Below, in pieces: positions 1-64,000 of a stretch of 64,000 bases of DNA. Both the position numbers and the translations under genes were made by a program. The stretch covers positions 33,849 through 97,848 of the IMG/VR virus record IMGVR_UViG_3300028048_003175. The stretch is one strand, 5' to 3'. Source of the stretch: a virus (Duplodnaviria > Caudoviricetes). The notes beneath the pieces were generated by a model. The model saw only the letters and a program-made list of their open reading frames with translations. It did no database searches and had not been told where the DNA came from. Each line of letters starts with the position of its first letter. The first letter of the stretch is position 1.

Positions 1-1
1 C

Positions 2-256
2 CAGCTTTTCATTGAACTGCCGTGGACTTGTGCCGACTGCGAACAGTCTGAGGCAAGAGCTCATCGCAACGGTCAGAAGAATGCGGTCAACTGTTACTAT
101 CTCATCGGCAAGAACACCATCGACGTGCAGATAAATGACGTCATCGAACAGGAACGTCTCGTGGCCATGAACGTCATCGGTGCCAGAGACGATGCCAGAA
201 AGATATCAGAAATAGACAGAGCAATCAAAATCCTAAATATACAAGACAATGAATGA
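2..256 (+). CDS. SNF2/SF2-family helicase, C-terminal fragment (5' end outside window)
   Basis: Frame 2 from the window edge reads QLFIELPWTCADCEQSEARAHRNGQKNAVNCYYLIGKNTID..., matching the SNF2 motif V/VI region (ELxWxP...QxxxRxHRxGQ). TGA at 254-256 overlaps the next ATG. Confidence 0.85.
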   Translation, partial: QLFIELPWTCADCEQSEARAHRNGQKNAVNCYYLIGKNTIDVQINDVIEQERLVAMNVIGARDDARKISEIDRAIKILNIQDNE

Positions 257-758
257 AATGACACCAATCAGAGAGAAGATCGCCCTGCGCATCAAGCAAC
301 TGGGCATCACCAAGAAATCTGTATGCGAGGACCTGGGGCTTACACTCCAGAACTTCTCGTCGTTCCTAACAGGAAAGCGCTGCTTCCCCATCGACGACCT
401 CGAAATGGTGCTGATGTACCTCGGCCTCACCGTGAAGTCGAAGGACTACAAGCCCAACCCTGTCGTCACCGAGCAGCCTCCCGTAACCACTGAGGCAATC
501 CGCAACAGCCAGCATGCACTCATCAGACAGAAGGTCAAGCTGCGCATTGGAGAGCTGAACCTGCCGTACAACAGCGTCGCCGCTTCAGCAGAACTCAATG
601 CCAACAGCCTGTCGTCATTCCTCAATGGTAAGCGAGGGCTCAACATCAGACACATCGAGAAGCTGTTCGCGGTACTCGACCTCGCGCTGGTTGACAAGGA
701 GGGCTTCACCTTCGGGGGAGTCACCAAAGCGGACACCGTGGAGGGTGGCGGGCAGTAA
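249..758 (+). CDS. Tandem (two-domain) XRE/Cro-type HTH regulator
   Basis: Two similar ~55-aa units (IREKIALRIKQLGI...FSSFLTGKR and IRQKVKLRIGELNL...LSSFLNGKR) joined by a Pro/Thr linker. Confidence 0.75.
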   Translation: MNEMTPIREKIALRIKQLGITKKSVCEDLGLTLQNFSSFLTGKRCFPIDDLEMVLMYLGLTVKSKDYKPNPVVTEQPPVTTEAIRNSQHALIRQKVKLRIGELNLPYNSVAASAELNANSLSSFLNGKRGLNIRHIEKLFAVLDLALVDKEGFTFGGVTKADTVEGGGQ

Positions 759-767
759 GCCGCAATA

Positions 768-791
768 AGTGGACTTTTTAGACAGTCCACT
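768..791. other. 8-bp inverted repeat between the HTH gene and terminase
   Basis: AGTGGACT-TTTTAGAC-AGTCCACT. No U-tract, so an operator or hairpin of unknown role. Confidence 0.35.
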
Positions 792-879
792 ATAGGCTGG
801 GGGCCTGCCGAGGTGTAATTTGCCTCATGCGCGTGGGCGCGTCGCCAGTCCCCTGTTCAACAAAAAAAGTAACAAGAGA

Positions 880-2244
880 ATGGCAACTGGAGAGGTAAAG
901 ATAAAACTATTCAAGAAGCAGGCGCAAGCGTGGAACTACCTGTCATCCTCCGACACCACCGTTAATGAGGTGCTGTATGGCGGAGGTGCCCGTGGTGGTA
1001 AGACGTGGTTCGGCTGTCTGTGGATGATACTCCGGAGAATCCAGTTGCCGGGAAGCGTAGGCCTCATCTGTCGTGAGCAGTCCGTCACGATGAAGAAGAC
1101 CACGCTGATAACGTTCTTTGAAATACTGTCTAAGCTGGGGCTGACGGAACTGGTACAGTACAATGCCACGACGATGATTGCGGAGTTCAAGAACGGCTCC
1201 AAGATATTCTTCGTTGACCTGCAGTACCGTCCTTCCGATCCTGAGTACGACCGTCTGGGTTCGCTGGGTATCACCGACCTGTTCATCGATGAGGCTCAGC
1301 AGGTGAGCGAGAAAGCCGTGAGCGTCCTCAAGGGACGTTTCTCTGTGCTGACGGGCTTTATGGAGGACGGCACACCGTGGCGCACCATCCCCAAGGCGCT
1401 TTATACCTGTAACCCAAGGCGTAACTGGATATACAACGACTTCGTGAAGCCAGCCAAGGAAGGCAAGCTGCCACCGACGCGCAAGTTTGTCAAGTCGCTG
1501 CCGACGGATAACCCACACCTCGATCCGGCTTATATCGAGAACCTGCTGAGGGCTGACAAGATTACCGTCCAGCGTCTGTACTTCGGTAACTTCGAGTACG
1601 ATGACGACCCTGCAACGCTGTGTGACTACGATGCCATCAACGACCTCTTCACTAACGACCATATCCAGCCAGTGGGTGCACACAGTGGAGCTGCCGATAT
1701 CGCCGGTAAGGGTCACGACCGCTTCGTGGCAGGCTCATGGGTAGGCAATGTATGCACCATCGCCATCGACATGAACTACTCGCCTGGTGCTGAGGTGGAG
1801 AAGCAGCTAAAGAACCTCATGATACGGGATTCCATACCTCGTAGCCTCTGTATCGTGGATGCTGACGGTATCGGCTCTTTCCTGGAGTCGTACCTCAATG
1901 GTATCAAGGAGTTCCATGCCAACGCCAGACCCACCGACCCACGATATGCCAACCTCAAGGCTGAGTGTGCCTTCAAGCTGGCAGACCTCATCAACCGCCG
2001 TGCCATCAAGATTATATGTTCTGCGGAACAGAGGGAGCGCATCACCGACGAGCTGGGAGCATTGAAGCAGGCGTACATCGACAAGGACACGGTGAAGTTC
2101 GACATCATCAAGAAAGAGACGATGAAGGTCATCCTCGGCCATTCGCCTGACTATCTGGATATGCTCATCATGTCGATGTTCTTCCGTCTGTCGAAGGCTA
2201 CAACAGGTCCGAAGGTCACCGTCAAGGTTCGTGAAACTGAATAG
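880..2244 (+). CDS. terL: Terminase large subunit
   Basis: Walker A YGGGARGGKT, Walker B LFIDEAQ, coupling motif YTCNP, RNase H-like nuclease motifs ADIAGKGHD and HSPDYLD. ATG 880 preferred over TTG 820 for its A-rich context. Confidence 0.93.
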   Translation: MATGEVKIKLFKKQAQAWNYLSSSDTTVNEVLYGGGARGGKTWFGCLWMILRRIQLPGSVGLICREQSVTMKKTTLITFFEILSKLGLTELVQYNATTMIAEFKNGSKIFFVDLQYRPSDPEYDRLGSLGITDLFIDEAQQVSEKAVSVLKGRFSVLTGFMEDGTPWRTIPKALYTCNPRRNWIYNDFVKPAKEGKLPPTRKFVKSLPTDNPHLDPAYIENLLRADKITVQRLYFGNFEYDDDPATLCDYDAINDLFTNDHIQPVGAHSGAADIAGKGHDRFVAGSWVGNVCTIAIDMNYSPGAEVEKQLKNLMIRDSIPRSLCIVDADGIGSFLESYLNGIKEFHANARPTDPRYANLKAECAFKLADLINRRAIKIICSAEQRERITDELGALKQAYIDKDTVKFDIIKKETMKVILGHSPDYLDMLIMSMFFRLSKATTGPKVTVKVRETE

Positions 2245-2309
2245 CACTGTTCAGTGGATATGAAGGCGCATAACAGACAAACAACGTAATTAAAGATGTA
2301 ATTTTGAAC

Positions 2310-2906
2310 ATGAAAAAGAAGAAGAGAAAATCACAGAAGGCGAAAGACTGTCCCTATAAGGACTTTCTGATGCTGTTCCCTTTTGCCGCCAAGGAGGTGC
2401 AGCAAGACCTTCTGGCACGGCTGAAAAAGCAGCCTCGCCCCAACACCCTCTGTGGCAAGGACGTGCCGGAGAGCCTCAACGGCATCAGCTATGGAGCGCT
2501 CGATGACCTGCACTCTTCATCTGAGGACAAGGATCCTGTCGGCTCATGCGCCAAGGTGCTGTTGGGTATTGACCCTTACCAGTTGCTGGAGGAAGACGTG
2601 AACGACGTCTTTGGCTTTACGAACTTCGTCACCAGGGAGCTGCAGCGCATCAACAAGCTCTTCAAGGATATCAAGGTCAACTACTCCCCAGAGGAGATTG
2701 CCGCCGGCATCCGTGACCTCGACTTCGGCAGCTTCGGTGTCCTCGACTGGTATGCCAAGCGCATGGGTATCACCAACCAGAACGAGGTGCGTGACGTGGC
2801 GTGGGTGCGCATCTATCAATGTATGAAGAACGACTGCCAGAAGAATAACTTCGAGCGCAAGCTCAGTCAACAATACAGGTCCAAACTAAAGAATAAGAGC
2901 AAATGA
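2310..2906 (+). CDS. Phage protein, possible tail assembly chaperone
   Basis: Intact ORF at the head of the tail gene run; function inferred from position only. Confidence 0.55.
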   Translation: MKKKKRKSQKAKDCPYKDFLMLFPFAAKEVQQDLLARLKKQPRPNTLCGKDVPESLNGISYGALDDLHSSSEDKDPVGSCAKVLLGIDPYQLLEEDVNDVFGFTNFVTRELQRINKLFKDIKVNYSPEEIAAGIRDLDFGSFGVLDWYAKRMGITNQNEVRDVAWVRIYQCMKNDCQKNNFERKLSQQYRSKLKNKSK

Positions 2907-3484
2907 GCAACTATAGCCTGAAGAATATAGAGAGTCACGGAACTGTGGAGAAGAAAATCCACGGTATCGTTGACGGTATGGGTGCCGACGTGGAGTATTT
3001 CTTCATGAACTGGGCGCAAGCCAACGTAGCCATCGATGATGTGGAGAAGCCCACCATCGTCTATGTGCTTCCACCGTCTGGAGAGTTCAACGTGGGATGG
3101 GCGCAGGTCAAGGACAAGCCAGATGCTCAGATAGCGTTCATCGCTCCCACAGACTTCGACTTTGAGGGTGAGGGCAACGATGACATCATCGAGCAGATGA
3201 AGCGCCTCTGTGTGAGATTCATCAAGGCTTTCAACGAGAGCGGACTCTTTGAGGCCATCGAAGGAAAGCTGCCGTACCGTGTGCTGTATGACTACCTCGA
3301 CCGTAACGTCACAGGTATCGTCATCACTCCCAAAATCAAGGAGGAGGAAGGCATTATCATCTGTGGCAGTGATGAGGCGAGGGCTGAGGACGTGCTGGAG
3401 GAAAAGCCAGCAGAACCAGCAGAGCCGGAGGAACCAGTAGTTGAAGAACCGAATGAAGAACCAGTAGATAATGGAGGCGATTAA
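2903..3484 (+). CDS. Putative tail terminator/neck protein
   Basis: ATGA overlap with the previous gene; ~150-aa alpha/beta core plus acidic EEP tail; position in tail module. Confidence 0.5.
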   Translation: MSNYSLKNIESHGTVEKKIHGIVDGMGADVEYFFMNWAQANVAIDDVEKPTIVYVLPPSGEFNVGWAQVKDKPDAQIAFIAPTDFDFEGEGNDDIIEQMKRLCVRFIKAFNESGLFEAIEGKLPYRVLYDYLDRNVTGIVITPKIKEEEGIIICGSDEARAEDVLEEKPAEPAEPEEPVVEEPNEEPVDNGGD

Positions 3485-3977
3485 AGACATAGTAATCCAG
3501 CACCTGCAGGCTGTGCAGAAGGGCATCGCGGACAACATGACGAAGATGCACCGCACAGCGTCTGGTCGTACTCTCGCCTCGCTGTTGATCGAGGATGAGA
3601 GCACCAACGACAGCATCCGCATGCTGCTCACTGGTAGCAAGCAGTGGGAGGTGCTGGAGCGTGGTAGAGGTCCTGGCAAGGTGCCGTACAAGTTCGCCGA
3701 CATCATCAAGGAGTGGATTCTGAAGAAGGGCATCAGCTATTCACAGTTCGCCCCCAAGGGCGCTCCTGCCGAGCGAGGGCTTAACAACCTCTCCTGGATG
3801 ATATCGCAGAGCATCATGAAGAAAGGCACGAAGCTCCACCGCGACCACGGCTACAATGACATCTATGACACCCTGCTCAACGAAGAGATTGAGAAGATGG
3901 CCACCACGGCACAGGGAATTATTGAAACAGAAATAGAAACGATAAACAACGAAGACGATGCGGACAATAACAATTGA
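3471..3977 (+). CDS. Putative tail completion protein (HK97 gp10-like)
   Basis: ASGRTLASL and LERGRGPGK patterns typical of neck/tail-completion proteins; overlaps both neighbours. Confidence 0.5.
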   Translation: MEAIKDIVIQHLQAVQKGIADNMTKMHRTASGRTLASLLIEDESTNDSIRMLLTGSKQWEVLERGRGPGKVPYKFADIIKEWILKKGISYSQFAPKGAPAERGLNNLSWMISQSIMKKGTKLHRDHGYNDIYDTLLNEEIEKMATTAQGIIETEIETINNEDDADNNN

Positions 3978-5352
3978 CAACCAGACATTAGGAATAACAG
4001 GTACAATCGTCGTGCCTGACTACACCGTTTTTGTGTTCAACCCGAATTATGTGGAGCTGGACCTGGGAGGCTATACAGGTAGCCTTACCTTGTCAGTGAA
4101 CAGCGGAGTAAAGACATATGGCATTACCGTGAACCTCTACCAGGGGAAGGCGAAGTGCTATGTGTCACGACTCCTGCAGATACTCTTCGACGACTATATC
4201 TCAACTCGGTCGAAGCTGGTATCGATAGAAATCAAGGACGCACAGAACGAGGCTATCATGTCTGAGACATTCATGGCCTTCTGGGCTTCCATCGAGCCGG
4301 GACGGAAATTCGGCTACTACCATCCCTTCGTCTATGACAGGAACAAGTACCCGAAATATATTCGCGAGGTCATCTGGTTCAAGAACTTCCCCTTCCGCCT
4401 GTCCGTTTACAGGATTGCTCAGTTTTCTCCAGCTTACGCCCAGTGTGACGGAGGTGCAGCGAAGATGATCTATGAAGACGGTGAGTTCGTCTGGACTGTG
4501 AGTTCAAGAACACCAAGACGTCGAGCTCCGTCCGCAACATCGCTGGTGCTGCCTGCATCCCAGACACTGGACTTTAACCAGCTTCGTGAGGCTGGCCTTG
4601 CCGTTGATTTTGAACGCTCCGGCATCACGAATATCTCTGAGCTTAGCAGCATCACACTGGAAGATGTCGTGCTGAGAGACATTTACACTGGTGGCGAGAC
4701 CCAGATAGACTGGGACGACTACGCCGACAGGGGACTGGATATTGTTACCTACAATAACCTCTCCAACTTCAAGACGGGCATCACAGAGCTCTCCCCGATA
4801 TACATGTTCCCCAATGCTCAGCGGAAGGTGGTCTTTACCTTCATGCACAAGAGCGCGGACACGGCGAAGTTCAATGCGAACTTCAATATCACCTTCGGGG
4901 AAATGACGGAGCTTGCCTACATCGTCAAGCTGACAGTCTGCGAGGACACCGACGGTATCTACCTCCGCTGGATCGATAACTATGGATTCTGGCAGTATTT
5001 CCTCTTCGTAGCTGGAGAGAGAGAAAGCAAGCACAAGCAGAGCAAGGTGTCCGTGCCTGCCGAGTTTGAGGAGAACGGAGTACACCATAGTGCCACCCGT
5101 TGCAACTACGTGGAGAATGTCGACACAGTGAAATGCTGTGCCGTTGACTTGCGCAAGGAGATACTGTCCTACGTGCAGACCATCTACAACTCTCCGCATG
5201 TGGAAATGTATATCGGTGACAACTTTAACGAGGATGAAATGTGGAAGCCCGTCAACCTCGTCGATGCCTCTGTAAAGCTTAGCTCACAGAAGCAGCTCTT
5301 CGACTACGAGATATCCTTCACCATGTCCGACTCAGTATCACAAACACTTTAG
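3958..5352 (+). CDS. Minor tail protein (distal-tail-like)
   Basis: Beta-rich; C-terminal YLRWIDNYGFWQYFLF...SPHVEMY pattern seen in Bacteroidetes phage tail proteins; precedes the tail-tip gene. Confidence 0.6.
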   Translation: MRTITIDNQTLGITGTIVVPDYTVFVFNPNYVELDLGGYTGSLTLSVNSGVKTYGITVNLYQGKAKCYVSRLLQILFDDYISTRSKLVSIEIKDAQNEAIMSETFMAFWASIEPGRKFGYYHPFVYDRNKYPKYIREVIWFKNFPFRLSVYRIAQFSPAYAQCDGGAAKMIYEDGEFVWTVSSRTPRRRAPSATSLVLPASQTLDFNQLREAGLAVDFERSGITNISELSSITLEDVVLRDIYTGGETQIDWDDYADRGLDIVTYNNLSNFKTGITELSPIYMFPNAQRKVVFTFMHKSADTAKFNANFNITFGEMTELAYIVKLTVCEDTDGIYLRWIDNYGFWQYFLFVAGERESKHKQSKVSVPAEFEENGVHHSATRCNYVENVDTVKCCAVDLRKEILSYVQTIYNSPHVEMYIGDNFNEDEMWKPVNLVDASVKLSSQKQLFDYEISFTMSDSVSQTL

Positions 5353-5355
5353 GCT

Positions 5356-5538
5356 ATGACATACGACGAATACAGAAGCCTGCGGAACGGTAACCGCTGC
5401 GTCATCATCAAGACAGGAGAGCCGGGAACGGTGCTTGCCATCAACAGAGAGACGGATGATGTCCTCGTAGAGGCAAAGCGCGTGGCGAGAGGCAGGGTAA
5501 AGGAATGGTTTAACTACACATATATCGCAAAGCTATGA
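5356..5538 (+). CDS. Small hypothetical protein (SH3/KOW-like beta pattern)
   Basis: 60-aa ORF packed between neighbours; GNRCVIIKTGEPGTVLAI. Confidence 0.5.
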   Translation: MTYDEYRSLRNGNRCVIIKTGEPGTVLAINRETDDVLVEAKRVARGRVKEWFNYTYIAKL

Positions 5539-5666
5539 ATACTACAACAGCAATTATCATCGGAGTGGTCCTGCTGGCCATCCTCTATATCGCGGTAAGA
5601 CTGGTGCTTGCCGCCATCATCATCTATGCTGACATGTTGAAATACAAAAAGATGACGAAGAAATGA
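5535..5666 (+). CDS. 43-aa single-pass membrane protein
   Basis: Not in the ORF track. MNTTTAIIIGVVLLAILYIAVRLVLAAIIIYADMLKYKKMTKK, with ATGA overlaps at both ends. Confidence 0.6.
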   Translation: MNTTTAIIIGVVLLAILYIAVRLVLAAIIIYADMLKYKKMTKK

Positions 5667-8600
5667 AAGAGGAACTATATGTATATACGGACAACGGTCG
5701 CTGGAAGCTCGACCTGCCAGTGCCAAGCGGCATCACCATGAAATGGGTCAACAACCTGTTTAGTGACCTGAGCAAGCTGACGTGTTCCTACACCTACACC
5801 TTCAAGCTGCCGATGACACGCAACAACAGCGAGGCTCTGGATCAGGCTGAGGATATTCGCCATCCGAGTAATGTCATCCGCAAGAAGATTAATGCTGAAT
5901 ACATCTTGAATGGTGTGCCTTTCTGCAAGAATGCCAACCTCTATATCTCCGAGATAAGCAAGGACAGCTATTCGTGCGTCATGACGTGGGGAGTGCTGAA
6001 GGCCTTCCAGACCCTCAAGGAGAGTTCCCTCAAGCTGAACGAGCTGGGAAGTGTCGGATTCTTCGACTGGAAGGATGACGATGCCAACTTCTCCTATGGT
6101 TACCCGTCGTCAGCGTACAAGAACACAGAGAACCTTATCTATCCTGACTACGATGCCGGCTGTCCTCATTATGCAGGAACGCCGCCCCGTCCCGTCATGC
6201 CTATCTACCGTATCATCCAGCTCATTAACCAGAAGTTCGGGACGAAGTTTGAAATCGGACAGGAGATAACGAAGGGTATGGGTGCCATGCCACTGGCTGA
6301 CTTCAACAACTTCCGCTATCATGGCAGGAGAGTGTATGACGACTATATCTCCCATGGTGTGCTGCCGTTGACGACAGCCTATCTGGATAACTCCAACAAG
6401 ATTGTCCGTGACCTGACCCAAATCGGAGTTTTTAATATGAGAGACTATAGCGAAACAGGAACAGCACGATATCTTGTAGCTTATCAAGATGTAAGAGATC
6501 AATTTGGTCAAGTAGCAACAATGAGAATATTTGCTGGTTTCCTTGATTACACTCCTCCTTCTGAAGATTCTATCCCATTTGATGTTATCGGTGTACCTGT
6601 TTTTGACGATTTTAAGTCGAATGATAAGATACTACCTTTATCAGCATATCAAGCAGGTGGAATTTTCAGAATACCGTACGGTTTATATCCTAAAGATATT
6701 TATGATGACTTGATAGCTCAAGGTCACGATCCGTGGCTGGAAGAAAAAAGTACTAGTTACAGTAATTCATTTTGGGTAGTTTTTCAACAAAGTGGTAGTA
6801 TTTACTATGGAATTAGACGTAATGTAATAGGTTATAAATGTGTTTTACAACATGAAGTAACAGGTTCTCTAAAACTACATATTGCCAAAAGTGCAGTTGA
6901 TGCCGGTCGTACCCAACTAACAGCATACAGGTGGATATCTATTGCAAAAGCCAAAGGCCCCATGAATCCTGGTGAAGGCTATTCATGGGAAGTAGAGTCA
7001 GACAAAGACACCAGCAAATGGATTGGCTTGCAGTCGTCAGCAACGTACACCTATGACCAAGCTACAGATTCATACGTTTATCCGTTCGATTTCGGAGAGG
7101 AAATACCTGCTAGAAAGCTGAAGATGGATGCCACTGACGACAACTTTACAGGGTATTTCTTTATTCCATACTTCCCTGAAGATGAGACGGTGAACGATGT
7201 GCTGCAGCTTCACGAAGGCGACATATGGACTTCCGACTTCCATATCGCCACTATATCGCCAAACGTTGTTATCGAGAGTCTGCCCGTAAAACTTGATGCC
7301 GTGTCGAACCTTCCTGATATCTCCTGCTTCGACTTCATGAAGGCGGTGTTCTATATGAATGGTGCCGTTCCCACTGTTGGTAAGGATGGTGAGACAATCA
7401 TCCCGATGTACTATAATAAGATACGCGACTCTATCGTGGATGGTGTTACGATTGACTGGTCAAAGAAACTGGTTGGTAGCCCTAACGCTCAGTGTGACAA
7501 GATCAAGTTCTCCTCCTCGTCATTCGGTCAACATAACTATTTTGAGCTCAATAACTCAGACAGGGAGAAAAACGCAATGGATGACGATGAGGAAACGGAT
7601 GTCTTTGATACTGCCTATGGCGATATCACCATTGAAGACAAGAGCCTCGACGACAGAAAGAGTCTTTATAAGGCTCCTTTCTATTCAGCATTTGTCAGAG
7701 ACCTGCAGTATCCGAGTGTCAAAGTAGGCAGGACAACCAAAGTATGGAATGGCGTCAGGGAGCTGTCGGAGGAGTCAAAGCCAATCTACGGCATTCTCGT
7801 CTATCGCAGTCTTGACGGAACCTTTGAGGATATCTCCAATATCAGCCAGAGGCACACGCAGTCCACTCATGGCATGGATTTCAAGCAGATAAGGATGAAC
7901 ACCTTCAATCCTTTTACAGACATGGAGGAGTTCTTCGGTTACCTGCGCGAAATAATGCAGAACTACAAACTGGTTAAGGAGCAGCTAAACCTCAATGAGT
8001 TCGATATTGCCGACCTCGACATGACGGTGCCTATCTACCTCGACAAGTACAACTCCTATTTTGCCATCAGCACCCTGCAGAGGGATAAGGACGGAAAGTT
8101 CACGGCAGAGCTTATTCAACTGCCAATGGTCGTTGCCGAATATCCTGAGCCGGAAACTGATCTATTCGGTGACGATACTGGTGGCGGCGGTGGTGACGAA
8201 CCTGCTACAGAATATGAGGAACGCTTCAAGTATTCGATATCGGCTTATCCTGGCCAGTATGGTAGCCCGACACCTTTGTACTGGAGGCGGACGGCACAAG
8301 ACGAGTGGACGAAGCAAGATGAATCTTTCTATTATCTGAGCAGTACCGAGTTTAACAATGACACGGTGTTCATTAAGTCTGACGAAAAGCTTCATCATAT
8401 ACGTGTAAATACTGACGCTTACTATGCTAAGTTTGATCATTATGGAAACAAGAGTGTGGCAAAGTCCTCGCGCTTGATTCTTACCATCAATGGCGTAGAG
8501 GTAGGCAGAAGAAATAGTGGAACCGACAACCCCGATGTGTATGGACTTACAAATAGCCTGGAGTACGTGTTCCCAACAGATGGAAGTGTGCAAGACTTCC

Positions 8601-9631
8601 TTGTGGAGCTGACTCTGGAAATATTCATGGGTGGCGTTGTCGTGAGAACCTTCATGGCTGAGTTCACCATTGACCCGCTTATTCCTTATGTCAATCCTGA
8701 CGTGCAGATTTCCAACCTCTCCACGAGCGGATATGTACTGTCGTCGCTTTCCGAGGATATGTTTGTCATCAAGGACTCGGATGAGGCTATAGTAAAGAAC
8801 AACGGCAGGTTTACCATCATGGAGGATGGTGCCTTCATCAAGGAGGCTGCAATGCTGGAGGCAGATACTCAGTACACGCTCAACTTCGACAACCTCATCG
8901 GCCAGACTGCTTCTTACAACTACGTCGATCCGGAGGTGAGTTCAGTAGTCCAGCAGCTCACGTCATCACCTATCACGGTGAAGTTCGACAATGTCGCTGT
9001 CACCACTGGCCAGACGGTGACGATTGCAGCAAACGACAATAGCTCACATACCATCAAGGTCGAGTTCGACATCTTAGACCCCAACGGCAACGTTTACGAA
9101 CACTGTGTCGAGGAGATTACCTATAAGAGGACAGCACCGATTGACTTGGTGTATGAGTCGTTTGGCTCTTCCCTGTATTTCTCCTTCAATTTCCAGTACC
9201 GCATACCTAATACGTCAGTGGTGTATAACTGTCGGTTCAAGTATTACAAGCAAGACGGCACAACGGAAATCAAGAATCAAGACGGTCACAGCTATCCGCC
9301 TGCCAACTACGGTGATCTGGTCAATAATCTGGGTGGTGGTCCTCTCATTTACGGAGATTGGGAAACGAATCCTTACACGGTCACTCTTGTCCTTGGTAAC
9401 AACCAGCATACCTACCACAAACGCTACATGTACAATGGCAGGCAGCTCAAAGTAAGGTCTGTCAGTGTTCAACAGCAGGTTTACTGGGACAATGTTCTGG
9501 TGACGAGTGACAAGCAGATGACGTTCTCGAAGTCACAGGTCAACGAGACCCACGTCTTGAAGGTTTTGGACGAGATAAACGGTCAGCAGAAAGAGTACAA
9601 TTTCACATATTACGTGCTATTAAATTCATAA
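5663..9631 (+). CDS. Tail tip / baseplate hub-like protein with C-terminal beta-sandwich domains
   Basis: N-terminal FSDLSKLTCSYTYTFKLPMTRNN and later PIYLDKYNSYFAI motifs typical of Bacteroidetes siphophage tail proteins; Gly linker followed by beta-rich modules. Confidence 0.7.
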   Translation: MKEELYVYTDNGRWKLDLPVPSGITMKWVNNLFSDLSKLTCSYTYTFKLPMTRNNSEALDQAEDIRHPSNVIRKKINAEYILNGVPFCKNANLYISEISKDSYSCVMTWGVLKAFQTLKESSLKLNELGSVGFFDWKDDDANFSYGYPSSAYKNTENLIYPDYDAGCPHYAGTPPRPVMPIYRIIQLINQKFGTKFEIGQEITKGMGAMPLADFNNFRYHGRRVYDDYISHGVLPLTTAYLDNSNKIVRDLTQIGVFNMRDYSETGTARYLVAYQDVRDQFGQVATMRIFAGFLDYTPPSEDSIPFDVIGVPVFDDFKSNDKILPLSAYQAGGIFRIPYGLYPKDIYDDLIAQGHDPWLEEKSTSYSNSFWVVFQQSGSIYYGIRRNVIGYKCVLQHEVTGSLKLHIAKSAVDAGRTQLTAYRWISIAKAKGPMNPGEGYSWEVESDKDTSKWIGLQSSATYTYDQATDSYVYPFDFGEEIPARKLKMDATDDNFTGYFFIPYFPEDETVNDVLQLHEGDIWTSDFHIATISPNVVIESLPVKLDAVSNLPDISCFDFMKAVFYMNGAVPTVGKDGETIIPMYYNKIRDSIVDGVTIDWSKKLVGSPNAQCDKIKFSSSSFGQHNYFELNNSDREKNAMDDDEETDVFDTAYGDITIEDKSLDDRKSLYKAPFYSAFVRDLQYPSVKVGRTTKVWNGVRELSEESKPIYGILVYRSLDGTFEDISNISQRHTQSTHGMDFKQIRMNTFNPFTDMEEFFGYLREIMQNYKLVKEQLNLNEFDIADLDMTVPIYLDKYNSYFAISTLQRDKDGKFTAELIQLPMVVAEYPEPETDLFGDDTGGGGGDEPATEYEERFKYSISAYPGQYGSPTPLYWRRTAQDEWTKQDESFYYLSSTEFNNDTVFIKSDEKLHHIRVNTDAYYAKFDHYGNKSVAKSSRLILTINGVEVGRRNSGTDNPDVYGLTNSLEYVFPTDGSVQDFLVELTLEIFMGGVVVRTFMAEFTIDPLIPYVNPDVQISNLSTSGYVLSSLSEDMFVIKDSDEAIVKNNGRFTIMEDGAFIKEAAMLEADTQYTLNFDNLIGQTASYNYVDPEVSSVVQQLTSSPITVKFDNVAVTTGQTVTIAANDNSSHTIKVEFDILDPNGNVYEHCVEEITYKRTAPIDLVYESFGSSLYFSFNFQYRIPNTSVVYNCRFKYYKQDGTTEIKNQDGHSYPPANYGDLVNNLGGGPLIYGDWETNPYTVTLVLGNNQHTYHKRYMYNGRQLKVRSVSVQQQVYWDNVLVTSDKQMTFSKSQVNETHVLKVLDEINGQQKEYNFTYYVLLNS

Positions 9632-9634
9632 GTT

Positions 9635-12600
9635 ATGGCAGACGAGAGAGTAAAGATTATCGATATCCAGGTGAAGTATCAGCAAGCCGTTGATGCTCTC
9701 GCCAAGTTCCGTTCCTCATTGGCTGAGGCTAAGAAGTACCAGGCAGACTTGAAGAAAGAACTCAAGGATGGTACCATCACACAGGAGCAGTACGACCGTA
9801 GCATGGAGGCCAGCAACGTGTATATCCGCCAGCAGAGTGAGCAGATGCGCACGTTGGCTAAGCAGGTGAACAACCAGATAAAGGTCACCCAAGAGCAAGA
9901 GGGTAGCCTCAAGCAGCTACGTGCTGAGCTGTCTAACGCCACTGCCAAGTGGGATGCGATGAGCCGTGCCGAGCGTGAGTCAGCCAAAGGTAAGGACCTC
10001 AAAGACCACATCAACCAGATAACGACGGAGCTGAAAGCCGCAGAGGAAGAAACCCAGCGGTTCTACCGTAACGTCGGCAACTACAAGAGTGCCACTGAGG
10101 GTCTGGAGAATATTCGTGTTAAGCTGGTGGATTTAAGAAACCAGATAGTAGCAGCTTTTGGTGCTGCCCAGATGCTTGCCTTTGGAAAAGATGCGCTACA
10201 GGTGACGCGAGACTTCCAAGACGGTATGGCTCGTGTTAAGGCTGTCACCAATGCTACTGCAGAGGACATGCAGAAGATGACCGATGAGGCTCGAAAGATG
10301 GGACGTGAGACAATATTCCATGCAACAGACGCCGCCAACGCTATGGAGAACCTTGCACGAGGCGGCTTCGATGCTGATGAGTCAACGACGGCTTTGTCGA
10401 AGACGCTGCAGCTTGCACAGGCTAACACAATCGACCTGAAAGAAGCCAGCGACCTTATGATACGCACCATGCGTGGCTTTGAGCTTCCCATCACTGAGGA
10501 GGAAATGGAACATGCCAACGACGTGCTTTCCAAGACTGCCGCCAGTTCCACGACAAACATTTCAGAGCTGGGTGAAGCACTGAAAAATGCCGCGCCATTC
10601 GGACACTCTTTGAACCAGTCTATCGAGGAAGTAAATGCTGCCCTCGGTGTTCTCGCTGACGTGGGTATTCGTGGTGCCGATGCTGGTACTGCCCTTCGTA
10701 TGGTCATTCTCGGTCTTTCATCACCCACTGCCAAGCAGCAGAAAGTGTTCAAGGACTATGGTATAGAGATAAGCCAAGCGTCGCTTCAGTCAGAAGGTCT
10801 TACAAAGACGCTCCAACGACTCAAAGAGAGCGGCATCATGGAAGCCAGCAATTCTGCAGAGCTGTTAGGTGATGTCTTTGGTCGCCGTGCCACTCCACAA
10901 GTGATGGCACTTGTAGGTAATATCGGTCGCCTGCAAGAAAAACTGGAAACACTGCAAGATGCACAGGGTACTACTGAGCGAATGTTCAAGGACTCATATA
11001 GTAATGTGTCACAGGAAATCTTTGGTCTGTCATCAGCCTGGGAGTCTTTCAAAATATCCATTGGAGAAAGCAACAACCAAGCGTTAATAGAACCTATCAA
11101 GGCACTTCGTGAAGGCGTACATTGGTTGGAGGATCATTTGCCAGAGTTGGGACATTTCATCATTTCACTTATCGCATCCATTAGCTTCCTGAAGCTGGTG
11201 AGTGAAGCTAAGGCTGCGTTTACTACGATTCGCAATTCTGCCGTCTCAAATGCAGAGGAGGCTTCTAATACCGTTCGCACTCTGCAGAACCAGGAGGTGC
11301 AGCTTCGCAAGACCACAGCCATTCAAGAGCAGCAGATTATCAATGCATCTGGTAATGAGAGGATGATGCTCGAAGCTAAGATACTCGCTAACAAGAGAGA
11401 AATTGCCGAAACTGAAAAGGCTCTCGTCAAGGCTAAGACCAACGAGATAAAGATGTGGGAACAGGCTGCAGCTGTCAATTCCGGCAACTCCTGGAAGGCA
11501 GCTATGGCAGCAGCCACGATGGCAACACAGGCATTCTTTACAGCCGCCAAGACAGCCGCCAAGACCTTTATCCTTACCGCTTTGTTCCAGCTTGCCTTCG
11601 AGGCATTATATGGCCTGATAAACCTCATGAGCAGCGCTTCTGAGGGTGACGGTGCCTTTGCCAGACTGACAAGGTCCGTGACAGGATTCATCAAGCAGGG
11701 CCTCAACTGGCTTATTACCCAATTCAAGATAGTATCTAACTGGATCAAGGACTTCATCGAGAACAGCCGACTGATGCAGGTGGCTTTGGTAGGTATCAAG
11801 ACAAACCTTTCCGTTGTAGGTGCTGTTTTCAAGTCTGTCTGGGCAGTGCTCAAATTGGGGCTCAAGCAAATATGGGAGGCCTTCAAGCTCCTGGCAGGTA
11901 TCATCGGTGCCGTTGGAACTGCTCTTGAAGGACTTCTAACCTTCAACTGGACGCAGTTTAAGCGAGGACTGTCACAGGTGGCCAACTCCGTCACAGACTT
12001 CTTCAAGAACACGGTGAATAACGCCAAGGATATGGGAACAGAAATCGCAGACAATGTGGTTGACGCATATAATTCGACTGTAGATGCCTTTAAGAGTGCT
12101 GCCAACAGCAAGGCTTTTGGTGGTCCTGGTACGGACTCTAACAGCGGTGGTGGTAAAACAACTACTCCGAAAAAGAAGCCAACAAAGCCTGCACCCACGA
12201 ATCCAGAGCCAGTCGCAGACGATGATAGTGGAAATGGAGGAAGTGGAGGAAGTGGCGGAAGTTCCACCAAAGGTGACAAGGGAAGAGAAAATAGTATCAA
12301 GAAGCGGGCTGAACTGGAGCGAAAGGCCTTAGAGGAGGCAGAGCAGGCATTGCTCGACTTGATGAAAGACACCGCTTCCAAGAGACGTGCGCAACTGGAG
12401 AAGCGTTACAATGACGAGATACGCAAGTTAAAAGTCCGGCTCGAAACAGAGAAGAACCTCACAGAGACGGCTAAAGAAGCCATCCAAAAAACCATCCTTC
12501 TCAAGGAAAAGAAGCTGGCAGAGGAACTTGCTAAGCTCGATGATGAAGAGCTGAAGCGTGAAATCCAAGACCGCCAGAAGCTCATTGAGAGCCGACTGTC

Positions 12601-13810
12601 TGTTGCACGTAAGGGATCTGAGGAAGAGCTGAACCTCAAGCGTCGTCAGAACCAAGAGAAGGCAAACCTCGATGTTCTTGCCCTCAAGGAAGAGGAGGAG
12701 AATAGGATTGCCGATGCCGAAGAGAAGTTGCGTATCGCTGAGGAAACCTACGGTAAGGAGTCTGTAATGGCTCTTGCAGCGCAGGAGGACTTGACGAATA
12801 TCGAGGCAGAGTTTGAGGAACGTCGAAATAATATCCGCGAAGCTGCCCGTCAAAGAAATCTGGAGCTTGAGCAGCAATACCAGCAGCAACTCATCAGCTT
12901 GCGCCAGCAGGCTTTCCAGAACCAGATTACGGAGCTGCAGATACAGATGGAGGAACAGCACCTCTTGGAGCAGGAGGATGCAGAAATATACCTCAACCAG
13001 CAGGAAGGCTTCCAGATGCTTAACCTGCAGGTCGTAGAGCAAGGCGAGCTGGATATCCTGGAGATCAAACGGCAGGCTGCAGAGGAAAAATATAATGACC
13101 TTGTCGCTGCCGGACAGTTGGAAGGCGAGACCGTTGAGCAGTTCAATGCCCGTATTCTCGCTGCAGAGCAGAACATGGTCAATACCAAGGCAGCATTAAG
13201 ACAGGCGGAACTCAAGAACGAGAAAGCCTACCTTAACTCATCGAAGTCCATCACCAACAGCCTTATCTCCCTGACAGCAGCTATTGGTGAGAGCGACGAG
13301 GACTTCGCCAAGCTGAGCAAGATGCTGACCCTTGTGCAGATTACGATAGACACGGGTAAGGCCATTTCAGCAGGTGTGGCAAGTGCATCGTCATTACCTT
13401 ATCCTGCCAACCTTGCAGCCATCGCTTCCACCGTGGCTACCGTGCTTGCGAATATAGCGACTGCTGTCAGCACCGTCAATAGCGCGAAGTTCGCTGAAGG
13501 TGGTAAGGTGACTGGTCCTGGCACTGGCACCTCCGACAGTATTCCTGCCTACCTCTCCAATGGCGAATATGTGATGACCGCCAGAGCTACGAGAATGTTC
13601 GAGCCGCTGTTAGCCGCTATGAACGATGTCGGTGTAGGAGTCATCCCCATGCAGGCTACCAACTCCTACCGTGACTACAATATGCCGACGGAGGAACTGA
13701 CGGAGAGCTTTAGGGAAGCCGCCCGGGAGATCCGTCCTGTGGTGTCCGTAACTGACATCAATGAAGGACAGCAGCGAGTAGAAGTAATAGAAAGTCTTGA
13801 CACACTATAA
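9635..13810 (+). CDS. Tail tape measure protein (TP901-type core)
   Basis: 1391 aa, Ala-rich and helical; RFYRNVGNY, ETIFHATDAANAMENLARGG, GIRGADAGTALR; hydrophobic mid-section; C-terminal FAEGGKVTGPGTGTSDSIPAYLSNGEYV. Confidence 0.93.
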   Translation: MADERVKIIDIQVKYQQAVDALAKFRSSLAEAKKYQADLKKELKDGTITQEQYDRSMEASNVYIRQQSEQMRTLAKQVNNQIKVTQEQEGSLKQLRAELSNATAKWDAMSRAERESAKGKDLKDHINQITTELKAAEEETQRFYRNVGNYKSATEGLENIRVKLVDLRNQIVAAFGAAQMLAFGKDALQVTRDFQDGMARVKAVTNATAEDMQKMTDEARKMGRETIFHATDAANAMENLARGGFDADESTTALSKTLQLAQANTIDLKEASDLMIRTMRGFELPITEEEMEHANDVLSKTAASSTTNISELGEALKNAAPFGHSLNQSIEEVNAALGVLADVGIRGADAGTALRMVILGLSSPTAKQQKVFKDYGIEISQASLQSEGLTKTLQRLKESGIMEASNSAELLGDVFGRRATPQVMALVGNIGRLQEKLETLQDAQGTTERMFKDSYSNVSQEIFGLSSAWESFKISIGESNNQALIEPIKALREGVHWLEDHLPELGHFIISLIASISFLKLVSEAKAAFTTIRNSAVSNAEEASNTVRTLQNQEVQLRKTTAIQEQQIINASGNERMMLEAKILANKREIAETEKALVKAKTNEIKMWEQAAAVNSGNSWKAAMAAATMATQAFFTAAKTAAKTFILTALFQLAFEALYGLINLMSSASEGDGAFARLTRSVTGFIKQGLNWLITQFKIVSNWIKDFIENSRLMQVALVGIKTNLSVVGAVFKSVWAVLKLGLKQIWEAFKLLAGIIGAVGTALEGLLTFNWTQFKRGLSQVANSVTDFFKNTVNNAKDMGTEIADNVVDAYNSTVDAFKSAANSKAFGGPGTDSNSGGGKTTTPKKKPTKPAPTNPEPVADDDSGNGGSGGSGGSSTKGDKGRENSIKKRAELERKALEEAEQALLDLMKDTASKRRAQLEKRYNDEIRKLKVRLETEKNLTETAKEAIQKTILLKEKKLAEELAKLDDEELKREIQDRQKLIESRLSVARKGSEEELNLKRRQNQEKANLDVLALKEEEENRIADAEEKLRIAEETYGKESVMALAAQEDLTNIEAEFEERRNNIREAARQRNLELEQQYQQQLISLRQQAFQNQITELQIQMEEQHLLEQEDAEIYLNQQEGFQMLNLQVVEQGELDILEIKRQAAEEKYNDLVAAGQLEGETVEQFNARILAAEQNMVNTKAALRQAELKNEKAYLNSSKSITNSLISLTAAIGESDEDFAKLSKMLTLVQITIDTGKAISAGVASASSLPYPANLAAIASTVATVLANIATAVSTVNSAKFAEGGKVTGPGTGTSDSIPAYLSNGEYVMTARATRMFEPLLAAMNDVGVGVIPMQATNSYRDYNMPTEELTESFREAAREIRPVVSVTDINEGQQRVEVIESLDTL

Positions 13811-13825
13811 TCAAATGCAAATAAT

Positions 13826-14059
13826 ATGACACGATTCGAAATGCTAAAAATGAACAGGACGCTCATTGAGACAATGGTGGCGAACTCGGTAGATATCCGG
13901 GATATCGAATACCTCCAGCTCATTGAGGAATACGAGAGCCTGAAAGCGAAGAAGTTCAAGGTGAGCTATATCGTCAGCCTCCTTGGAGAGAAATACCAAA
14001 AGTCAGAACGGGCAATCTACAAGATTATCGATCGAATGGCGAAACAGGTAGTCCAGTAA
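13826..14059 (+). CDS. Small Mor-like HTH protein (possible late regulator)
   Basis: C-terminal LGEKYQKSERAIYKII resembles the Mor/C activator HTH. Confidence 0.55.
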   Translation: MTRFEMLKMNRTLIETMVANSVDIRDIEYLQLIEEYESLKAKKFKVSYIVSLLGEKYQKSERAIYKIIDRMAKQVVQ

Positions 14060-14060
14060 A

Positions 14061-14106
14061 AAAGAAGCGAGTGACCATCAGCAAACAGGTGGCCACTCGT
14101 TTCTTT
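14061..14106. terminator. Bidirectional intrinsic terminator
   Basis: AAAGAAGCGAGTGACCA...TGGCCACTCGTTTCTTT stem between convergent genes, A-run on the left and T-rich on the right. Confidence 0.7.
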
Positions 14107-14117
14107 ATGTGTCGATG

Positions 14118-14591
14118 CTATTCCGCATCCCTTCGCACAGGATTGGCGAACAATTCATCCAGCTCCTTTCTCTTGCTCTTGGTGAAGTCCGTTTCCTCAC
14201 ACTTTGATTCCACATACTCCATTCCCAGCATTTCGATATCGCCTGGTACCATGCCGTAGGCACGCATAAGCCTCTGGCCCTCTTCCGGAGTGAAGTCCTT
14301 TACCTTCTTCAGCCAGTCTTTGTGCGGACTCGCTTCAGAGAAACCATACTGTTTGAAAGTGTTGCTTTCTTTTATTACCATCAGCTCATCATACAGTGCC
14401 TTACAGCGCATAAGCAGCAGAGAATCACCTTGTACGTCAACCACTTCTTCCACTTGCTCCTGCACTTGCTGAGGCTCAGCGGAACTCTCTCTCATGTTGT
14501 CAAACAATACAGATAGCATACCGAAGAAAAACATCGATGCGAACCAGATGCCGGCAACCCAAAGGATAATCTTTTTCGTTTTCTTTGTCAT
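14118..14591 (-). CDS. Membrane-anchored protein on the opposite strand (moron-like)
   Basis: Basic N-terminus plus a hydrophobic helix (IILWVAGIWFASMFFFGMLSVLF); the only convincing minus-strand gene; has its own promoter and terminator. Confidence 0.75.
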   Translation of the reverse strand: MTKKTKKIILWVAGIWFASMFFFGMLSVLFDNMRESSAEPQQVQEQVEEVVDVQGDSLLLMRCKALYDELMVIKESNTFKQYGFSEASPHKDWLKKVKDFTPEEGQRLMRAYGMVPGDIEMLGMEYVESKCEETDFTKSKRKELDELFANPVRRDAE

Positions 14592-14616
14592 AATCGTATT
14601 AGTTGAAAATTTGCTG

Positions 14617-14624
14617 CAAAGGTA
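14617..14624 (-). promoter_or_regulatory. Bacteroidetes sigma-A -7 box for the minus-strand gene
   Basis: Reverse complement TACCTTTG matches TAnnTTTG, ~25 nt upstream of the ATG. Confidence 0.65.
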
Positions 14625-14747
14625 CGAAAAATAATCAATAAAGCCTCAACGACAGCGATAATTTCTTGTGTTTTACGGGAATAATGCCCCGTATTCCCTT
14701 TGATTGCTGAACTCATGCGTTCACTTGTTTAATCAAACAAAAAAATC

Positions 14748-14775
14748 TTTGCGCCTTGTTTGTTCAGTAATTTTG
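14748..14775 (+). promoter_or_regulatory. Putative promoter of the head operon
   Basis: TAATTTTG (-7 box) at 14768-14775 with TTTG at 14748-14751; spacing shorter than consensus. Confidence 0.5.
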
Positions 14776-14811
14776 CGGTGTAATCAAAAATAATCGCAAT
14801 CACAAACAAGA

Positions 14812-16125
14812 ATGGCAAAACTTTGTATTTATAACGAAATCGTTGATGAAGAGACCAAGGTGATGTACCAAGACTGGTGCGGCACTGACGGTGTCTGCTA
14901 CAAGGACATTCACAGCTTCCTCGAAGCAATGAAGGATGATGACGATGTCATCGATATCCGCCTGCATTGTCCGGGTGGTGACTGCATTGAGGGCTGGGCT
15001 ATCTATGATGCGCTCCGCAACTCGGGCAAGACAATCTCGGCAACCATCGAGGGAGAGTGTTCATCCATGGCCACCATCGTCTTGCTGGCAGCACCGAAGG
15101 AGCGTCGCTTCGGCTTCGCCAACTCACGGCTTTGCATCCACAATCCTGCCGTTGCGTGGCTTGACATCTGCACCATGGAGCGTCTGACCGCTGACGAGCT
15201 GGATAACCTGAAGGGCAAGCTGGACGTTCAGAAGCAGGCTCTCATCGAGGAACAGACAAAGATTCTGAACCTCTACGTTGAGCGCACGGGAGCAGATCGT
15301 GGCGACCTCCAGGCGCTGATGAACGAAGACAAGTATGTCGATATGGATAAGGCTATCGAGCTTGGCTTCATTTCCTCTACTGTTGCCCCCAACACGGCAT
15401 CTAAGAAAACCCATCATAAAACCTCAAGTAAAATGAAAGAAACAAAAGTGAAGGACAATGTCCTGAAGAAGCTGCTTGCATTGGCAGGCTTCGGAAAGAT
15501 TGAGGACGCCGAGGCGGCTATCCTCTGTCAGAAGATTACCGCAGCTGACGGTAGTGAGTTCACCGTGGAACGTGAGGATGGCGACCCACAGGTAGGCGAC
15601 AAGGCCTATCCTAACGGCACCTACACACTGGACGACGGTACAGTGATTGTTGTGACCGACGAGGTCATCGAGAGCATTACCCCTGCTGGTGGTGGCGAAG
15701 ATGACGACGACGAGGATCTCAAGGCCCTGCAGGAGCAGGTGAATACGCTGACCACACAGGTCGAGACGCTGACTTCTGAGAAGCAGGCTCTCGCCGACGA
15801 GAAGGCTACCTTGGAGAGTGAGAAGGCTACGCTGGAGCAGCAGGTCACCGACCTCACCAACGAGAAGACCACTCTGGAGGCTGAGAAGCAGACTCTCACC
15901 GAGGCTCAGAAGACCGAGGAAGAGACCGCAATCCTTGACATCGTGGCTAAGGCTGGTGGCAAGAATTGGCTGGAGAATGTATGCAAGATGCAGTCCACTT
16001 TCCATCCTGGCAACCGTTCCTTTGTCGAGAAGCAGGGTGGTGGTCACGAGGGAGAGACCAAGACCCAGAAGATGCTCCGTGAGCAGCGTGAGGCACAGGA
16101 GGCTAAACGTAAGGCTCGTAAGTAA
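14812..16125 (+). CDS. ClpP-family prohead protease fused to coiled-coil scaffold
   Basis: IRLHCPGGDCIEGWAIYDAL, CSSMAT (catalytic Ser), IHNP (His), AIELGFI; C-terminal heptads LxxEKxT. Confidence 0.88.
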   Translation: MAKLCIYNEIVDEETKVMYQDWCGTDGVCYKDIHSFLEAMKDDDDVIDIRLHCPGGDCIEGWAIYDALRNSGKTISATIEGECSSMATIVLLAAPKERRFGFANSRLCIHNPAVAWLDICTMERLTADELDNLKGKLDVQKQALIEEQTKILNLYVERTGADRGDLQALMNEDKYVDMDKAIELGFISSTVAPNTASKKTHHKTSSKMKETKVKDNVLKKLLALAGFGKIEDAEAAILCQKITAADGSEFTVEREDGDPQVGDKAYPNGTYTLDDGTVIVVTDEVIESITPAGGGEDDDDEDLKALQEQVNTLTTQVETLTSEKQALADEKATLESEKATLEQQVTDLTNEKTTLEAEKQTLTEAQKTEEETAILDIVAKAGGKNWLENVCKMQSTFHPGNRSFVEKQGGGHEGETKTQKMLREQREAQEAKRKARK

Positions 16126-16165
16126 CCATTAAAAGAATTAAGAATCATTTTAAACCAAGCACATT

Positions 16166-17251
16166 ATGATTGATTTTGAACAGTTTACAGTAGACAATGG
16201 TGCGATAAGAGACCTCAACGAGCTCTTGTTCACCTCCGTGTTCAACGACCCCGATCTGGAGCGCGTCATCACTCCGATGACCAATGTTGAGAACGGCAAG
16301 AAGCTGGGCTACGTTGACCGCATGGGCGACGTCGGTACTCCTGGCACTGGTTGTAACCCCACCTACACCGATGTGGAAATCACAGGCTTCGAGAAGACCT
16401 GGGACCTCGGTGACTGGGAGATTCCTAAGAGCATCTGCTATAAGGACCTGGAGGACACTCTGGCCCGCTATGGCATGAAGACTGGCACCGAGCGTGCTGA
16501 CCTGCAGGACACCCCGTACTGGGACAAGATCCTTATCCCTCTGCTCAAGAGCGCCATCAACGACATGTTCTGGCGTCTGGTATGGTTCGGCGACAAGAAC
16601 GCCCAGCATGCTGCTGACGGTGGTGTCATCACCGATGACGTCAACCTCAACCTCCTCAAGGTCTGCGACGGCCTGTGGAAGCGCCTGCAGGCAATCATCG
16701 CCCAGAACCCTGGTCAGCAGGTTACCATCGCTGCCAACAGCGAGGACACCTACGCTGGTCAGAAGACTGCCATCCGCACGTCGGGTGTTGCCACTGGCAT
16801 CGTCGACGAGCTGCTCACCGAGGCAGACGGTCGTATCTTCGACAAGCCTGACCACGCCATCTTCATGACGAACTCTCTCTTCAAGGCCCTGCGCACTGAC
16901 GTGAAGAACCTTCACAACATTCAGATGCCAGTCGAGACCATCATGTCCGGCATCCAGCTCTCTGAGTACGACGGCCACAAGGTTATCGTTCTCGACATCT
17001 GGGACCGCATGATCAAGAAGTACGAGACCATCGTCACGGGTACTGGCAACGCTGCCAAGACAACCCTGAACTGCCCTCACCGTGCCATCCTGGCTTCTCC
17101 TCAGAACCTGTTCTGTGGTACATCGGACAAGGACCGCATGGCTTCTCTCACCGTGAAGTTCGACGACCGCAAGCGCGACAACTTCATCTATGCAGCTTCC
17201 AACATCGGTACTCTCGTAGGAGAGGACGAGTTGGTACAGGTAGCACTCTAA
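16166..17251 (+). CDS. Major capsid protein
   Basis: 361 aa directly after the protease/scaffold; strongly biased codons; LVWFGD...DGLWKRL pattern of HK97-fold capsids. Confidence 0.8.
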   Translation: MIDFEQFTVDNGAIRDLNELLFTSVFNDPDLERVITPMTNVENGKKLGYVDRMGDVGTPGTGCNPTYTDVEITGFEKTWDLGDWEIPKSICYKDLEDTLARYGMKTGTERADLQDTPYWDKILIPLLKSAINDMFWRLVWFGDKNAQHAADGGVITDDVNLNLLKVCDGLWKRLQAIIAQNPGQQVTIAANSEDTYAGQKTAIRTSGVATGIVDELLTEADGRIFDKPDHAIFMTNSLFKALRTDVKNLHNIQMPVETIMSGIQLSEYDGHKVIVLDIWDRMIKKYETIVTGTGNAAKTTLNCPHRAILASPQNLFCGTSDKDRMASLTVKFDDRKRDNFIYAASNIGTLVGEDELVQVAL

Positions 17252-17270
17252 CCCTAAAAAGTAAGATACT

Positions 17271-17870
17271 ATGCCTGCAGAAATATGTGATTTTAAACTG
17301 GCGAAGGACATTGCGGGCTCTTGCGAGAGCCCACAAGTCGCCGGTCTCAAGAATACCGGTTATCTCATCAACTTTGATGATATCGACTGGGATGCCCTTA
17401 CAAAGGACCAGACTAATGCCAAGATTGTGGCTTCCCTTAACTTGCTGAGCGGCAAGCGTGCCTATAAGGTCATCGTGCCTGGCAACACTCCGTTCACTGG
17501 TACCAACGCCGCCCTTGCTGCCGGAACCTATCGCAACAAGTTTACGAAGACCGCCAACATCGTGGTTCTTGACAGTGGTCCTGATGTGTCTAAGAACGTT
17601 ATCGACCAGCTTGCCAACGGCCGTTTCGTGTTCATCTTCGAGAATAAGTACGCTGGTGCTGACAAGAAGAACACCTTCGAGATTTACGGTCTGGAAACAG
17701 GTCTCGTCGCTACCGAAATGACCAATGAGAAGTACTCTGAGGAAACTGACGGTGGCTGGGCTGTCACTCTGGTCGAGACAGGCGCACCTTCCAGCGGACT
17801 GTTCTTCTTCAACGAGAGCATCACCGCGACACGTGCCGCCCTTACCTCCCTCTCAACTGGCAACAGCTAA
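17271..17870 (+). CDS. Probable major tail (tube) protein
   Basis: 199-aa beta-rich structural-type protein after the MCP; FEIYGLETGL motif. Confidence 0.6.
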   Translation: MPAEICDFKLAKDIAGSCESPQVAGLKNTGYLINFDDIDWDALTKDQTNAKIVASLNLLSGKRAYKVIVPGNTPFTGTNAALAAGTYRNKFTKTANIVVLDSGPDVSKNVIDQLANGRFVFIFENKYAGADKKNTFEIYGLETGLVATEMTNEKYSEETDGGWAVTLVETGAPSSGLFFFNESITATRAALTSLSTGNS

Positions 17871-17880
17871 TTAGTTAGTC

Positions 17881-18663
17881 ATGGCAAGTTACGAGGAAAC
17901 TCTGGAGAAACTTGAGGAAATGAGAAGTCGGTTTGACACTGGCTTCTCATCTTCCGACAAGGAGATTATAGAATACCTGTATCTCCGCATTTGCGGAAAG
18001 AGGGTTCGTAACACAGGTTGTAAGGATTGCTGGCGCGATGCTTACATCGAGACAAGAACGAAATTAAAAACCAAAAAAGTTATGAAAAGTACAAATTACA
18101 CTTTGAAGGCTGGTGCTATTATCCACCCTCAAGGAACGAGCAAGTTCTATTCGCTCAACAACATTCCTGATGACGTTGCCGAGAATTGGCTGGGTCAGTT
18201 CCCCAAGGACATCATCAAGTTCGAGACATTCCCCACAGACTGGGAGTCACGCGTTGCCGCCCGTAAGGAAGGTCGTGTTGCCGAGCCCACAGTCGAGGAG
18301 CTGAAGGCTGAGGTGGAGCGCCTCACCGAGGTCGTAGAGCAGAAGGAGGTCGAGATCGAGACCCTGAAGACCGAGGCAGGTGACAAGTCTGCTGAGGAAG
18401 TGGAAGCCTTGAAGGCTGAGGTTGCCGCCAAGGAGGCTGAGCTGGCTGCTGCCAAGGAAGCTTCGGAGAAGGCTGCTGCAGAGCTGCAGATTGCCAAGGA
18501 GGCTACCGAGAAAGCTAAGGCAGAAGCTGAGACAGAGGTTGCAGACCTCAACAAGACCAACGAGGAGCTGAAGGCTGAGGTGGAGAAGCTAAAGGCTGAG
18601 AACGAAGCCCTTCAGAAGAAGGTCGCTACTAAGCCTGCCCCCGCCGCCAAGACCGATAAGTAA
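17881..18663 (+). CDS. Phage protein with CxxC and a long Ala/Glu/Lys coiled coil
   Basis: GCKDC near the N-terminus; exact 25-nt repeat at 18294-18318 and 18561-18585 (EELKAEVE). Confidence 0.7.
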   Translation: MASYEETLEKLEEMRSRFDTGFSSSDKEIIEYLYLRICGKRVRNTGCKDCWRDAYIETRTKLKTKKVMKSTNYTLKAGAIIHPQGTSKFYSLNNIPDDVAENWLGQFPKDIIKFETFPTDWESRVAARKEGRVAEPTVEELKAEVERLTEVVEQKEVEIETLKTEAGDKSAEEVEALKAEVAAKEAELAAAKEASEKAAAELQIAKEATEKAKAEAETEVADLNKTNEELKAEVEKLKAENEALQKKVATKPAPAAKTDK

Positions 18664-18684
18664 ATAATTTAGCCCATTGCCATC

Positions 18685-19851
18685 ATGAACATCAACAACA
18701 TCAAGCGCTCAAAGAAACGTATTGAGACTGCGTATCTGAGTAACCTCGGAATACAGACATTCGGTAGGGACAACCTCTATCCGCAGCGAATGTATGACCT
18801 TATCAGAAGCAGCTCAAATGGCGGAACATGCTGTGAGCGCTATCAGACGTTCATTGAAGGCAATGGGCTGAATAATACTGATTTTGCCGAATACGAGTGC
18901 AACAGGTCGGGGCAGACTGTCGATGATATCTACCGCCTATTGGCACAGGATATGGCACTGCATCATGGCTTTGCGCTGCACGTGAACTATAATATGATGT
19001 GTGAGATAGTTGAGCTTAACCATATTCCGTTCATGCAGTGTCGCCTCGAAGAAGAGACTCCAGACGGCAAGGTCGTACATATTAAGATTCATCCAGATTG
19101 GACGGGTCACAAGACACGTAAAGGAAAGACTATCAGAGTCAATAACGAGAATATCAAGAGCATCTACACCTTCAACCCACGCAAGGAGGTTGTGATGTCG
19201 CAGATTATCGCATCTGGTGGCATTGAAAGTTATCGCGGACAGATACTATGGTTCTCCATGGACGGAAAGTGGGATTACCCTGTATCTGTCTACGATAAGG
19301 TGCTGACGAGTCTTTCCACTGATGAAGGACTTGCCAATGTGATGTATCGCAACGTCCGCAACAATTTCCTTGTAGCCGGTATGCTCATCCACAAGAAAGG
19401 TGCTGCCCTCGGTATTGACGAGAACGGCAATCCTATCAAGGGTGACAGCAAGGACATGGATATTACGGAAAGCCTCAACATCTTCCAAGGTGATGAGAAT
19501 GCTTGTGCTATCATGGACGTTACGCTGGAGCAGGATGATGACAAGCCGGAGTTCGTGAAGTTCGAAGCACAGAACTTTGACAAGAAATATGAGATTACAG
19601 AGGATAGTGTGACGAGCCGTATTTATTCTGCCTTCGGACAAGAGCCGTGGTTCCGCATCCGCAATGGTTCACTGGGTTTCAGCAGCGAGGTCCTATCAGA
19701 AGCCTACGAATACTACAACTCATATGTCAGCAAGGAGCGCCGCGCCATTAGCCGTGCCCTAAAGCGCATCTTTGATAACTGGTATGAGGACGCCAATCCT
19801 TCTGGCGACTACGAAGTTCAGCCACTTGTATATGTCAAAAACAAAGAGTAA
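18685..19851 (+). CDS. Portal protein
   Basis: FGRDNLYPQ start, QDMALHHGFALHVNYN, YPVSVY and RNNFLVAGML patterns of Bacteroidetes phage portals; 388 aa. Confidence 0.78.
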   Translation: MNINNIKRSKKRIETAYLSNLGIQTFGRDNLYPQRMYDLIRSSSNGGTCCERYQTFIEGNGLNNTDFAEYECNRSGQTVDDIYRLLAQDMALHHGFALHVNYNMMCEIVELNHIPFMQCRLEEETPDGKVVHIKIHPDWTGHKTRKGKTIRVNNENIKSIYTFNPRKEVVMSQIIASGGIESYRGQILWFSMDGKWDYPVSVYDKVLTSLSTDEGLANVMYRNVRNNFLVAGMLIHKKGAALGIDENGNPIKGDSKDMDITESLNIFQGDENACAIMDVTLEQDDDKPEFVKFEAQNFDKKYEITEDSVTSRIYSAFGQEPWFRIRNGSLGFSSEVLSEAYEYYNSYVSKERRAISRALKRIFDNWYEDANPSGDYEVQPLVYVKNKE

Positions 19852-20390
19852 TGACACATCTTATAACAACCAACGAGCTTAGAACGCTCGGGCGACCTAT
19901 CGGCAAGATCGCCGACGATAAACTTAACGCATTCATCTCCGAGGCCGAGCAGTTACATATCAAGCCCATCCTCGGAGATGAATTGTTTTTAAAGCTGATA
20001 GCTGAGGTCGAGAAAGCCAACAATGAGAATGTCAATGCCGACCTGCAGATGCTTCTCTCTGGAGGCACCTACTATTCTAATCAAGGAACGGAGAGGGCAA
20101 GGACGCACAGCTTCACGGGTCTCAAAACCGCCATCGCGTATTTCGTCTATGCTCAGAACCTTATGGTTGGAGATATCGAGAGTACACGTTACGGGTCAGT
20201 CATCAAGAATAGTGACTATTCCACACACGTGTCCTCAAAGGAGCGCTCTGATGCTTACAATAACACGATAGATGTTGCCAACGCATATCTCCAGGAGTGC
20301 GTGGACTACTGTAAGGTGAAGGGACTTATCAAGGTCGTCGGGAAGCCTGCGGCATCCATCGGAGGAATAACCATCAAACGAATCGGATAA
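19851..20390 (+). CDS. Head-tail adaptor-like protein (DUF6712-like)
   Basis: Follows the portal with a TAATG overlap; helical; HIKPILGDELF and GLKTAIAYFVYA. Confidence 0.6.
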   Translation: MTHLITTNELRTLGRPIGKIADDKLNAFISEAEQLHIKPILGDELFLKLIAEVEKANNENVNADLQMLLSGGTYYSNQGTERARTHSFTGLKTAIAYFVYAQNLMVGDIESTRYGSVIKNSDYSTHVSSKERSDAYNNTIDVANAYLQECVDYCKVKGLIKVVGKPAASIGGITIKRIG

Positions 20391-20402
20391 AATTAACAGC
20401 AT

Positions 20403-23400
20403 ATGATAAACGTTCAAGAATTATTAGGCAAAGTCGCCAACAACGGCGCAACATTAGCCGGCATTCTTGCCTACGGTGAGTGGAATACTCTCGTGCAGGC
20501 AGTCCGTGAACTTCAAGGTCTTGTCGCTTCTGACGAGAGGTTGAATAACATCAATACTCAGCTTACCGCCCTTAGCGACCGCATTACAGCGTTGAAGAAT
20601 GAGAAGGACGGTGAAATAGCCCAGGTGCTCCAGCAGATTAACCAGACGCTGCAGGCCATTCTTACCGAGCAGGGCGCACGACAGCAGGGCGATGCTGCCT
20701 TGCAGACAGCCATCGACAATATGTCGGATGCTTTCAGTGACACCATCGATGCCCTCAGAGACATCGTTGACGGCAAGGCGACCATTGTGGAGCTGTCGAG
20801 CTACATGACCAACAATGCTCAACTGCCAAAGAACGGCCTTTACGTGTGGCACGGCAATCCTGTGGACTCGCGTATGTTCACTAAATCAGAAGGTGATACG
20901 CTATGGCTTGTCTTCTGTCTGCGTAAGGGTGATGACTCTGACAGTAATTTCGGTGCTGGCATTCGTGACTGTCTGGTATATTCGACTGACGGTGACTCCG
21001 ATCCGTTCTACTATGTCGGTCGCTATCTGAATGCCAATATTCCAGCGGACGTGCAGAAGGCCTTCGGCTATGACGATATGGCGAAGATAGTCACCATTAA
21101 CTTGTCAGACTACTATCCTTCTCTGGAGGAAAGTCAAAACGGTTACATTGCTCTTGACGAAGAAGAGCTGGCGGATATCTTTGAAACACCGTCAAAAGCG
21201 TATGCGCTCCATGACAGACGGCTTCGCGTCATCACGGATGAGAGTGAGTACTACGGATATCCTGCAACCATGCAGTATAGCGGCGGAAACTTTCACCGCT
21301 TGACCGTAGATATGGGGACTGAGATTTTGATAATCAGCATACCCGACGAAGGTGCATCAGCATTAGCATTCTCTGGCAATGGCGCCATGCGCCTTATCAG
21401 CCTGACGGAGATTCCTGCTGGTACAGTTACTGAGGATAATCTCGCTGCTGGTGTGAAGACGAAACTGAACAAGAGAGACGTCATCGATGTGGAATGGTGG
21501 TTCGACCCAGTACCACGTCGTATGTATACGCCGACGAAAGCAGGCCTCTATTGGTATGTGCCGACAGAAAAGCAATTGCTTGTCTCTGTTGAAACAGAGA
21601 ATAGCGGTGTTTACGAGTTCGTTGAGGTGACACCACAAGGCAATACCATCTATATCGATGTCGATGAGAATATTCCGTATATCTGGAAGGATGATGACAT
21701 GTCATCCATTGCGCCAAAGAAGGCTCCTGCCAGCATCTTCAACGCCACGAACGAGGTTCCCATCAGTGGCTACTATGTTCTGTGTGATGACGAGAACGAG
21801 TCCACCAGTGCCGTCCATGCCGCATGGAACGCGGAGAAGGCGGTGAGCGGTCTTATTATCTCCTTCGAGATAGGTGCAGGTATCTGGAAGACCTACCAGT
21901 ATGTCGGCAGAACCGTGACGGAGGTGAACTGGATGAACTCGGATAACTGGAAGGACTTCGGCTCCCTCGCTGCTGGCAGTGAATCGTACATCGTGATAGA
22001 CGGACTCATCGGTGCGCCAGTGGCTGGAGAGTTCTATACCTTAGAGACTGCAGTCGCTCGCCTGGTAGCCTATCAGCAGGAAACAGGTGTCACTTATGCC
22101 AAGAAAGGACTTGTCATCAGTTATCGCACGGCTGAGAACGTGATGGAGACCAAACAGTTCCAAGGTGAGATAAGTGGCTTTGGCGAAGTCGGACTTTGGA
22201 AAGATTTTGGCGGTGGCTCGGAGGTCGAGACGTCAGATGAGCCGGAAGAGGGTGGCACAGACGCACTGTCAACTGGTGGCGCATACACTCATACCCCTGC
22301 TGGTATCAGCGTCGATACAGAAACAGAGGGAGTCGTGAAGCTGAAACTCGTCAATGCAGGAGGCGAAGATGTAGGTGATGAGATACAGTTCCCCGTCGGC
22401 TCCGGCAGCGGTGGTGGTAGTGGTACGACCATTGCCGTGGCTTTCAGAGACAATCCGTTCTACGGAAAGGCTGGAGGTTCATTCCTCGTGAAAGCAGCTA
22501 TCATGTCTGTAACGAAGGCAGGTAGCCAGGAAACATCTAACACTATCACCAGTGTCGTATTCGTCAATCGCACCACAAAGAACACGGTTGCCAGCTTCAA
22601 TCCTCGTAAGGCTTCGAGTGCTACGATGTCCGACTATTCCTTCGAGTTTGACCTGAGCAATCTTGGACAGAGTGCCGGAGAAATACCTCTGCAGGCAATC
22701 ATCACTGATGATGGTGGCAACACAGCAACTAAGAATCTTAGCATGGTCGCTATTGATGTGACGTGTGTTAGCGTTCAGACGCTCAACTACACGCGAGAGA
22801 CATCATTACAGGTTGGTGGTCCGAGAACGTCCATCCCTATGTACCGTTTCCCGAACAATGCTTCCGATCGAGGCATACGCACCAAGATTGAGATATATAA
22901 GAACAATGCGTGGGAAACACTGCAGGAGATAGTCATTACAGATACCTATCCTCACAATGTCAGCATCGACCCGACAGGCATGGGGCATGGCGCATATCCT
23001 ATCCGCATACAGGGTACCGATGTTGCAAGTGGCACAAGGGGTAATATCCTGCATACCGCAGTCATGGTGATTGAGCAGCGTGAGGACGTTGCGGACTACG
23101 ACAAGCCTATTGTTGTCGCTCGTTGGAGTGATGACACAGACGGAGAGGTGAAGCTGTTTGAGACGCTGCAGATAGACATTGCCTGCTATCAGCGCAGCAC
23201 CAACCCGACTACCGTGCAGGTGAAGATAACTGACGAGACAACAGGAGTCAGCGAGACCATTTCCGAAAGTGCAATGTATCGCAACAAATACTACACTATC
23301 GAGAAGCGTATCGTTGGCTACAACAACGGTGACACGCTGGTATTCGATGCTGTGTGTGGATTGGTTTCGCTGCCAGAGACAAGAGAAGTGCATGTGAACG

Positions 23401-26400
23401 GTTCCTTGCTCGACATCGCAGAGACCGAGGGAGCACTCTACAAAATCAGTCTTGCAGGGCGCAGCAATACCGACACCGATAAGACGATCAAGACAACGGC
23501 AACTGACGGGACAGAATTGGAACTGGAGGTAATCGGTTCCAACTATTCAACCAACGGCTTTGTACCTGACACGTTTGGAACAGAGAAGAGCGGTGGTCGC
23601 ATGTCGTTGCGTGTGGCAGAGAATGTGAAAGCCGTATTTAACGACCAGCCATTCAAGAGTACGTCAATTCCTACAAATGGTTTGGCTCTCTCTATGACCT
23701 TCAAGGTTAAGAATATTGCAGACCGCAAGGCTCGCATCATCCGTTGTATGGGTGAGCGTCTCGGCTTCGTGCTGACGGGAGAGAAATTCTATGTCACGAC
23801 GAACGGAGATACTGACGAGGCATTGGCTTCTGTATTCACTACCGCTGCCACATCGTATCTTGATGACGTGGTATATCGCTTTGACATCGTGATAGAGCCG
23901 CAGTCAAGAGCACCATACAGTGGTGTCATGCTCTGCAAGGTGTTCCAGAATGGTGACATGGCTGCTTGTGTTCCTATCGATACGACCAGTGCTTTCCCGA
24001 ACTTCGACGACTTCATTCACTTTGACGGTACTGATGCAGACCTGTATCTGTACGAGATTGTCCGTTGGAACACTTACTACGACTTCATTCAAGCGTTCAA
24101 CAACTATATCGTGAACCTCACGGACACGCAGGCTATGCTTAAAGAGTATGAGCAGAACCGCGTTATGATAGACGTAACGGCTGAGGGTACCACAAAACCG
24201 CGTCCAGATATGCAGCGACTGATTGACCGTGGCGTGATGGTTTGTGTCGAGACAAGAACTTCAGACGCTAACTTGAGCAAAGATGGCTCTGCAGTAAGCG
24301 ATAGCGAGATATATTATCCAGACTATATCGAGAATATCAAGGATAAAAAGACTACCGTCATAATGGACTGGTATCTGTACTTCCCCGACCGTCCTTGGGC
24401 AGACTGCAAGATAGAGGCTATTCCTGTGACCAACCAAGGAACTTCGACCCTTGCTTATGCCATCAAGAACAAGAAGGGCAAGGCGAAGAAAGCCAAGCGT
24501 ATTGTCATGTTGCACACACGCGAAGAGGTGAGCCGCATGTACAATGGTGATGAGAACATTCTTGCGAAGTATGACGATGCAGTACGACTGGCTTCAAAGA
24601 AGAAGATTCGTATCAAGGACGGCAGCACCCCTATCAACACCATTACTATCAAGGTGGACTATTCTGACAGTGCAGGTGCCAACAACTGTGCGCTGATGGA
24701 GCAAATGAACGATGTACAGATTGCTTTGGGCAGGAACTACATGACACCTGCACAGATATTCAACACTGACAGTAGCGAGGAGCTGCACACCTCAATTGAT
24801 GGTATTACCTGCGCATTGTTCCGTACTGACTACCGTATCGGTCAAGACAAAGGCTCTGAGGCAGCAACACTTCCTGAGAACGCTTATTTCCACAGCAAGG
24901 CTAACTTCAATGCCGACAAGGGCAATCCCCATTTTTTCGGCTTTGAGGATGTGCCCGGCTACAACAAAGGCTGTGTGAACTATGGCGATTTCAAAGAGAT
25001 TGTTACACCGCGAGGAACCAACATCGATGATTACAAGGCTACGGTGCTGGCTGGTTCCGCAACACTTATTCCTGGCACTCTTTACATGATAAGTGAGTTC
25101 TGTGGTCCAGAAACGCGCTTCATAGAGAATGACGGAACAGGTGCCATGACAGAGACCGATGCCGTAGCAGAGTTCGAGGAGGTTGATAAGACAGGCGCTG
25201 AGATTGCTGCAGACGATGTAAGCGGTTACGACTGGGCAACAGTCTATCGCAGCACCGATAATAAGTACTACAAGTACGCAGGTGGTGTATGGCGCGATAC
25301 TACGGGCAGCATGACATACGACAGCAGCACCGGGAAGTGGGTGATTGTCGGAAGGGTGCTTAACCCAGTTGAGTGCTACGAGTACCGACAGTACCAGGAG
25401 TTCTGTTGGCAGCAGGGCGTGAACAGCGTTGATGATATGCTTGAAACGCTGCATACCGATGATGGCGATGTGCCTATCTGGTCAACATATTACGAGAGCC
25501 GTTATCCGGATGATGATGACTTGAACGACTTGTATGCACAGGGCAAGAAAGTACCTTACCAGTTGTTCCGTGAGCTGTTGTTCTGTCAGCAGTGTAATCA
25601 GAACCTCACCGACAATCAAGAGGAGAATGCCGCACTGAACCCCGATGGCAGCGAGAAAATCTTCAACGGTGCTGGTGCCAGTACTACGATAACCCTTGAT
25701 GGAAACACTGTAGCAGGAACTAAGGCTAACCGTCTGTTGAAGTGGCAGCACGAAATGCACAAGTATTACAATCCGTATTCCACAAACTGCTACATCGTAG
25801 GATCCGACTACAAGGCAACTGTTGACCAGCGAGCCAAGAATATGATGAAAGCAGTCTATAAGGAGACTGATGGCAGCATGCGTTTTTACTTCAACCACTG
25901 GTATGACGGTGATAGCGTTGACGAAGCAGACAATGACTGTTACCTGACCATTCCTTGGGACATGGACGCACGTTCAAGCCATCTCTATCAAGGGTGGGAC
26001 GGTGTGATGTTCCAGCAGACTTATGCGCTCTTTGAGCAGGGGAAGGGTGTCTGGATTGACAATGCCGGCACGCAGCTCACTCTCCATGATACGGCAGCAG
26101 CTATGCGAAATACAAAGACCAATGCAGGACTGGAGATTTTCAGTGCTGACGGTTGCTATCGCTACTGGATGACATACCGCATCTTGAAGTGGCCAAAGGT
26201 GGTGAGCAGTTTTGATGGAGAGCGTAAGTATATCGAAACAGCTACTGCAGCAGACAATCACTATCCGGCATTGCACGGATTGCGTCTTGAGAGTCTGCCA
26301 GCTTTCCAACGCAAGCGTTTCGCATATCGTGACGGTTACTTCCAGACAGGTGACCTGTTCAAGCACTTCTTCCAGGCGCGTGTGATGGGACCGATTACGG

Positions 26401-28913
26401 TTAAGATAACGGCAGCACAGGACGGTTACTTTGGTATGGGTGTTGATAGCACCAGCAGCGCAAAGTATTCGTGCTATCTGCAAGCAGGCGAGAGCCACAC
26501 CTTCACGGAAGCAGCAACCGGTGTCGGTGGTAAGCTGATTTACATCTTTGGTGCAGACAAGCTGAGCGAACTTGATTTGAGCGGCTGTACTCCGAAGAAC
26601 TCAAACTGGATGATTGCCGACTGCACCCTGTTAAGGAAACTGATCATCGGTGGCGCAAGCTATACTCCTGCTTATACTGATGATATTTTGTCAGCATTGA
26701 GCCTCGGACAGATGCCATTCCTGGAGGAGATAGACATAAGAAGTACACGAATTATGACGCTGAACGCAAGCGGTTGTCCTCGATTGAAGAAAGTGCTTGC
26801 AAGCGGCAGTCAGCTTCGCACGTTCACTCCTGCACAATCGTCACCGTTGCAGACAATCTCTCTTCCTGCAACCATGACGGACCTTATCTTTGTCAACCTC
26901 CCCAATATCGGCTATCCTAACGGTGGATTGACAATAGAGGGCTTGGCAAACGTGACACGTGTACAAGTGGCAGGTTGTCCGAAACTGGATGCCGTACAGT
27001 TGCTGTCTGATATTGTTTCAGCAAACGGAAGCATCAGCGAAATATCGCTGGAGGAGAAGAAGGTAACTGGCGACGTGGCTATTCTGCGTGCGTTGATTGC
27101 CAGCGGAGCAAAAGGATTCTCTTCAGACCTCACTACCGGCTGCGATGGTCTTAGCGGAAAGTGGATTCTGAACACGTTGATAGAGGACAGCGAGCTTGCG
27201 ACGATACGGGCTTACTTCCCACTTCTGACCGTCAGCAACTCATTGTATAGCGATTACAAGGAGTATGACCTCGAAAGCGACACTGAGAACGTTACGAACT
27301 TGGATAACCAGACTGGTTATGATTATAATAACGAGTACGTGCCAAGCGGCCATATCCTCAAGATACGCGCCAAAAGTGTTCCTGTGAAAGGTCAGTTCGA
27401 CAAGGTGACAAAAGCCATGACACTCACCAAATTGTCAGAGGAAAACTATAAGCAGTTCCCAGACGGTTCCGCTTTTGACAATACCGATGCTCTTGGTGAA
27501 GGCTATGACTGTTTCATCTACATTCCTAACTTCTACTACAAAGGTATCAACGACTTCAAGAGACAGGAGAAGCACACACTTTTGTCTGCCTTTGTCACTG
27601 AGCCGGAAGCCACATGGACGCAGAAGAAGGAGGGTGTCTTGTCTGAGCTCCTTTATGCTGACGCTTCTGGAATACCCATTGGCAGCATAAACGTGGGCGA
27701 TACATTCTCTGATGAGACGCATATTGCTATTCTGTCATCGTGTGCCGTGTATCGTCTCGATGTCGAGGGAATGAAGCAGGTTCGTTACATCGGTCTGAAT
27801 AATGCCACCTACGGCAGCATCTTCGTTGATAGTGAGGGAAAGGTGCTTCAGAAAGATGCTCTCTCGATAACAGGAACAACGGCATGTCCGCTGGACTTCA
27901 AGAACGAGAATGGTGACTATATCTATAGAGACGTGCCGACAGGTGCCAAGTGGATATACTTCACCTGCATCCGTGCGCTGTCTGATGAGGGTCATCCTGT
28001 CTTTGCCGTTGACAGTAGCGATATTGAGGCTATTGAGCCGGGCTGGGAGAAGCACTACTCTGAGGTGATAGGTATCTATGGCGCAAGTATAGATGACCTC
28101 GGCTTCATCCGTTCACTTTCCGGCAAGGTGACAAAGCGAGGCACTGGAACGAGCACCACATCATCGGAATGGACCTACGATGCCGACGGAATGCCGACCA
28201 ATCAGCCAGTTGGAGCCTTGAACTACACTGGACAGGACTTCTATAATCTCTGTTATCTGCGTGGAGAGGGTTATCATGATGTCAGCTACGACCAGAACAA
28301 GACCATTGCTATCCTCTCGAAGTGCTGGATAGGCGACCGAGACGACCAGGCGAAACACGGTATGGGTGTTTCCGCAGGCTATACCACTGGCCAACTTGAC
28401 AGTTATGGTAGCCATGATACCGCTTCCGGAATGAACAAGATCTGGAAGCTTGAGGCATGGGTGGCTTGTAACTGGGAGTTCATGGACTACGTCGGTGTGA
28501 ACATCAGCAGCTTCATCGAATGGAGAAGAAACAAACGTCCGCAGTCGGGTACGGTCGATGCTGTATGGCATATCTATGACCCACATACTAATACGGAGCG
28601 CACTGTGCAGGGTATAACTAATTCGGGTGTTTGTATCGCCCGTCTGAAGCATGGTCGTCACTGCGACATCATTGCGAGCAGTTGTAACTCTGACAGTAGC
28701 AGGTGGAATACCTGTTATGCAGCAGGTAATTACTATACAGCCACTGGTGGGCGCGTGGTTGGTCGTGCGCTCTACAATGCGGGTGCGTATGGCGGTTGCG
28801 TTTGTGCGGACGCGAGCTACGCTTCTTCGGGCTCGTATGCGTTCGTCGGTGCGCGTCTCGCCTTCAGCGGAAGATTCGCAAACGAAAGCGAAATAGACCC
28901 GGAGCTGCAGTAA
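20403..28913 (+). CDS. Giant multidomain virion/receptor-binding protein; DGR target with C-terminal CLec-type variable domain
   Basis: 2836 aa: N-terminal coiled coil, duplicated W.DFG module, Ig/LamG-like beta regions, CotH-kinase-like motifs, LRR-like repeats (LEEIDIRSTRIMTLNASGCPRLKKV), and terminal RVVGR...GARLAF containing the VR. Confidence 0.88.
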   Translation: MINVQELLGKVANNGATLAGILAYGEWNTLVQAVRELQGLVASDERLNNINTQLTALSDRITALKNEKDGEIAQVLQQINQTLQAILTEQGARQQGDAALQTAIDNMSDAFSDTIDALRDIVDGKATIVELSSYMTNNAQLPKNGLYVWHGNPVDSRMFTKSEGDTLWLVFCLRKGDDSDSNFGAGIRDCLVYSTDGDSDPFYYVGRYLNANIPADVQKAFGYDDMAKIVTINLSDYYPSLEESQNGYIALDEEELADIFETPSKAYALHDRRLRVITDESEYYGYPATMQYSGGNFHRLTVDMGTEILIISIPDEGASALAFSGNGAMRLISLTEIPAGTVTEDNLAAGVKTKLNKRDVIDVEWWFDPVPRRMYTPTKAGLYWYVPTEKQLLVSVETENSGVYEFVEVTPQGNTIYIDVDENIPYIWKDDDMSSIAPKKAPASIFNATNEVPISGYYVLCDDENESTSAVHAAWNAEKAVSGLIISFEIGAGIWKTYQYVGRTVTEVNWMNSDNWKDFGSLAAGSESYIVIDGLIGAPVAGEFYTLETAVARLVAYQQETGVTYAKKGLVISYRTAENVMETKQFQGEISGFGEVGLWKDFGGGSEVETSDEPEEGGTDALSTGGAYTHTPAGISVDTETEGVVKLKLVNAGGEDVGDEIQFPVGSGSGGGSGTTIAVAFRDNPFYGKAGGSFLVKAAIMSVTKAGSQETSNTITSVVFVNRTTKNTVASFNPRKASSATMSDYSFEFDLSNLGQSAGEIPLQAIITDDGGNTATKNLSMVAIDVTCVSVQTLNYTRETSLQVGGPRTSIPMYRFPNNASDRGIRTKIEIYKNNAWETLQEIVITDTYPHNVSIDPTGMGHGAYPIRIQGTDVASGTRGNILHTAVMVIEQREDVADYDKPIVVARWSDDTDGEVKLFETLQIDIACYQRSTNPTTVQVKITDETTGVSETISESAMYRNKYYTIEKRIVGYNNGDTLVFDAVCGLVSLPETREVHVNGSLLDIAETEGALYKISLAGRSNTDTDKTIKTTATDGTELELEVIGSNYSTNGFVPDTFGTEKSGGRMSLRVAENVKAVFNDQPFKSTSIPTNGLALSMTFKVKNIADRKARIIRCMGERLGFVLTGEKFYVTTNGDTDEALASVFTTAATSYLDDVVYRFDIVIEPQSRAPYSGVMLCKVFQNGDMAACVPIDTTSAFPNFDDFIHFDGTDADLYLYEIVRWNTYYDFIQAFNNYIVNLTDTQAMLKEYEQNRVMIDVTAEGTTKPRPDMQRLIDRGVMVCVETRTSDANLSKDGSAVSDSEIYYPDYIENIKDKKTTVIMDWYLYFPDRPWADCKIEAIPVTNQGTSTLAYAIKNKKGKAKKAKRIVMLHTREEVSRMYNGDENILAKYDDAVRLASKKKIRIKDGSTPINTITIKVDYSDSAGANNCALMEQMNDVQIALGRNYMTPAQIFNTDSSEELHTSIDGITCALFRTDYRIGQDKGSEAATLPENAYFHSKANFNADKGNPHFFGFEDVPGYNKGCVNYGDFKEIVTPRGTNIDDYKATVLAGSATLIPGTLYMISEFCGPETRFIENDGTGAMTETDAVAEFEEVDKTGAEIAADDVSGYDWATVYRSTDNKYYKYAGGVWRDTTGSMTYDSSTGKWVIVGRVLNPVECYEYRQYQEFCWQQGVNSVDDMLETLHTDDGDVPIWSTYYESRYPDDDDLNDLYAQGKKVPYQLFRELLFCQQCNQNLTDNQEENAALNPDGSEKIFNGAGASTTITLDGNTVAGTKANRLLKWQHEMHKYYNPYSTNCYIVGSDYKATVDQRAKNMMKAVYKETDGSMRFYFNHWYDGDSVDEADNDCYLTIPWDMDARSSHLYQGWDGVMFQQTYALFEQGKGVWIDNAGTQLTLHDTAAAMRNTKTNAGLEIFSADGCYRYWMTYRILKWPKVVSSFDGERKYIETATAADNHYPALHGLRLESLPAFQRKRFAYRDGYFQTGDLFKHFFQARVMGPITVKITAAQDGYFGMGVDSTSSAKYSCYLQAGESHTFTEAATGVGGKLIYIFGADKLSELDLSGCTPKNSNWMIADCTLLRKLIIGGASYTPAYTDDILSALSLGQMPFLEEIDIRSTRIMTLNASGCPRLKKVLASGSQLRTFTPAQSSPLQTISLPATMTDLIFVNLPNIGYPNGGLTIEGLANVTRVQVAGCPKLDAVQLLSDIVSANGSISEISLEEKKVTGDVAILRALIASGAKGFSSDLTTGCDGLSGKWILNTLIEDSELATIRAYFPLLTVSNSLYSDYKEYDLESDTENVTNLDNQTGYDYNNEYVPSGHILKIRAKSVPVKGQFDKVTKAMTLTKLSEENYKQFPDGSAFDNTDALGEGYDCFIYIPNFYYKGINDFKRQEKHTLLSAFVTEPEATWTQKKEGVLSELLYADASGIPIGSINVGDTFSDETHIAILSSCAVYRLDVEGMKQVRYIGLNNATYGSIFVDSEGKVLQKDALSITGTTACPLDFKNENGDYIYRDVPTGAKWIYFTCIRALSDEGHPVFAVDSSDIEAIEPGWEKHYSEVIGIYGASIDDLGFIRSLSGKVTKRGTGTSTTSSEWTYDADGMPTNQPVGALNYTGQDFYNLCYLRGEGYHDVSYDQNKTIAILSKCWIGDRDDQAKHGMGVSAGYTTGQLDSYGSHDTASGMNKIWKLEAWVACNWEFMDYVGVNISSFIEWRRNKRPQSGTVDAVWHIYDPHTNTERTVQGITNSGVCIARLKHGRHCDIIASSCNSDSSRWNTCYAAGNYYTATGGRVVGRALYNAGAYGGCVCADASYASSGSYAFVGARLAFSGRFANESEIDPELQ
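28750..28865 (+). repeat. DGR variable repeat (VR)
   Basis: Aligns without gaps to 29026-29141; 21 mismatches by hand count, each opposite a TR adenine. Confidence 0.95.
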
Positions 28914-28935
28914 GCAGCGCAAAACGTGGCACGTT

Positions 28936-28966
28936 GGGCAGGGGGAAAGAAAAAAGCCCCCTGCCC
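28936..28966 (+). other. GC-rich hairpin/cruciform downstream of the VR
   Basis: GGGCAGGGGG-(11-nt A-rich loop)-CCCCCTGCCC, a perfect 10-bp stem; adjacent near-palindrome AACGTG-G-CACGTT at 28923-28935. Confidence 0.75.
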
Positions 28967-29025
28967 CCGAGCCCCAAAAAACGTCCCCAAGTGTGAGGAT
29001 GAAAAAAGGTAGAGGACTTCCTCAT

Positions 29026-29141
29026 GGCGCGTGGTTGGTCGTGCGAACAACAATGCGAATGCGAATGGCGGTTGCGTTTATGCGAACGCGAACAACGCTT
29101 CTTCGAACTCGAATACGAACAACGGTGCGCGTCTCGCAAAC
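29026..29141 (+). ncRNA. DGR template repeat (TR), core of the template RNA
   Basis: AAC/AAT-rich copy of the VR, with 12 AAY codons in the target frame before the terminal GCAAAC; lies in a non-coding gap upstream of the RT. Confidence 0.93.
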
Positions 29142-29350
29142 AAGTTAATCAGCTCTATGGTGTATGCTTGCGTGACAGGCAATGACAATGGCTGACAAGT
29201 CCGAGCCTCGGCAACAGCAATTTCTCTCCAGTCTGCAAAGAAATGGAAAGAATTGGAAAGCGGAAAAACCAAAGGTGCAACCTATGATAGGTGAGTAAAC
29301 AAGGAATTGGCTGAAAGTCTTAACGGTTGCGGAATGAAGGATTATTCAGA

Positions 29351-30643
29351 ATGAGTAAAAGATACGGTCATATATTACCGCAAATCATCGATAGGCGAAA
29401 CATGGACGATGCCTTTGATGAGGTTGTAGGTGGCCTTGAGTCGAAAGAGCGTCGTGAGCACTATGAGGCACAAAGAGAGGATATTATATCACGGCTGACT
29501 GCCAAGATAGGCTCCGGCACCTTTCGAATCACTCATTACGAACAGTTCTGGGTACAAGACGGACCTAAGCGTAGGTTGATACAGTCGCCCAGTGTGAAAG
29601 ACAGAATAGGTTGCAATGCCGTGATGAGAGTGGTGGAGAAGTATATCTACCCGACTATCATCAAGACTTCTGCTGCAAGCATCAAAGGACGTGGCATGCA
29701 CAGACTATACCGTAAGATGCGGACGGACGTGCGCCATGACCGAGAGGGAACGAAGTACTTCTATATGTGCGACATCAGAAAGTTCTATGAGAGCGTAGAT
29801 CAAGACCTGACGTTTGAAATATTGAAGGGCTATATCAAAGACCCTGTGGTGCTGCCGATGCTGGAGAGTTTTATAAGACTCATGCCGAAAGGACTTTCCA
29901 TCGGATTGCGTTCTTCGCAGTGCTTCGGCAATATGCTCCTGTCAAAGATGGGTCACAGGCTAAAGGAGAAAGAGGGTGTTCGCTACCTTTATATCTACTG
30001 TGATGACATACGAGTGTATGGTGCAACGAAGAAGTGGCTTTGGCATATCCGAGACATCATTCACGAAGAGATAGAGGGTCTTGGACTGGAGATAAAGCCC
30101 AGTGAGGCAGTCAAGCCTACGACAGAGGGAAATGATTTCCTTGGGTATATCGACTATGGCGACCATTCGAGATTAAGAAAGAGAACAAAACAGAAAGCCG
30201 CACGGAAACTTGCCCGAATAAAGAGCCGTAAGCGCAGGCAGAAAATTATCGGTTCATTCAAGGGCATGGCGAAGTGGGGTGATTGTAAACATTTATATAG
30301 AACGCTAACAGGAAAAGACATGGAAGAGTTCAAAGACTTTGGGCTGCAGTATGTGGCAGATGATGGGAAAAAGCGGTTTGCTGGTGAGACGGTAAAGTTG
30401 CACCAGTTGACAAACATGCACATCAGCATCACAGATTTTGAAGAGAACGTAGATACTGCTAACGGCAAACGTACCCTGGTGTCATTTAAGTATGACAATG
30501 GGACTCCAGCCAAGTATTTCACTGCAGACAAGCAGCAGTTGTATTTCCTTAAACGACTGAGTGAAATGCACAAGATTCCGTTCGGTACAGTCATCAAAAG
30601 TGAGAGTTATGGAAACGGGAAGGTTCGATATATATTCACTTAA
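29351..30643 (+). CDS. DGR reverse transcriptase with C-terminal extension
   Basis: KRRLIQSP..KDRI, CDIRKFYESV, GLSIGLRSSQCFGN, YCDD, DFLGY. The RT core ends near 30315 and is followed in frame by ~107 extra aa. Confidence 0.93.
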   Translation: MSKRYGHILPQIIDRRNMDDAFDEVVGGLESKERREHYEAQREDIISRLTAKIGSGTFRITHYEQFWVQDGPKRRLIQSPSVKDRIGCNAVMRVVEKYIYPTIIKTSAASIKGRGMHRLYRKMRTDVRHDREGTKYFYMCDIRKFYESVDQDLTFEILKGYIKDPVVLPMLESFIRLMPKGLSIGLRSSQCFGNMLLSKMGHRLKEKEGVRYLYIYCDDIRVYGATKKWLWHIRDIIHEEIEGLGLEIKPSEAVKPTTEGNDFLGYIDYGDHSRLRKRTKQKAARKLARIKSRKRRQKIIGSFKGMAKWGDCKHLYRTLTGKDMEEFKDFGLQYVADDGKKRFAGETVKLHQLTNMHISITDFEENVDTANGKRTLVSFKYDNGTPAKYFTADKQQLYFLKRLSEMHKIPFGTVIKSESYGNGKVRYIFT

Positions 30644-30655
30644 ATAAATACGAAT

Positions 30656-31156
30656 ATGAAATTAGAGAAAATCTATGGTGCTACAGCACGACAGGACGGG
30701 CTCTACAAGATAGGGCGCAACAAGTACGAACTCATCTATGGCTATGGCGTGGATGGAGAGAATGGCTACAACTGGCGCAGAAGGTATCGCAACTTGCCAA
30801 CAGTAGAGGAACTGAAAACGGACATCGAAGACACAGTTAACGCTCTTACAGACGAGAAGATCTTGAAGGGTTTTTCTTGGAACGGCAAGAACGTCTATCT
30901 TTCTTCGGAAAACCAGTTCAACTTCAAAGCGGCATACGACCTTGCAGTACAGACGCAGGGTGCTACGCTGCCTGTAAAGTTCAAGCTGGGTGAAGATGCA
31001 GAAGGGAAGCCGGTGTACCATACCTTTGAAGACATGGACGAGTTTACGGATTTCTTCACGAAGGCAATAGCCTACGTCAACCAAACGCTCAACGACGGCT
31101 GGCTGAAGAAGGACGCTGTGGACTACGACGCTTTGCTGGAAGGAGGTGAGGAATGA
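30656..31156 (+). CDS. DUF4376-like tail-fibre-associated protein
   Basis: VYLSSENQFNFKA and GWLKKD patterns; position after the fibre/DGR. Confidence 0.6.
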   Translation: MKLEKIYGATARQDGLYKIGRNKYELIYGYGVDGENGYNWRRRYRNLPTVEELKTDIEDTVNALTDEKILKGFSWNGKNVYLSSENQFNFKAAYDLAVQTQGATLPVKFKLGEDAEGKPVYHTFEDMDEFTDFFTKAIAYVNQTLNDGWLKKDAVDYDALLEGGEE

Positions 31157-31629
31157 TAGGAATTGTCCTTGCAACGGTCATATTGACGGCATACCTCGGC
31201 TGGTACCTGTATAACTACGGAGTGCCTGGAAGTATCTCACGGACGGTGTACAAGCTGCCCCATGAGTCCATCTTCACCCTTGTCATGTATGCCGTGGCGT
31301 TCCTGACCGTTATCCCGATGATGAATGCCTGCAGTGAGAATACCAAGGTGCTGGCGTTCCTCACCATGGGAAGCATCGGCTTTGTCGGTGCGGCACCATT
31401 GGGTAAGCACTGCGACGAGAGGGTTCACATGAGCGCTGCCGCCATCTTCGGGGTGTGCAGTCAGATCATGATAGCCATCAACGCTCCGGCACTGCTCCTG
31501 ATGTGGCTGCTGTTCCTGTTTGTGTTTATCATCTTGCTCGGACGGAACTGGCTGTTCTGGGCGGAGCTGGTGTGTATCGCCACACTGTTCGCTTTCTGTC
31601 TCTTACCCTATGTGAGAACCATTTTTTAA
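31153..31629 (+). CDS. Multi-pass membrane protein
   Basis: 5-6 hydrophobic segments; GVPGSIS and FVGAAP. Confidence 0.7.
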   Translation: MIGIVLATVILTAYLGWYLYNYGVPGSISRTVYKLPHESIFTLVMYAVAFLTVIPMMNACSENTKVLAFLTMGSIGFVGAAPLGKHCDERVHMSAAAIFGVCSQIMIAINAPALLLMWLLFLFVFIILLGRNWLFWAELVCIATLFAFCLLPYVRTIF

Positions 31630-31648
31630 CCCCTAAACAAATACAACT

Positions 31649-31813
31649 ATGGTTAAATTTATTCTTTTAGCAGTGTATGTGGTGGGTATCTTCGTCGCCT
31701 ACCGCATGATGAAGGAGTGGAAAAGCTCCAAGTTTGAGAAGGTGTTTTTCAGCGTCATCTGGCCGCTGGTCGCCATTCTGTACGGCATCCATTTTCTGCA
31801 CAACGCGAAATGA
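31649..31813 (+). CDS. 54-aa two-TM membrane protein
   Basis: Not in the track. MVKFILLAVYVVGIFVAYRMMKEWKSSKFEKVFFSVIWPLVAILYGIHFLHNAK; A-rich start context and ATGA overlap with the next gene. Confidence 0.6.
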   Translation: MVKFILLAVYVVGIFVAYRMMKEWKSSKFEKVFFSVIWPLVAILYGIHFLHNAK

Positions 31814-32124
31814 AGTATATCTATAATGACTTCATCCCCTTCAAGGGGTACGCTGCCATGTGCATCGGAAACCTCGTGTTCGTCCGCAAGGGCGCAAGGG
31901 TGACCACCACCCTCATGAACCACGAGGCCATCCACTGCGCCCAGTGGAAAGAGTGTCTTTACATCTTCTTCCTGCCTCTCTATGTGCTGTCATTCATCTG
32001 GCAGTTCTTGAAGTGCTGGAACTGGAGTAAGGCATACCGTAACGTGTGTTTCGAGCGTGAAGCCTACGTCCACGAGAAGGAGCAAGGCTATCTGTCTCAC
32101 AGGGAGCGTTTCGCATGGGCGTGA
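31810..32124 (+). CDS. Small HExxH zinc-peptidase-like protein
   Basis: NHEAIHCAQ and FEREAY. Confidence 0.65.
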   Translation: MKYIYNDFIPFKGYAAMCIGNLVFVRKGARVTTTLMNHEAIHCAQWKECLYIFFLPLYVLSFIWQFLKCWNWSKAYRNVCFEREAYVHEKEQGYLSHRERFAWA

Positions 32125-32402
32125 TAGGATGCGTTTACAAGCCTCTGGAGGTGGAGGCTGTCGAAGTCACGGAGTCCAACTTCAAGGAAATCTGCGACTT
32201 CGTGGACGGTCACCACCCCCAGATGGCTGACAATCCGACAATGCCGAGAGGAAAGTATCTCGGTGTATTTATCGAGACGCGCTATGGGCGCCAGTTGGCA
32301 CGGTTAGGGGAGTATGTCGTCAAGGTGGGGGCAATGGATTACAGGACCTACACCCGTGACGAGTTTGTGAAAACGTTTAATCTTAAAATGAAGAATCAAT
32401 GA
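32115..32402 (+). CDS. Hypothetical phage protein
   Basis: Overlaps both neighbours; ARLGEYVVK...EFVKTF. Confidence 0.6.
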   Translation: MGVIGCVYKPLEVEAVEVTESNFKEICDFVDGHHPQMADNPTMPRGKYLGVFIETRYGRQLARLGEYVVKVGAMDYRTYTRDEFVKTFNLKMKNQ

Positions 32403-33127
32403 ACAGAAAATCAATTGCATTAGTCTTTGGAACGGCTCATGTTGACAGCACGCCGGGCAAGTGTGCGCCTGACGGCTCCATCCGTGAGGCTGTCTATTCC
32501 AGAGAAATCATAAAGGACCTTGTTGCGATTATGGAGAACACCTACGGCTTTTCCGTATTCACGGACTATATGCCTATGGAGCCTCTGCCAAAGTGGACTG
32601 AGGCACGGAAGCGCCTCGGCTATTCAAAGGGTGAGCAACCCTTGGAACTGGACCACCGTGTGCAGCAGGTCAACGCCATCTGTGACAAGTTCGGCAAGGA
32701 GAACACCCTTTTCGTCTCTATCCACCTCAACGGTGCCGGTGATGACGGCAAGTGGCATGGTGCTGGCGGTTGGTGCTGCTATACCACTCCTGGAAAGACC
32801 AAGTCGGACATTCTCGCAGAGTGTTTCTACGATGCAGCCTTTGAGAACCTGCGTCCGTATGTCACCATCATGGATGAGGGCAAGCGCAGGGGCGAATATA
32901 CTGAGAAGCAGACACCGTACCGCATGGATAAGAGGGACGGTGACAGGGACATGGAGGCAAACCTCTATGTGCTGCGCAAGACTGCCTGCCCTGCCGTGCT
33001 GACGGAGAACCTGTTCCAGGATAACCGCCTCGACGTGAAATTCCTCCTTTCCGAGGAAGGACGGCAGGCTATTACACGGCTGCATGTCGAAGGCATCCTC
33101 CGATATGTCGAAAAGACGTACAAGTAA
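32399..33127 (+). CDS. N-acetylmuramoyl-L-alanine amidase (Amidase_3) endolysin
   Basis: Zn-ligand motifs GTAH...E, FVSIHLN, LYVLRKTACPAVLTENLF. Confidence 0.88.
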   Translation: MNRKSIALVFGTAHVDSTPGKCAPDGSIREAVYSREIIKDLVAIMENTYGFSVFTDYMPMEPLPKWTEARKRLGYSKGEQPLELDHRVQQVNAICDKFGKENTLFVSIHLNGAGDDGKWHGAGGWCCYTTPGKTKSDILAECFYDAAFENLRPYVTIMDEGKRRGEYTEKQTPYRMDKRDGDRDMEANLYVLRKTACPAVLTENLFQDNRLDVKFLLSEEGRQAITRLHVEGILRYVEKTYK

Positions 33128-33174
33128 CTGAAAAAGAAGGTGCTGTTGATAAATTTCTCATTTGTATGAATGAC

Positions 33175-33207
33175 GGAGGCGTGGACGGGTTCCTCTGCCT
33201 CCTTTTT
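33175..33207 (+). terminator. Intrinsic terminator after the endolysin
   Basis: GGAGGC...GCCTCC followed by TTTTT. Confidence 0.7.
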
Positions 33208-33279
33208 CTCCAAAAATTCCGTTTTGGAGCCGCTTTTCAGCAAAAAAGTAATCATTTTCAGTTAAAAAGTAGTAAAAAC

Positions 33280-33310
33280 TACAATATTTTACAATATTTT
33301 CGTATATTTG
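33280..33310 (+). promoter_or_regulatory. Promoter of the pfs-luxS-metK operon
   Basis: TATATTTG -7 box at 33303-33310, preceded by tandem ACAATATTTT x2 (33281-33300) in an AT-rich gap. Confidence 0.6.
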
Positions 33311-33351
33311 CAACTGTTAATTTATCAAAACCCATCTAAAACGTATCTAAG

Positions 33352-33531
33352 ATGCAGAAAATGTCAGAATATCCCGAAAAGTCACTGCGAACGACTGGTA
33401 AGGCAGTTTTTCCAGAAATCGCAGGTGAAATGAAGCCCAAGAACCGCCGTTTTATGGGTGTCGTCGTATTCGGAGCTGACAAGAAGGGCTTTTCACGTCC
33501 TGTCTGCGCCAAGAGCCGCATAGAGGGGTAG
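33352..33531 (+). CDS. Possible 59-aa leader ORF (or structured 5' leader)
   Basis: MQKMSEYPEKSLRTTGKAVFPEIAGEMKPKNRRFMGVVVFGADKKGFSRPVCAKSRIEG between the promoter and pfs. Confidence 0.35.
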   Translation: MQKMSEYPEKSLRTTGKAVFPEIAGEMKPKNRRFMGVVVFGADKKGFSRPVCAKSRIEG

Positions 33532-33579
33532 TTTTCCATAATCACTATCTACTAACGTCAATAACACAATCAAAACAGT

Positions 33580-34308
33580 ATGAAAAAGATTGGAATCATA
33601 GTAGCGATGGATTTGGAGCTTCAAATGTTGCTGAATCGCATCGGCTGCAAGCCGGAGCCTGCCAACCCTGCAGGCGTAGTCATCTTTTCCGGGAAAATCG
33701 ACGACGATGATGTCATTATCTGCAAGTCCGGCATCGGCAAGGTCAATGCCGCCATCGCCACGGTGACGCTTATCACCCAGTACCAGCCAGACTACATCAT
33801 CAACACTGGTGTGGCTGGGTCTCTCGATCCAAATGTAGTAGCAATGGATATCATCATCGGTTCCAGCGTGAAGTACTGTGACGTGTGGTGTGGTAGTGGA
33901 AACGTTCGCGGACAGGTGCAGGGAGAGCCTGAATGGTACCCGTGCATCGATGTGAACATCAAGAGCAAGGGCATCGACAGCCTGCAGTACAAGTATATGA
34001 CCAAGAAGCACATCTGCGGTGTGCGCCGTGCTCCAATCGTGTCTGGTGACTGGTTCATGGAAACGGTAGCCGACAAACTGAAGGCCAGACGTGCCAGCGG
34101 ACGTGCCAAGGCTGTGGATATGGAGTCTGGAGCCATCGCACAGGTCTGCCATAGGTTCAACATGCCGTTCATCCCCGTCCGCATCATCAGCGATGTCGTT
34201 GGCGAGCCTCAGCATGAGAAGAAGTACGAAGGGTTCTGGCAGGACATGGCCAGCCGCTCCTTCGATATATTGATAGAGCTTATCAAGGAAATCAATGGAC
34301 AAGATTAA
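33580..34308 (+). CDS. mtnN: 5'-methylthioadenosine/S-adenosylhomocysteine nucleosidase (Pfs)
   Basis: GIIVAMDLE (catalytic Glu), SGIGKVNAA, INTGVAG, DMESGAIAQVC, RIISD. Confidence 0.92.
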   Translation: MKKIGIIVAMDLELQMLLNRIGCKPEPANPAGVVIFSGKIDDDDVIICKSGIGKVNAAIATVTLITQYQPDYIINTGVAGSLDPNVVAMDIIIGSSVKYCDVWCGSGNVRGQVQGEPEWYPCIDVNIKSKGIDSLQYKYMTKKHICGVRRAPIVSGDWFMETVADKLKARRASGRAKAVDMESGAIAQVCHRFNMPFIPVRIISDVVGEPQHEKKYEGFWQDMASRSFDILIELIKEINGQD

Positions 34309-34783
34309 GAGTTTTCAGATAGACCACACGAGGCTGCAGAGCGGTCTCTATGTGTCGCGCTTCGATCCTGCCAGGGAAGGTGCCGACCATGTTGTCACCA
34401 CCTTTGACATTCGCATCTGCAAGCCTTACCATGACCAGCCGATGGACGGCTGTGCCATGCACACCATCGAGCACCTTGGGGCAACGTTCCTGCGCACGAA
34501 GAGCTACTATGCCGACAGCATCATCTACTTCGGACCGATGGGGTGCCGAACAGGCTTCTACCTTATCATCGACGGCAAGTTGGACGTGGAAGATGTCAAG
34601 GGTACCGTGAAGGAAATGTTCGCATGGATAGCCACCTATGACGGTCCCATTCCTGGCTCTACGGTGCAGGAGTGCGGCAATGCCGAGTTCCACGATTTAC
34701 AGGAGGCGCGACGCATCGCCCATGAGTATTTCAACGGAACGCTCTGCAATCTCGACGAAACGAATACCATTTATCCAGAATAA
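34295..34783 (+). CDS. luxS: S-ribosylhomocysteine lyase (AI-2 synthase)
   Basis: SFQIDH, metal site HTIEH, GPMGCRTGFY (catalytic Cys), ECGN. Confidence 0.96.
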   Translation: MDKIKSFQIDHTRLQSGLYVSRFDPAREGADHVVTTFDIRICKPYHDQPMDGCAMHTIEHLGATFLRTKSYYADSIIYFGPMGCRTGFYLIIDGKLDVEDVKGTVKEMFAWIATYDGPIPGSTVQECGNAEFHDLQEARRIAHEYFNGTLCNLDETNTIYPE

Positions 34784-34785
34784 CA

Positions 34786-36042
34786 ATGAAGAGACTATTT
34801 ACATCAGAATCAGTTTCGGAAGGCCATCCCGACAAGATAGCCGACCAGATTAGTGATGCCATCCTCGACTACTATATCTGCCATGACGCAGACAGCCACG
34901 TCGGCTGTGAGACGTTCGTGACGACAGGGCAAGTGGTCGTAGGCGGTGAAGTGAAGTCACGCGCAACGGCTCCCGTGCAGGATATCGTTCGCAGGGTTAT
35001 CAAACAGATTGGCTACGACAAGGCTTGTTATGGCTTTGCTGCAGATGCCGTCGGCATCCTGAACGCCATGCATCAGCAGTCCCCAGATATCGCACAGGGT
35101 GTGGAGTCGAAGGAGCAGGGTGCCGGTGACCAGGGAATGATGTTCGGCTATGCCACTGGCGAGACGCCAGCGTTCATCCCGTTCCCCCTCTATCTCTCAC
35201 ACCTCATCGTGAAGACCCTCAGCGATATCCGCAAGAAGAAGCTCGGCATGATGGAGTACCTGCGTCCGGACAGCAAGGCACAGGTGACGGTAGAGACCGA
35301 TGAGGACGGTCGAACTATCCGCATCGACACTGTTGTTGTCAGTACCCAGCATGACGTGTTCGCCCAGAGCGACGGACAGATGCAGTCAATGATAGCCCAT
35401 GACATCAAGGCCATCGTGTTCCCTGCAGTATTGTCACAGATACCAGAGGGACGCTGCAAGGAGATAGCCCGTCAGCTATTGGGTGACGACTACAAGCTGC
35501 TGGTGAACCCCACAGGACGTTTCGTTATCGGAGGTCCTGCAGGCGACAGCGGACTGACAGGCAGAAAGATCATCGTTGACACCTACGGAGGCTATGCCCC
35601 TCATGGCGGTGGCGCGTTCAGCGGTAAAGACCCCTCGAAGGTTGACCGCAGCGCGGCATACATGGGTCGCTACCTCGCCAAGAACCTCGTAGCTGCTGGA
35701 GTGGCTGACGAGGTGACGATACAGCTTGCCTACGCCATCGGTGTGGCACAGCCCGTCAGCGTGTGTGTTAAGACGAAAGGCAACAATACCAGCCTCAGCG
35801 ACACGGAGATTGCCGAGCATATCGTCAAGCTCTTCGACCTCTCTCCGAGAGCCATCACCATTAGGCTGAACCTGAATACCCCAATCTATGAAGAGACGGC
35901 AGCATACGGTCACTTCGGTCGTGAGCGTAAGGTTGTCACCAAGAACATTGGAGGACTGACAGGACAGGTGGTACTCTTCCCATGGGAGGCTCTTGACATT
36001 ACTGAAATGCTGATGGTCCACTTTCAGAACTTTATGAAATAA
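34786..36042 (+). CDS. metK: S-adenosylmethionine synthetase
   Basis: FTSESVSEGHPDK, GAGDQG, GLTGRKIIVDTYGG, GGGAFSGKDPSKVDRSAAY, TAAYGHFGR. Confidence 0.97.
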   Translation: MKRLFTSESVSEGHPDKIADQISDAILDYYICHDADSHVGCETFVTTGQVVVGGEVKSRATAPVQDIVRRVIKQIGYDKACYGFAADAVGILNAMHQQSPDIAQGVESKEQGAGDQGMMFGYATGETPAFIPFPLYLSHLIVKTLSDIRKKKLGMMEYLRPDSKAQVTVETDEDGRTIRIDTVVVSTQHDVFAQSDGQMQSMIAHDIKAIVFPAVLSQIPEGRCKEIARQLLGDDYKLLVNPTGRFVIGGPAGDSGLTGRKIIVDTYGGYAPHGGGAFSGKDPSKVDRSAAYMGRYLAKNLVAAGVADEVTIQLAYAIGVAQPVSVCVKTKGNNTSLSDTEIAEHIVKLFDLSPRAITIRLNLNTPIYEETAAYGHFGRERKVVTKNIGGLTGQVVLFPWEALDITEMLMVHFQNFMK

Positions 36043-36064
36043 CCCCTTTTTTCATTATACCATT

Positions 36065-36766
36065 ATGAAGAAGTTTATTTTCATGGGCCTCTTGCTGGCG
36101 ATAGTCAGTATGATGGCTACGGGCTGCAGCTCTTGCCAGTCCGAGAACACAAAGCAAGGCGACGTTGGCGTCCAGGCAGTGGAGGATGCCAGTGTTCAGT
36201 TGGCTACGGCTAAGGCCGTGCTGGGCGACTTCACTGCGGTAGCTGCTGCCGACAATGCCGGCGAGCTGGTTGCGGAGCGCGTGATGGCCACCGACCGTGA
36301 GTGGACGTTCCTACACGTCGGGGAAGGCTATACATGGTTTGAGACTGAGGTGAAGTATGCCAAGAAGCTGAATGACCCTGAGCAGACTGGAGAGATAGCA
36401 CAGATACGAAACATCTTCCAGAAAGCGACACCAGTTGGGAAAGGCTACGATGTAAAAGTTTACCAGGCTATCACAACGAAGGCAGGAACCGTCTATCAAG
36501 ACAAGGAAGACTTTTGGATAGAGGACTACCCGTTGAACGAAGTCAAGATCAATCTCACATTCAAGGAGGCGTATGACAGGCTCATGGCGGCGAACATCAT
36601 CAAGCCGGATGGGAGCTACTGCGTTCTACGACTACCCATAGGTCCCGACCCTGACCAGCATTCTGTTTATATCTTCGGCAATAAACGAGCCGGGATGGTC
36701 GTAGTGGATGCAGTGACAGGGGAGGTGTCCGCATACTTAGGCGCTCCTTTGGGAGAGTGGCCATAA
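36065..36766 (+). CDS. Lipoprotein with a PepSY-like C-terminus
   Basis: Signal peptide ending in MATG|C; C-terminal VVVDAVTGEV; starts 22 nt after metK. Confidence 0.7.
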   Translation: MKKFIFMGLLLAIVSMMATGCSSCQSENTKQGDVGVQAVEDASVQLATAKAVLGDFTAVAAADNAGELVAERVMATDREWTFLHVGEGYTWFETEVKYAKKLNDPEQTGEIAQIRNIFQKATPVGKGYDVKVYQAITTKAGTVYQDKEDFWIEDYPLNEVKINLTFKEAYDRLMAANIIKPDGSYCVLRLPIGPDPDQHSVYIFGNKRAGMVVVDAVTGEVSAYLGAPLGEWP

Positions 36767-36802
36767 TAGCTAATAGGAAAGCCATAAATTTATAATAATA
36801 AC

Positions 36803-36853
36803 GAGGCGGCAAGATGGTACTGCTCTTCATGTTTCAGTGCTTTCTTCCGCCTC
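36803..36853 (+). other. Long imperfect hairpin upstream of the holin
   Basis: GAGGCGGCAAGATGGTACTG...CAGTGCTTTCTTCCGCCTC (~18 paired positions); no clean U-tract. Confidence 0.5.
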
Positions 36854-36906
36854 ATTCCATTTTCCCTCACTGTGAAGGGTTAATTTTGCAGAAAGAACAT
36901 ATAAGC

Positions 36907-37506
36907 ATGAACATCATCTTAGCATCTATACAGCGTTTTCTCGCCACCTACGGGTGGGCTTCTAATAAGGAATTTATGTTGTCATTATTCCCATCGGCAA
37001 AGTACGGCACAATGGGCGGTACCATCAGCTTCGCCGCCGTCTCGGCATTCTTCGTGCAGTACCTCGGTATCAGTCCGGCACTGATACCGGCTCTTGTCGT
37101 CATCATCGCTACGGAACTCTGGACGGGCATCCGTGCCAGCCGTAAGCGCAAGGAGGATTTCGAGTCGCGCAAGTTCAGCCGCTTCGTCATCAAGTTCTGT
37201 GTATGGATGGTGCTGTTCTATACCACGCACAGCTTCATGAATGAATACAGGGCGCAAGAGACACTGGTGCAGATCCTCTCCTTTACATTCTTCGAGGTGC
37301 TGAAGTCTTTCCTGATGTCGCTGTTCGTCGTGGAGAATGCAACGAGCATACTGGAGAACCTTGCCGTACTGGACGGAAAGCCCAAGGCTACCTACGTCAA
37401 CAAGCTAAAGGAGTTGTTCAATGCTTTCTTCTCGACACTAAAAGGTGTATTCTCAAAGACAGCAGACAGCTACAAATCCAAAAACGAGAAAAGCGATGAA
37501 AAGTAG
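36907..37506 (+). CDS. Holin (phage holin 4-like)
   Basis: Several TM segments; ELWTGIRAS...FESRKF and ENATSILENL; basic C-terminus. Confidence 0.75.
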   Translation: MNIILASIQRFLATYGWASNKEFMLSLFPSAKYGTMGGTISFAAVSAFFVQYLGISPALIPALVVIIATELWTGIRASRKRKEDFESRKFSRFVIKFCVWMVLFYTTHSFMNEYRAQETLVQILSFTFFEVLKSFLMSLFVVENATSILENLAVLDGKPKATYVNKLKELFNAFFSTLKGVFSKTADSYKSKNEKSDEK

Positions 37507-38107
37507 ATTTGACTTTTTCATGCCGCTGCTGGTGGTACTCATCATCGGCCTGGCATATTCCACATACCGCCTCCACAAAGAGTGCAAGGCGTTGAAGCAG
37601 AAAGCCACTCAGTTGGAGAATACTGCCGCCAACATCGGGCAGGCTCCGCAGTCGTCCACGGTGGTAAAGACCGACAAGGGCGATATCACTGTCGTCACTA
37701 CTGAGCCATTGAAGGCTACGGAGAAAGTGATTGAGTCCCGTCATAAGGAGGACGTGAAAATCGCTCAGAATGTTGGCGTGAAGGCTAAGGACATCGACGA
37801 GCTTTCCCATATTGGGATAACCACTGGTGACAGCGTCACGGTTCCCGTCAAGGTGGAGCCGTTCGGTGGACTGACCGCATCCTATGAGGATGACTACACC
37901 CGTATCGATGTCAGCATTGACACAGCGAAGGTCGCCACCATCGAGTACGAAATGAGTGACGACATTGTGGTCGTTAATTCCAGGAAACGCCATAGCATCC
38001 TCTTCGGGCTTATCAAGTGGAAAGGTAAAGTAAAAAAAGTACAAGCATACTCGAAGAATCCCAAGGCGACTGTCAAGTCCGTGGAGGTCATCGAGCGACT
38101 GGAATAA
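37496..38107 (+). CDS. Membrane-anchored coiled-coil protein, spanin-like (DUF6549-like)
   Basis: N-terminal TM, coiled coil, then KRHSILFGLIKW...SKNP; follows the holin. Confidence 0.55.
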   Translation: MKSRFDFFMPLLVVLIIGLAYSTYRLHKECKALKQKATQLENTAANIGQAPQSSTVVKTDKGDITVVTTEPLKATEKVIESRHKEDVKIAQNVGVKAKDIDELSHIGITTGDSVTVPVKVEPFGGLTASYEDDYTRIDVSIDTAKVATIEYEMSDDIVVVNSRKRHSILFGLIKWKGKVKKVQAYSKNPKATVKSVEVIERLE

Positions 38108-38256
38108 GACAACTTCGGTTTTCTTGCGTTCTTGTCTTGCAGGCCTGCCCTGCCACCATCGACAGGGTGAGGCTCCCAGAGAATAACAGCAAATGTTTTT
38201 CATAGATGTTTTAGGTTAGTAGTAGTAATTTATAGTTTTAGGTTTTTAGTTAGGGA

Positions 38257-38291
38257 AGGCCGTCCGCAGGGATGCAGGCGGTCTTTTTTTT
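38257..38291 (+). terminator. Intrinsic terminator ending the late/lysis unit
   Basis: AGGCCGTC...GGCGGTCT plus a T-run. Confidence 0.8.
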
Positions 38292-38296
38292 GCGCT

Positions 38297-38427
38297 GGTT
38301 TGCAAATACGATTAACAAGGTTTAACGAATAAGATTAAAAATATAACCGTAATTTCTTGCATATTTGATTATTTCTTTGTATCTTTGTCGTAGCAAATAA
38401 GATAATAATCAATTTAAGAACGGAACA
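38297..38427 (+). promoter_or_regulatory. Repeated promoter/operator element, copy 1 of 5
   Basis: Invariant TTGATTATTTCTTTGTATCTTTG (38365-38387, containing -7 TATCTTTG) and GCAAATAAGATAATAAT. Confidence 0.88.
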
Positions 38428-38622
38428 ATGAAAGCAATCAGAATCCCGAAAGGAAAGAAAATCCAGTACGAGGACGACCTCGTTCGTGTTTACACCGACA
38501 AAGGTGAAGTTGACTACGAAGGCATCCTCGATGACTGCCCTTACAAGTACGATGACTACAAGTGGAACGAAAAGGAGCAGTGCTACGACCTGCCTCACGG
38601 CTACAAGATGATCGGTCTTTAA
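38428..38622 (+). CDS. Hypothetical early protein
   Basis: First ORF after promoter copy 1. Confidence 0.7.
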   Translation: MKAIRIPKGKKIQYEDDLVRVYTDKGEVDYEGILDDCPYKYDDYKWNEKEQCYDLPHGYKMIGL

Positions 38623-38641
38623 TTCAAATCACAGAACAGTT

Positions 38642-38956
38642 ATGGAATACAAGGTAAACTATCAGAAAAACTGGAACCAGGATGGAACCTGCTACGACCA
38701 GTGCATCGCTGCTTCAATGACCGAGGCGGAGTTCCAGTCATACAATAATGAGGTGGCCACCCGTAAGAAAGCCATCCATGCCAAGGGCGCGAAGACCAGC
38801 GACGAGATAAAGTTCATGTGCTTCGCCCGTTTCCTCGTAAAAGGAAAGAACCATACCACGCTGACACAGCGCGACCTCTTTGTTTCGCTTTTCAACCTCA
38901 AGAATGACAAGCGCATCCTCAACCGAAACACCCTCATCATCGTAAGCATCAAGTAA
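38642..38956 (+). CDS. Hypothetical protein
   Basis: Packed ORF with ACAGAACAGTTATG start context. Confidence 0.7.
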   Translation: MEYKVNYQKNWNQDGTCYDQCIAASMTEAEFQSYNNEVATRKKAIHAKGAKTSDEIKFMCFARFLVKGKNHTTLTQRDLFVSLFNLKNDKRILNRNTLIIVSIK

Positions 38957-38957
38957 T

Positions 38958-39398
38958 ATGGAAACGCCAAAGACGAAAGCCATCATGGCAGAGCGCATCA
39001 AGAAGTTCAGAGCTGCCTTCGACAACCCTTACTATCTCCGTGTAGCCAACAACCACTTCGTGCTGCTGGAGGTCTGCGAGGAGCTGACCAAGCAAGGCTT
39101 CGAGTGCTTCACGGCAAAGGACGAGTACGACCGTGAGTGTGTTCACTATGTCACTGCCTACAAGGATGGCAAGCAGGTCCAGTTCGGCTTTGCTGAGGTG
39201 CCGTTCCGCTGGTGGGTGAACAACAGCAGTGAGCGCAATGGGGATATCATCTGCACATGGGGTAGAAAGGATCAGTTCGCCTATCCGTATGAACTCCAGT
39301 ACCTCATCGACCATGCCATCCCATGCAGCGAGAAGCAACGGCAGGACTATGAGAGGAAGAAAGTGAGTGACTTCTACGTCCGGCTGGGAAATTTTTAA
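38958..39398 (+). CDS. Hypothetical protein
   Basis: Packed + strand ORF. Confidence 0.7.
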   Translation: METPKTKAIMAERIKKFRAAFDNPYYLRVANNHFVLLEVCEELTKQGFECFTAKDEYDRECVHYVTAYKDGKQVQFGFAEVPFRWWVNNSSERNGDIICTWGRKDQFAYPYELQYLIDHAIPCSEKQRQDYERKKVSDFYVRLGNF

Positions 39399-39447
39399 GC
39401 CTCAACAGGAAATTTATATATGCAAATAGGAAATAATCAATCACATT

Positions 39448-40386
39448 ATGGAAAGTATTATCGAATTCAAGTCAGAGGTGCTGCAGTATGCCGACGGGCA
39501 CCGTGGTGAGCTTTCAGTGAAGCTCGGTGACATCTACAAGACCGGCAATGTTCAATTCTCCATCCGTGTACGCTCTGAGGTCCAGGATGCTAACGGACAC
39601 TGGCACGAAGAGTCATGGGGTAAGAATGAGCGTTTTGTTGAAAACCGCTTTGAGGACCTGCTACCGCTGTTGGAACTTCACGGCTGCTGCTTTGACGGAG
39701 CACCATTGCGTCCGGTGGCAGAAGGTTCCTATCTCCTACGCACAGGCAGACGTGCTGAGGCTATCAAGCTGCTGCGTATCAGCGACGAAGAAGCTGACCA
39801 GTTGCTGGTTCCTGCCAACGATCCACAATATTTCTCTTACATGCTCCGCAAGCTCGGTATCATTAACCGCTGGTCCGTACAAGCCAAAAAACTTATGCTG
39901 TGGATGGAGCTGAATATGGAGAACTCGCTTCTTGACAACGAAGGCCGTCCGCTATCAGAGTGGAACTTCGAGAAGTCAAAGAGTGACTACCACAATATCG
40001 ACAAGGTCTATGAGACCATCCGTGACGATGAGGCTGCAGGAGAATATACGGAAGAGAAAATCATCGCCCGTAAGAATGAGCAGTGGTACGCCTTGATCGA
40101 CAAGGAACGCCAGAATATCAACACCTGCTATGAGCGAGAGGTGAAGAAAGCAGAGATAGAACGCGAGATAAAGCTGAGCATTCTGGAGGCTGGCATCGTT
40201 TCCCAGAACTTCATTATATACAGTGACAAGAGCGTATGCTTCAACTGGACGTATAGCAATCCGCTTATTCCTGCCAGTGATGTCGAGCGTTTTATCGAGA
40301 CGATAGGTAATGAGCGGTTCCCTGACTACAGGTTCAAGAACGACAATATGGGCGACCGCACAGGTTTCATGGATAAGAACTATTGA
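39448..40386 (+). CDS. Hypothetical protein
   Basis: 312-aa ORF preceded by a partial TGCAAATAGGAAATAATC box. Confidence 0.75.
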   Translation: MESIIEFKSEVLQYADGHRGELSVKLGDIYKTGNVQFSIRVRSEVQDANGHWHEESWGKNERFVENRFEDLLPLLELHGCCFDGAPLRPVAEGSYLLRTGRRAEAIKLLRISDEEADQLLVPANDPQYFSYMLRKLGIINRWSVQAKKLMLWMELNMENSLLDNEGRPLSEWNFEKSKSDYHNIDKVYETIRDDEAAGEYTEEKIIARKNEQWYALIDKERQNINTCYEREVKKAEIEREIKLSILEAGIVSQNFIIYSDKSVCFNWTYSNPLIPASDVERFIETIGNERFPDYRFKNDNMGDRTGFMDKNY

Positions 40387-40389
40387 CCT

Positions 40390-40617
40390 ATGGCTAAGAG
40401 CGAAGAATACAAAGTACCTGTGAAATTCATCTTCGAGGGTGAGTTCATCGTAAAGGCTAACAGTGCCGCCGAGGCTCGTGACATTGTGAGCGACGAGTGC
40501 CATCTGGTCATGGGCCAGAGTATTGAGTGTCATGCTGACGAGGTTTCTGACTGGGACTTCGACATGCACTCCGAGAAAGTCATTGGAAGGGTTACACGAA
40601 ATGTTTATAGACTATGA
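40390..40617 (+). CDS. Small acidic hypothetical protein
   Basis: VKANSAAEARDIV pattern common in small phage proteins. Confidence 0.65.
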   Translation: MAKSEEYKVPVKFIFEGEFIVKANSAAEARDIVSDECHLVMGQSIECHADEVSDWDFDMHSEKVIGRVTRNVYRL

Positions 40618-41486
40618 GCGACTATATTTGCGGTACTGAGCTCCGTGAGTTCGAGAAGCAGTTCAACCACATCGTGAACGTGACGCACCATGACCATATC
40701 ACGGTGTTCGATGACCTGCTGACGTACATCATCACGGCATTCAATCCGGACCCGTACGAAAATCCCCATTGGAAGTACACCAAGGAGCAGAACCAGCTTT
40801 TCTATCTCCTGATGGTAGAGTGGCTGAATGTCATGCAGCGGATGATAAATGCGCGAGGCTGGTATGATGCCTTTGGCGACTTCTTCATGTCGAATGTCGG
40901 CAAGACGTCACAGCAGTACAAGGGACAGTTCTTCACCCCTCACACCACCTGCGACTTCATGGCAAGGATATCGCTGGATGACAGGGATGAGGTGACGGAG
41001 CCACGTGTGACGTGTAACGGCTTTGGCAAGCGAGTGGTGGTCAACGACTGCTCCTGTGGCTCTGCCAGACTCCTGCTGGCTGCTCATGCCGTCAACTGTG
41101 AGCGCAACACCAGGGCTTGCTATTTCATTGGTGAGGACATCGACCGTATCTGCTGTAAGATGGCTGCAATAAATATGTGCGTCCACGGCATGTTCGGCGA
41201 GGTTGTCTGCCACAATACTCTCACGGAGCCTCACAAGGCGAACTTCGGTTACATCATCAATGAGGGGTTATACCCCTTCCCTGGTTGTCCCACCATCCGC
41301 TACTTCGATGACGATCCTCTGCGATTTGTCTCTACGAAGGCTGCAATGGGGTGGCTTGCTGAGGCTGGAAAGAAGCGCGAGGTGAACCATAAGGTGACGG
41401 AGGTAGAGAAGAACCTCGTCCCTGTCGTTGAGGAACAGCCAGACAAGAGGAAAATCCCAGAACAACTGACATTAAATTTCTTCTGA
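40614..41486 (+). CDS. N6-adenine MTase-like (HsdM/N6_Mtase) protein lacking a clear NPPY/F motif
   Basis: GQFFTP, VNDCSCGSARLL (motif I), GEDIDRICCKMAAINM; no motif IV after HNTL. Confidence 0.75.
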   Translation: MSDYICGTELREFEKQFNHIVNVTHHDHITVFDDLLTYIITAFNPDPYENPHWKYTKEQNQLFYLLMVEWLNVMQRMINARGWYDAFGDFFMSNVGKTSQQYKGQFFTPHTTCDFMARISLDDRDEVTEPRVTCNGFGKRVVVNDCSCGSARLLLAAHAVNCERNTRACYFIGEDIDRICCKMAAINMCVHGMFGEVVCHNTLTEPHKANFGYIINEGLYPFPGCPTIRYFDDDPLRFVSTKAAMGWLAEAGKKREVNHKVTEVEKNLVPVVEEQPDKRKIPEQLTLNFF

Positions 41487-41488
41487 CT

Positions 41489-41668
41489 ATGGGAAAGTAT
41501 ATCAGCAAGCAGCAGCTATTGAACATGCTGGAGCACGTGCCGAACAGCGCCATGCTGTCCGCTGCAGATGTCAACGACAAAGACACCGAGTGTGCCATCA
41601 CGGCTGTCGAAGACACAACGATGCCCGGGTTCTACAAGATAATGATTGACTCAAAAGAAAAGTGGTAA
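41489..41668 (+). CDS. 59-aa hypothetical protein
   Basis: Not in the track; fills the gap (MGKYISKQQLLNMLEHVP...). Confidence 0.55.
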   Translation: MGKYISKQQLLNMLEHVPNSAMLSAADVNDKDTECAITAVEDTTMPGFYKIMIDSKEKW

Positions 41669-41691
41669 ACTAATTTTATATAATTGCAATT

Positions 41692-42261
41692 ATGAAGGAT
41701 ATTGAAGAAATCATCGAGACTACCAATGAGTATCTCCGTTCAGAGTGCATCCCGGAAGAGTGGTGTACTACTGAGCTTGGCGGACATTTCCGCCGTGACT
41801 TGAACAGTGGCCAGGTAGTGGCTATGAGTGAGGACGACATGCGGACGTACTACAAGCGTTACGTTGCGGAGTGGGCTGGCGATGACGAGACCCTGGAGGA
41901 AGAGGAAGTCATCGAGCACATCGACTTCATGAGTAAGAAGCGAGACCTGCATGAGGAAATCTACGATGCCATCGTCTATCTCATGGAGAAGCATGAGAAG
42001 AAGGAACTCGACATCAGCAACGAGGAGGAAGGTGACTTCGGCTACATCTGCGTGTCGTGGGACTCCAGCGACGGTGTGACCATCCAAGAGCTGCAGGTGG
42101 TAAAGGTATGCGTCAGCGACCGTAGCCAACTGACACTTGAGACCATCGACGGTCAGGTGTTCGACCCGTCCATCAGCGGTGACGAAGTGCTCTGGTGTAC
42201 CATCAACAGCGTCTATGATGCCGTCTATGACCGTCTGGTACGGAAAGGAGGTCAGTCATGA
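41692..42261 (+). CDS. Acidic hypothetical protein
   Basis: Very Glu/Asp-rich 189-aa ORF. Confidence 0.7.
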   Translation: MKDIEEIIETTNEYLRSECIPEEWCTTELGGHFRRDLNSGQVVAMSEDDMRTYYKRYVAEWAGDDETLEEEEVIEHIDFMSKKRDLHEEIYDAIVYLMEKHEKKELDISNEEEGDFGYICVSWDSSDGVTIQELQVVKVCVSDRSQLTLETIDGQVFDPSISGDEVLWCTINSVYDAVYDRLVRKGGQS

Positions 42262-42398
42262 AGATCAAGTGTCAAGGCCTCCACTGTCCTGCCAAGAACC
42301 AGTGCGCCAACTATGAGAAGAATATCACTACCGACGAGGAACGCCATATTGTATCTAAGTGCAGAAGCCAGAAGGCATTCATCAAAAAGGAAGAATAA
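42258..42398 (+). CDS. 46-aa Cys-rich protein
   Basis: Not in the track; MKIKCQGLHCPAKNQCANY...KC; overlaps both neighbours. Confidence 0.55.
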   Translation: MKIKCQGLHCPAKNQCANYEKNITTDEERHIVSKCRSQKAFIKKEE

Positions 42399-43018
42399 TG
42401 AATACGAGCGAAAAACAGAAAAGAGCGAAGCAGCTGTACACGCAGTACCATAGCTTTTGCTTTACAAATGTGTCATACACCGGACAGTATAACAGGGAGG
42501 CTACAGCCCATGTCTGCGATATCAATGGCTACCGCTGTTGTCTTGTATCTGACCTCAGCTATTTAGCGGACTGTGTCCGTAAGTGCTATGACTGTGGCTT
42601 GCTGAGCCGCAACGATTTCCTTGCTGGACGCAGGGGTGATGGAGGCAATGCTGGAGGACGTTCCTGCACCGTCATTAAACTCGATGCGCTCAAGGCCATC
42701 CGTGAAGAGTATCTAAAGATGCGCTGGTCAGACAAGACCGTCTATGGGAACTATATCCAGACCGTGGAGAATGCCAAAGGTGTGGTATCGGAGTCCATCA
42801 GTGCGGAGGAAATAGAAAAACTTTGGGATATCTACGACGAGCGCCAGCAGCTCATCACCGAGAGTTCCCGTGAGCGCAAGGAAGAAAAGCAGCGCAAAGA
42901 GTGGGAAGAGGCAGGTTATTTAGAGCCAGAAAAGCCGAAAGATGACCTTAATGACCTCGTTGACCGCATCGAGGCGCTGGGTTGGCACGTCACGCTGACG
43001 AGAAAGGAGGGCGCATGA
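42398..43018 (+). CDS. Hypothetical protein
   Basis: TAATG-coupled start (MNTSEKQ). Confidence 0.7.
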   Translation: MNTSEKQKRAKQLYTQYHSFCFTNVSYTGQYNREATAHVCDINGYRCCLVSDLSYLADCVRKCYDCGLLSRNDFLAGRRGDGGNAGGRSCTVIKLDALKAIREEYLKMRWSDKTVYGNYIQTVENAKGVVSESISAEEIEKLWDIYDERQQLITESSRERKEEKQRKEWEEAGYLEPEKPKDDLNDLVDRIEALGWHVTLTRKEGA

Positions 43019-43371
43019 CTTTCAATCAGCTAAAACGTGCGGAGAAGGTCTGCAACGAGAAAATCCTCCGCCTCAACGAGGACTTCATGAAGAAGCAGGA
43101 GCAGTATATCAAGGAGCATGCGCCTCTGGAGCTGCAGAAGGGTGACTGGATAATCATCCGTCTGGAGGTGACAAAGGAAAGCCGTAGCGCCCTGCAGCCA
43201 GAGTACCAGGAGCTGAAACGTTACAGGCTCGGTAATCAGCATAACGTCCGAGGGCAGTTCTGCAGGTGGCTCATTTCAGAAACGGGAGAGTTGCGCCCTG
43301 ACCTGATGGGAAAGACATGGTACCCTTGGAGAGAACGAATTGTTAGTATAACCAAATGTGAAAAGCAATGA
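43015..43371 (+). CDS. Hypothetical protein
   Basis: ATGA-coupled. Confidence 0.65.
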   Translation: MTFNQLKRAEKVCNEKILRLNEDFMKKQEQYIKEHAPLELQKGDWIIIRLEVTKESRSALQPEYQELKRYRLGNQHNVRGQFCRWLISETGELRPDLMGKTWYPWRERIVSITKCEKQ

Positions 43372-43892
43372 ACGAGAATTATAATCATCCGCTCCCTAAG
43401 AAGGGCGACCTCATCCGTATAACGGAAGTACATAACACCAACGGCAAGCCGACATTCAAAATCGGTGACCTCGTAGAAGTGCTAAAAGCGTGGGTGGGAG
43501 AGAACGGCAATACCTATTTTATTGCCAAGGCTCCGTTCCGCAAGCACAAGATCGTCTATTCGTCGAAGGTCTATGATTGGGAGATTTTCGGCAAGGAACT
43601 CGAAACCCTGCAGCAGGCCCAGGAGGACACTGCGAAGTTCGTAAAGGAAGCCTCGGAGAAAAGCTTTGAAGAAGTCTGGGAGAACTTTAGGAAAAACAAG
43701 GTCTTTCCGGAACAGCTCTTTGAGTTGCCACGTGCCAAATGGATGTTCGCCATGTTCTTCTACTCAGCCTTTGAGAATGGCTGGAACGCCTGCGTATTGA
43801 ATAACATGAACGAGCACATGCGCGAGGTGGAGCTCTGCCTTGATGAGCTGGGTAAACTGTCTGGTGTGAACGTAAAAGAACCTGCGAAGTGA
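43368..43892 (+). CDS. Hypothetical protein
   Basis: ATGA-coupled; KGDLIRI and KIGDLVEV beta motifs. Confidence 0.65.
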   Translation: MNENYNHPLPKKGDLIRITEVHNTNGKPTFKIGDLVEVLKAWVGENGNTYFIAKAPFRKHKIVYSSKVYDWEIFGKELETLQQAQEDTAKFVKEASEKSFEEVWENFRKNKVFPEQLFELPRAKWMFAMFFYSAFENGWNACVLNNMNEHMREVELCLDELGKLSGVNVKEPAK

Positions 43893-43893
43893 T

Positions 43894-44151
43894 ATGGGCG
43901 TACCGATAGGAACAGGGCTTGTCGAGATTACCGGCGAGAAGTCCAGCGACAAGGGCTTCTTCTGTATCAAGCTGGCTGCTTTCATCACAAAGGAAATGAA
44001 AGAGTCCGGCGACACCTCCTTTGACTTCTGGCATCAGCGGTTCAAGGAAGCGGAAAGTGGAGCCTGCGCATATAAAGACCGATGTCCTAACTATGCCAAG
44101 ACTATAGCCAAACACGGGCGTAAACCTATTCAACTGAGTTTAAACTTTTAG
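43894..44151 (+). CDS. Hypothetical protein
   Basis: Packed ORF ending QLSLNF. Confidence 0.6.
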   Translation: MGVPIGTGLVEITGEKSSDKGFFCIKLAAFITKEMKESGDTSFDFWHQRFKEAESGACAYKDRCPNYAKTIAKHGRKPIQLSLNF

Positions 44152-44155
44152 GGTT

Positions 44156-44761
44156 ATGATTATCAAAGGAAAGTGGCTTTATGCCACAAGAATGAAGAAC
44201 CGTCAGTTCCTCTCCAGCAAGGAGGCTCAGCAATCTCCTGACGGGAAGGAGTTCGAGTGTATTGACGGAATATTTGTGAAGACGCTCATGCCAGACCTGT
44301 CCTTTGGAGAGGGCTTCCGGCATGTGGATCTGCGCATCGAGACGAAGGAGTTCCCTGGTAGCCATCAGATGTGGGTGGCTGGAAAGTTCCGCCACCGCTT
44401 CCTCACAGAGGAAAAGCCGGACTATGATGGCGATGACCGATACTTGGTGGCTGGTGGCCACTCGCTATACCTCAGCATCACATGTAGGGAAGATTTCTTC
44501 CCTCGTATGTCGGAGTGCATCTTTCCCGTCTGGGTGTCATGCACCAAGGGAGAGCCGTATGACGAGGATGACTACTTCGACCCTCTGCACTTTGAAGCAG
44601 AAGGAAACCTCGATATGCTGGGTGACAAGGACGTGTTCTTTGACTGCAAGCCTATCAAAAACCAGGTGCAAGAGTTCCTGAAGGAGGCAAACCTCACCAT
44701 GCAGCAATGTCCTGTGAGGTGTAAGCTGGTATTAGAGATTGAGCAAAAACGAGACGATTGA
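44156..44761 (+). CDS. Hypothetical protein
   Basis: Packed ORF. Confidence 0.65.
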   Translation: MIIKGKWLYATRMKNRQFLSSKEAQQSPDGKEFECIDGIFVKTLMPDLSFGEGFRHVDLRIETKEFPGSHQMWVAGKFRHRFLTEEKPDYDGDDRYLVAGGHSLYLSITCREDFFPRMSECIFPVWVSCTKGEPYDEDDYFDPLHFEAEGNLDMLGDKDVFFDCKPIKNQVQEFLKEANLTMQQCPVRCKLVLEIEQKRDD

Positions 44762-44783
44762 GAACTATTAAAGAGAAAGAATT

Positions 44784-45590
44784 ATGAATATCAACATTGG
44801 AGGCAAGCCGCTCAATGAGTGGATTGAAGAGCAGAAGAAAAAGGACGGTGTGCTATTGGTGCATCGTGGTACGACACGCAACGCTTTTGGTACCAGCACC
44901 TATCACGGCTCCATCGTGACGCTGGATGACAAGGATATCTGTTATTATGATGCCGATATCAGCATCCGTATTAACGGCAAGGAGTATCGCATGACAGGCA
45001 ACAAGGTCGAGCGCAAGAGTGGCGTCTGGTATGTGGACGGTAGTGTTTATGACCTTCCGGAACAAAGCACCAGTAAAGGGATGGAAGATACTATTGATAA
45101 TATCGGAAAGACTATCGACGAAGCCATGGAGTCTGTGAGCCATGCCTTTGGCAGCTTTAATATCGCCAACGACTACGTTGGTGACGTAGTGATCAACCAT
45201 GGTGGAAAGGTGAACCGACGCCAAGTCATCATGCACGGCAATGGCACCGTAAAAGTCCATCGTGGCGACAAGACCTATACCATCAAGGGTAATAATATCG
45301 AGAAGCGTGACGGCAAGTGGTATGCCGACGGCAAGCCAGTGGACTGGGATTCCATCGGAGGAAAGTACGAGGAGAGTGACGTTGTACGCATCGAGATAAA
45401 CGGCAGCGTGTCGAATTTGGCAACGACCAGCGGTGACGTGGTTGTCAATGGCTCAGTAAGCAATCTGCGTACAGGCTCTGGTGACGTTCAGTGTCAGACC
45501 GCATCGAATGTCTCTACAGGCTCCGGCGACGTACACTGCAAGCACATCACTGGCATGTGCTCAACAGGCAGTGGTGACATATACAGGTAA
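44784..45590 (+). CDS. Beta-solenoid protein (DUF4097/adhesin-like TGSGDV repeats)
   Basis: TTSGDV, TGSGDV x2, TGSGDI; duplicated GNxxExxxGxWYxDG unit. Confidence 0.65.
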   Translation: MNINIGGKPLNEWIEEQKKKDGVLLVHRGTTRNAFGTSTYHGSIVTLDDKDICYYDADISIRINGKEYRMTGNKVERKSGVWYVDGSVYDLPEQSTSKGMEDTIDNIGKTIDEAMESVSHAFGSFNIANDYVGDVVINHGGKVNRRQVIMHGNGTVKVHRGDKTYTIKGNNIEKRDGKWYADGKPVDWDSIGGKYEESDVVRIEINGSVSNLATTSGDVVVNGSVSNLRTGSGDVQCQTASNVSTGSGDVHCKHITGMCSTGSGDIYR

Positions 45591-45618
45591 CTGTTCTGTG
45601 AATTGATTATTTCACATT

Positions 45619-45656
45619 GAGGGTGGCCCGTCGTGATGACGCGCTGCCCCTTTTTC
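45619..45656 (+). terminator. Intrinsic terminator
   Basis: GGGTGGC...GCTGCCC followed by a T-run. Confidence 0.75.
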
Positions 45657-45672
45657 TTCTTGCTTTCGCATC

Positions 45673-45806
45673 GGCTTGCATATTTGATTAACTTTGTTTA
45701 ACGTTCAAGATTAAAAATATATCCGTAAAAAGTTGCAAGATTGATTATTTCTTTGTATCTTTGCGTATGCAAATAAGATAATAATCAAATTTTAACAGCA
45801 ACAATT
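45673..45806 (+). promoter_or_regulatory. Repeated promoter/operator element, copy 2
   Basis: Invariant 23-mer at 45741-45763. Confidence 0.88.
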
Positions 45807-46220
45807 ATGGAATCTACAAACAACAATCCCCGAATTGAGAAGCTCCAGCAGCAGAAAGAGCGGATGATGCAGCGTTCCAAGGAAGCCGAAAGTGCTGAGG
45901 AAAGCCAGTATTATCTCTGCATTGCAGACCTGTACTCGCTTGCCATCAGTGACGAGAAAGCTTCCATGTTCGGATCAACGCTCACCGTAATTGTCGGCAA
46001 CGATAGCGATGCCGTCACAAAGGTAAGCATTAACGTTCATGTGAACTTCACAACCCGTACCAACAGCTTCGAGACCAGCTTCAGCCAGTGGCAGGCTGTT
46101 CCTAACAAGATGCAGCGCGAGGTGCCTGACAAGCAGTTCTCCACTGCCGAGGATGCCTATCACTTCATCGTCGGTCTGGCTCTCAAAATCAATGCTTTCT
46201 TCAATAACATTCAATTGTAA
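45807..46220 (+). CDS. Hypothetical early protein
   Basis: First ORF after copy 2. Confidence 0.7.
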   Translation: MESTNNNPRIEKLQQQKERMMQRSKEAESAEESQYYLCIADLYSLAISDEKASMFGSTLTVIVGNDSDAVTKVSINVHVNFTTRTNSFETSFSQWQAVPNKMQREVPDKQFSTAEDAYHFIVGLALKINAFFNNIQL

Positions 46221-46232
46221 GGAGGACTGGAT

Positions 46233-46724
46233 ATGGAAGCTAAGGAAATATATGCTGTCTTGAAGAAGGCTGCAAATATGGAGCCATATATTGAGGATGG
46301 TAAAGTGTATGGGTTTGGTGCTATAAACAGATGCCCTGAGTGCAAGAATATGACAGAGAGAGAATACTGTCATTACCATCATCCTGCGATGTCTAAGCTG
46401 CTCGAATCTCTTCCCTGGGAGAAAGTTGTTGAGAGACCAAGAAATCCCCGTAATGACGAATATCCGCAAGAAAACGGAACCTATATAACCATGCTTGACT
46501 GCAACGAGCATGAGGTCCTTGTGAACCATTTTAGAGACGGGCGCTGGTCTTTGTATGACGAGACGCATGTCAAATGGTGGATGAAGTTACCTAAGATGGA
46601 TAAGGAGGAATGCGAGGATGAGAAAGTGAATGCTACAGGGCAATACCTCGATGCAGGCAAGGTTTCTGCCGAGGATATATTGAATGCGTCTAAAAGAATG
46701 AGTGAAATCGTTAAGGGAATCTGA
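46233..46724 (+). CDS. DUF551-like protein
   Basis: YPQENGTYI...VKWWMKLP pattern. Confidence 0.55.
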   Translation: MEAKEIYAVLKKAANMEPYIEDGKVYGFGAINRCPECKNMTEREYCHYHHPAMSKLLESLPWEKVVERPRNPRNDEYPQENGTYITMLDCNEHEVLVNHFRDGRWSLYDETHVKWWMKLPKMDKEECEDEKVNATGQYLDAGKVSAEDILNASKRMSEIVKGI

Positions 46725-46726
46725 CT

Positions 46727-47182
46727 ATGGCACGAACAAAACCAATTCGAGAATATAAGATTGCAGGTCCGCAGTATGCGTACTTGCTTGACAAGTGTAT
46801 ATCGTCCGATAACTATACGGGCGACTTTTCCACCGACAAGGCTAAGATTTACCTTGTGCTTGCGAACTATAAGAGCTGGCTGAAGAATAACCAGAAGCCC
46901 AAGACATGGAGCACGGCACACCACATCGGTGACTGGCTTCGTGGACTTCCTTCATGCTGTACTGTCGCTTACTGGAACGACGAGATCGTAAAGATTGGTC
47001 AGAGCTGGGGTATTCCCCTTCGCACTGACAGCGTACAAGAGAAATTCGCAGACCAGTGGTGGACCATCTGTGGCCAGCGTTTGCTGGAGATTGCTGACAA
47101 ACTGAAAATATCCTATTTCAAAATAAAACCTTATGACAACAAGATATCAATACAAGAACAGATGGGAGCAGCTGGAGTCTGA
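46727..47182 (+). CDS. Hypothetical protein
   Basis: DWLRGLPS...WNDEI; packed ORF. Confidence 0.65.
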   Translation: MARTKPIREYKIAGPQYAYLLDKCISSDNYTGDFSTDKAKIYLVLANYKSWLKNNQKPKTWSTAHHIGDWLRGLPSCCTVAYWNDEIVKIGQSWGIPLRTDSVQEKFADQWWTICGQRLLEIADKLKISYFKIKPYDNKISIQEQMGAAGV

Positions 47183-47687
47183 AATCAAGGCTCTGCAGAA
47201 GCAGTCTGACGAAGAGTATAAAAAACTGCCTAACGTGTCCCATGAGAGCAAGGTCTGGCAGAAGGCCTTCGATAAATACTACGCCGAAGTTTGCCGACCC
47301 AACAAGGAGAAGATCGAGAAGATGAAGCGGGAGGCTGAGTATTGCCACATCCGCTCGCTGGATAAGTTCTACTGCAACCGCCACCTCTACAGCGACATTC
47401 AGCCCTACGAGGTCATCGAGATAATTTCCGACGACCGCCTGAAGCTGCGCAGCATGGACTTCGTACAGACCAACGGCAGCGTCGAGCGTCTGAAGGAGTC
47501 GTTCAGCCCCGGAGGGTTCCTGGGCCACTTCGACAACTCCGTGCAGGAGTGGATATGCAAGCCGGACGAGAACGGCATCGTCGTGGAGGTTCGCCGCCGC
47601 AAGGACGGTTTCTTCTACGAGGTGGGCGGCTCCATCCCCTTCGTGCTTTCCGACCAGCCAAGAAGATATCGGGACTTCAATTTCTGA
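47133..47687 (+). CDS. Hypothetical phage protein
   Basis: YSDIQPYEVI...YRDFNF. Confidence 0.7.
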   Translation: MTTRYQYKNRWEQLESEIKALQKQSDEEYKKLPNVSHESKVWQKAFDKYYAEVCRPNKEKIEKMKREAEYCHIRSLDKFYCNRHLYSDIQPYEVIEIISDDRLKLRSMDFVQTNGSVERLKESFSPGGFLGHFDNSVQEWICKPDENGIVVEVRRRKDGFFYEVGGSIPFVLSDQPRRYRDFNF

Positions 47688-47691
47688 TGCT

Positions 47692-48120
47692 ATGCTGAAC
47701 GATGATTTGGAACTCACTCCCAAGCAGGAGATAAAGCGTCTCAAGGGCGTCATTCTGGAGAAGGATGCCGCCATCAAGGCTTTTAAGGAATACGACAAGA
47801 AACGGTCTGAGGAATTCAACAGACTCACGGAGAACTACAACCTCATGCAGCAGCAGTTCGACCAGTTCTGCGAAGACGTCAAGGAGATAGACGAGTTAGA
47901 TGAGCTGACGAAAGAGGACTTCGACAAGATTTACCACAGCTATTACAAGCGGTTAGGCGCTCTGAATGATTTCGTTCAGTTTATCAACGAAGTCAGAAAC
48001 AAGCTCAGCACCCTCGAAGATTTTGCCTGCAGGTTAGAAGCTGATGCAAGGAAGTTCAAGGAGAATATTCAGAAATTCAAGGACTCCATAGATAAGAAGA
48101 AAAAAGAATGGAAGAAGTAA
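47692..48120 (+). CDS. Coiled-coil hypothetical protein
   Basis: Helical, charged composition. Confidence 0.65.
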   Translation: MLNDDLELTPKQEIKRLKGVILEKDAAIKAFKEYDKKRSEEFNRLTENYNLMQQQFDQFCEDVKEIDELDELTKEDFDKIYHSYYKRLGALNDFVQFINEVRNKLSTLEDFACRLEADARKFKENIQKFKDSIDKKKKEWKK

Positions 48121-48635
48121 AAGATTACCATTTAAAGATAGACCTAAAGAAGTTCTTTGAGTCTGTCAGTACCGAGAACCTGCGCTTTATGCGCGATGCC
48201 ATGTCAAACGTGCTGAAGGAAAGAGCCAAGATGCTGAGGAAGGATATGCCTCCAGCAAAGCCCGAATATCGCTTCTGGATGGGTAAGGTGACTCGCCGCA
48301 TCGGCAACGCGCTCTGTCGGTATCGCTATTATGTCGAGCCGCTTAATATGGAGGACGTGCCGGAAGAACTGAGGAAGGTCGTATCAAGTACCTATTTCAC
48401 CCTTATGTCTGGCGTTTTCAGAAAGAACACCTGCCCGAAATTCGGTGACGTGGCTATACTCAAGTACAGGGTCTGCAAGCATAAAAGCGACAGTTCCAAC
48501 TTCAGACAGTCCAGGATCACTGACATCGCACCGAAAGAAGTGGTTGGCTGCAAGAAAGAATGGAACTGCCTCAACATCATCGCCAACAATGACAAGAGCC
48601 AGTGCCCCAATTGTCTTGATGTAATAATGAAATAA
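48108..48635 (+). CDS. Hypothetical protein with C-terminal Cys cluster
   Basis: C-x4-C...CPNC. Confidence 0.65.
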   Translation: MEEVKDYHLKIDLKKFFESVSTENLRFMRDAMSNVLKERAKMLRKDMPPAKPEYRFWMGKVTRRIGNALCRYRYYVEPLNMEDVPEELRKVVSSTYFTLMSGVFRKNTCPKFGDVAILKYRVCKHKSDSSNFRQSRITDIAPKEVVGCKKEWNCLNIIANNDKSQCPNCLDVIMK

Positions 48636-48638
48636 TAT

Positions 48639-48842
48639 ATGGGAAAACTTATCAGTAAGCCTACTCCTGGAGTAGAGATTTGGGATGAGGATGACAGCTC
48701 AAAGCTCGTGCTTCTCATAAAGTGTCCCAAGTGTGGCAAAGAGAACTGGGCGCCAAACGTAGCCCGTGGCATCTGTAGCTGGTGTGGCTATGACGCCAAC
48801 GAATTATTAACATCAAAACCAGAGAACAATGAGAAAGAGTAA
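48639..48842 (+). CDS. Zinc-ribbon protein
   Basis: CPKC...CSWC. Confidence 0.65.
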   Translation: MGKLISKPTPGVEIWDEDDSSKLVLLIKCPKCGKENWAPNVARGICSWCGYDANELLTSKPENNEKE

Positions 48843-49227
48843 GTACAGAGGTCAAAAAGTAAGTGACGGCACCTGGGTTTATGGTAGCCTGTCACTTGAT
48901 TGTGACGACAAACCGTTCATCCGTGTGGCTGGATATGGCGCAGACGGCAAGGCCTTCGACTCCGTGGTGCCAGTGAAGCCGGAGTCGGTAGGGCAGTTTA
49001 CGGAGGTCCTTGCCAAGAACAAACCTGTCTATGAGAATGACATCGTTCAGTACGTCGATGAATGGGATTTTGAAAACCATCGAATGACAGAGAAGGTCGT
49101 CTTTGAGGAAGGCTGTTTTAGAGCAGGAGAAGGCGGCTGTGAACTTTGCGAGTGTGACGAACTGGAGGTTATCGGAAACACTTCCGACAACCCCGATATG
49201 GAGTACGGATTTTATCAAGACATTTGA
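48829..49227 (+). CDS. YopX-family protein
   Basis: KYRG...WVYGSL, VGQFT, VYENDIV, LEVIGN. Confidence 0.85.
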   Translation: MRKSKYRGQKVSDGTWVYGSLSLDCDDKPFIRVAGYGADGKAFDSVVPVKPESVGQFTEVLAKNKPVYENDIVQYVDEWDFENHRMTEKVVFEEGCFRAGEGGCELCECDELEVIGNTSDNPDMEYGFYQDI

Positions 49228-49251
49228 TTTTGACGATAGGGAGGGTTGATA

Positions 49252-49518
49252 ATGAGAACAATTTTCAAACAAGTATTGAATGTAACCGGCGAACAGACGT
49301 TAATGCTCCAGAAGGATGCAGTAATTCTTCATTTAGATAATCAAAACGATCACGTCTGTCTGTGGTACGAATGTGATACAGATATGCCAACAGTTCCTAT
49401 AAAGGTTCGCTGCTTTGGCACTGGCCATGAAATGCCAAAAGATATCCCATTGGAGTATATTGGCACAGTATTAGTCCTCGATGGACGTGGTGTGTTCCAT
49501 TTCTATAAACAAAACTAA
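49252..49518 (+). CDS. Small phage protein
   Basis: FGTGH...YIGTV...VFHFY, a recurrent phage family pattern. Confidence 0.65.
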   Translation: MRTIFKQVLNVTGEQTLMLQKDAVILHLDNQNDHVCLWYECDTDMPTVPIKVRCFGTGHEMPKDIPLEYIGTVLVLDGRGVFHFYKQN

Positions 49519-49520
49519 TT

Positions 49521-49853
49521 ATGTTCAACTTAGAGAAACTAAAAGATAACAACGCCATCTTTTGGATATTCCGCTTTGACGATATCCGCAAGGTGGCTGC
49601 AGAGTGTGGATGGGCGATAGCCGTTCACGGCTCTGTTGTTCATGACCTCGACCTCATGGCCATGCCGTGGGTGGAAGAGCACACAACTGCTGATGAACTT
49701 GCTGAGAAGCTATCTAAGATTGTTGTCAGCGAAGAATACTACCGCGAGCCTGTGAAAAGCAAGCCAGGTGACAAGCCCAATGGACGCATTGTCTATACCA
49801 TCTTTGCCGGTCAGACGTATATCGACATGAATGTAATAGAGAAGGAGGGATAA
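49521..49853 (+). CDS. Nucleotidyltransferase-fold-like small protein
   Basis: HGSVVHDLDLMAMPW resembles GS-x-DxD. Confidence 0.5.
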   Translation: MFNLEKLKDNNAIFWIFRFDDIRKVAAECGWAIAVHGSVVHDLDLMAMPWVEEHTTADELAEKLSKIVVSEEYYREPVKSKPGDKPNGRIVYTIFAGQTYIDMNVIEKEG

Positions 49854-49855
49854 CT

Positions 49856-50218
49856 ATGCCATACGGAGTTTGTAAAGTTTGCGGATGCACGGACACGGAC
49901 CCATGTTTCAATCCAGAGCATGGCAACTGCTGGTGGGTGGATGAGAGCCACGAGCTTTGCAGCCATTGTGCTGACCAGAAGATTGCCAATGACCCGAACA
50001 CGCATCACTGCGTCAACTCAAATGACAAGTATCTGCAGAGCGTTGCGGAAGTGCTGGTATGCAAGAACTGCAAGTACTGGCATAAGGACAAGGACAGCGA
50101 CGATGTAAAGGATGATGCAGCGTGGGGTGAGTGTGACGTCAACGAATGGGGCTGTTACGGCAGCGATTCCATCTGCGTGGATTTTGAAGAAAAGGAGGAT
50201 GAAGATGGGACACATTAA
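49856..50218 (+). CDS. Cys-rich metal-binding protein
   Basis: CKVCGCTDTDPC...CWW...CSHC and CKNCKYW...C...C. Confidence 0.65.
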   Translation: MPYGVCKVCGCTDTDPCFNPEHGNCWWVDESHELCSHCADQKIANDPNTHHCVNSNDKYLQSVAEVLVCKNCKYWHKDKDSDDVKDDAAWGECDVNEWGCYGSDSICVDFEEKEDEDGTH

Positions 50219-50615
50219 GGCAGCATATATTCCTGCACCACATAAATTGAAAGATGTCAAAAACTGCACCTCACTGGAGCAATCGAAAGAACTCCTGTCT
50301 CTTGGCCTTAGCGCAGAAACGTCAGACATGATGTGGGGCTATTTCTACAACGGAAAGAATCTTTGCGTTCCTCAGATAAGACCATTCCTGGATATGAGGG
50401 GAGAAATCCCCAAAGGATATGTGCCAGCATGGTCCTTAACAAAGCTGTTAGATTTGTTGCCAGACGTTATTAGAGAAGGTGATGTTTTTTATACATTCTC
50501 TCTCACTAAGAATGTTATCGAGTATATTGACCACGAAGGTAAAGCCCTTTATTCCACTGGAGGCTGGGACTTTGTGGATGCAGCTGTTGAAATGTTTAAA
50601 AAGATAGGAGTATGA
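50205..50615 (+). CDS. Hypothetical phage protein
   Basis: CTSLEQSKELLSLGL...PAWSLTKLLDLLP. Confidence 0.65.
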   Translation: MGHIKAAYIPAPHKLKDVKNCTSLEQSKELLSLGLSAETSDMMWGYFYNGKNLCVPQIRPFLDMRGEIPKGYVPAWSLTKLLDLLPDVIREGDVFYTFSLTKNVIEYIDHEGKALYSTGGWDFVDAAVEMFKKIGV

Positions 50616-50637
50616 ATTATAAAAAAACAACGAAACA

Positions 50638-51075
50638 ATGAGACTGATTTACATGATTGCAGCCGACGTACTGAGAGCACTCGGCTGGGAAGTAGAGATT
50701 AACGAGAAGGACAGCTATTGGAACCTCGTGCTTACCAACACCACCAGCAGCGATGACATGCCCGAGTCGCACAAGTCGTGCATCCGGGGACTGTTGCGCG
50801 GTTGGCTGATGGAGTTCAACTACGAGGGTGGCCGTCAGCAGGTGAACATCTACAAGGAGCTGCACGGACTCGACCCCGAGGACGACCGCTATTCCTGTCT
50901 GGACACCTGCGCCAATCGGACGGACGGCAATACGCCTCAGTATAAGTTGGACGACAAGGAGATTTTCGTCCGCCGCAAAGACCGCTTCGACCGCTACGTG
51001 CTGGCAGAGCCTGTAGCCGATCCGAATGCAAAGACCGCCCCAAGAAAGTGTCCCGTAAGGGAAGAAAAATCGTAG
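50638..51075 (+). CDS. Hypothetical protein
   Basis: A-rich start context. Confidence 0.65.
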   Translation: MRLIYMIAADVLRALGWEVEINEKDSYWNLVLTNTTSSDDMPESHKSCIRGLLRGWLMEFNYEGGRQQVNIYKELHGLDPEDDRYSCLDTCANRTDGNTPQYKLDDKEIFVRRKDRFDRYVLAEPVADPNAKTAPRKCPVREEKS

Positions 51076-51090
51076 TAAATTTCAAATGAT

Positions 51091-51588
51091 ATGAAACTTA
51101 TAGCAATGAAAGGCTCCGAACTGGAGCAAGTAATCAAGAAAATGTGGGAGCAGCTTGTCTCTGACGAGAATGCTGCCAAGGAATTTATCAAGGAGCGCGT
51201 AGGTGTGATGCCGGAAGCCCTCAGCTTTATATGGGTGTTCGGTGACACAGGCTGCTTTGTGTGCCAGGACATCATCTTTGAAAAAGGCGACTGGGAGAAG
51301 GTTGATAAGAAGATCCTGCGTCAGCATCATGGCGACTGGAACTTCGACGTCAACTACAGGACAAAGGCCGGAAAGCAATTTCAAGAGGACTTCAATGCAA
51401 AGTTCAAGCATTTCATCAAGCACGAGCCTCTCGATAAGTTCGGTATTCACATGCTGGCCAACAACCGATACTGGAGTTGGCAACCCGTCTTTGACGAGAA
51501 GAGTGGGCAATATCTTATCTTCTGCTCCAATGCGGCCCTGCCATACCAAGAAATGAAGAAAGACTGCCAGTTCAAGATTGAACCATGA
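51091..51588 (+). CDS. Hypothetical protein
   Basis: Packed ORF. Confidence 0.65.
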   Translation: MKLIAMKGSELEQVIKKMWEQLVSDENAAKEFIKERVGVMPEALSFIWVFGDTGCFVCQDIIFEKGDWEKVDKKILRQHHGDWNFDVNYRTKAGKQFQEDFNAKFKHFIKHEPLDKFGIHMLANNRYWSWQPVFDEKSGQYLIFCSNAALPYQEMKKDCQFKIEP

Positions 51589-52187
51589 GAGAAACGACGC
51601 TCACGCTGGAACAGATAGAAGTCATACTGACAGGATATCCCGATTCGCCGTATTATGTACGGCAGGATATCGTGATACCCAACTGTTCATGGGGCTATCT
51701 GAACCACGAGGCAGACATACTTGTGCTAACCAAAGCCAAGTACCTTGTGGAGATTGAGATAAAGCGCACGTGGAGCGATTTTATGGCTGACTTCAAGAAG
51801 AACCACGTTCACGATGACCCAAAGTTGTCGTACTTCTACTATGCCGTGCCTATCTCGATAGGAGAACGCGTATTCCATTGGCTCTACAAGGGCGAATATA
51901 AGTGCCGGCCTGGTTTTATCTACTACAATCGCTCCGACGTGACAGGCTTCACAGAACACAATCCTAACCGATGTGGTCTTATTATCTATGCTGATGCTGA
52001 GGAATCGTCATGTCGTGGCAATCGCATCGGCTCCTGCTGTATCAATGTCAGTCCGGAGCGAATGAACAAATATAAGGTACCAGTAGAGGAAGAACTGAAG
52101 CTGCTCCGGTTACTCGGACTCCGCATCTGGAACATGAAGAAGAAACTGGCTGAACACCAAATAGAACCATCATTATTTAACAAATAA
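51585..52187 (+). CDS. PD-(D/E)XK nuclease-like protein (MmcB-like)
   Basis: EADILVL...EIEIKRTWSDFMADFKK...FYYAVP. Confidence 0.65.
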   Translation: MRETTLTLEQIEVILTGYPDSPYYVRQDIVIPNCSWGYLNHEADILVLTKAKYLVEIEIKRTWSDFMADFKKNHVHDDPKLSYFYYAVPISIGERVFHWLYKGEYKCRPGFIYYNRSDVTGFTEHNPNRCGLIIYADAEESSCRGNRIGSCCINVSPERMNKYKVPVEEELKLLRLLGLRIWNMKKKLAEHQIEPSLFNK

Positions 52188-52194
52188 CAGAAAT

Positions 52195-52902
52195 ATGAAG
52201 AATTTAAAGCACATCACATTTACAGGTATCGGAACAGATACCGATTTCAAAGCACTAAGAGAAATACAGAACGAGTACCCACATGTCGAATGGGGGGTGC
52301 TCATGTCAAGGAATTGGGAAAAGAATGGGCCAAGGTATTTCAACCCTAACCTCCTTTATGACCTCAAATTTATGGGGCTTAATCTTAACTTGTCTTGCCA
52401 CGTTTGTGGTTCAATTGCAAGAGAAGCTTTGAATAATAGCTGGGAGCCGCTGAAGCAGCTAACCCATTACCATTACGATGTATTCCAGAGGTGTCAACTT
52501 AACATTGGCTCAACTGATCCAACCCCAAAGACACCGTTTTTACGCAAGCCACTTTTCCTCAAGGAACTTATTATCCAACAAAAGTCAGAGAATGATTTGC
52601 TGGCGTTCGACACCATTATCGACCGCAGTAACATGTCGGTTCTTCTTGATGCTTCTGGTGGACGGGGAATAGACACTCCATTCAAGCCGTTCCTTCGGTT
52701 GGGATTAAAAGTCGGCTATGCAGGAGGCCTCACACCTGACAATGTAGGAGATAAGTTATATCAGCTCCTTCGAGAGGTTGATGGAGATTTCTGGATTGAC
52801 ATGGAAAGCGGTGTTCGTACTGACGAGCAGTTTGATCTTTTGAAGGTTAATAAGGTGCTTTGCATCTGCAAAGAAGTTATGAGGGAATTTAATCAAAAAT
52901 AA
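52195..52902 (+). CDS. TrpF/PRAI-like TIM-barrel protein
   Basis: LLDASGGRG, GYAGGLTPDNV, WIDMESGVR resemble the PRAI phosphate-binding end. Confidence 0.7.
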   Translation: MKNLKHITFTGIGTDTDFKALREIQNEYPHVEWGVLMSRNWEKNGPRYFNPNLLYDLKFMGLNLNLSCHVCGSIAREALNNSWEPLKQLTHYHYDVFQRCQLNIGSTDPTPKTPFLRKPLFLKELIIQQKSENDLLAFDTIIDRSNMSVLLDASGGRGIDTPFKPFLRLGLKVGYAGGLTPDNVGDKLYQLLREVDGDFWIDMESGVRTDEQFDLLKVNKVLCICKEVMREFNQK

Positions 52903-52904
52903 CT

Positions 52905-53267
52905 ATGGAACTTTTTCACAAAGAGCAATTTAGTGATGCCAGGGACGTAAAGGTCCCCGGCACCGAGGTACGCCGTAGCCGTACCGAAGAGAATGAGCAA
53001 GTGGTAAACTGGATGAAAGAGACCGGGCGCATCCCCATTAGCTATATGCGAGAGCGCAACGGCATCCATGTTGAATGCAGTAAGATTTTTGAGGCGAAGA
53101 TCAAGGACGTTTTTCAACGGCGAACAGGCATCGTAGGTGGCGACGGTCGCAAGTACAATATCGAAGACCCCGAAAATCTTTTCCCCATAGGGTCAGACAT
53201 CTGTGTCCGCGCCACCTGTGTAGAGACTGGACGCAGCGACGTATACAGCCTTGACTTCTTTGTCTAA
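52905..53267 (+). CDS. Hypothetical protein
   Basis: Packed ORF. Confidence 0.6.
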   Translation: MELFHKEQFSDARDVKVPGTEVRRSRTEENEQVVNWMKETGRIPISYMRERNGIHVECSKIFEAKIKDVFQRRTGIVGGDGRKYNIEDPENLFPIGSDICVRATCVETGRSDVYSLDFFV

Positions 53268-53372
53268 CCATCAACATAGTTTTTATATGAAGGAATTACA
53301 TTTGTTGCATTTCATGTCCTGGGATGAAGCCGAGGACGATCGTATAGCAAAGGAGAGAAAGGAGAACCAGAC

Positions 53373-53654
53373 ATGAAGCAGGCTATACAAGTCGGTCGAA
53401 ACGTAACGGACGTCATGGCGCTGCCGTGCATCTTCGGTGCATGGAAATACCCATATGCTCCCAATAGCGCACGCGAAAAATATCCAGTCCGAGGCCATCA
53501 GCCTAAAGAAGGTGATATCATCTATGACTTCCGGCAGGGGTGGAAAAGCGACTTCGCCATGGAAGGCGACTGGCTCTTAGAGCATGAGAATGGTGTTTGG
53601 GACATCATCAGTAACGAACAATACGAATACGCTATCAAGAAAGGATTTCTATGA
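53373..53654 (+). CDS. Hypothetical protein
   Basis: AMEGDWLLE; ATGA overlap downstream. Confidence 0.6.
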   Translation: MKQAIQVGRNVTDVMALPCIFGAWKYPYAPNSAREKYPVRGHQPKEGDIIYDFRQGWKSDFAMEGDWLLEHENGVWDIISNEQYEYAIKKGFL

Positions 53655-53980
53655 GAATATACGTCAGTACACCTATCAATGGCCGCAAGGAGCCTACATT
53701 CAAGGAGAAATGGGAGGCTGCTCGCCGTCGCGCCATCATGCTTAAAGCCTATCTGCAGGAGGAATACCCCGATGCCGAGATAGTGACTCCTTTTGATATC
53801 AGCACTATTGGCAGTACGACCACCGAGGAACAGGCCATCGGCATGTGTATAACCGCTGTGCTGGAGAGTGATGCTATTCTCCTTGATAGAGGCTGGACGG
53901 CATCCAATGGCTGCAACCTTGAGTATAGAGCAGCGAAACTCTACAAGAAGGAAATCATTGACGGCAACGGTCAGCTATGA
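53651..53980 (+). CDS. DUF4406 / nucleoside deoxyribosyltransferase-like protein
   Basis: IYVSTPING...SDAILLDRGWTASNGCNLEYRAA. Confidence 0.75.
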   Translation: MRIYVSTPINGRKEPTFKEKWEAARRRAIMLKAYLQEEYPDAEIVTPFDISTIGSTTTEEQAIGMCITAVLESDAILLDRGWTASNGCNLEYRAAKLYKKEIIDGNGQL

Positions 53981-54732
53981 AGAGACGCAAGAAGGTTTGT
54001 CCCCATTGTGGTCGCAAGCTGTGGCTCCGTGACTTCTACATCACCAAGTCCGGCAATCCAAGCTCCTGGTGCAAGGACTGTGAGAGGCAGAACAAACGCG
54101 ACTGGTATGACAGGACTCGGCGAGTGCCTGACGGCATCCGTCTGAACCCTTCCACCGGTCTGCTGATGCAACATGAAGGACTGGCCAGGCGTATCTACTG
54201 GAGCAAGCAGATGCTCGATGATCTCCGTCGGCTTTTCCCCACTACTAAGAATGAGGACATGGTTGACATTCTCGGTGTCAGTGAACGTACTCTCATCCGC
54301 AAGGCGAGGGAGCTGGGTATCTACAAGGACAAGGAGTGGCAGCATAACAATACCATGCGCCATGTAAAGATGGCTCAGTTGACTAACCGTATCTACGGCA
54401 TCAAGACCCCGTTCCAGAAAGGAGTCCACTACTGCCCGGAGAATGAGTTCCAGAAAGGTCACCAGCTATCACCGGAAGCCAAGGTCAAGCAGGCTGAAGC
54501 TCTTCGCAAATGGAACCGCTTACATCCAAAGGCAGCGCAGCATCGATGTAAGAGCCTGATGAAGCCCGTCCTTTGTGTCGATACTGGAGAGACCTATCCG
54601 TCCATCGCTGTTGCCGCCAGAAGCAACAGAGTGAAGCCACCGTGGCTCAGTACAAGAATAAAGCAAGGCAAGCCCATTGGTGGGCGAACCTACCAGTTTA
54701 TCAATAACCATCTAACAAAGACAGAACAATGA
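53977..54732 (+). CDS. DNA-binding protein with Zn finger, HTH and NUMOD1-like modules
   Basis: CPHC...CKDC; ILGVSERTLIRKARELG; FQKG repeats; KPVLCVDTGETYPSIAVAAR. Confidence 0.65.
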   Translation: MKRRKKVCPHCGRKLWLRDFYITKSGNPSSWCKDCERQNKRDWYDRTRRVPDGIRLNPSTGLLMQHEGLARRIYWSKQMLDDLRRLFPTTKNEDMVDILGVSERTLIRKARELGIYKDKEWQHNNTMRHVKMAQLTNRIYGIKTPFQKGVHYCPENEFQKGHQLSPEAKVKQAEALRKWNRLHPKAAQHRCKSLMKPVLCVDTGETYPSIAVAARSNRVKPPWLSTRIKQGKPIGGRTYQFINNHLTKTEQ

Positions 54733-54896
54733 AACAAGAAAGATCGCACTTACAGGAAACACGAGTTTCTGCTGTCGCTACACAGCAGTATTTCCCTTAC
54801 GACGAGCCTCATGCTCCCGTTGATGTCACCGCACAGTCGGACGTACGGAAGGAGTTTGAGCCTGGTCCCAACGTAAGGTCAGAGATTTATTTGTAG
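54729..54896 (+). CDS. 55-aa hypothetical protein
   Basis: Not in the track; ACAGAACAATG start with ATGA overlap. Confidence 0.45.
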   Translation: MKQERSHLQETRVSAVATQQYFPYDEPHAPVDVTAQSDVRKEFEPGPNVRSEIYL

Positions 54897-54948
54897 ATTC
54901 AAACCAATTGCTGTTTCTACAGCTTCACGGGAAGCGTCCCGTGTGTGG

Positions 54949-54979
54949 AGGTGGGGAACCGAGAGGCTTTCCGCCTTTT
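54949..54979 (+). terminator. Intrinsic terminator
   Basis: AGGTGGGGA...TTTCCGCCT plus TTT; preceded by hairpin CACGGGA-AGCG-TCCCGTG. Confidence 0.65.
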
Positions 54980-55014
54980 ATTGTATGGTTACGATATGAC
55001 CTGCTGAGGTCGCT

Positions 55015-55142
55015 GGATTGCATATTTGATTAACTATAATTAACGAAACTTTTGCCGTAAAAACTTGCATATTTGATTATTTCTTTGTATCTTTGCTATG
55101 CAAATAAGATAATAATAATCACAATTTTAAAACAGAACAGTT
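55015..55142 (+). promoter_or_regulatory. Repeated promoter/operator element, copy 3
   Basis: Invariant 23-mer at 55073-55095. Confidence 0.88.
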
Positions 55143-55847
55143 ATGAAAACAAAGAACAATTTCAAGAGCGAGAACGAAATCCGAGTTGCAATCGTCAATT
55201 TGCTGGGCGCTACCACTGAGCCGTTCACATTCGGAAAGTCAGTAACCGTTGGTGAGAAGAACGCCAAGACCAAGATTACCGCCATTGAGACGGCTGGAAA
55301 GGATGAGGTTTACATCACCGCTGAGTCGAACTCAGACATTTGCTGGGACGACCTGACTATCAAGGACCAGACCAAGCTCTACAACGCCATCGAGAAGCAA
55401 GTCAACTCAAGTAGTAACAATCAAAATCCAAAGAACATGGAAGAAGTAAAGAACGATGCAGCTGAGACTGCACAGGTAGAGAACGAGAACGTGGAGCAGC
55501 AGGCTCCGCAGGTAGAGAACCAAGAGCAGGCTGAGGCTTCTGCTGAAGCTCCTGCAGAGGAAAAGAAAGAGCCAGAGGTGGTCATCCCAGAGTGGACGGA
55601 ACCTAAGTATGAGTCATCGAGCATTCTCCTGGCAAAGTCCATCGAGGAAGTTGATGCCGACCTCAAGGCTAACGACCAGCTCAAGGTTGAGTCATTCAAG
55701 CAGCTCGTGGAGTGCTGGCCATCGGCACGCTTCACCCCCATTGCCAAGACCAAGGGTATCGTGACGGCTGAGGCTGAGCAGTTGGCACAACTGACAGACA
55801 CGCTGCAGAAGATGTACAAGCGCAGTATCTTAATCAAGGCTCTCTAA
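55143..55847 (+). CDS. Hypothetical protein (possibly two fused genes)
   Basis: Internal ATG at 55437 with A-rich context, followed by an acidic low-complexity stretch. Confidence 0.65.
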   Translation: MKTKNNFKSENEIRVAIVNLLGATTEPFTFGKSVTVGEKNAKTKITAIETAGKDEVYITAESNSDICWDDLTIKDQTKLYNAIEKQVNSSSNNQNPKNMEEVKNDAAETAQVENENVEQQAPQVENQEQAEASAEAPAEEKKEPEVVIPEWTEPKYESSSILLAKSIEEVDADLKANDQLKVESFKQLVECWPSARFTPIAKTKGIVTAEAEQLAQLTDTLQKMYKRSILIKAL

Positions 55848-55903
55848 GGGAGCCTTGTTCTATTCTTACACGGTAGGAATTGTATTAACCAATCTCAATT
55901 TAT

Positions 55904-56530
55904 ATGGACAAAAAGATTTTAAAGGCGATGTACGCCAATGTCGTAGCCTCTGATGAGCTGCGACCAGTGATGAACGGTGTTTACTTTGACGAGGCAGGAG
56001 AATGTGTCGGCAGTGACGGTCACCTGCTTATCGTCTATAAGTGTGGTAACACCAAGTTTGACGGCAAGATTATCCACCAGTCCGGTGAGGAGATTACAGG
56101 CAACTACCCGAACTATCGCAGTGTCATTCCTGCAGAGCGTGAGGAGTACAAGCATCGTATCGACCTCAAGGAACTGTTGGCAGCTTGCCAGTACCACCTA
56201 CGCAAGGAAAATTCCAATGCTGATGACCGTGTGTCTATCCTGCACAAGACTTTCGTCATCAAGAACCTTGCTCGCATCCTCAACGTGTTCAACGCTGCTG
56301 GGAAGCTCAAGGAAGCCGTGATGTACAAGGCTGACCAGACACGAGCCACCGTCATCGAGTGCAAGCTCATGACAGGTATCATCATGCCGTGCCAGCACTT
56401 CGAGGAGAGTGTGGACGTAGCAGAGGACGACGGTTCACCCGTTACGATCTCCTACGAGAGCCTCATCAACGACTACGCTTTCAACTCCTGGAAGAAGCAG
56501 GAAACCAAGGACTGGATGGATGAAGCGTAG
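55904..56530 (+). CDS. DNA polymerase III beta-clamp-like partial domain protein
   Basis: ASDELRPVMNGVYFD, GSDGHLL, GNYPNYRSVIP, GIIMP resemble DnaN middle/C-terminal motifs; only 208 aa. Confidence 0.65.
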   Translation: MDKKILKAMYANVVASDELRPVMNGVYFDEAGECVGSDGHLLIVYKCGNTKFDGKIIHQSGEEITGNYPNYRSVIPAEREEYKHRIDLKELLAACQYHLRKENSNADDRVSILHKTFVIKNLARILNVFNAAGKLKEAVMYKADQTRATVIECKLMTGIIMPCQHFEESVDVAEDDGSPVTISYESLINDYAFNSWKKQETKDWMDEA

Positions 56531-56605
56531 CATTCCTCCAGTCACTCAATGCTAATTAGTTAGCATCCAATGCAAATAAGTTATCAATTCAAAAAAGACA
56601 GAACA

Positions 56606-58594
56606 ATGAGTAAAAAAGAGAAAGCCGTCAATGCCGGCACAGTAAAGAGAATCCCATTAAAGGAAATCGTTCCGAGTAAGAATAACCCCCGTAAGACGTT
56701 CAACCCCGACGAGCTGAACGAATTGGCTGAGTCCATCAAGGAGAATGGTCTGCTGCAGCCTATCACCGTCCGTCCTATCAAAGAGGCAGAGGATGAGTTT
56801 GCCAAGTACGAGATTGTCTGTGGTGAGCGCCGCTATCGTGCCACTCAGTTGACAGGTTCTTTGGAAATAGACTGTATCATCAAGGAACTCGATGACAAGC
56901 AGGCTCTTACTGCCATGATTTTCGAGAACATGCAGCGTAAGGACGTTGACCCCATGGAGGAAGCCAATGCCATCGACCGCCTGGTCAACGAGTTCGGAAC
57001 TGATGTGTCGCAGGTTGCCAAGATGCTCGGTAAGAGCGAGACATTTGTCCGTAGCCGTTTGCGCCTCAATGGCACTATCCCAGAGTTTGTCGACCTCATG
57101 CAGAATGGTCCGCTGGTGCTGACCCATTTGCTGGAAATCAGCAAGCTCCCTGCCGACCAGCAGAAAGTCCTCTATGAGGCTTGCTTCACTCCGGAGTGCA
57201 TCGCTCGTTGGAAGTACAAGTTCCCGAATATCCCAGAGCTGAAGGAAATGATTGACGCTAACGTTATGATGAAACTCGACACGGCAAAGTTCCCATTAAG
57301 TGACGAGACATTCTACGGCTTTGCTGAGGGAGAGCTTCTTCCGGCATGTGCCAAGTGTCCGCTCAACACCGCCAACGATCCGTCTGGTACAGGGGACGTA
57401 ACCTCGCCACGATGCATCAAGCGTGACTGCTTCATGCTGAAGACAGTGCAGCACATCATCCGTGAGGCAAAGCGTCAGCCTGCAGGCACGGAGATTGTCT
57501 ATGCTGGTACCGAGGAAGAGAACGAGAAAATCCTCGCCTTTGCACGTGCTCATGAGGTGGAGGTCATACCTATCGGCATCCGCAAGACGGTCATCGACCC
57601 AGAACCACCCAAGCGTGAGGACTTCACGGAGGAAGAGTTCTACCTCAAGCGCCATCAGACGTGGTCTCATCAGAAAGCTATCTTCGATATCGGTGTCAAG
57701 GACGGCAACATCGTCCCAGTGTATGAGATTGCTTTCAATGGTCATCTGTCGGGAGAGCTGAAGTATGTCTATAACGTCAAGGACGAGGAAATGGGCCTCA
57801 ACCAGGAGTCTCGCCAGATGCGTCAAGAGCAGACGATGAAGTACAAGGCTCAGTTGACGGAGCTGACCGACAAGCGCCACGATGAGAAGATTGAGCGTTA
57901 CCGCAAGGCTGTCGAGGAAGGCGACTACAGCAAGCTCAACACCGCCATGGGAGCCACCGAGAACGACGTGTTCATCGCCCTCATGCTGATGCACCTGTCA
58001 TACGACTTCAAGCAGAAGCTGGGCCTGGAGTGGACTACCGACCGTGACTTCCTCAAGAACTATAAAGACGTGCTGCAGAAGAACCGCAACGCCATCAAGC
58101 GTGAGTTCATCCGCCAGTCGCTTGCTGAGAAGTCCGTGAACTTCGCCAAAGGTCTGCAGGGCATCCTCGAAATCTTCGTCAGCGACCAGTTCCCACAGGT
58201 CAAGGAGACTATCACCAAGGAGCTTGACGACAAGTACGCCAAGCAGCGTGACAACCTCCGCAAGAAGATCGAGGACCTGAAAGGTGACGTGAAGAAAGTG
58301 CGTGAGGCTGAGGAAAAGGCAAAGAAGCAGGCAGAAGCCAAGGAGGAAGCACCAGCCGAGGCTCCTGCTGAGTCACCAGAGCCAGCTCCGGAAGTTGAGG
58401 CTCCTGCAGAAGAACAGGCAACTGTCGAGCAGCCCGAGACCACAGGTGCCGTAGTCATTGACGGTGTCAAGGTTGCTGAGGTCAACCACGTTGACGCTAC
58501 TGAGCCAGAGCAGGAAGCTCCAGCAGAGCAGGAGGCTGAGCCTGCAAAGGAAGAGAAGAAGACCAAGAAGAATAAGAAGGGCGGTAAGAAATAA
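56606..58594 (+). CDS. parB: ParB/Spo0J-family protein (long form with Cys cluster)
   Basis: NPRKTF, ELAESIKENGLLQPITVR, CGERRYRA, ENMQRKDV, HTH VAKMLGKSETFVRSRL; CAKC...C...C cluster. Confidence 0.88.
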   Translation: MSKKEKAVNAGTVKRIPLKEIVPSKNNPRKTFNPDELNELAESIKENGLLQPITVRPIKEAEDEFAKYEIVCGERRYRATQLTGSLEIDCIIKELDDKQALTAMIFENMQRKDVDPMEEANAIDRLVNEFGTDVSQVAKMLGKSETFVRSRLRLNGTIPEFVDLMQNGPLVLTHLLEISKLPADQQKVLYEACFTPECIARWKYKFPNIPELKEMIDANVMMKLDTAKFPLSDETFYGFAEGELLPACAKCPLNTANDPSGTGDVTSPRCIKRDCFMLKTVQHIIREAKRQPAGTEIVYAGTEEENEKILAFARAHEVEVIPIGIRKTVIDPEPPKREDFTEEEFYLKRHQTWSHQKAIFDIGVKDGNIVPVYEIAFNGHLSGELKYVYNVKDEEMGLNQESRQMRQEQTMKYKAQLTELTDKRHDEKIERYRKAVEEGDYSKLNTAMGATENDVFIALMLMHLSYDFKQKLGLEWTTDRDFLKNYKDVLQKNRNAIKREFIRQSLAEKSVNFAKGLQGILEIFVSDQFPQVKETITKELDDKYAKQRDNLRKKIEDLKGDVKKVREAEEKAKKQAEAKEEAPAEAPAESPEPAPEVEAPAEEQATVEQPETTGAVVIDGVKVAEVNHVDATEPEQEAPAEQEAEPAKEEKKTKKNKKGGKK

Positions 58595-58616
58595 CCGCTC
58601 TCCTTATCATCCATGC

Positions 58617-58648
58617 AAAGGGTGGGGACAATTTGTCTCTACCCTTTT
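58617..58648 (+). terminator. Intrinsic terminator
   Basis: AAAGGGTGGGGACA...TGTCTCTACCCTTTT. Confidence 0.75.
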
Positions 58649-58674
58649 ATTGTATGCAGCTCATCATCCGCACT

Positions 58675-58797
58675 GGGTTGCATATTTGATTAACAACGTT
58701 TAACGAAAAAAGAGCCGTTAAAACTTGCATATTTGATTATTTCTTTGTATCTTTGTATTGCAAATAAGATAATAATCAATTCTAAAACGGAACAATT
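58675..58797 (+). promoter_or_regulatory. Repeated promoter/operator element, copy 4
   Basis: Invariant 23-mer at 58733-58755. Confidence 0.88.
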
Positions 58798-59064
58798 ATG
58801 AAAGCAATTTTTCAGATCGACGAGAACTTCAAGGACACCCACAAGTCAGAGTTCGTAACCTTTGAAGGCTGGGACGGCAAGAGCTATAATGGTGAGGGCT
58901 GCAACGCCACCGTATTCATCCACAAGCAGAACGGCAAGCGTTACGTCCGTACATACAATCGCGGATGGCGCTGCTACCATGAAATCCTCAGTGAGAAGCA
59001 CCCAGTATCTGGAGCTTACAAGTTGGAAACCTGCGCTTTTATGAGTGACAGCCTCAATAAGTAA
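58798..59064 (+). CDS. Hypothetical early protein
   Basis: First ORF after copy 4. Confidence 0.7.
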   Translation: MKAIFQIDENFKDTHKSEFVTFEGWDGKSYNGEGCNATVFIHKQNGKRYVRTYNRGWRCYHEILSEKHPVSGAYKLETCAFMSDSLNK

Positions 59065-59087
59065 TCATCATCTAATACAGGACAATT

Positions 59088-59783
59088 ATGAAAAAGCAAG
59101 GTTTTTTAGTACAGGAAATGTGCGGCCTCCAAGAGGTTAGCGAGTGCATCAACGACTGGCGCAGCCAAGGTTGCCGTTTCGTATTCAAGATGAATGGCAA
59201 GGCCGATGAAAATCATTCTATCATCTACAGTCTCTATACCTATGGTGACCTGCCCGGGGATATGGCGGAGTTCTGGAGTGATATGGACGAAGAAATGTGG
59301 AATGATGAGCCGGAGTACAAAGTATTGAAGAAATGGTGGGAAAATGAGTACGACCCCAAGAATCTACGTGTCTATGTGGTACTAAAGGAGCGAGCTGAAA
59401 TGTTGGTCGAAGCCCTTGATAAAGCCGGAGTCAAGCACGGCGAGATAAAGAACGAGGGAGGCTTTTCCCCACAACGCTATAACTACTACGTGGAAGTTCC
59501 CGACGAGGGCGGAGCCCACTATCTGGAAGAACTGATCCATATGAACTGCAATCTGGAACTGATTGAGAAATTCATCATCGTAGAAGACCAAATCGGCAAG
59601 CTGATGAAGCAGCACAATCCAGATGACATCATTACGATATTGACAGGTCCCCACGCGGGAGAGAAAATCACCTACCGGGAGTGGAGGGAAAGGATTGCGC
59701 CCATCATAAGGAATATCCATAGCTGTATGGAAGCGATGAGTAATGGCAAAGGTTCACAGGGAGTAACATGGGAGGAAGTATAA
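59088..59783 (+). CDS. Hypothetical protein
   Basis: 231-aa ORF. Confidence 0.7.
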   Translation: MKKQGFLVQEMCGLQEVSECINDWRSQGCRFVFKMNGKADENHSIIYSLYTYGDLPGDMAEFWSDMDEEMWNDEPEYKVLKKWWENEYDPKNLRVYVVLKERAEMLVEALDKAGVKHGEIKNEGGFSPQRYNYYVEVPDEGGAHYLEELIHMNCNLELIEKFIIVEDQIGKLMKQHNPDDIITILTGPHAGEKITYREWRERIAPIIRNIHSCMEAMSNGKGSQGVTWEEV

Positions 59784-59784
59784 T

Positions 59785-60741
59785 ATGGCAGCATTTGAGA
59801 AAGAAATAATCCGCCTCGACGACAATACGATGGCCGAGGCGGTCGCGCCCGAAATCATCAGCGCGAGCAGGAGAACTGACATTCCGGCTTTCTATGCTGA
59901 CTGGATGATGAACAGGCTGATGCGTGGCTACTGCGACTGGCAGAACCCCTTCAGCCAGCAGATACAACATGTCAGCTTTGCTAAGACGAAGTTCATCGTG
60001 TTCTGGTCGAAGAACCCAGGTCCGATGATACCGATGTTGCAGCGTATCTACAATATGGGAATACGTTTCTATTTCCAGCACACCCTCAACAACTACGAAA
60101 AGGAGGGCATGGAGCCGAACCTGCCATCGTTCCAAGAACGCTGTGCCATCTTCCGCCGCATCGCGGAGGAATGGGGGCGTGGCAGGCAGGTATGGCGGTG
60201 GGACCCCATCTTCCTCATCGACGGGGTGCTGACGATCGACGAGATTGTGAAGCGTATTGTCGAAACCCATTCCTGGCTTGACACTTTTCCTCAGAAGCTG
60301 GTCATCAGCTTTGCCGACATCAAGAGCTATCGCAAGGTGAACTATAACCTGCAGGGTACTGGCGTCCGCGAGCTGACTGCCGACGAGCAAAGGGAGTTCG
60401 CTGACAAGCTCATGAGCAAGCTGTCCGGAAGGAGTCTGAAAGTAGCCACCTGCAGCGAGAAGGTTGACCTCAGTGAGTTCGGCATCCAGCATAACGCCTG
60501 CATCGATCCAGAGCTGATTTCCTCTTTCGCTACACAGGACGATGATTTCGCCCAGCGAGTCTTGAAGATGGGTAAGGACAAGGGACAGCGTGACTGCTGC
60601 CTCTGTACCATCGCAAAGGACATCGGTACTTATAACACCTGCGCTCATGGGTGTAAATACTGCTACGCGAATACAACACCAGAGTCCGCAATGCAGCGAT
60701 ATCTGGAGAGACGGGGCACGATACAGCCCAGCCTCCTTTGA
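59785..60741 (+). CDS. DUF1848-family radical-SAM-like protein
   Basis: IISASRRTDIPAFY, FWSKNP, WRWDPI, C-terminal DIGTYNTCAHGCKYCYAN (CxxxCxxC). Confidence 0.88.
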   Translation: MAAFEKEIIRLDDNTMAEAVAPEIISASRRTDIPAFYADWMMNRLMRGYCDWQNPFSQQIQHVSFAKTKFIVFWSKNPGPMIPMLQRIYNMGIRFYFQHTLNNYEKEGMEPNLPSFQERCAIFRRIAEEWGRGRQVWRWDPIFLIDGVLTIDEIVKRIVETHSWLDTFPQKLVISFADIKSYRKVNYNLQGTGVRELTADEQREFADKLMSKLSGRSLKVATCSEKVDLSEFGIQHNACIDPELISSFATQDDDFAQRVLKMGKDKGQRDCCLCTIAKDIGTYNTCAHGCKYCYANTTPESAMQRYLERRGTIQPSLL

Positions 60742-60771
60742 AGCCGGAGTTTATAGCCATTTGTTCCGGTT

Positions 60772-60800
60772 AGGCCGTGGGGAAGCTCACGGCTTTCTTT
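60772..60800 (+). terminator. Intrinsic terminator
   Basis: AGGCCGTGGG-GAAG-CTCACGGCTT plus TCTTT. Confidence 0.7.
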
Positions 60801-60809
60801 GTGCCTGCT

Positions 60810-60941
60810 GGTTTGCAAATATGATTAACAACATTTAACGGCTAAGATTAAAAATATATCCGTAATTTCTTGCATATTTGATTATTTCTTTGTATCTTTG
60901 CTTATGCAAATAAGATAATAATCAATTCAACGGAACAACTT
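60810..60941 (+). promoter_or_regulatory. Repeated promoter/operator element, copy 5
   Basis: Invariant 23-mer at 60878-60900. Confidence 0.88.
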
Positions 60942-61262
60942 ATGAACGTCAAGAAACTTTTCTTCGCAAACAAGAAGCGCATCGCCATTAACACTGCGCT
61001 TGTTGAGTCACACTGCCAGTACAATCCTGACATTCGTGATATCGTAACAAAGTATGCCAGTCATGCTGGTGTCATCACAGAAGAGAACTATGCCGCCACA
61101 ATGCGCTGGATCCACGAACGCCCATTGGAGTTCATCGATGCAGCCTGCGGTTGGTTCTGGGTGAACGTCGCCAAGACCTATAAGGGTAAGGCTATCAGCT
61201 TTATTTTCGCTGAGAGACACGAAATGAGAGTCAAGGTTGGTCGTAACTTCAATAACAACTAA
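60942..61262 (+). CDS. Hypothetical early protein
   Basis: First ORF after copy 5. Confidence 0.7.
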   Translation: MNVKKLFFANKKRIAINTALVESHCQYNPDIRDIVTKYASHAGVITEENYAATMRWIHERPLEFIDAACGWFWVNVAKTYKGKAISFIFAERHEMRVKVGRNFNNN

Positions 61263-61274
61263 ACATTTACGGAT

Positions 61275-61538
61275 ATGGTATTACTCAATGCACAAGAGAT
61301 TGCAGGCCTCACACTTCAAGAGGCTTACATCTACCAAGAAAGAATGAATAGCAGACTAGCTATCGCAGACTGCAAGCTGAGAAAGGTATCTGAATGTATC
61401 AAGGACCAGGAGAAGCGTCGCACTCCCCATCGGACTTATCGGAAAGACAGGGAAAAGCTGCTTCGTGAAAACAAGAAGCATCTGGAGGAACTTTACCTCA
61501 TCCTTACAGACCACATAGAAGAATTAGAATTATCATGA
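61275..61538 (+). CDS. Helical hypothetical protein
   Basis: Packed ORF. Confidence 0.6.
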   Translation: MVLLNAQEIAGLTLQEAYIYQERMNSRLAIADCKLRKVSECIKDQEKRRTPHRTYRKDREKLLRENKKHLEELYLILTDHIEELELS

Positions 61539-61539
61539 T

Positions 61540-62001
61540 ATGAAAGAAAATGCTGAAAAGATCGCGAACCTCAAGAAATGCCGCGAGGAATACTTAGCCA
61601 AAATGGATGACTGCGAGGTGGTCATCTTCCAATGGAAAAGCGGAGGGCGTGGAGGTATCGGCAATCCGGAAATGAAGAAGAAGATACTCCAGTTCTGTGC
61701 CGATGAAGCCCAGAGGCAGATTGACATGCTGGAGGGCAAGGAACCCGAGAAGTTCCATGTTGCGCTGCTGTTCGGAGAATATGCCGTGCAGGAGTATGAG
61801 AACGGAGGTGTTGATGGCCTCAACGACTGGCTAAAGGGTGAGGAGTTTCCTGACCTCGACATTCGGGAAAGACATTTTGACAGCAAAGAGCTGATGCAGG
61901 CTTACCTCGACGGCATCAACGAGTTTGCTGGTGACGAAAGAGCGCCTGGTGACTGGTGTGTTATGGACTATGACGATTTAAACAAGCTGAAATATGAGTG
62001 A
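61540..62001 (+). CDS. Hypothetical protein
   Basis: Packed ORF. Confidence 0.65.
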   Translation: MKENAEKIANLKKCREEYLAKMDDCEVVIFQWKSGGRGGIGNPEMKKKILQFCADEAQRQIDMLEGKEPEKFHVALLFGEYAVQEYENGGVDGLNDWLKGEEFPDLDIRERHFDSKELMQAYLDGINEFAGDERAPGDWCVMDYDDLNKLKYE

Positions 62002-62311
62002 CGAGCACAGATTTGAAATGCTGCAGATATTCCGTGGGATGCTGCAGGACGGACACATTTACATTTTTGAGAAGCGACGCACTGGTAAGGTGCTAAACAT
62101 CTACCATATCAAGGTATATGGCATCCACATGGGCGTCTGGGACTTTACCCCTCTCATGCTCCACATGCTGGAAGTAAAGGGTGACGACTTGAAGGTTTAC
62201 TCCAAGCTGGAGTTCGTCAAGATGGTCTGCAAGGCCATCGAGAAGCTGGGCTACCCACTTCCTGGGAAGAACTACGAAACGATTTCTGATAATATTAGAT
62301 GGCTTGAATAA
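61994..62311 (+). CDS. Hypothetical protein
   Basis: Overlaps neighbours. Confidence 0.6.
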   Translation: MSDEHRFEMLQIFRGMLQDGHIYIFEKRRTGKVLNIYHIKVYGIHMGVWDFTPLMLHMLEVKGDDLKVYSKLEFVKMVCKAIEKLGYPLPGKNYETISDNIRWLE

Positions 62312-62943
62312 TGGACTACATCACAAAAGAAACTATCGCTGAGGCTCGCAAAGCCTTAGAGCAAGATGACTATGTGGCTTTCTTCGAGGCTTTCGGCTTC
62401 AAGGTAAACACTGATATTCACATCGGGCAAGTAGAAGAACCGAACGGCATCGAACTGGAGTCATACACCGATGCCGGTGGTGACATGATAACCACTATCG
62501 ATGTCACTGATGACTGGAAGCAAGACTTCCGTGATTATGTGGAGAACTTCGACCTCGATAACGAGGTTACGCTATGGTGGCCAAACGGACAGCCTGGCAA
62601 GGGAGTACCCTTCGACAATATCCGTGACCATTACAATGATTTGGAAGAATGGCTCGACTGGATGAAGGATATCGCTCGTATCATGGACGGTAAGGATCCT
62701 CTGCAGGATGAGAACGGCAACTGCCCCTCTGAGGAAGAAGTCAAGGCTGTCAAGAAGTGGGTGTATTTCACTTCCAACTATCCCAACGACCTCATCGAAA
62801 AGGTCTGGGGAGAGGGATGGTTCGCCGACCACATCAAAGAGAAGTTCTATGAGGCAAAGGACTTCAATACCTTCTTTCGCGAGCTTGACAGCGAGAACCA
62901 GGAGAAGCTGACCCGTTTTGTACTTACCAACTATGAACCGTAA
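62311..62943 (+). CDS. Acidic hypothetical protein
   Basis: TAATG-coupled; Asp/Glu-rich. Confidence 0.7.
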   Translation: MDYITKETIAEARKALEQDDYVAFFEAFGFKVNTDIHIGQVEEPNGIELESYTDAGGDMITTIDVTDDWKQDFRDYVENFDLDNEVTLWWPNGQPGKGVPFDNIRDHYNDLEEWLDWMKDIARIMDGKDPLQDENGNCPSEEEVKAVKKWVYFTSNYPNDLIEKVWGEGWFADHIKEKFYEAKDFNTFFRELDSENQEKLTRFVLTNYEP

Positions 62944-62947
62944 GGAT

Positions 62948-63412
62948 ATGGCTCAGCAAGAAGAAACCACCCTCCAGCGTATCGAGCGACTGTCACAATG
63001 CCATCCGTCAGAGTGCCATTGCGCACGCTGTCAGCAGATGTGCCATGTGCCTTGCCTCGGTACGCCAGAGGATATCGAGAAACTGGTGGATGCCGGCTAT
63101 GCCGACAGGCTCAGACCAACAGAGTGGCTGGTGGCCAGCCTCATCGGACTGGCTGACGGTCCCATCAGTATGATACAGCCCGAAGTAGTGGATGGCTGGT
63201 GTACGTTCTACCACAATGGTCTTTGTGAGCTGCATGACAAGGGCTTGAAGCCAACGGAAGGCAGGCTATCCCGACACGATGACGTAGAGACTCATGGCAA
63301 AATACCTCTGGAGAACAATGTAGCCTTCCTTGTTGCCAAGGAATGGATAAAAGACGAGAACTTCTATACAATATTAAGAATGTGTGACAAAATTAAGAAA
63401 CAACTGAAATGA
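62948..63412 (+). CDS. Cys-cluster protein (YkgJ-like)
   Basis: CHCARCQQMC..PC, CTFY...CELH...KP. Confidence 0.6.
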   Translation: MAQQEETTLQRIERLSQCHPSECHCARCQQMCHVPCLGTPEDIEKLVDAGYADRLRPTEWLVASLIGLADGPISMIQPEVVDGWCTFYHNGLCELHDKGLKPTEGRLSRHDDVETHGKIPLENNVAFLVAKEWIKDENFYTILRMCDKIKKQLK

Positions 63413-63705
63413 GAGGCTATTTATGTTTCCCTGTAGTGCATTTTAAGCACAAAGGCAAGAAAAAGAAGCAGGAACTTCTATCAAACAACCTCCCTCACAT
63501 CATCGACATTGATGACTGGTGGGACTACTGGTTCAAAATCGGGAAGTACACCTATCAGCTATGCGGTGACTGCGAGAAAAAGAAACGTCTGTTCCGCAAT
63601 CTGGTTATCTACGTCTATCCGGCCAAAGACGACTACACAGACGATGACCGCATAGGGGAAATCAGAGAAGGAATAACCATATCATTTGAACCTCGTAAAG
63701 ATTAG
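63409..63705 (+). CDS. Hypothetical protein
   Basis: ATGA-coupled. Confidence 0.6.
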   Translation: MRGYLCFPVVHFKHKGKKKKQELLSNNLPHIIDIDDWWDYWFKIGKYTYQLCGDCEKKKRLFRNLVIYVYPAKDDYTDDDRIGEIREGITISFEPRKD

Positions 63706-63709
63706 TATT

Positions 63710-64000
63710 ATGGCAAATATTCTTGTAACCAACGTAAACGGTGAGGGCGAGAACGTCCTCATCATGACCGAGGAGCCATTGAGCGCTCTGACTGTTGCCT
63801 TTGCCCTGACTCATAAGAAACAGACCTTTACCGAGGTCTATCCCATCAAGGACGAGGAACGGCAGTATTATTGCTTCGATCCTCTCTGGATGAAGAAGGA
63901 AACGGTTGAGAACACTCACCGTCTGGCCCAGGAGTTCACTGATGCCAACCCTAAAGGAAGTAAACTGTATGAAGAAATAAAAAGAAAGTGCGCACTATGA
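63710..64000 (+). CDS. Hypothetical protein
   Basis: ATG at 63710; TGA at the last three bases of the window. Confidence 0.6.
   Translation: MANILVTNVNGEGENVLIMTEEPLSALTVAFALTHKKQTFTEVYPIKDEERQYYCFDPLWMKKETVENTHRLAQEFTDANPKGSKLYEEIKRKCAL

Follow-up and report, generated by a model that had tools for sequence, protein, structure and literature searches.

The reverse transcriptase (RT) of a DGR without Avd ends in a C-terminal domain (CTD) of 107 residues that is, on balance, somewhat probably a dedicated accessory module of an Avd-less Bacteroidales DGR lineage, made both fused and free and working with the RT and the RT-3 RNA. To our knowledge, everything understood about the mechanism of DGRs was learned from BPP-1, an Avd-dependent system. 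About one quarter of DGRs lack avd. Among these are the DGRs of the Hankyphage lineage, one of the most widely distributed groups of phages in the human gut, and the question of how avd-less DGRs work was reportedly raised by Wu et al. in 2018.

A Hankyphage-type cassette with a structured spacer RNA

The window, that is, the whole 64,000-nt stretch of DNA that was analysed, contains a Hankyphage-type DGR composed of a target gene with its VR, a hairpin, the TR, an RT-3 spacer RNA, a 430-aa RT and a DUF4376 ORF (Table 1). The TR/VR pair is that of a DGR, with differences at TR adenines only and a VR at the 3' end of the target gene, its end lying 53 nt from the stop. A Pfam search with the target protein returned no family at E ≤ 0.01, and the counterpart in the Hankyphage record, a gene of 6.7 kb with the VR at the same position, carries the note 'Tail fibre protein'. 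Megablast found no match to the region in the phage collection.

Table 1. Features of the DGR cassette, with positions in the window
Feature	Position	Strand	Evidence or details
DGR target gene, 2836 aa, giant tail-fibre-like, VR at C-terminus	20403..28913	+	ORF list
VR	28750..28860	+	Core mismatches with TR: 19/19 at TR adenines
GC-rich hairpin, 10-bp stem, 11-nt loop	28936..28966	+	-18.1 kcal/mol, z -3.8; 0/200 shuffles fold as well
TR	29026..29136	+	About 26 adenines; VR-frame codons 8 AAC + 4 AAT
Structured TR-RT spacer RNA, RT-3 (Rfam RF03068)	29147..29330	+	56.1 bits (gathering score 40.5); match spans the full model
DGR RT core, residues 1-323: fingers, palm, thumb; YCDD, SIGLRSSQ	29351..30319	+	RVT_1, E 2e-10; phrog_1423, 7e-79
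A-rich tract, codons 314-323, candidate initiation region for Met324	30290..30319	+	A content, synonymous bias
In-frame ATG, Met324, at the junction of RT core and CTD	30320..30322	+	Conserved; homologous to the split-clade initiator Met
CTD, residues 324-430: conserved N-terminal segment (FKD..Y..DGKKRF.G), then small beta-barrel	30320..30643	+	phrog_19665; models
CH1-like DUF4376 ORF, 166 aa, pI 4.81	30656..31156	+	Starts 13 nt after the RT stop; phrog_19239, 1.5e-46

The DGR is active in nature, with ongoing adenine-directed diversification. Across four bovine-gut metagenomes, 24 of the 25 variable VR sites fell at TR adenines (the variation was read from contigs and thus compares samples only), and only a few differences were listed for the RT gene across the same four metagenomes. 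Activity of the Hankyphage DGR has been measured in culture (PMC12135933).

The original prediction had placed the end of the target stop at 28913 and the RT ATG at 29351, with 437 nt between them, and all of these positions are correct. Its description of this interval as hairpin, TR and spacer was accurate as to the parts present, but the spacer is not a plain one: a structured RNA that had been overlooked there matches Rfam RT-3 and ends 21 nt upstream of the RT ATG. RT-3 occupies the equivalent site in Hankyphage (146.6 bits) and in four other loci of the fused clade described below, while the corresponding RNA is RT-17 in the split clade and Phage_DGR in BPP-1. RT-3 and RT-17, both orphan motifs in Rfam, are now placed as the TR-RT spacers of two DGR lineages. 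The hairpin begins 23 nt downstream of the target stop, which is the position of a DGR target-site hairpin; alternatively, it could act as a terminator.

An ORF just downstream of the RT, also absent from the earlier description, matches DUF4376 (PF14301) marginally (25.2 bits against a gathering cut-off of 25). Its nearest Atlas clusters are DUF4376 proteins, and searches of NCBIfam and of PDB sequences returned no family and no match. It corresponds in size, pI and position, not in sequence, to the CH1 of Wu et al. 2018 (160-169 aa, pI about 4.7).

The C-terminal domain and its fused and split forms

The RT ORF (29351-30643, 430 aa) gave a full-length model with a pLDDT of 91.8. The best PDB match of its core in Foldseek was the BPP-1 bRT (8ub7_A; E 2.2e-21, TM 0.89 on target), and the alignment, of 335 columns, covers 328 of 328 bRT residues. 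Since residues 1-323 equal a complete bRT, the remaining 107 residues are an addition. The SIGLRSSQ motif occupies residues 183-190, with G185, R187, S189 and Q190 invariant or nearly so, and the bRT-like fold together with the [I/L]GxxxSQ motif places the enzyme in the DGR clade of RTs.

The continuation of the RT into a beta-rich domain, from MEEFKDFGLQY to GKVRYIFT, had been predicted from the sequence and was confirmed by the strands of the models and by a profile match of 30320-30643 to PHROG 19665, an unnamed phage family (E 4.1e-15; domain residues 11-106 on profile positions 10-104 of 105). No Pfam family was found for the domain or shared among 30 members of the CTD family, and NCBIfam holds none. 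The model of the domain alone (pLDDT 81) has the strand order b1-b2-b3-helix-b4-b5; inside the full-length model the CTD reaches a pLDDT of about 87-93, its conserved N-terminal segment is modelled with low confidence, and the linker to the RT core is predicted to be flexible (pLDDT 64-71). This predicted strand order fits an OB fold. The weak structural matches are enriched for OB-fold ssDNA binders, namely PrgE (8s4s), Rim1 (6cqk), T4 gp32, PRD1 P12 and Teb1, and the comparison with PrgE, Rim1, gp32 and P12 extends to a barrel of five strands whose strands 3 and 4 are separated by a helix. However, the best scores against OB domains (Z 4.6; Foldseek E 0.013) are of a size that chance can produce, no sequence profile links the CTD to any SSB, and a PDB profile search with the CTD returned only noise. 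The nearest Atlas cluster, in which 44% of members carry Phi29_Phage_SSB, pointed to kinship with that family, but this was not confirmed, as hhalign with a 30-sequence CTD profile assigned phi29 p5 a probability of 0.1%. The mean pI of the CTD (7.4 in the fused type, 8.1 in the split type) is not consistently basic; that of Avd is 9.5 (PMC5758913). We infer that the CTD may bind nucleic acid.

An exhaustive profile search recovered 184 clusters of CTD homologues. In every locus with genomic context the CTD lies at the 3' end of a DGR RT, either fused (106, in viral contigs or phage records) or split (38), a count of 144 that refers to such loci and not to all 184 clusters; two weak partial matches (L040 and L041) were left out, and scans for related loci with P0148 and P0136 found nothing. 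The association with DGR RTs proposed as a check in the original prediction holds in all of these loci, and the separate ORFs that it had mentioned after Bacteroidales DGR RTs do exist, directly after the RT, in Bacteroidales prophages: in 35 viral contigs or phage records and in 3 Paludibacter and Microbacter MAGs. The status of the CTD as a discrete, conserved module is supported by these data.

In the split form, which constitutes a sister clade, the CTD is a separate +1-frame ORF that overlaps the last codons of the RT by 14-17 nt and starts at the Met homologous to Met324; two split groups share this start, with a domain identity of only about 39% between them. What separates the fused from the split form is therefore a single difference in reading frame, located immediately ahead of this shared Met codon. 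The split locus L004 is a true DGR, with two VRs, a TR and an RT followed by the CTD ORF (6001-6318 of that locus). The split-clade proteins are homologous to the CTD through PHROG 19665 and have 102-109 aa, but they lack the DGKKRF motif, and their cassettes differ from the one described here in having small targets, the RT-17 RNA and no CH1. The RT tree resolves the fused and split clades as reciprocally monophyletic; with bRT as the only outgroup, its root falls between them, which is compatible with either form as the ancestral one. A predicted complex of a split-clade RT with its stand-alone domain scored 0.00, which gives no verdict and carries no weight either way. Database proteins of 107-109 aa with the DGKKRF motif (P0054 and others) were considered as stand-alone genes and rejected: their contigs are shorter than 1 kb, and 80 of the 80 relatives for which context is available are fused.

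Met324 as a candidate internal start

The in-frame ATG at 30320, noticed in the original prediction for its A-rich context, is present and is preceded by CTAACAGGAAAAGAC. The junction Met is exact in 40 of 43 diverse RT fusions and lies at most two residues away in the other three (43/43), whereas the linker residues that flank it vary freely. F327, three residues further on, is near-invariant too, and the Met could thus be structural, as would be expected if the CTD were an integral RT domain that is never made separately. Under that alternative, the Met and the A-rich tract would act as a hydrophobic anchor, as a linker that is unstructured or translated slowly and so aids folding of the two domains, or as an RNA signal unrelated to initiation. 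The fusion in 106 of the 144 loci is in keeping with it, as is the Lys/Arg-rich linker encoded by the tract; the predicted flexibility of this linker, however, makes it a poor setting for a structural Met, and the separate ORF of the sister clade starts at exactly this residue.

The nucleotide composition bears on the same choice. Since Bacteroidales follow no strong Shine-Dalgarno rule, the start context was judged by A-richness alone. The A fraction over positions -18 to -1 is 0.50 here and averages 0.55 over 38 lineages, whereas the gene as a whole has 0.28; at the true starts of RT and CH1 it is 0.44-0.45 over the same positions. Synonymous choice is skewed in the same direction: Leu at -5 is encoded by TTA or CTA in 12 of 13 cases (13% gene-wide) and Thr at -4 by ACA in 12 of 13 (19% gene-wide), a bias beyond the reach of protein-level selection. 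The third-position A excess is the highest in the gene at residues 315-320 (z 9.4), with the top ten windows all in 313-326. Its sole other peak, at residues 424-429 (z 3.9), lies ahead of the authentic start of CH1; as an internal control, it shows that the same statistic detects a true start region. Because fourfold sites are saturated between lineages (identity 0.26-0.34), the A-enrichment is not an inherited signal.

Comparison among the sequences indicates that the Met codon and the A-rich leader of the fused genes are under selection. The integral-domain explanation is set at a low probability, although it is the strongest of the alternatives. Separate translation from Met324, as originally suggested, gains support of a comparative kind from the conserved junction Met and from the strongest synonymous A-enrichment lying just upstream; ribosomes may also start at Met324 and so produce free copies of the module.

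The downstream ORF, Avd and the proposed role of the module

A second alternative is that the DUF4376/CH1 ORF substitutes for Avd and that the CTD is secondary, as Hankyphage annotations imply. The ORF is labelled Avd in the Hankyphage papers and in GenBank notes (that of PV107405 reads 'Avd'), 103 of the 105 fused loci that extend far enough beyond the RT have it at this position, and CH1 was listed as a candidate accessory gene found in avd-less DGRs only (Wu et al. 2018, PMC5758913). Nevertheless, CH1 is missing from every split-clade DGR examined (0/32 viral loci with enough downstream sequence and 0/3 MAG loci); as these have small targets and not a giant fibre, CH1 tracks the type of target, not the RT. 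The protein is acidic (against a basic Avd), matches no Avd model in six-frame searches and belongs to no NCBIfam family, and DUF4376 marks the tested tail-fibre chaperone gp27 of phage V22 (PMC7289586, PMC10579305). By analogy with gp27, the ORF is probably a tail-fibre chaperone, and the 'Avd' label of the Hankyphage records is likely a mis-annotation; a role as Avd substitute is improbable.

No Avd was detected for the cassette, in line with the original prediction. Four independent Avd models (PF05635, TIGR02436, PF22296 for bAvd, and NF033474) gave no match at E ≤ 1 in a six-frame search of the whole 97.8-kb provirus, elsewhere in the phage as well as beside the RT, and PF22296 detected the BPP-1 Avd at 2.2e-37 as a positive control. 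None of the models matched in the complete Hankyphage and BKO1-TP3 genomes or in the partial split-clade contigs. An Avd is a basic four-helix bundle, about 110-130 aa long, that is encoded beside the TR or RT; here the CTD is beta-rich and the DUF4376 ORF acidic. A 64-aa ORF between the VR and TR of Hankyphage was also considered as Avd and rejected, having no family and no conserved counterpart here. That a highly divergent or host-encoded Avd escaped detection, and that the CTD has a different task, for example in integrating the cDNA or recognizing the target, is the least probable explanation: the search covered the provirus record, and Wu et al. 2018, who describe lineage 3 as lacking avd, searched whole genomes of avd-less DGRs and found none (PMC5758913).

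The closest known system is Hankyphage p00 (BK010646; Benler 2018, PMC6199706), which shares the order of giant target with VR, TR, RT-3, RT and DUF4376 ORF. Its 434-aa RT carries the same fused domain, about 40% identical and starting at a Met; the RTs are 46% identical overall, and the present phage comes from the bovine gut, whereas Hankyphage is associated with human Bacteroides. The CTD is not described in two Hankyphage papers (PMC6199706, PMC12135933). BPP-1 (bRT-Avd, 8ub7) resembles the present system in an RT core that superposes on all of bRT, in the succession of TR, structured spacer RNA and RT, and in adenine-specific mutagenesis. It differs in needing Avd, a pentamer of basic four-helix bundles, where a beta-rich 107-aa module sits on the RT here, and in having Phage_DGR in place of RT-3. 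Lineage 3/3a with CH1 (Wu et al. 2018, PMC5758913) is likewise Avd-less, occurs in Bacteroides and relatives, and has an acidic CH1-like ORF of 160-169 aa and an RT C-terminal extension without known motif. In that survey, about 20% of DGR RTs were extended at the C-terminus by up to about 150 aa, but the extension was not defined as a family, and stand-alone forms and internal initiation were not noted.

In the reading of the CTD as an accessory module, the lineage concerned would be the Hankyphage type, which corresponds to lineage 3/3a in Wu et al. 2018, and the module would be a small beta-barrel with OB-like strand order behind the conserved basic segment DGKKRF. Initiation at Met324 would let the cell make RT-tethered as well as free copies. 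Together with the RT core and the RT-3 spacer RNA specific to the lineage, these would cover at least part of the job of Avd in BPP-1; the module may keep hold of template RNA or cDNA while synthesis is primed and carried out, and extra free copies could complete an oligomer. We infer an Avd-like role of this kind. A more specific version is offered tentatively, as a possibility held with less confidence than the general reading: the CTD would represent a new class of accessory factor that replaces Avd, made in two forms from one ORF, with a defined ratio of free to tethered copies assembling on the RT-3 RNA so that cDNA synthesis is self-primed and mutagenic at adenines.

The CTD is a concrete candidate for the missing factor of avd-less DGRs. 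The split and fused loci amount to a natural experiment that has already been run, and the Met324 codon, the A-rich leader, and deletion of the CTD or its supply in trans provide a genetic handle for testing, for which a culturable lysogen with measurable DGR activity exists. A compact two-part system of RT-CTD and RNA could simplify DGR-based mutagenesis tools for Bacteroidales.

Cassette anatomy, activity and spacer RNA

The window covers the rightmost 64 kb of an IMG/VR provirus record 97.8 kb long, and the coordinates originally given for the cassette proved exact on re-checking (Table). The template repeat (TR) differs from the variable repeat (VR) at 19 core positions, all 19 at TR adenines. 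The prophage seemingly ends soon past an Amidase_3 lysin (window 32399-33127; region noted, 32399-36042); from about 33580 the ORFs are host-like by their translations (Pfs-like nucleosidase, LuxS and MetK), and no tRNA is present in the window.

The phage turned up on contigs of four bovine-gut metagenomes that come from different studies; in two of the four, contigs extend over the entire 2.1-kb stretch and show 29 differences each. The best-supported differences listed occupy 34 distinct sites, of which 25 lie in the VR, 24 of these at TR adenines. Variation affects 24 of the 26 TR-adenine sites, and the RT gene holds only a few of the listed differences. Judging from this variation, the cassette is active. 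For Hankyphage, experiments in culture have measured diversification of the VR directed at adenines (PMC12135933). Near-identical copies of window 28600-30700 occur in bovine gut metagenomes of at least eight studies. Additional short contigs accumulate on the TR (29026-29167), suggesting that these samples also contain related DGRs whose TRs are alike.

The stretch between TR and RT, originally listed simply as spacer, holds a match to RT-3 RNA, which belongs to the orphan RT-associated motifs described by Weinberg et al. 2017 (PMC5737381). The motif differs by lineage: RT-3 in the fused clade (RT and C-terminal domain in one ORF, Hankyphage type), RT-17 in the split clade (domain as a separate ORF) and Phage_DGR in BPP-1. 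From this placement, RT-3 and RT-17 are likely DGR spacer RNAs.

Coordinates of DGR features in the window and in comparison loci (L001, Hankyphage; L004, split-clade viral contig; L148, BPP-1)
Feature	Location	Remarks
2836-aa ORF	20403-28913	VR at its end
VR	28750-28860	within end of 2836-aa ORF
GC hairpin	28936-28966	10 bp; after target stop; z -3.8
TR	29026-29136	8 AAC and 4 AAT codons in VR frame
RT-3 RNA (Rfam RF03068)	29147-29330	full-length match; 56 bits (gathering score 40.5)
RT ORF	29351-30643	430 aa; RVT_1 at residues 73-265
In-frame ATG in RT ORF (Met324)	30320	
166-aa ORF	30656-31156	next after RT
Hankyphage spacer motif (RT-3)	L001:4831-4980	146.6 bits
Split-clade spacer motif (RT-17)	L004:4952-5033	
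BPP-1 spacer motif (Phage_DGR)	L148:1200-1332	
Split-clade VRs	L004:4259-4338, 4666-4745	
Split-clade TR	L004:4850-4929	single

The C-terminal domain and its Avd-less setting

Six-frame searches of the whole 97.8-kb provirus with PF05635, TIGR02436, PF22296 (bAvd) and NF033474 gave no match at E≤1, bearing out the original prediction of a DGR without Avd; in the same kind of search PF22296 recovered BPP-1 Avd at 2.2e-37. Avd matches were likewise absent from the complete Hankyphage and BKO1-TP3 genomes and from the partial split-clade contigs. The Avd-less provirus agrees with DGR lineage 3 of Wu et al. 2018, which lacks avd; the same study found lineage 3a only in Bacteroides and relatives, and reported that about 20% of DGR RTs are extended at the C-terminus, by as much as about 150 aa that contain no known motif (PMC5758913). 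The cassette is a new member of the known Hankyphage-type lineage.

A full-length AlphaFold model of the RT, based on a 43-sequence alignment, reached a pLDDT of 91.8 (64-71 in the linker, about residues 321-345; about 87-93 in the C-terminal domain). Its best solved match is bRT, the RT of BPP-1 (8ub7_A; E 2.2e-21; target-normalised TM 0.89; 335 columns), and since the alignment takes in all 328 residues of that protein, residues 324-430 are, on this model, an addition to a complete DGR RT. Modelled alone (pLDDT 81, with the conserved N-terminal segment poorly predicted), this 107-aa module has the predicted strand order b1-b2-b3-helix-b4-b5, which is that of an OB fold. This order is compatible with the OB-like fold proposed earlier. 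Comparison with known structures gave weak matches (best Foldseek E 0.013, to PrgE; VIA-align Z≤4.6), the OB-fold ssDNA binders Rim1, gp32, PRD1 P12, Teb1 and RPA recurring among them. A language-model Atlas look-up led to a cluster with Phi29_Phage_SSB in 44% of its members; profile comparison with phi29 p5 gave nothing and did not confirm this lead. The domain matched no family in Pfam or NCBIfam, and matched PHROG 19665, a 105-position family of unknown function, at E 4e-15. Its pI is 8.8 here and averages 7.4-8.1 in relatives, whose domains are less basic than Avd.

The ORF directly after the RT agrees in size and pI (4.8) with the CH1 that Wu et al. describe (160-169 aa, pI 4.7; PMC5758913) and is probably the one that Benler et al. 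likened to Avd; its counterpart in PV107405 (L003:3824-4309) is marked 'Avd' in Hankyphage GenBank notes. This label is probably wrong, because these ORFs are acidic (pI 4.8-5.0), the Avd models do not match the downstream ORF, and it carries DUF4376 (a marginal match, 25.2 bits against a cut-off of 25; its closest Atlas clusters consist of DUF4376 proteins). The same domain marks gp27 of Alteromonas phage V22, which experiments have defined as a tail-fibre chaperone (PMC7289586, PMC10579305). The ORF goes with targets of the giant, fibre-like kind; split-clade DGRs, whose targets are small, lack it. By analogy, it is probably a fibre chaperone parted from its fibre gene by insertion of the TR and RT, and a part for it in the DGR is very unlikely.

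Fused and split forms of the domain

When 1.84 billion representatives were searched exhaustively by profile, 184 clusters with the domain were found, a mix of 410-580-aa RTs with a C-terminal match and proteins of about 100-110 aa. Many of the short proteins were artefacts of truncated contigs and were rejected as stand-alone genes; a subgroup starting MKKFSDLG represents truly separate ORFs. Profiles for the RT core, domain and downstream ORF were applied to every fetched locus. RT and domain share one frame in 106 loci, with the DUF4376 ORF downstream in 103, absent in two and cut off by the contig end in one. In 35 viral contigs and three Paludibacter/Microbacter MAG contigs, the RT ORF is followed by a domain ORF in the +1 frame with a 14-17-nt overlap, never with the DUF4376 ORF. 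These split loci bear out the earlier statement that such domains also follow the DGR RTs of Bacteroidales as ORFs of their own.

The split loci are real DGRs: L004 carries two small targets with VRs, TR, RT and domain ORF in that order. The targets of this DGR (L004:3853-6318) stand in tandem, are 185 and 126 aa long and have one VR apiece; the DGR belongs to a Mu-like phage, with DUF3164 and DUF4494 lying upstream. The split domain ORF starts with an ATG homologous to that of Met324 in 14 of 15 variants examined; in one split-clade variant (L034:1010) ATT replaces the domain's ATG and the RT stop comes earlier. The split layout recurs in two groups that share only about 39% identity in the domain. 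In the RT-core tree, a single branch (100/99 support) parts fused (38 rows) from split (12 rows) sequences, and the BPP-1 RT joins on this branch, so that the tree fits either direction of change.

Among Hankyphage-like contigs, an in-frame stop splits one RT near residue 298 (L135:4923-4925). In LoVEphage MW660583 (L038:4787-6339) the RT homologue lies over three frames (profile positions 2-175, 180-281 and 259-322). The last frame keeps the domain whole, and no DUF4376 ORF follows; this may be a decayed DGR, a frameshift pair or a sequencing error common to several records. A few kb downstream of one fused-clade DGR there is a partial match to group II intron D1-D4-3 (L052:10818-10855; 34.5 bits), truncated where the locus ends.

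A candidate internal start and the proposed role of the module

The junction residue is Met in 40 of 43 diverse fusions (mean column identity 38%) and lies within two residues of a Met in the other three, while positions 317-318, 322-323 and 325-326 vary freely. Across 38 lineages, A makes up on average 55% of the 18 nt upstream (50% here), versus 28% of the same genes; the value is 44-45% at genuine RT and CH1 starts and 26% at other in-frame ATGs. The amino acids do not force this richness, since the conserved Leu codon is TTA or CTA in 12 of 13 (13% gene-wide), the conserved Thr codon is ACA in 12 of 13 (19% gene-wide), and third-position A upstream of Met324 was counted 58 times where 20.6 were expected. 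When a six-codon window was slid along the entire gene, the ten top-scoring positions all fell in residues 313-326 (highest z 9.4); the second peak (z 3.9, residues 424-429) immediately precedes the start codon of CH1, a built-in positive control. Because fourfold sites are saturated between lineages (identity 0.26-0.34), the A signal reflects selection rather than shared ancestry. The junction thus looks as an internal Bacteroidales initiation region should, indirect evidence on which we lean slightly towards initiation at Met324.

Relative to the full-text literature searched, the definition of the C-terminal extension as a family, the natural fused and split forms of the module, the selected internal start signal and the assignment of RT-3 and RT-17 to DGR spacers look new. 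Besides the RT core, the module is the only protein component common to both clades. It is very probably dedicated to DGRs, and an Avd-like role is a tentative reading. As the proposed accessory factor of the lineage, it would work alongside the RT core and the structured RNA of the spacer in priming and cDNA synthesis, or in cDNA handling, and fused genes would make a second, free copy from Met324.

Follow-up and report, generated by a model that had tools for sequence, protein, structure and literature searches.

In Borrelia burgdorferi the three genes pfs, metK and luxS form an operon in this order, and a chromosomal pfs-luxS pair is known in Porphyromonas gingivalis. The B. burgdorferi genes are mentioned in PMC4570706. 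In viruses, metK, mtnN and luxS have been catalogued on gut and rumen contigs and in Prevotella-associated viruses, including luxS and mtnN together on one viral genome, with dN/dS below 1 (Kieft et al. 2021, bioRxiv 10.1101/2021.01.05.425418), and one viral LuxS has been reported in PMC13644194. The SAM lyase of phage T3 destroys SAM and blocks MetK, thereby disarming restriction-modification and BREX (bioRxiv 10.1101/2023.02.27.530186).

Here we analysed a window of 64,000 nucleotides from a ruminant-gut Bacteroidales phage of about 98 kb (IMG/VR record of 97.8 kb), in which pfs/mtnN, luxS and metK lie inside the lysis module. The novelty claimed for this cassette in a preliminary description has to be narrowed, since viral metK, mtnN and luxS, as well as the luxS-mtnN pair, were already known (bioRxiv 10.1101/2021.01.05.425418); it is the three-gene lysis-module operon with its promoter that is absent from the Kieft catalogue. 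The features of the module are as follows.

32399..33127, plus strand: Amidase_3 endolysin (Pfam PF01520, 4.9e-14; PHROG 435 endolysin)
33175..33208, plus strand: terminator of the endolysin unit, hairpin and T-run (-16.4 kcal/mol, z -1.76)
33281..33310, plus strand: predicted promoter, a tandem 10-bp repeat, ACAATATTTT twice (33281-33300), then the -7 box TATATTTG (33303-33310)
33352..33531, plus strand: decayed remnant of a conserved ORF of 78-80 aa, from comparison with relatives
33580..34308, plus strand: pfs/mtnN, MTA/SAH (and 5'-deoxyadenosine) nucleosidase (TIGR01704, 143 bits, cut-off 73.8)
34295..34783, plus strand: luxS, S-ribosylhomocysteine lyase (NF002604, 177.5 bits, cut-off 158)
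34786..36042, plus strand: metK, methionine adenosyltransferase or SAM synthetase (TIGR01034, 476 bits, cut-off 309)
36065..36766, plus strand: gene of a 233-aa lipoprotein, between metK and holin (signal peptide, lipobox MATGC)
36814..37506, plus strand: holin, Phage_holin_4_1 (Pfam PF05105, 2.1e-11)
37484..38107, plus strand: DUF6549 protein, whose gene closes the lysis unit (Pfam PF20186, 1.2e-10), its start as in the gene call of an independent ENA contig

Locating the ORFs anew gave the same coordinates and spacing of the three genes as before: all are intact, the 3' end of pfs overlaps the start of luxS by 14 nt, and luxS and metK are 2 nt apart. Both flanks are phage, with the endolysin, which resembles Porphyromonas phage endolysins, on the 5' side and the holin, DUF6549 and phage early genes on the 3' side. 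The Amidase_3 and holin_4_1 domain matches thus agree with the earlier view that the cassette is not a host boundary, and host-type metabolic genes lie between phage genes on one molecule, as is required of auxiliary metabolic genes. Between amidase and holin, the three genes stand as first described, but the lipoprotein gene and the decayed ORF had been overlooked.

Pfs matches PNP_UDP_1 (3e-38) and, over residues 3-238 of 242, TIGR01704, and its best solved-structure matches are all MTANs. A valine replaces the serine in its 'TGSAG' motif. Equivalents of Glu12, Glu174 and Asp197 (E. coli numbering), which we take to be the catalytic residues, are kept, the aligned segments against chain 4gmh_A being AMEEE/AMDLE, EME/DME and SD/SD. 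In LuxS (Pfam PF02664, 1.7e-49, 168 bits against a cut-off of 27) the metal ligands and catalytic Cys, namely HTIEH (H56, E59, H60), C84 and C127, show no variation in alignment A1. MetK has all three MetK Pfam domains, and its motifs GHPDK, GAGDQG and GGGAFSGKD are intact in the alignment to 7r3b. The earlier statement that the catalytic motifs are intact was therefore borne out, with curated equivalog cut-offs passed by all three proteins, and Pfs, LuxS and MetK are predicted to be active enzymes. A search of the complete 97.8-kb record for a MetE-type methionine synthase gave no match, in line with what had already been stated for the window.

The promoter of the -7 type described earlier 3' of the endolysin terminator was found again, and both elements are conserved in relatives. 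The terminator is kept with altered stem letters in loci L007, L150 and L184. The -7 box (TAnnTTTG), presumably the Bacteroidota promoter consensus, is identical across eight related loci (alignment A2), where it sits 40-45 nt 5' of the first ORF; the window holds the promoter element once, against a chance expectation of 0. The cassette thus has a promoter of its own, as morons do. An intact ORF of 78-80 aa (MKQIxFKEANKSL...VVTCW...LFTGK) lies 5' of pfs in L002, L007, L150, L153, L155 and L156, while the remnant in the window is alike over the first ~27 residues only and then loses the frame. This ORF has no Pfam match and groups within viral hypothetical-protein clusters.

A terminator after the last cassette gene, the other mark of a moron, was not seen in the window, where neither the 22 nt 3' of metK nor the 47 nt 3' of the lipoprotein gene hold a hairpin. 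In L150 and L002 a terminator and a new -7 box follow metK, and in L153 a hairpin with a T-run does. The lipoprotein gave no Pfam, PHROG or NCBIfam match, and its AlphaFold2 model (mean pLDDT 59.9) gave no fold match; homologues occur in L002, L007 and L184, there 5' of the lysin, and in L116, where the gene stands between metK and luxS. The cassette and the holin of the window apparently share one transcript. Among the assembled contigs of one sheep-gut RNA library, from a single study, a 4807-nt contig spans 33443-38255 at a depth of 52.8, and the upstream contig stops at 33318, just past the predicted promoter, at a depth of 10.9. This roughly fivefold difference is a weak hint that the cassette is expressed. 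Co-transcription with the holin would imply late expression, so that methylation would have to be finished late, before packaging.

Positions 32000-34832 and 35559-38359 are spanned by contigs from independent runs of cattle and sheep; the gene order is identical in an ENA contig of 96.6 kb, likewise independent, and the stretch is present in at least six other studies. A chimeric join at either edge, which the preliminary description had named as a reason to discard its proposal, is ruled out by these independent assemblies. Moreover, the search for viral synteny suggested there found the cassette in the same slot in at least seven related phage contexts. The order endolysin, small ORF, pfs, luxS, metK, holin/DUF6549 returns in L002, L007, L150-152, L153/154, L184 and the ENA contig of this phage, although the endolysin alternates between Amidase_3, GH19, GH108 and Amidase_2. 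In L156 the cassette lies 1.5 kb 3' of the endolysin, and PRTRC genes, not a holin, come after metK. L155 keeps pfs and metK and has three other genes in the place of luxS; luxS is thus dispensable in this one relative.

The phage MetK proteins form a single clade (38 rows, support 97), and the contexts sampled from it are all phage. In the concatenated Pfs+LuxS tree the phage group has a support of 100 and a long stem (0.97) and lies inside a clade (support 99) with chromosomal Bacteroidales pfs-luxS pairs, which points to LuxS-type Bacteroidales as the probable donor group of the phage pair. Over the cassette genes dN/dS is about 0.07-0.17: in the L007-L184 pair it is 0.071 for pfs and 0.092 for metK at a dS of 0.4-0.5, and for luxS it is 0.14-0.17, the upper value coming from the L002-L007 pair at a dS of 0.97. 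The divergence of the cassette parallels that of the adjoining phage genes. Among 5.8 billion proteins the closest non-phage MetK is at most 60% identical, and the closest bacterial LuxS at most 56%. The near-identical host locus that would have spoken for a recent capture was therefore not found; instead, the trees separate phage clades from host copies and the genes are under purifying selection in related viruses, as expected of auxiliary metabolic genes. Judged from these comparisons, the cassette is an old, vertically inherited possession of one phage lineage and not a recent capture.

In 18 of the 36 viral LuxS loci a clear homologue of metK lies no more than 6 kb away, and 13 of these also have pfs (L108 shows only a weak 32% metK match 5 kb off); metK is the most constant partner of LuxS. 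By comparison, metK was nearby in only one of 80 bacterial LuxS loci, a prophage in a Prevotella MAG, and none of the chromosomal Bacteroidales pfs-luxS pairs (L173-L179) adjoins a metK. This linkage fits a theme of SAM flux better than one of signalling. Sixteen of the 36 viral loci have neither pfs nor metK within 6 kb, so LuxS may have a value of its own to phages.

Three candidate consumers of SAM were found.

40614..41486, plus strand: DNA methyltransferase of the N6_Mtase type, probably consuming SAM (Pfam PF02384, 45.6 bits, cut-off 20.4)
G000:22237-23148: N6_N4_Mtase DNA methyltransferase
59785..60741, plus strand: DUF1848 protein, radical-SAM-like in its cysteine cluster and possibly consuming SAM (Pfam PF08902, 283 bits); its C-terminal end matches Radical_SAM weakly

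L007, L150, L184 and the P0006 contig also keep the N6_Mtase gene, 3-5 kb 3' of the cassette; no methyltransferase neighbour was seen in the sequenced surroundings of the deeper relatives L153, L155 and L156. Overall, the evidence leans towards a management of SAM and SAH for SAM-dependent enzymes of the phage. With a probability of roughly 0.55, we regard the cassette as a booster of the SAM cycle during lytic growth, with AI-2 as a by-product. The carriers would be a lineage of large (~60-140 kb), DGR-bearing phages of ruminant-gut Bacteroidales that has long kept the cassette in its lysis module. MetK would make SAM from methionine and ATP, and Pfs would irreversibly cleave SAH, the product inhibitor of methyltransferases, and, going by the known specificity of its family, also 5'-deoxyadenosine, which inhibits radical-SAM enzymes. 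LuxS would then convert S-ribosylhomocysteine to homocysteine, which the host could re-methylate, and DPD/AI-2. The likely beneficiaries are the two DNA methyltransferases and the DUF1848 protein; which phage process profits, and when, is a proposal. Among true Bacteroidales genomes LuxS turned up in 10 of 151 and AhcY in 43 of 51, the AhcY-negative genomes including four with LuxS. Most Bacteroidales lack LuxS and would rely on the reversible one-step AhcY reaction, to which the cassette may add a second, irreversible sink for SAH. Pfs alone would relieve the inhibition by SAH, so the retention of luxS needs an additional reason, either the recycling of homocysteine or AI-2. Of the three models put forward in the preliminary description, the supply of SAM and removal of SAH for phage methylation is thus the one favoured; an AI-2 signal has no recognisable phage-side sensor and a luxS that one relative can do without, and counter-defence has a single contextual hint. 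Genes that make SAM and clear SAH have long been kept intact in one phage lineage, and most likely they feed the DNA-modifying enzymes of the phage.

It is unlikely that AI-2 output itself was selected, with infected cells or lysogens emitting DPD/AI-2 and Pfs and MetK only feeding LuxS, so that community or biofilm behaviour is altered or the decisions of phages and prophages are informed. Given the rarity of LuxS in Bacteroidales, a phage would add a new capacity to its host, luxS is under purifying selection and stands alone on many viral contigs, and AI-2 is reported to be a prophage inducer in gut bacteria (PMC4338201). However, a Pfam census of the record, which covered ORFs from 60-70 aa upwards apart from giant structural ones and in which many ORFs had no Pfam match, revealed no AI-2 sensor (periplasmic-binding, LuxP/LsrB-type, dCache or LsrR). 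The synthase is thus present, but the phage receptor or regulator of a complete AI-2 quorum-sensing system was not found in that census. Moreover, L155 keeps pfs and metK while lacking luxS, signalling does not require a close linkage to metK, and a unit that apparently continues into the holin is unlikely to be expressed in a lysogen. We consider it somewhat less probable still that the cassette is kept because infected cells emit AI-2, an abundant ruminant-gut lineage turning its host into a transient source. If true, rumen AI-2 would in part report phage infection, made in an order in which about nine of ten species lack LuxS and use AhcY, and neighbouring cells or prophages would respond to it.

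Counter-defence or competition, in which the cassette would rebuild a SAM pool that was destroyed or diverted, for instance by the SAM lyase of a rival phage or by type III CRISPR SAM-AMP signalling in Bacteroides, is modelled by analogy on the NAD+ reconstitution pathways of phages, and we think it improbable. SAM-AMP signalling has been described in Bacteroides fragilis (PMC10600005), and an own promoter and, in relatives, an own terminator are frequent in accessory genes. In addition, L156 has a Sequestin-family gene (PF21825) between luxS and metK; Sequestin is an anti-Thoeris 3'cADPR sponge (bioRxiv 10.1101/2025.07.12.664507), so the slot accepts anti-defence cargo. This insertion in one relative is the sole hint, however, no SAM-depleting defence system came up in a literature search, and extra SAM would help the BREX and type I restriction-modification systems of the host (bioRxiv 10.1101/2023.02.27.530186).

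We give equally little credit to a salvage of methionine and organosulfur, in which a faster turnover of methionine, SAM and homocysteine would provide virion production with sulfur amino acids, adenine or sulfide, a role proposed for viral organosulfur genes. Kieft et al. have viral metK, mtnN and luxS funnelling methionine to homocysteine or cysteine at dN/dS below 1, and Pfs would also release salvageable adenine. Yet the cassette uses up methionine and ATP and makes neither, no gene for a MetE-type methionine synthase, the cystathionine pathway or sulfide production was found in the record, and the co-resident methyltransferases offer a more direct use. Finally, an assembly chimera or a recent host fragment without function for the phage, which the frequent contamination of viral bins with host DNA and the provirus class given to the record by IMG/VR might suggest, is extremely improbable and is already refuted by the independent assemblies, the synteny in diverged relatives, the purifying selection and the distance from all bacterial copies (at most 60% identity).

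Compared with known systems, the isolated or curated phages with metK only (Faecalibacterium phage FP_Brigit, Streptococcus phage Javan29 and Helicobacter phage Pt11061_1) likewise encode a SAM synthetase; however, they have no Pfs or LuxS annotation under the matches, their hosts belong to other phyla, and their DNA is 68-74% identical to the window over short stretches only. The B. burgdorferi operon links the same three genes, likewise without a methionine synthase, but is chromosomal, belongs to a spirochaete and has another gene order. The chromosomal pfs-luxS pairs of LuxS-type Bacteroidales (L173-L179) share order and orientation with the phage genes at 42-47% identity for LuxS and 33-42% for Pfs, though they are outside any lysis module and without an adjoining metK. 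Phages also have another arrangement, metK-pfs-luxS with an Amidase_2 endolysin after it (L003-L006, L096-L110 and, in a Prevotella sp. RGIG4051 prophage, L026), which has the same three genes, likewise beside an endolysin, and whose Pfs+LuxS is sister to the group of the window (support 90). Its proteins are 56-60% (MetK), 37-41% (Pfs) and 48-50% (LuxS) identical to those of the window, but its MetK falls in another clade and its flanking genes do not match the flanking proteins of the window. The T3 SAM lyase also manipulates the SAM pool of the host, in the opposite direction to the supply proposed here. The Kieft catalogue likewise places these three enzyme families on contigs of phages, as single genes and pairs, without the three-gene operon, the place in the lysis module, the conserved promoter and the phage-specific clade; in two of its rumen contigs that we checked, luxS lies about 200 genes from metK. 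While that work proposes a role in sulfide or in methionine degradation, our reading of the cassette is a support of phage methylation.

The cassette lies in the lysis module of a record of 97,848 bp, which IMG/VR classes as a provirus and estimates to be complete; the window covers its positions 33849-97848. Nearly all genes of the window are on the plus strand.

Features of the window (the last entry is numbered on G000, the whole phage record)
20403-28913, 2836-aa ORF of a diversity-generating retroelement
29147-29330, RT-3 RNA motif (Rfam, 56 bits against a cut-off of 40.5)
29327-30643, reverse transcriptase (RVT_1)
32399-33127, plus strand, Amidase_3 endolysin, upstream flank of the cassette
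33352-33531, plus strand, degraded copy of a conserved gene of 78-80 aa that is intact in relatives
33580-34308, plus strand, pfs/mtnN (TIGR01704, 143 against a cut-off of 73.8)
34295-34783, plus strand, luxS, 14-nt overlap with pfs (NF002604, 177.5 against 158)
34786-36042, plus strand, metK, 2-nt gap after luxS (TIGR01034, 476 against 309)
36065-36766, plus strand, 233-aa lipoprotein, between metK and the holin
36814-37506, plus strand, holin, downstream flank, followed by DUF6549
40614-41486, plus strand, N6_Mtase gene, 4.6 kb downstream of the cassette, conserved in relatives
59785-60741, plus strand, DUF1848 protein (283 bits) with a C-terminal radical-SAM-like cysteine cluster
G000:22237-23148, N6_N4_Mtase (Pfam census)

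Gene identities were judged against NCBI equivalog cut-offs, which all three enzymes passed. The active-site residues are present in LuxS (HTIEH, Cys84, Cys127) and MetK (GHPDK, GAGDQG, GGGAFSGKD), and Pfs keeps the equivalents of Glu12, Glu174 and Asp197 of the MTAN active site. The preliminary description of three tightly coupled genes with intact catalytic motifs, flanked on both sides by phage genes, therefore holds, and an independent 96.6-kb ENA contig shows the identical gene order. Its account of the range was correct for the enzymes and incomplete for the remnant and the lipoprotein gene, which also lie there.

An assembly artefact or a recent neutral capture is refuted. The joins at ~33.2 and ~36.8 kb, where a chimera had been considered, are both bridged by contigs of two independent runs (32000-34832/34836 and 35559-38359), and at least six further studies of gut metagenomes from cattle and sheep contain the stretch. 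Searching viral contigs for synteny, as had been proposed, placed the cassette in the same slot in L002, L007, L150-152 and L184 (66-84% amino-acid identity) and in the deeper relatives L153/154 and L156 (49-69%), next to an endolysin that varies among relatives (Amidase_3, GH19, GH108 or Amidase_2). What looked like a broken luxS in L184 is a scaffold gap of Ns and not a mutation. Viral-contig scans with single neighbouring phage proteins gave no match for one protein and only L007's record for the other.

Two relatives differ in content. L155 keeps pfs and metK and has three genes in place of luxS (106, 225 and 181 aa, L155:3383-4970; none with a Pfam match). In L156, a member of the Sequestin family (PF21825, sponges for 3'cADPR that act against Thoeris; L156:4258-4503) is inserted between luxS and metK, and PRTRC genes follow directly downstream of this region. 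A PRTRC set (PRTRC_E, Prok_Ub, Prok-E2_D, ThiF) is also encoded in the early region of the whole record, outside the window (G000:C1:1-34000), together with a DNA polymerase III beta clamp, SNF2 and DEAD helicases, a dUTPase and the N6_N4 methyltransferase. The retroelement of the window occupies 20403-30643; in L155, a reverse transcriptase and bAvd adjoin the endolysin.

The enzymes are far from their bacterial counterparts. Among 5.8 billion proteins, MetK matches fall into tiers of 76-83% and 62-69% identity, where all contexts inspected were of this phage type, and then of at most 60%, where named Bacteroidota appear. The phage MetKs form a single clade (38 rows, support 97). No bacterial LuxS among the 80 highest-ranking of more than 600 matches exceeds 56% identity, and since the contig scan covered these 80, the statement rests also on the order search. 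In the concatenated Pfs+LuxS tree, the window's group (support 100, stem 0.97) is nested in a clade (99) with chromosomal Bacteroidales pairs and a second phage group of the order metK-pfs-luxS; the sister relationship between these phage groups has a support of 90, which is not decisive. The dN/dS values of 0.07-0.17 in the less saturated pairs are similar to or below those of neighbouring phage genes, whose divergence the cassette follows. Comparison with host copies gave phage clades under purifying selection, the pattern named earlier as a sign of adaptation. It is likely that a Bacteroidales pfs-luxS pair was captured and metK added, with long vertical descent in phages.

The linkage of metK looks phage-specific in the samples taken. 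Thirteen of 36 viral LuxS loci carry all three genes, two in the window's order and eleven in the other; five have a clear metK homologue and no pfs, one a weak, distant metK match only, one pfs only, and 16 neither gene within 6 kb. Among bacterial loci (best 80 of more than 600), metK adjoins LuxS once, in a second-type prophage of a Prevotella MAG, and it was never found beside chromosomal Bacteroidales pfs-luxS pairs.

The promoter proposed for the cassette behind the endolysin terminator is conserved. Downstream of a hairpin with a T-run (33175-33208, -16.4 kcal/mol), a TATATTTG box at 33303-33310 fits the Bacteroidota -7 consensus; the element is single-copy within the window and the box is unchanged across eight related loci. 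Two tandem ACAATATTTT repeats (33281-33300) stand directly before it. Such a unit of ~10 bp occurs in two to three tandem copies in the window and at the aligned positions of L153, L155 and L156. The unit varies by sub-lineage (ACAATATTTT vs TGATTATAWA), which suggests a putative binding site co-evolving with a regulator. A riboswitch search of the 270-nt leader in Rfam gave no above-chance match (sole hit SurA, E 0.27).

In L150 and L002, a terminator stands after metK and is accompanied by a new -7 box; in L153, a hairpin with a T-run takes that position. The cassette is a self-contained unit in these loci. No such terminator follows metK in the window, where the unit seems to continue through the lipoprotein gene, the holin and DUF6549. 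A contig of 4807 nt from an RNA library of sheep gut covers 33443-38255 at a depth of 52.8, and the contig upstream of it stops at 33318 (depth 10.9). Transcription that begins at the predicted promoter and ceases beyond DUF6549 would give such a pattern; the hint is only a weak one, because these are assembled contigs of a single study. Another RNA run, X20, gave only partial metK and lipoprotein gene coverage at a depth of ~4.

The small 78-80-aa ORF, frameshifted or decayed in the window, is the first cassette gene in relatives, ahead of pfs (L150:4556-4792, L153:4574-4816, L155:2311-2547, L156:2804-3043), and overlaps pfs by 4 nt in L150, L153 and L156. The ORF, of the pattern MKQIxFKEANKSL..VVTCW..WERLK.LFTGK, had no match in Pfam and only viral hypothetical-protein clusters in the ESM Atlas. 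The lipoprotein has a homologue elsewhere in the lysis region of relatives. Near metK or luxS it recurs as metK-lipoprotein-holin (window and the viral P0006 contig, which also has an N6_Mtase) and as metK-lipoprotein-luxS (L116:5341-5916). It matched no family. Confidence in its AlphaFold2 model is no more than moderate (pLDDT 59.9), and in a Foldseek comparison with the PDB no TM-score exceeded 0.21.

Promoter type, tree and nearest named relatives point to a Bacteroidales host. Searches centred on G001, the genome behind the 'uncultured Prevotella' locus L040, were dropped for host claims because the order sampled is not Bacteroidota: G001 lacks SusD and its MetK and LuxS look Firmicutes-like. 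Both points apply equally to G003 ('uncultured Bacteroides', behind L062), while SusD genes number nine in G002; the MAG labels of L040 and L062 are probably wrong. In the comparison redone around G002, a genuine Bacteroidales genome, 10 of 151 species genomes had a LuxS match, AhcY was found in 43 of 51 genomes, and four AhcY-negative genomes have LuxS. By these counts, the majority of potential hosts rely on the one-step AhcY route and lack LuxS. The LuxS-bearing G002, G319, G325 and G332 fall among the AhcY-negative genomes, the classic either-or of the two SAH routes.

We consider a SAM-cycle booster for lytic growth the best-supported mechanism, with a probability of roughly 0.55. MetK would supply SAM, Pfs would remove SAH irreversibly and, by known family specificity, also 5'-deoxyadenosine, and LuxS would convert S-ribosylhomocysteine to homocysteine, releasing DPD/AI-2. 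Candidate users of the SAM on the phage are the N6_Mtase, the N6_N4_Mtase and the DUF1848 protein. A MetE-type methionine synthase was not found in the record, in line with the earlier statement, nor was any family match to a tyrosine or serine recombinase, the 'provirus' label notwithstanding. Raising SAM/SAH was one of three models offered before, and the other two are less favoured. Since LuxS is retained and rare in hosts, AI-2 itself may be the selected function; this is rather unlikely, as luxS is dispensable in one relative (L155) and a Pfam census of ORFs from 60-70 aa upwards, apart from giant structural ones, revealed no AI-2-binding or LsrR-type domain as a phage-side sensor. A counter-defence module, suggested solely by the sponge gene inserted in L156, is improbable, and we found neither a SAM-depleting defence nor a phage MetK counter-defence in the literature. 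General organosulfur salvage, for which no supporting genes were found in the record, is equally improbable.

If the enzymes are active, a phage lineage abundant in cattle and sheep guts brings SAM synthesis and irreversible SAH disposal to hosts that mostly lack LuxS. This would offer a testable model for how large phages meet the cost of extensive DNA modification, and a way to test whether infection by phages is a hidden origin of AI-2, an interspecies signal, in the gut. Comparisons are ready to hand in the conserved promoter, the constant position in the lysis module and the natural variants (luxS-less L155, L156 with its sponge).

We found no description in the literature of the three-gene operon, its fixed lysis-module slot or its phage-specific clades. 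The single genes are not new: viral metK, mtnN and luxS have already been catalogued as auxiliary genes, including luxS and mtnN on one genome as well as viruses associated with Prevotella (Kieft et al., bioRxiv 10.1101/2021.01.05.425418), and a single viral LuxS is known from digesters (PMC13644194).
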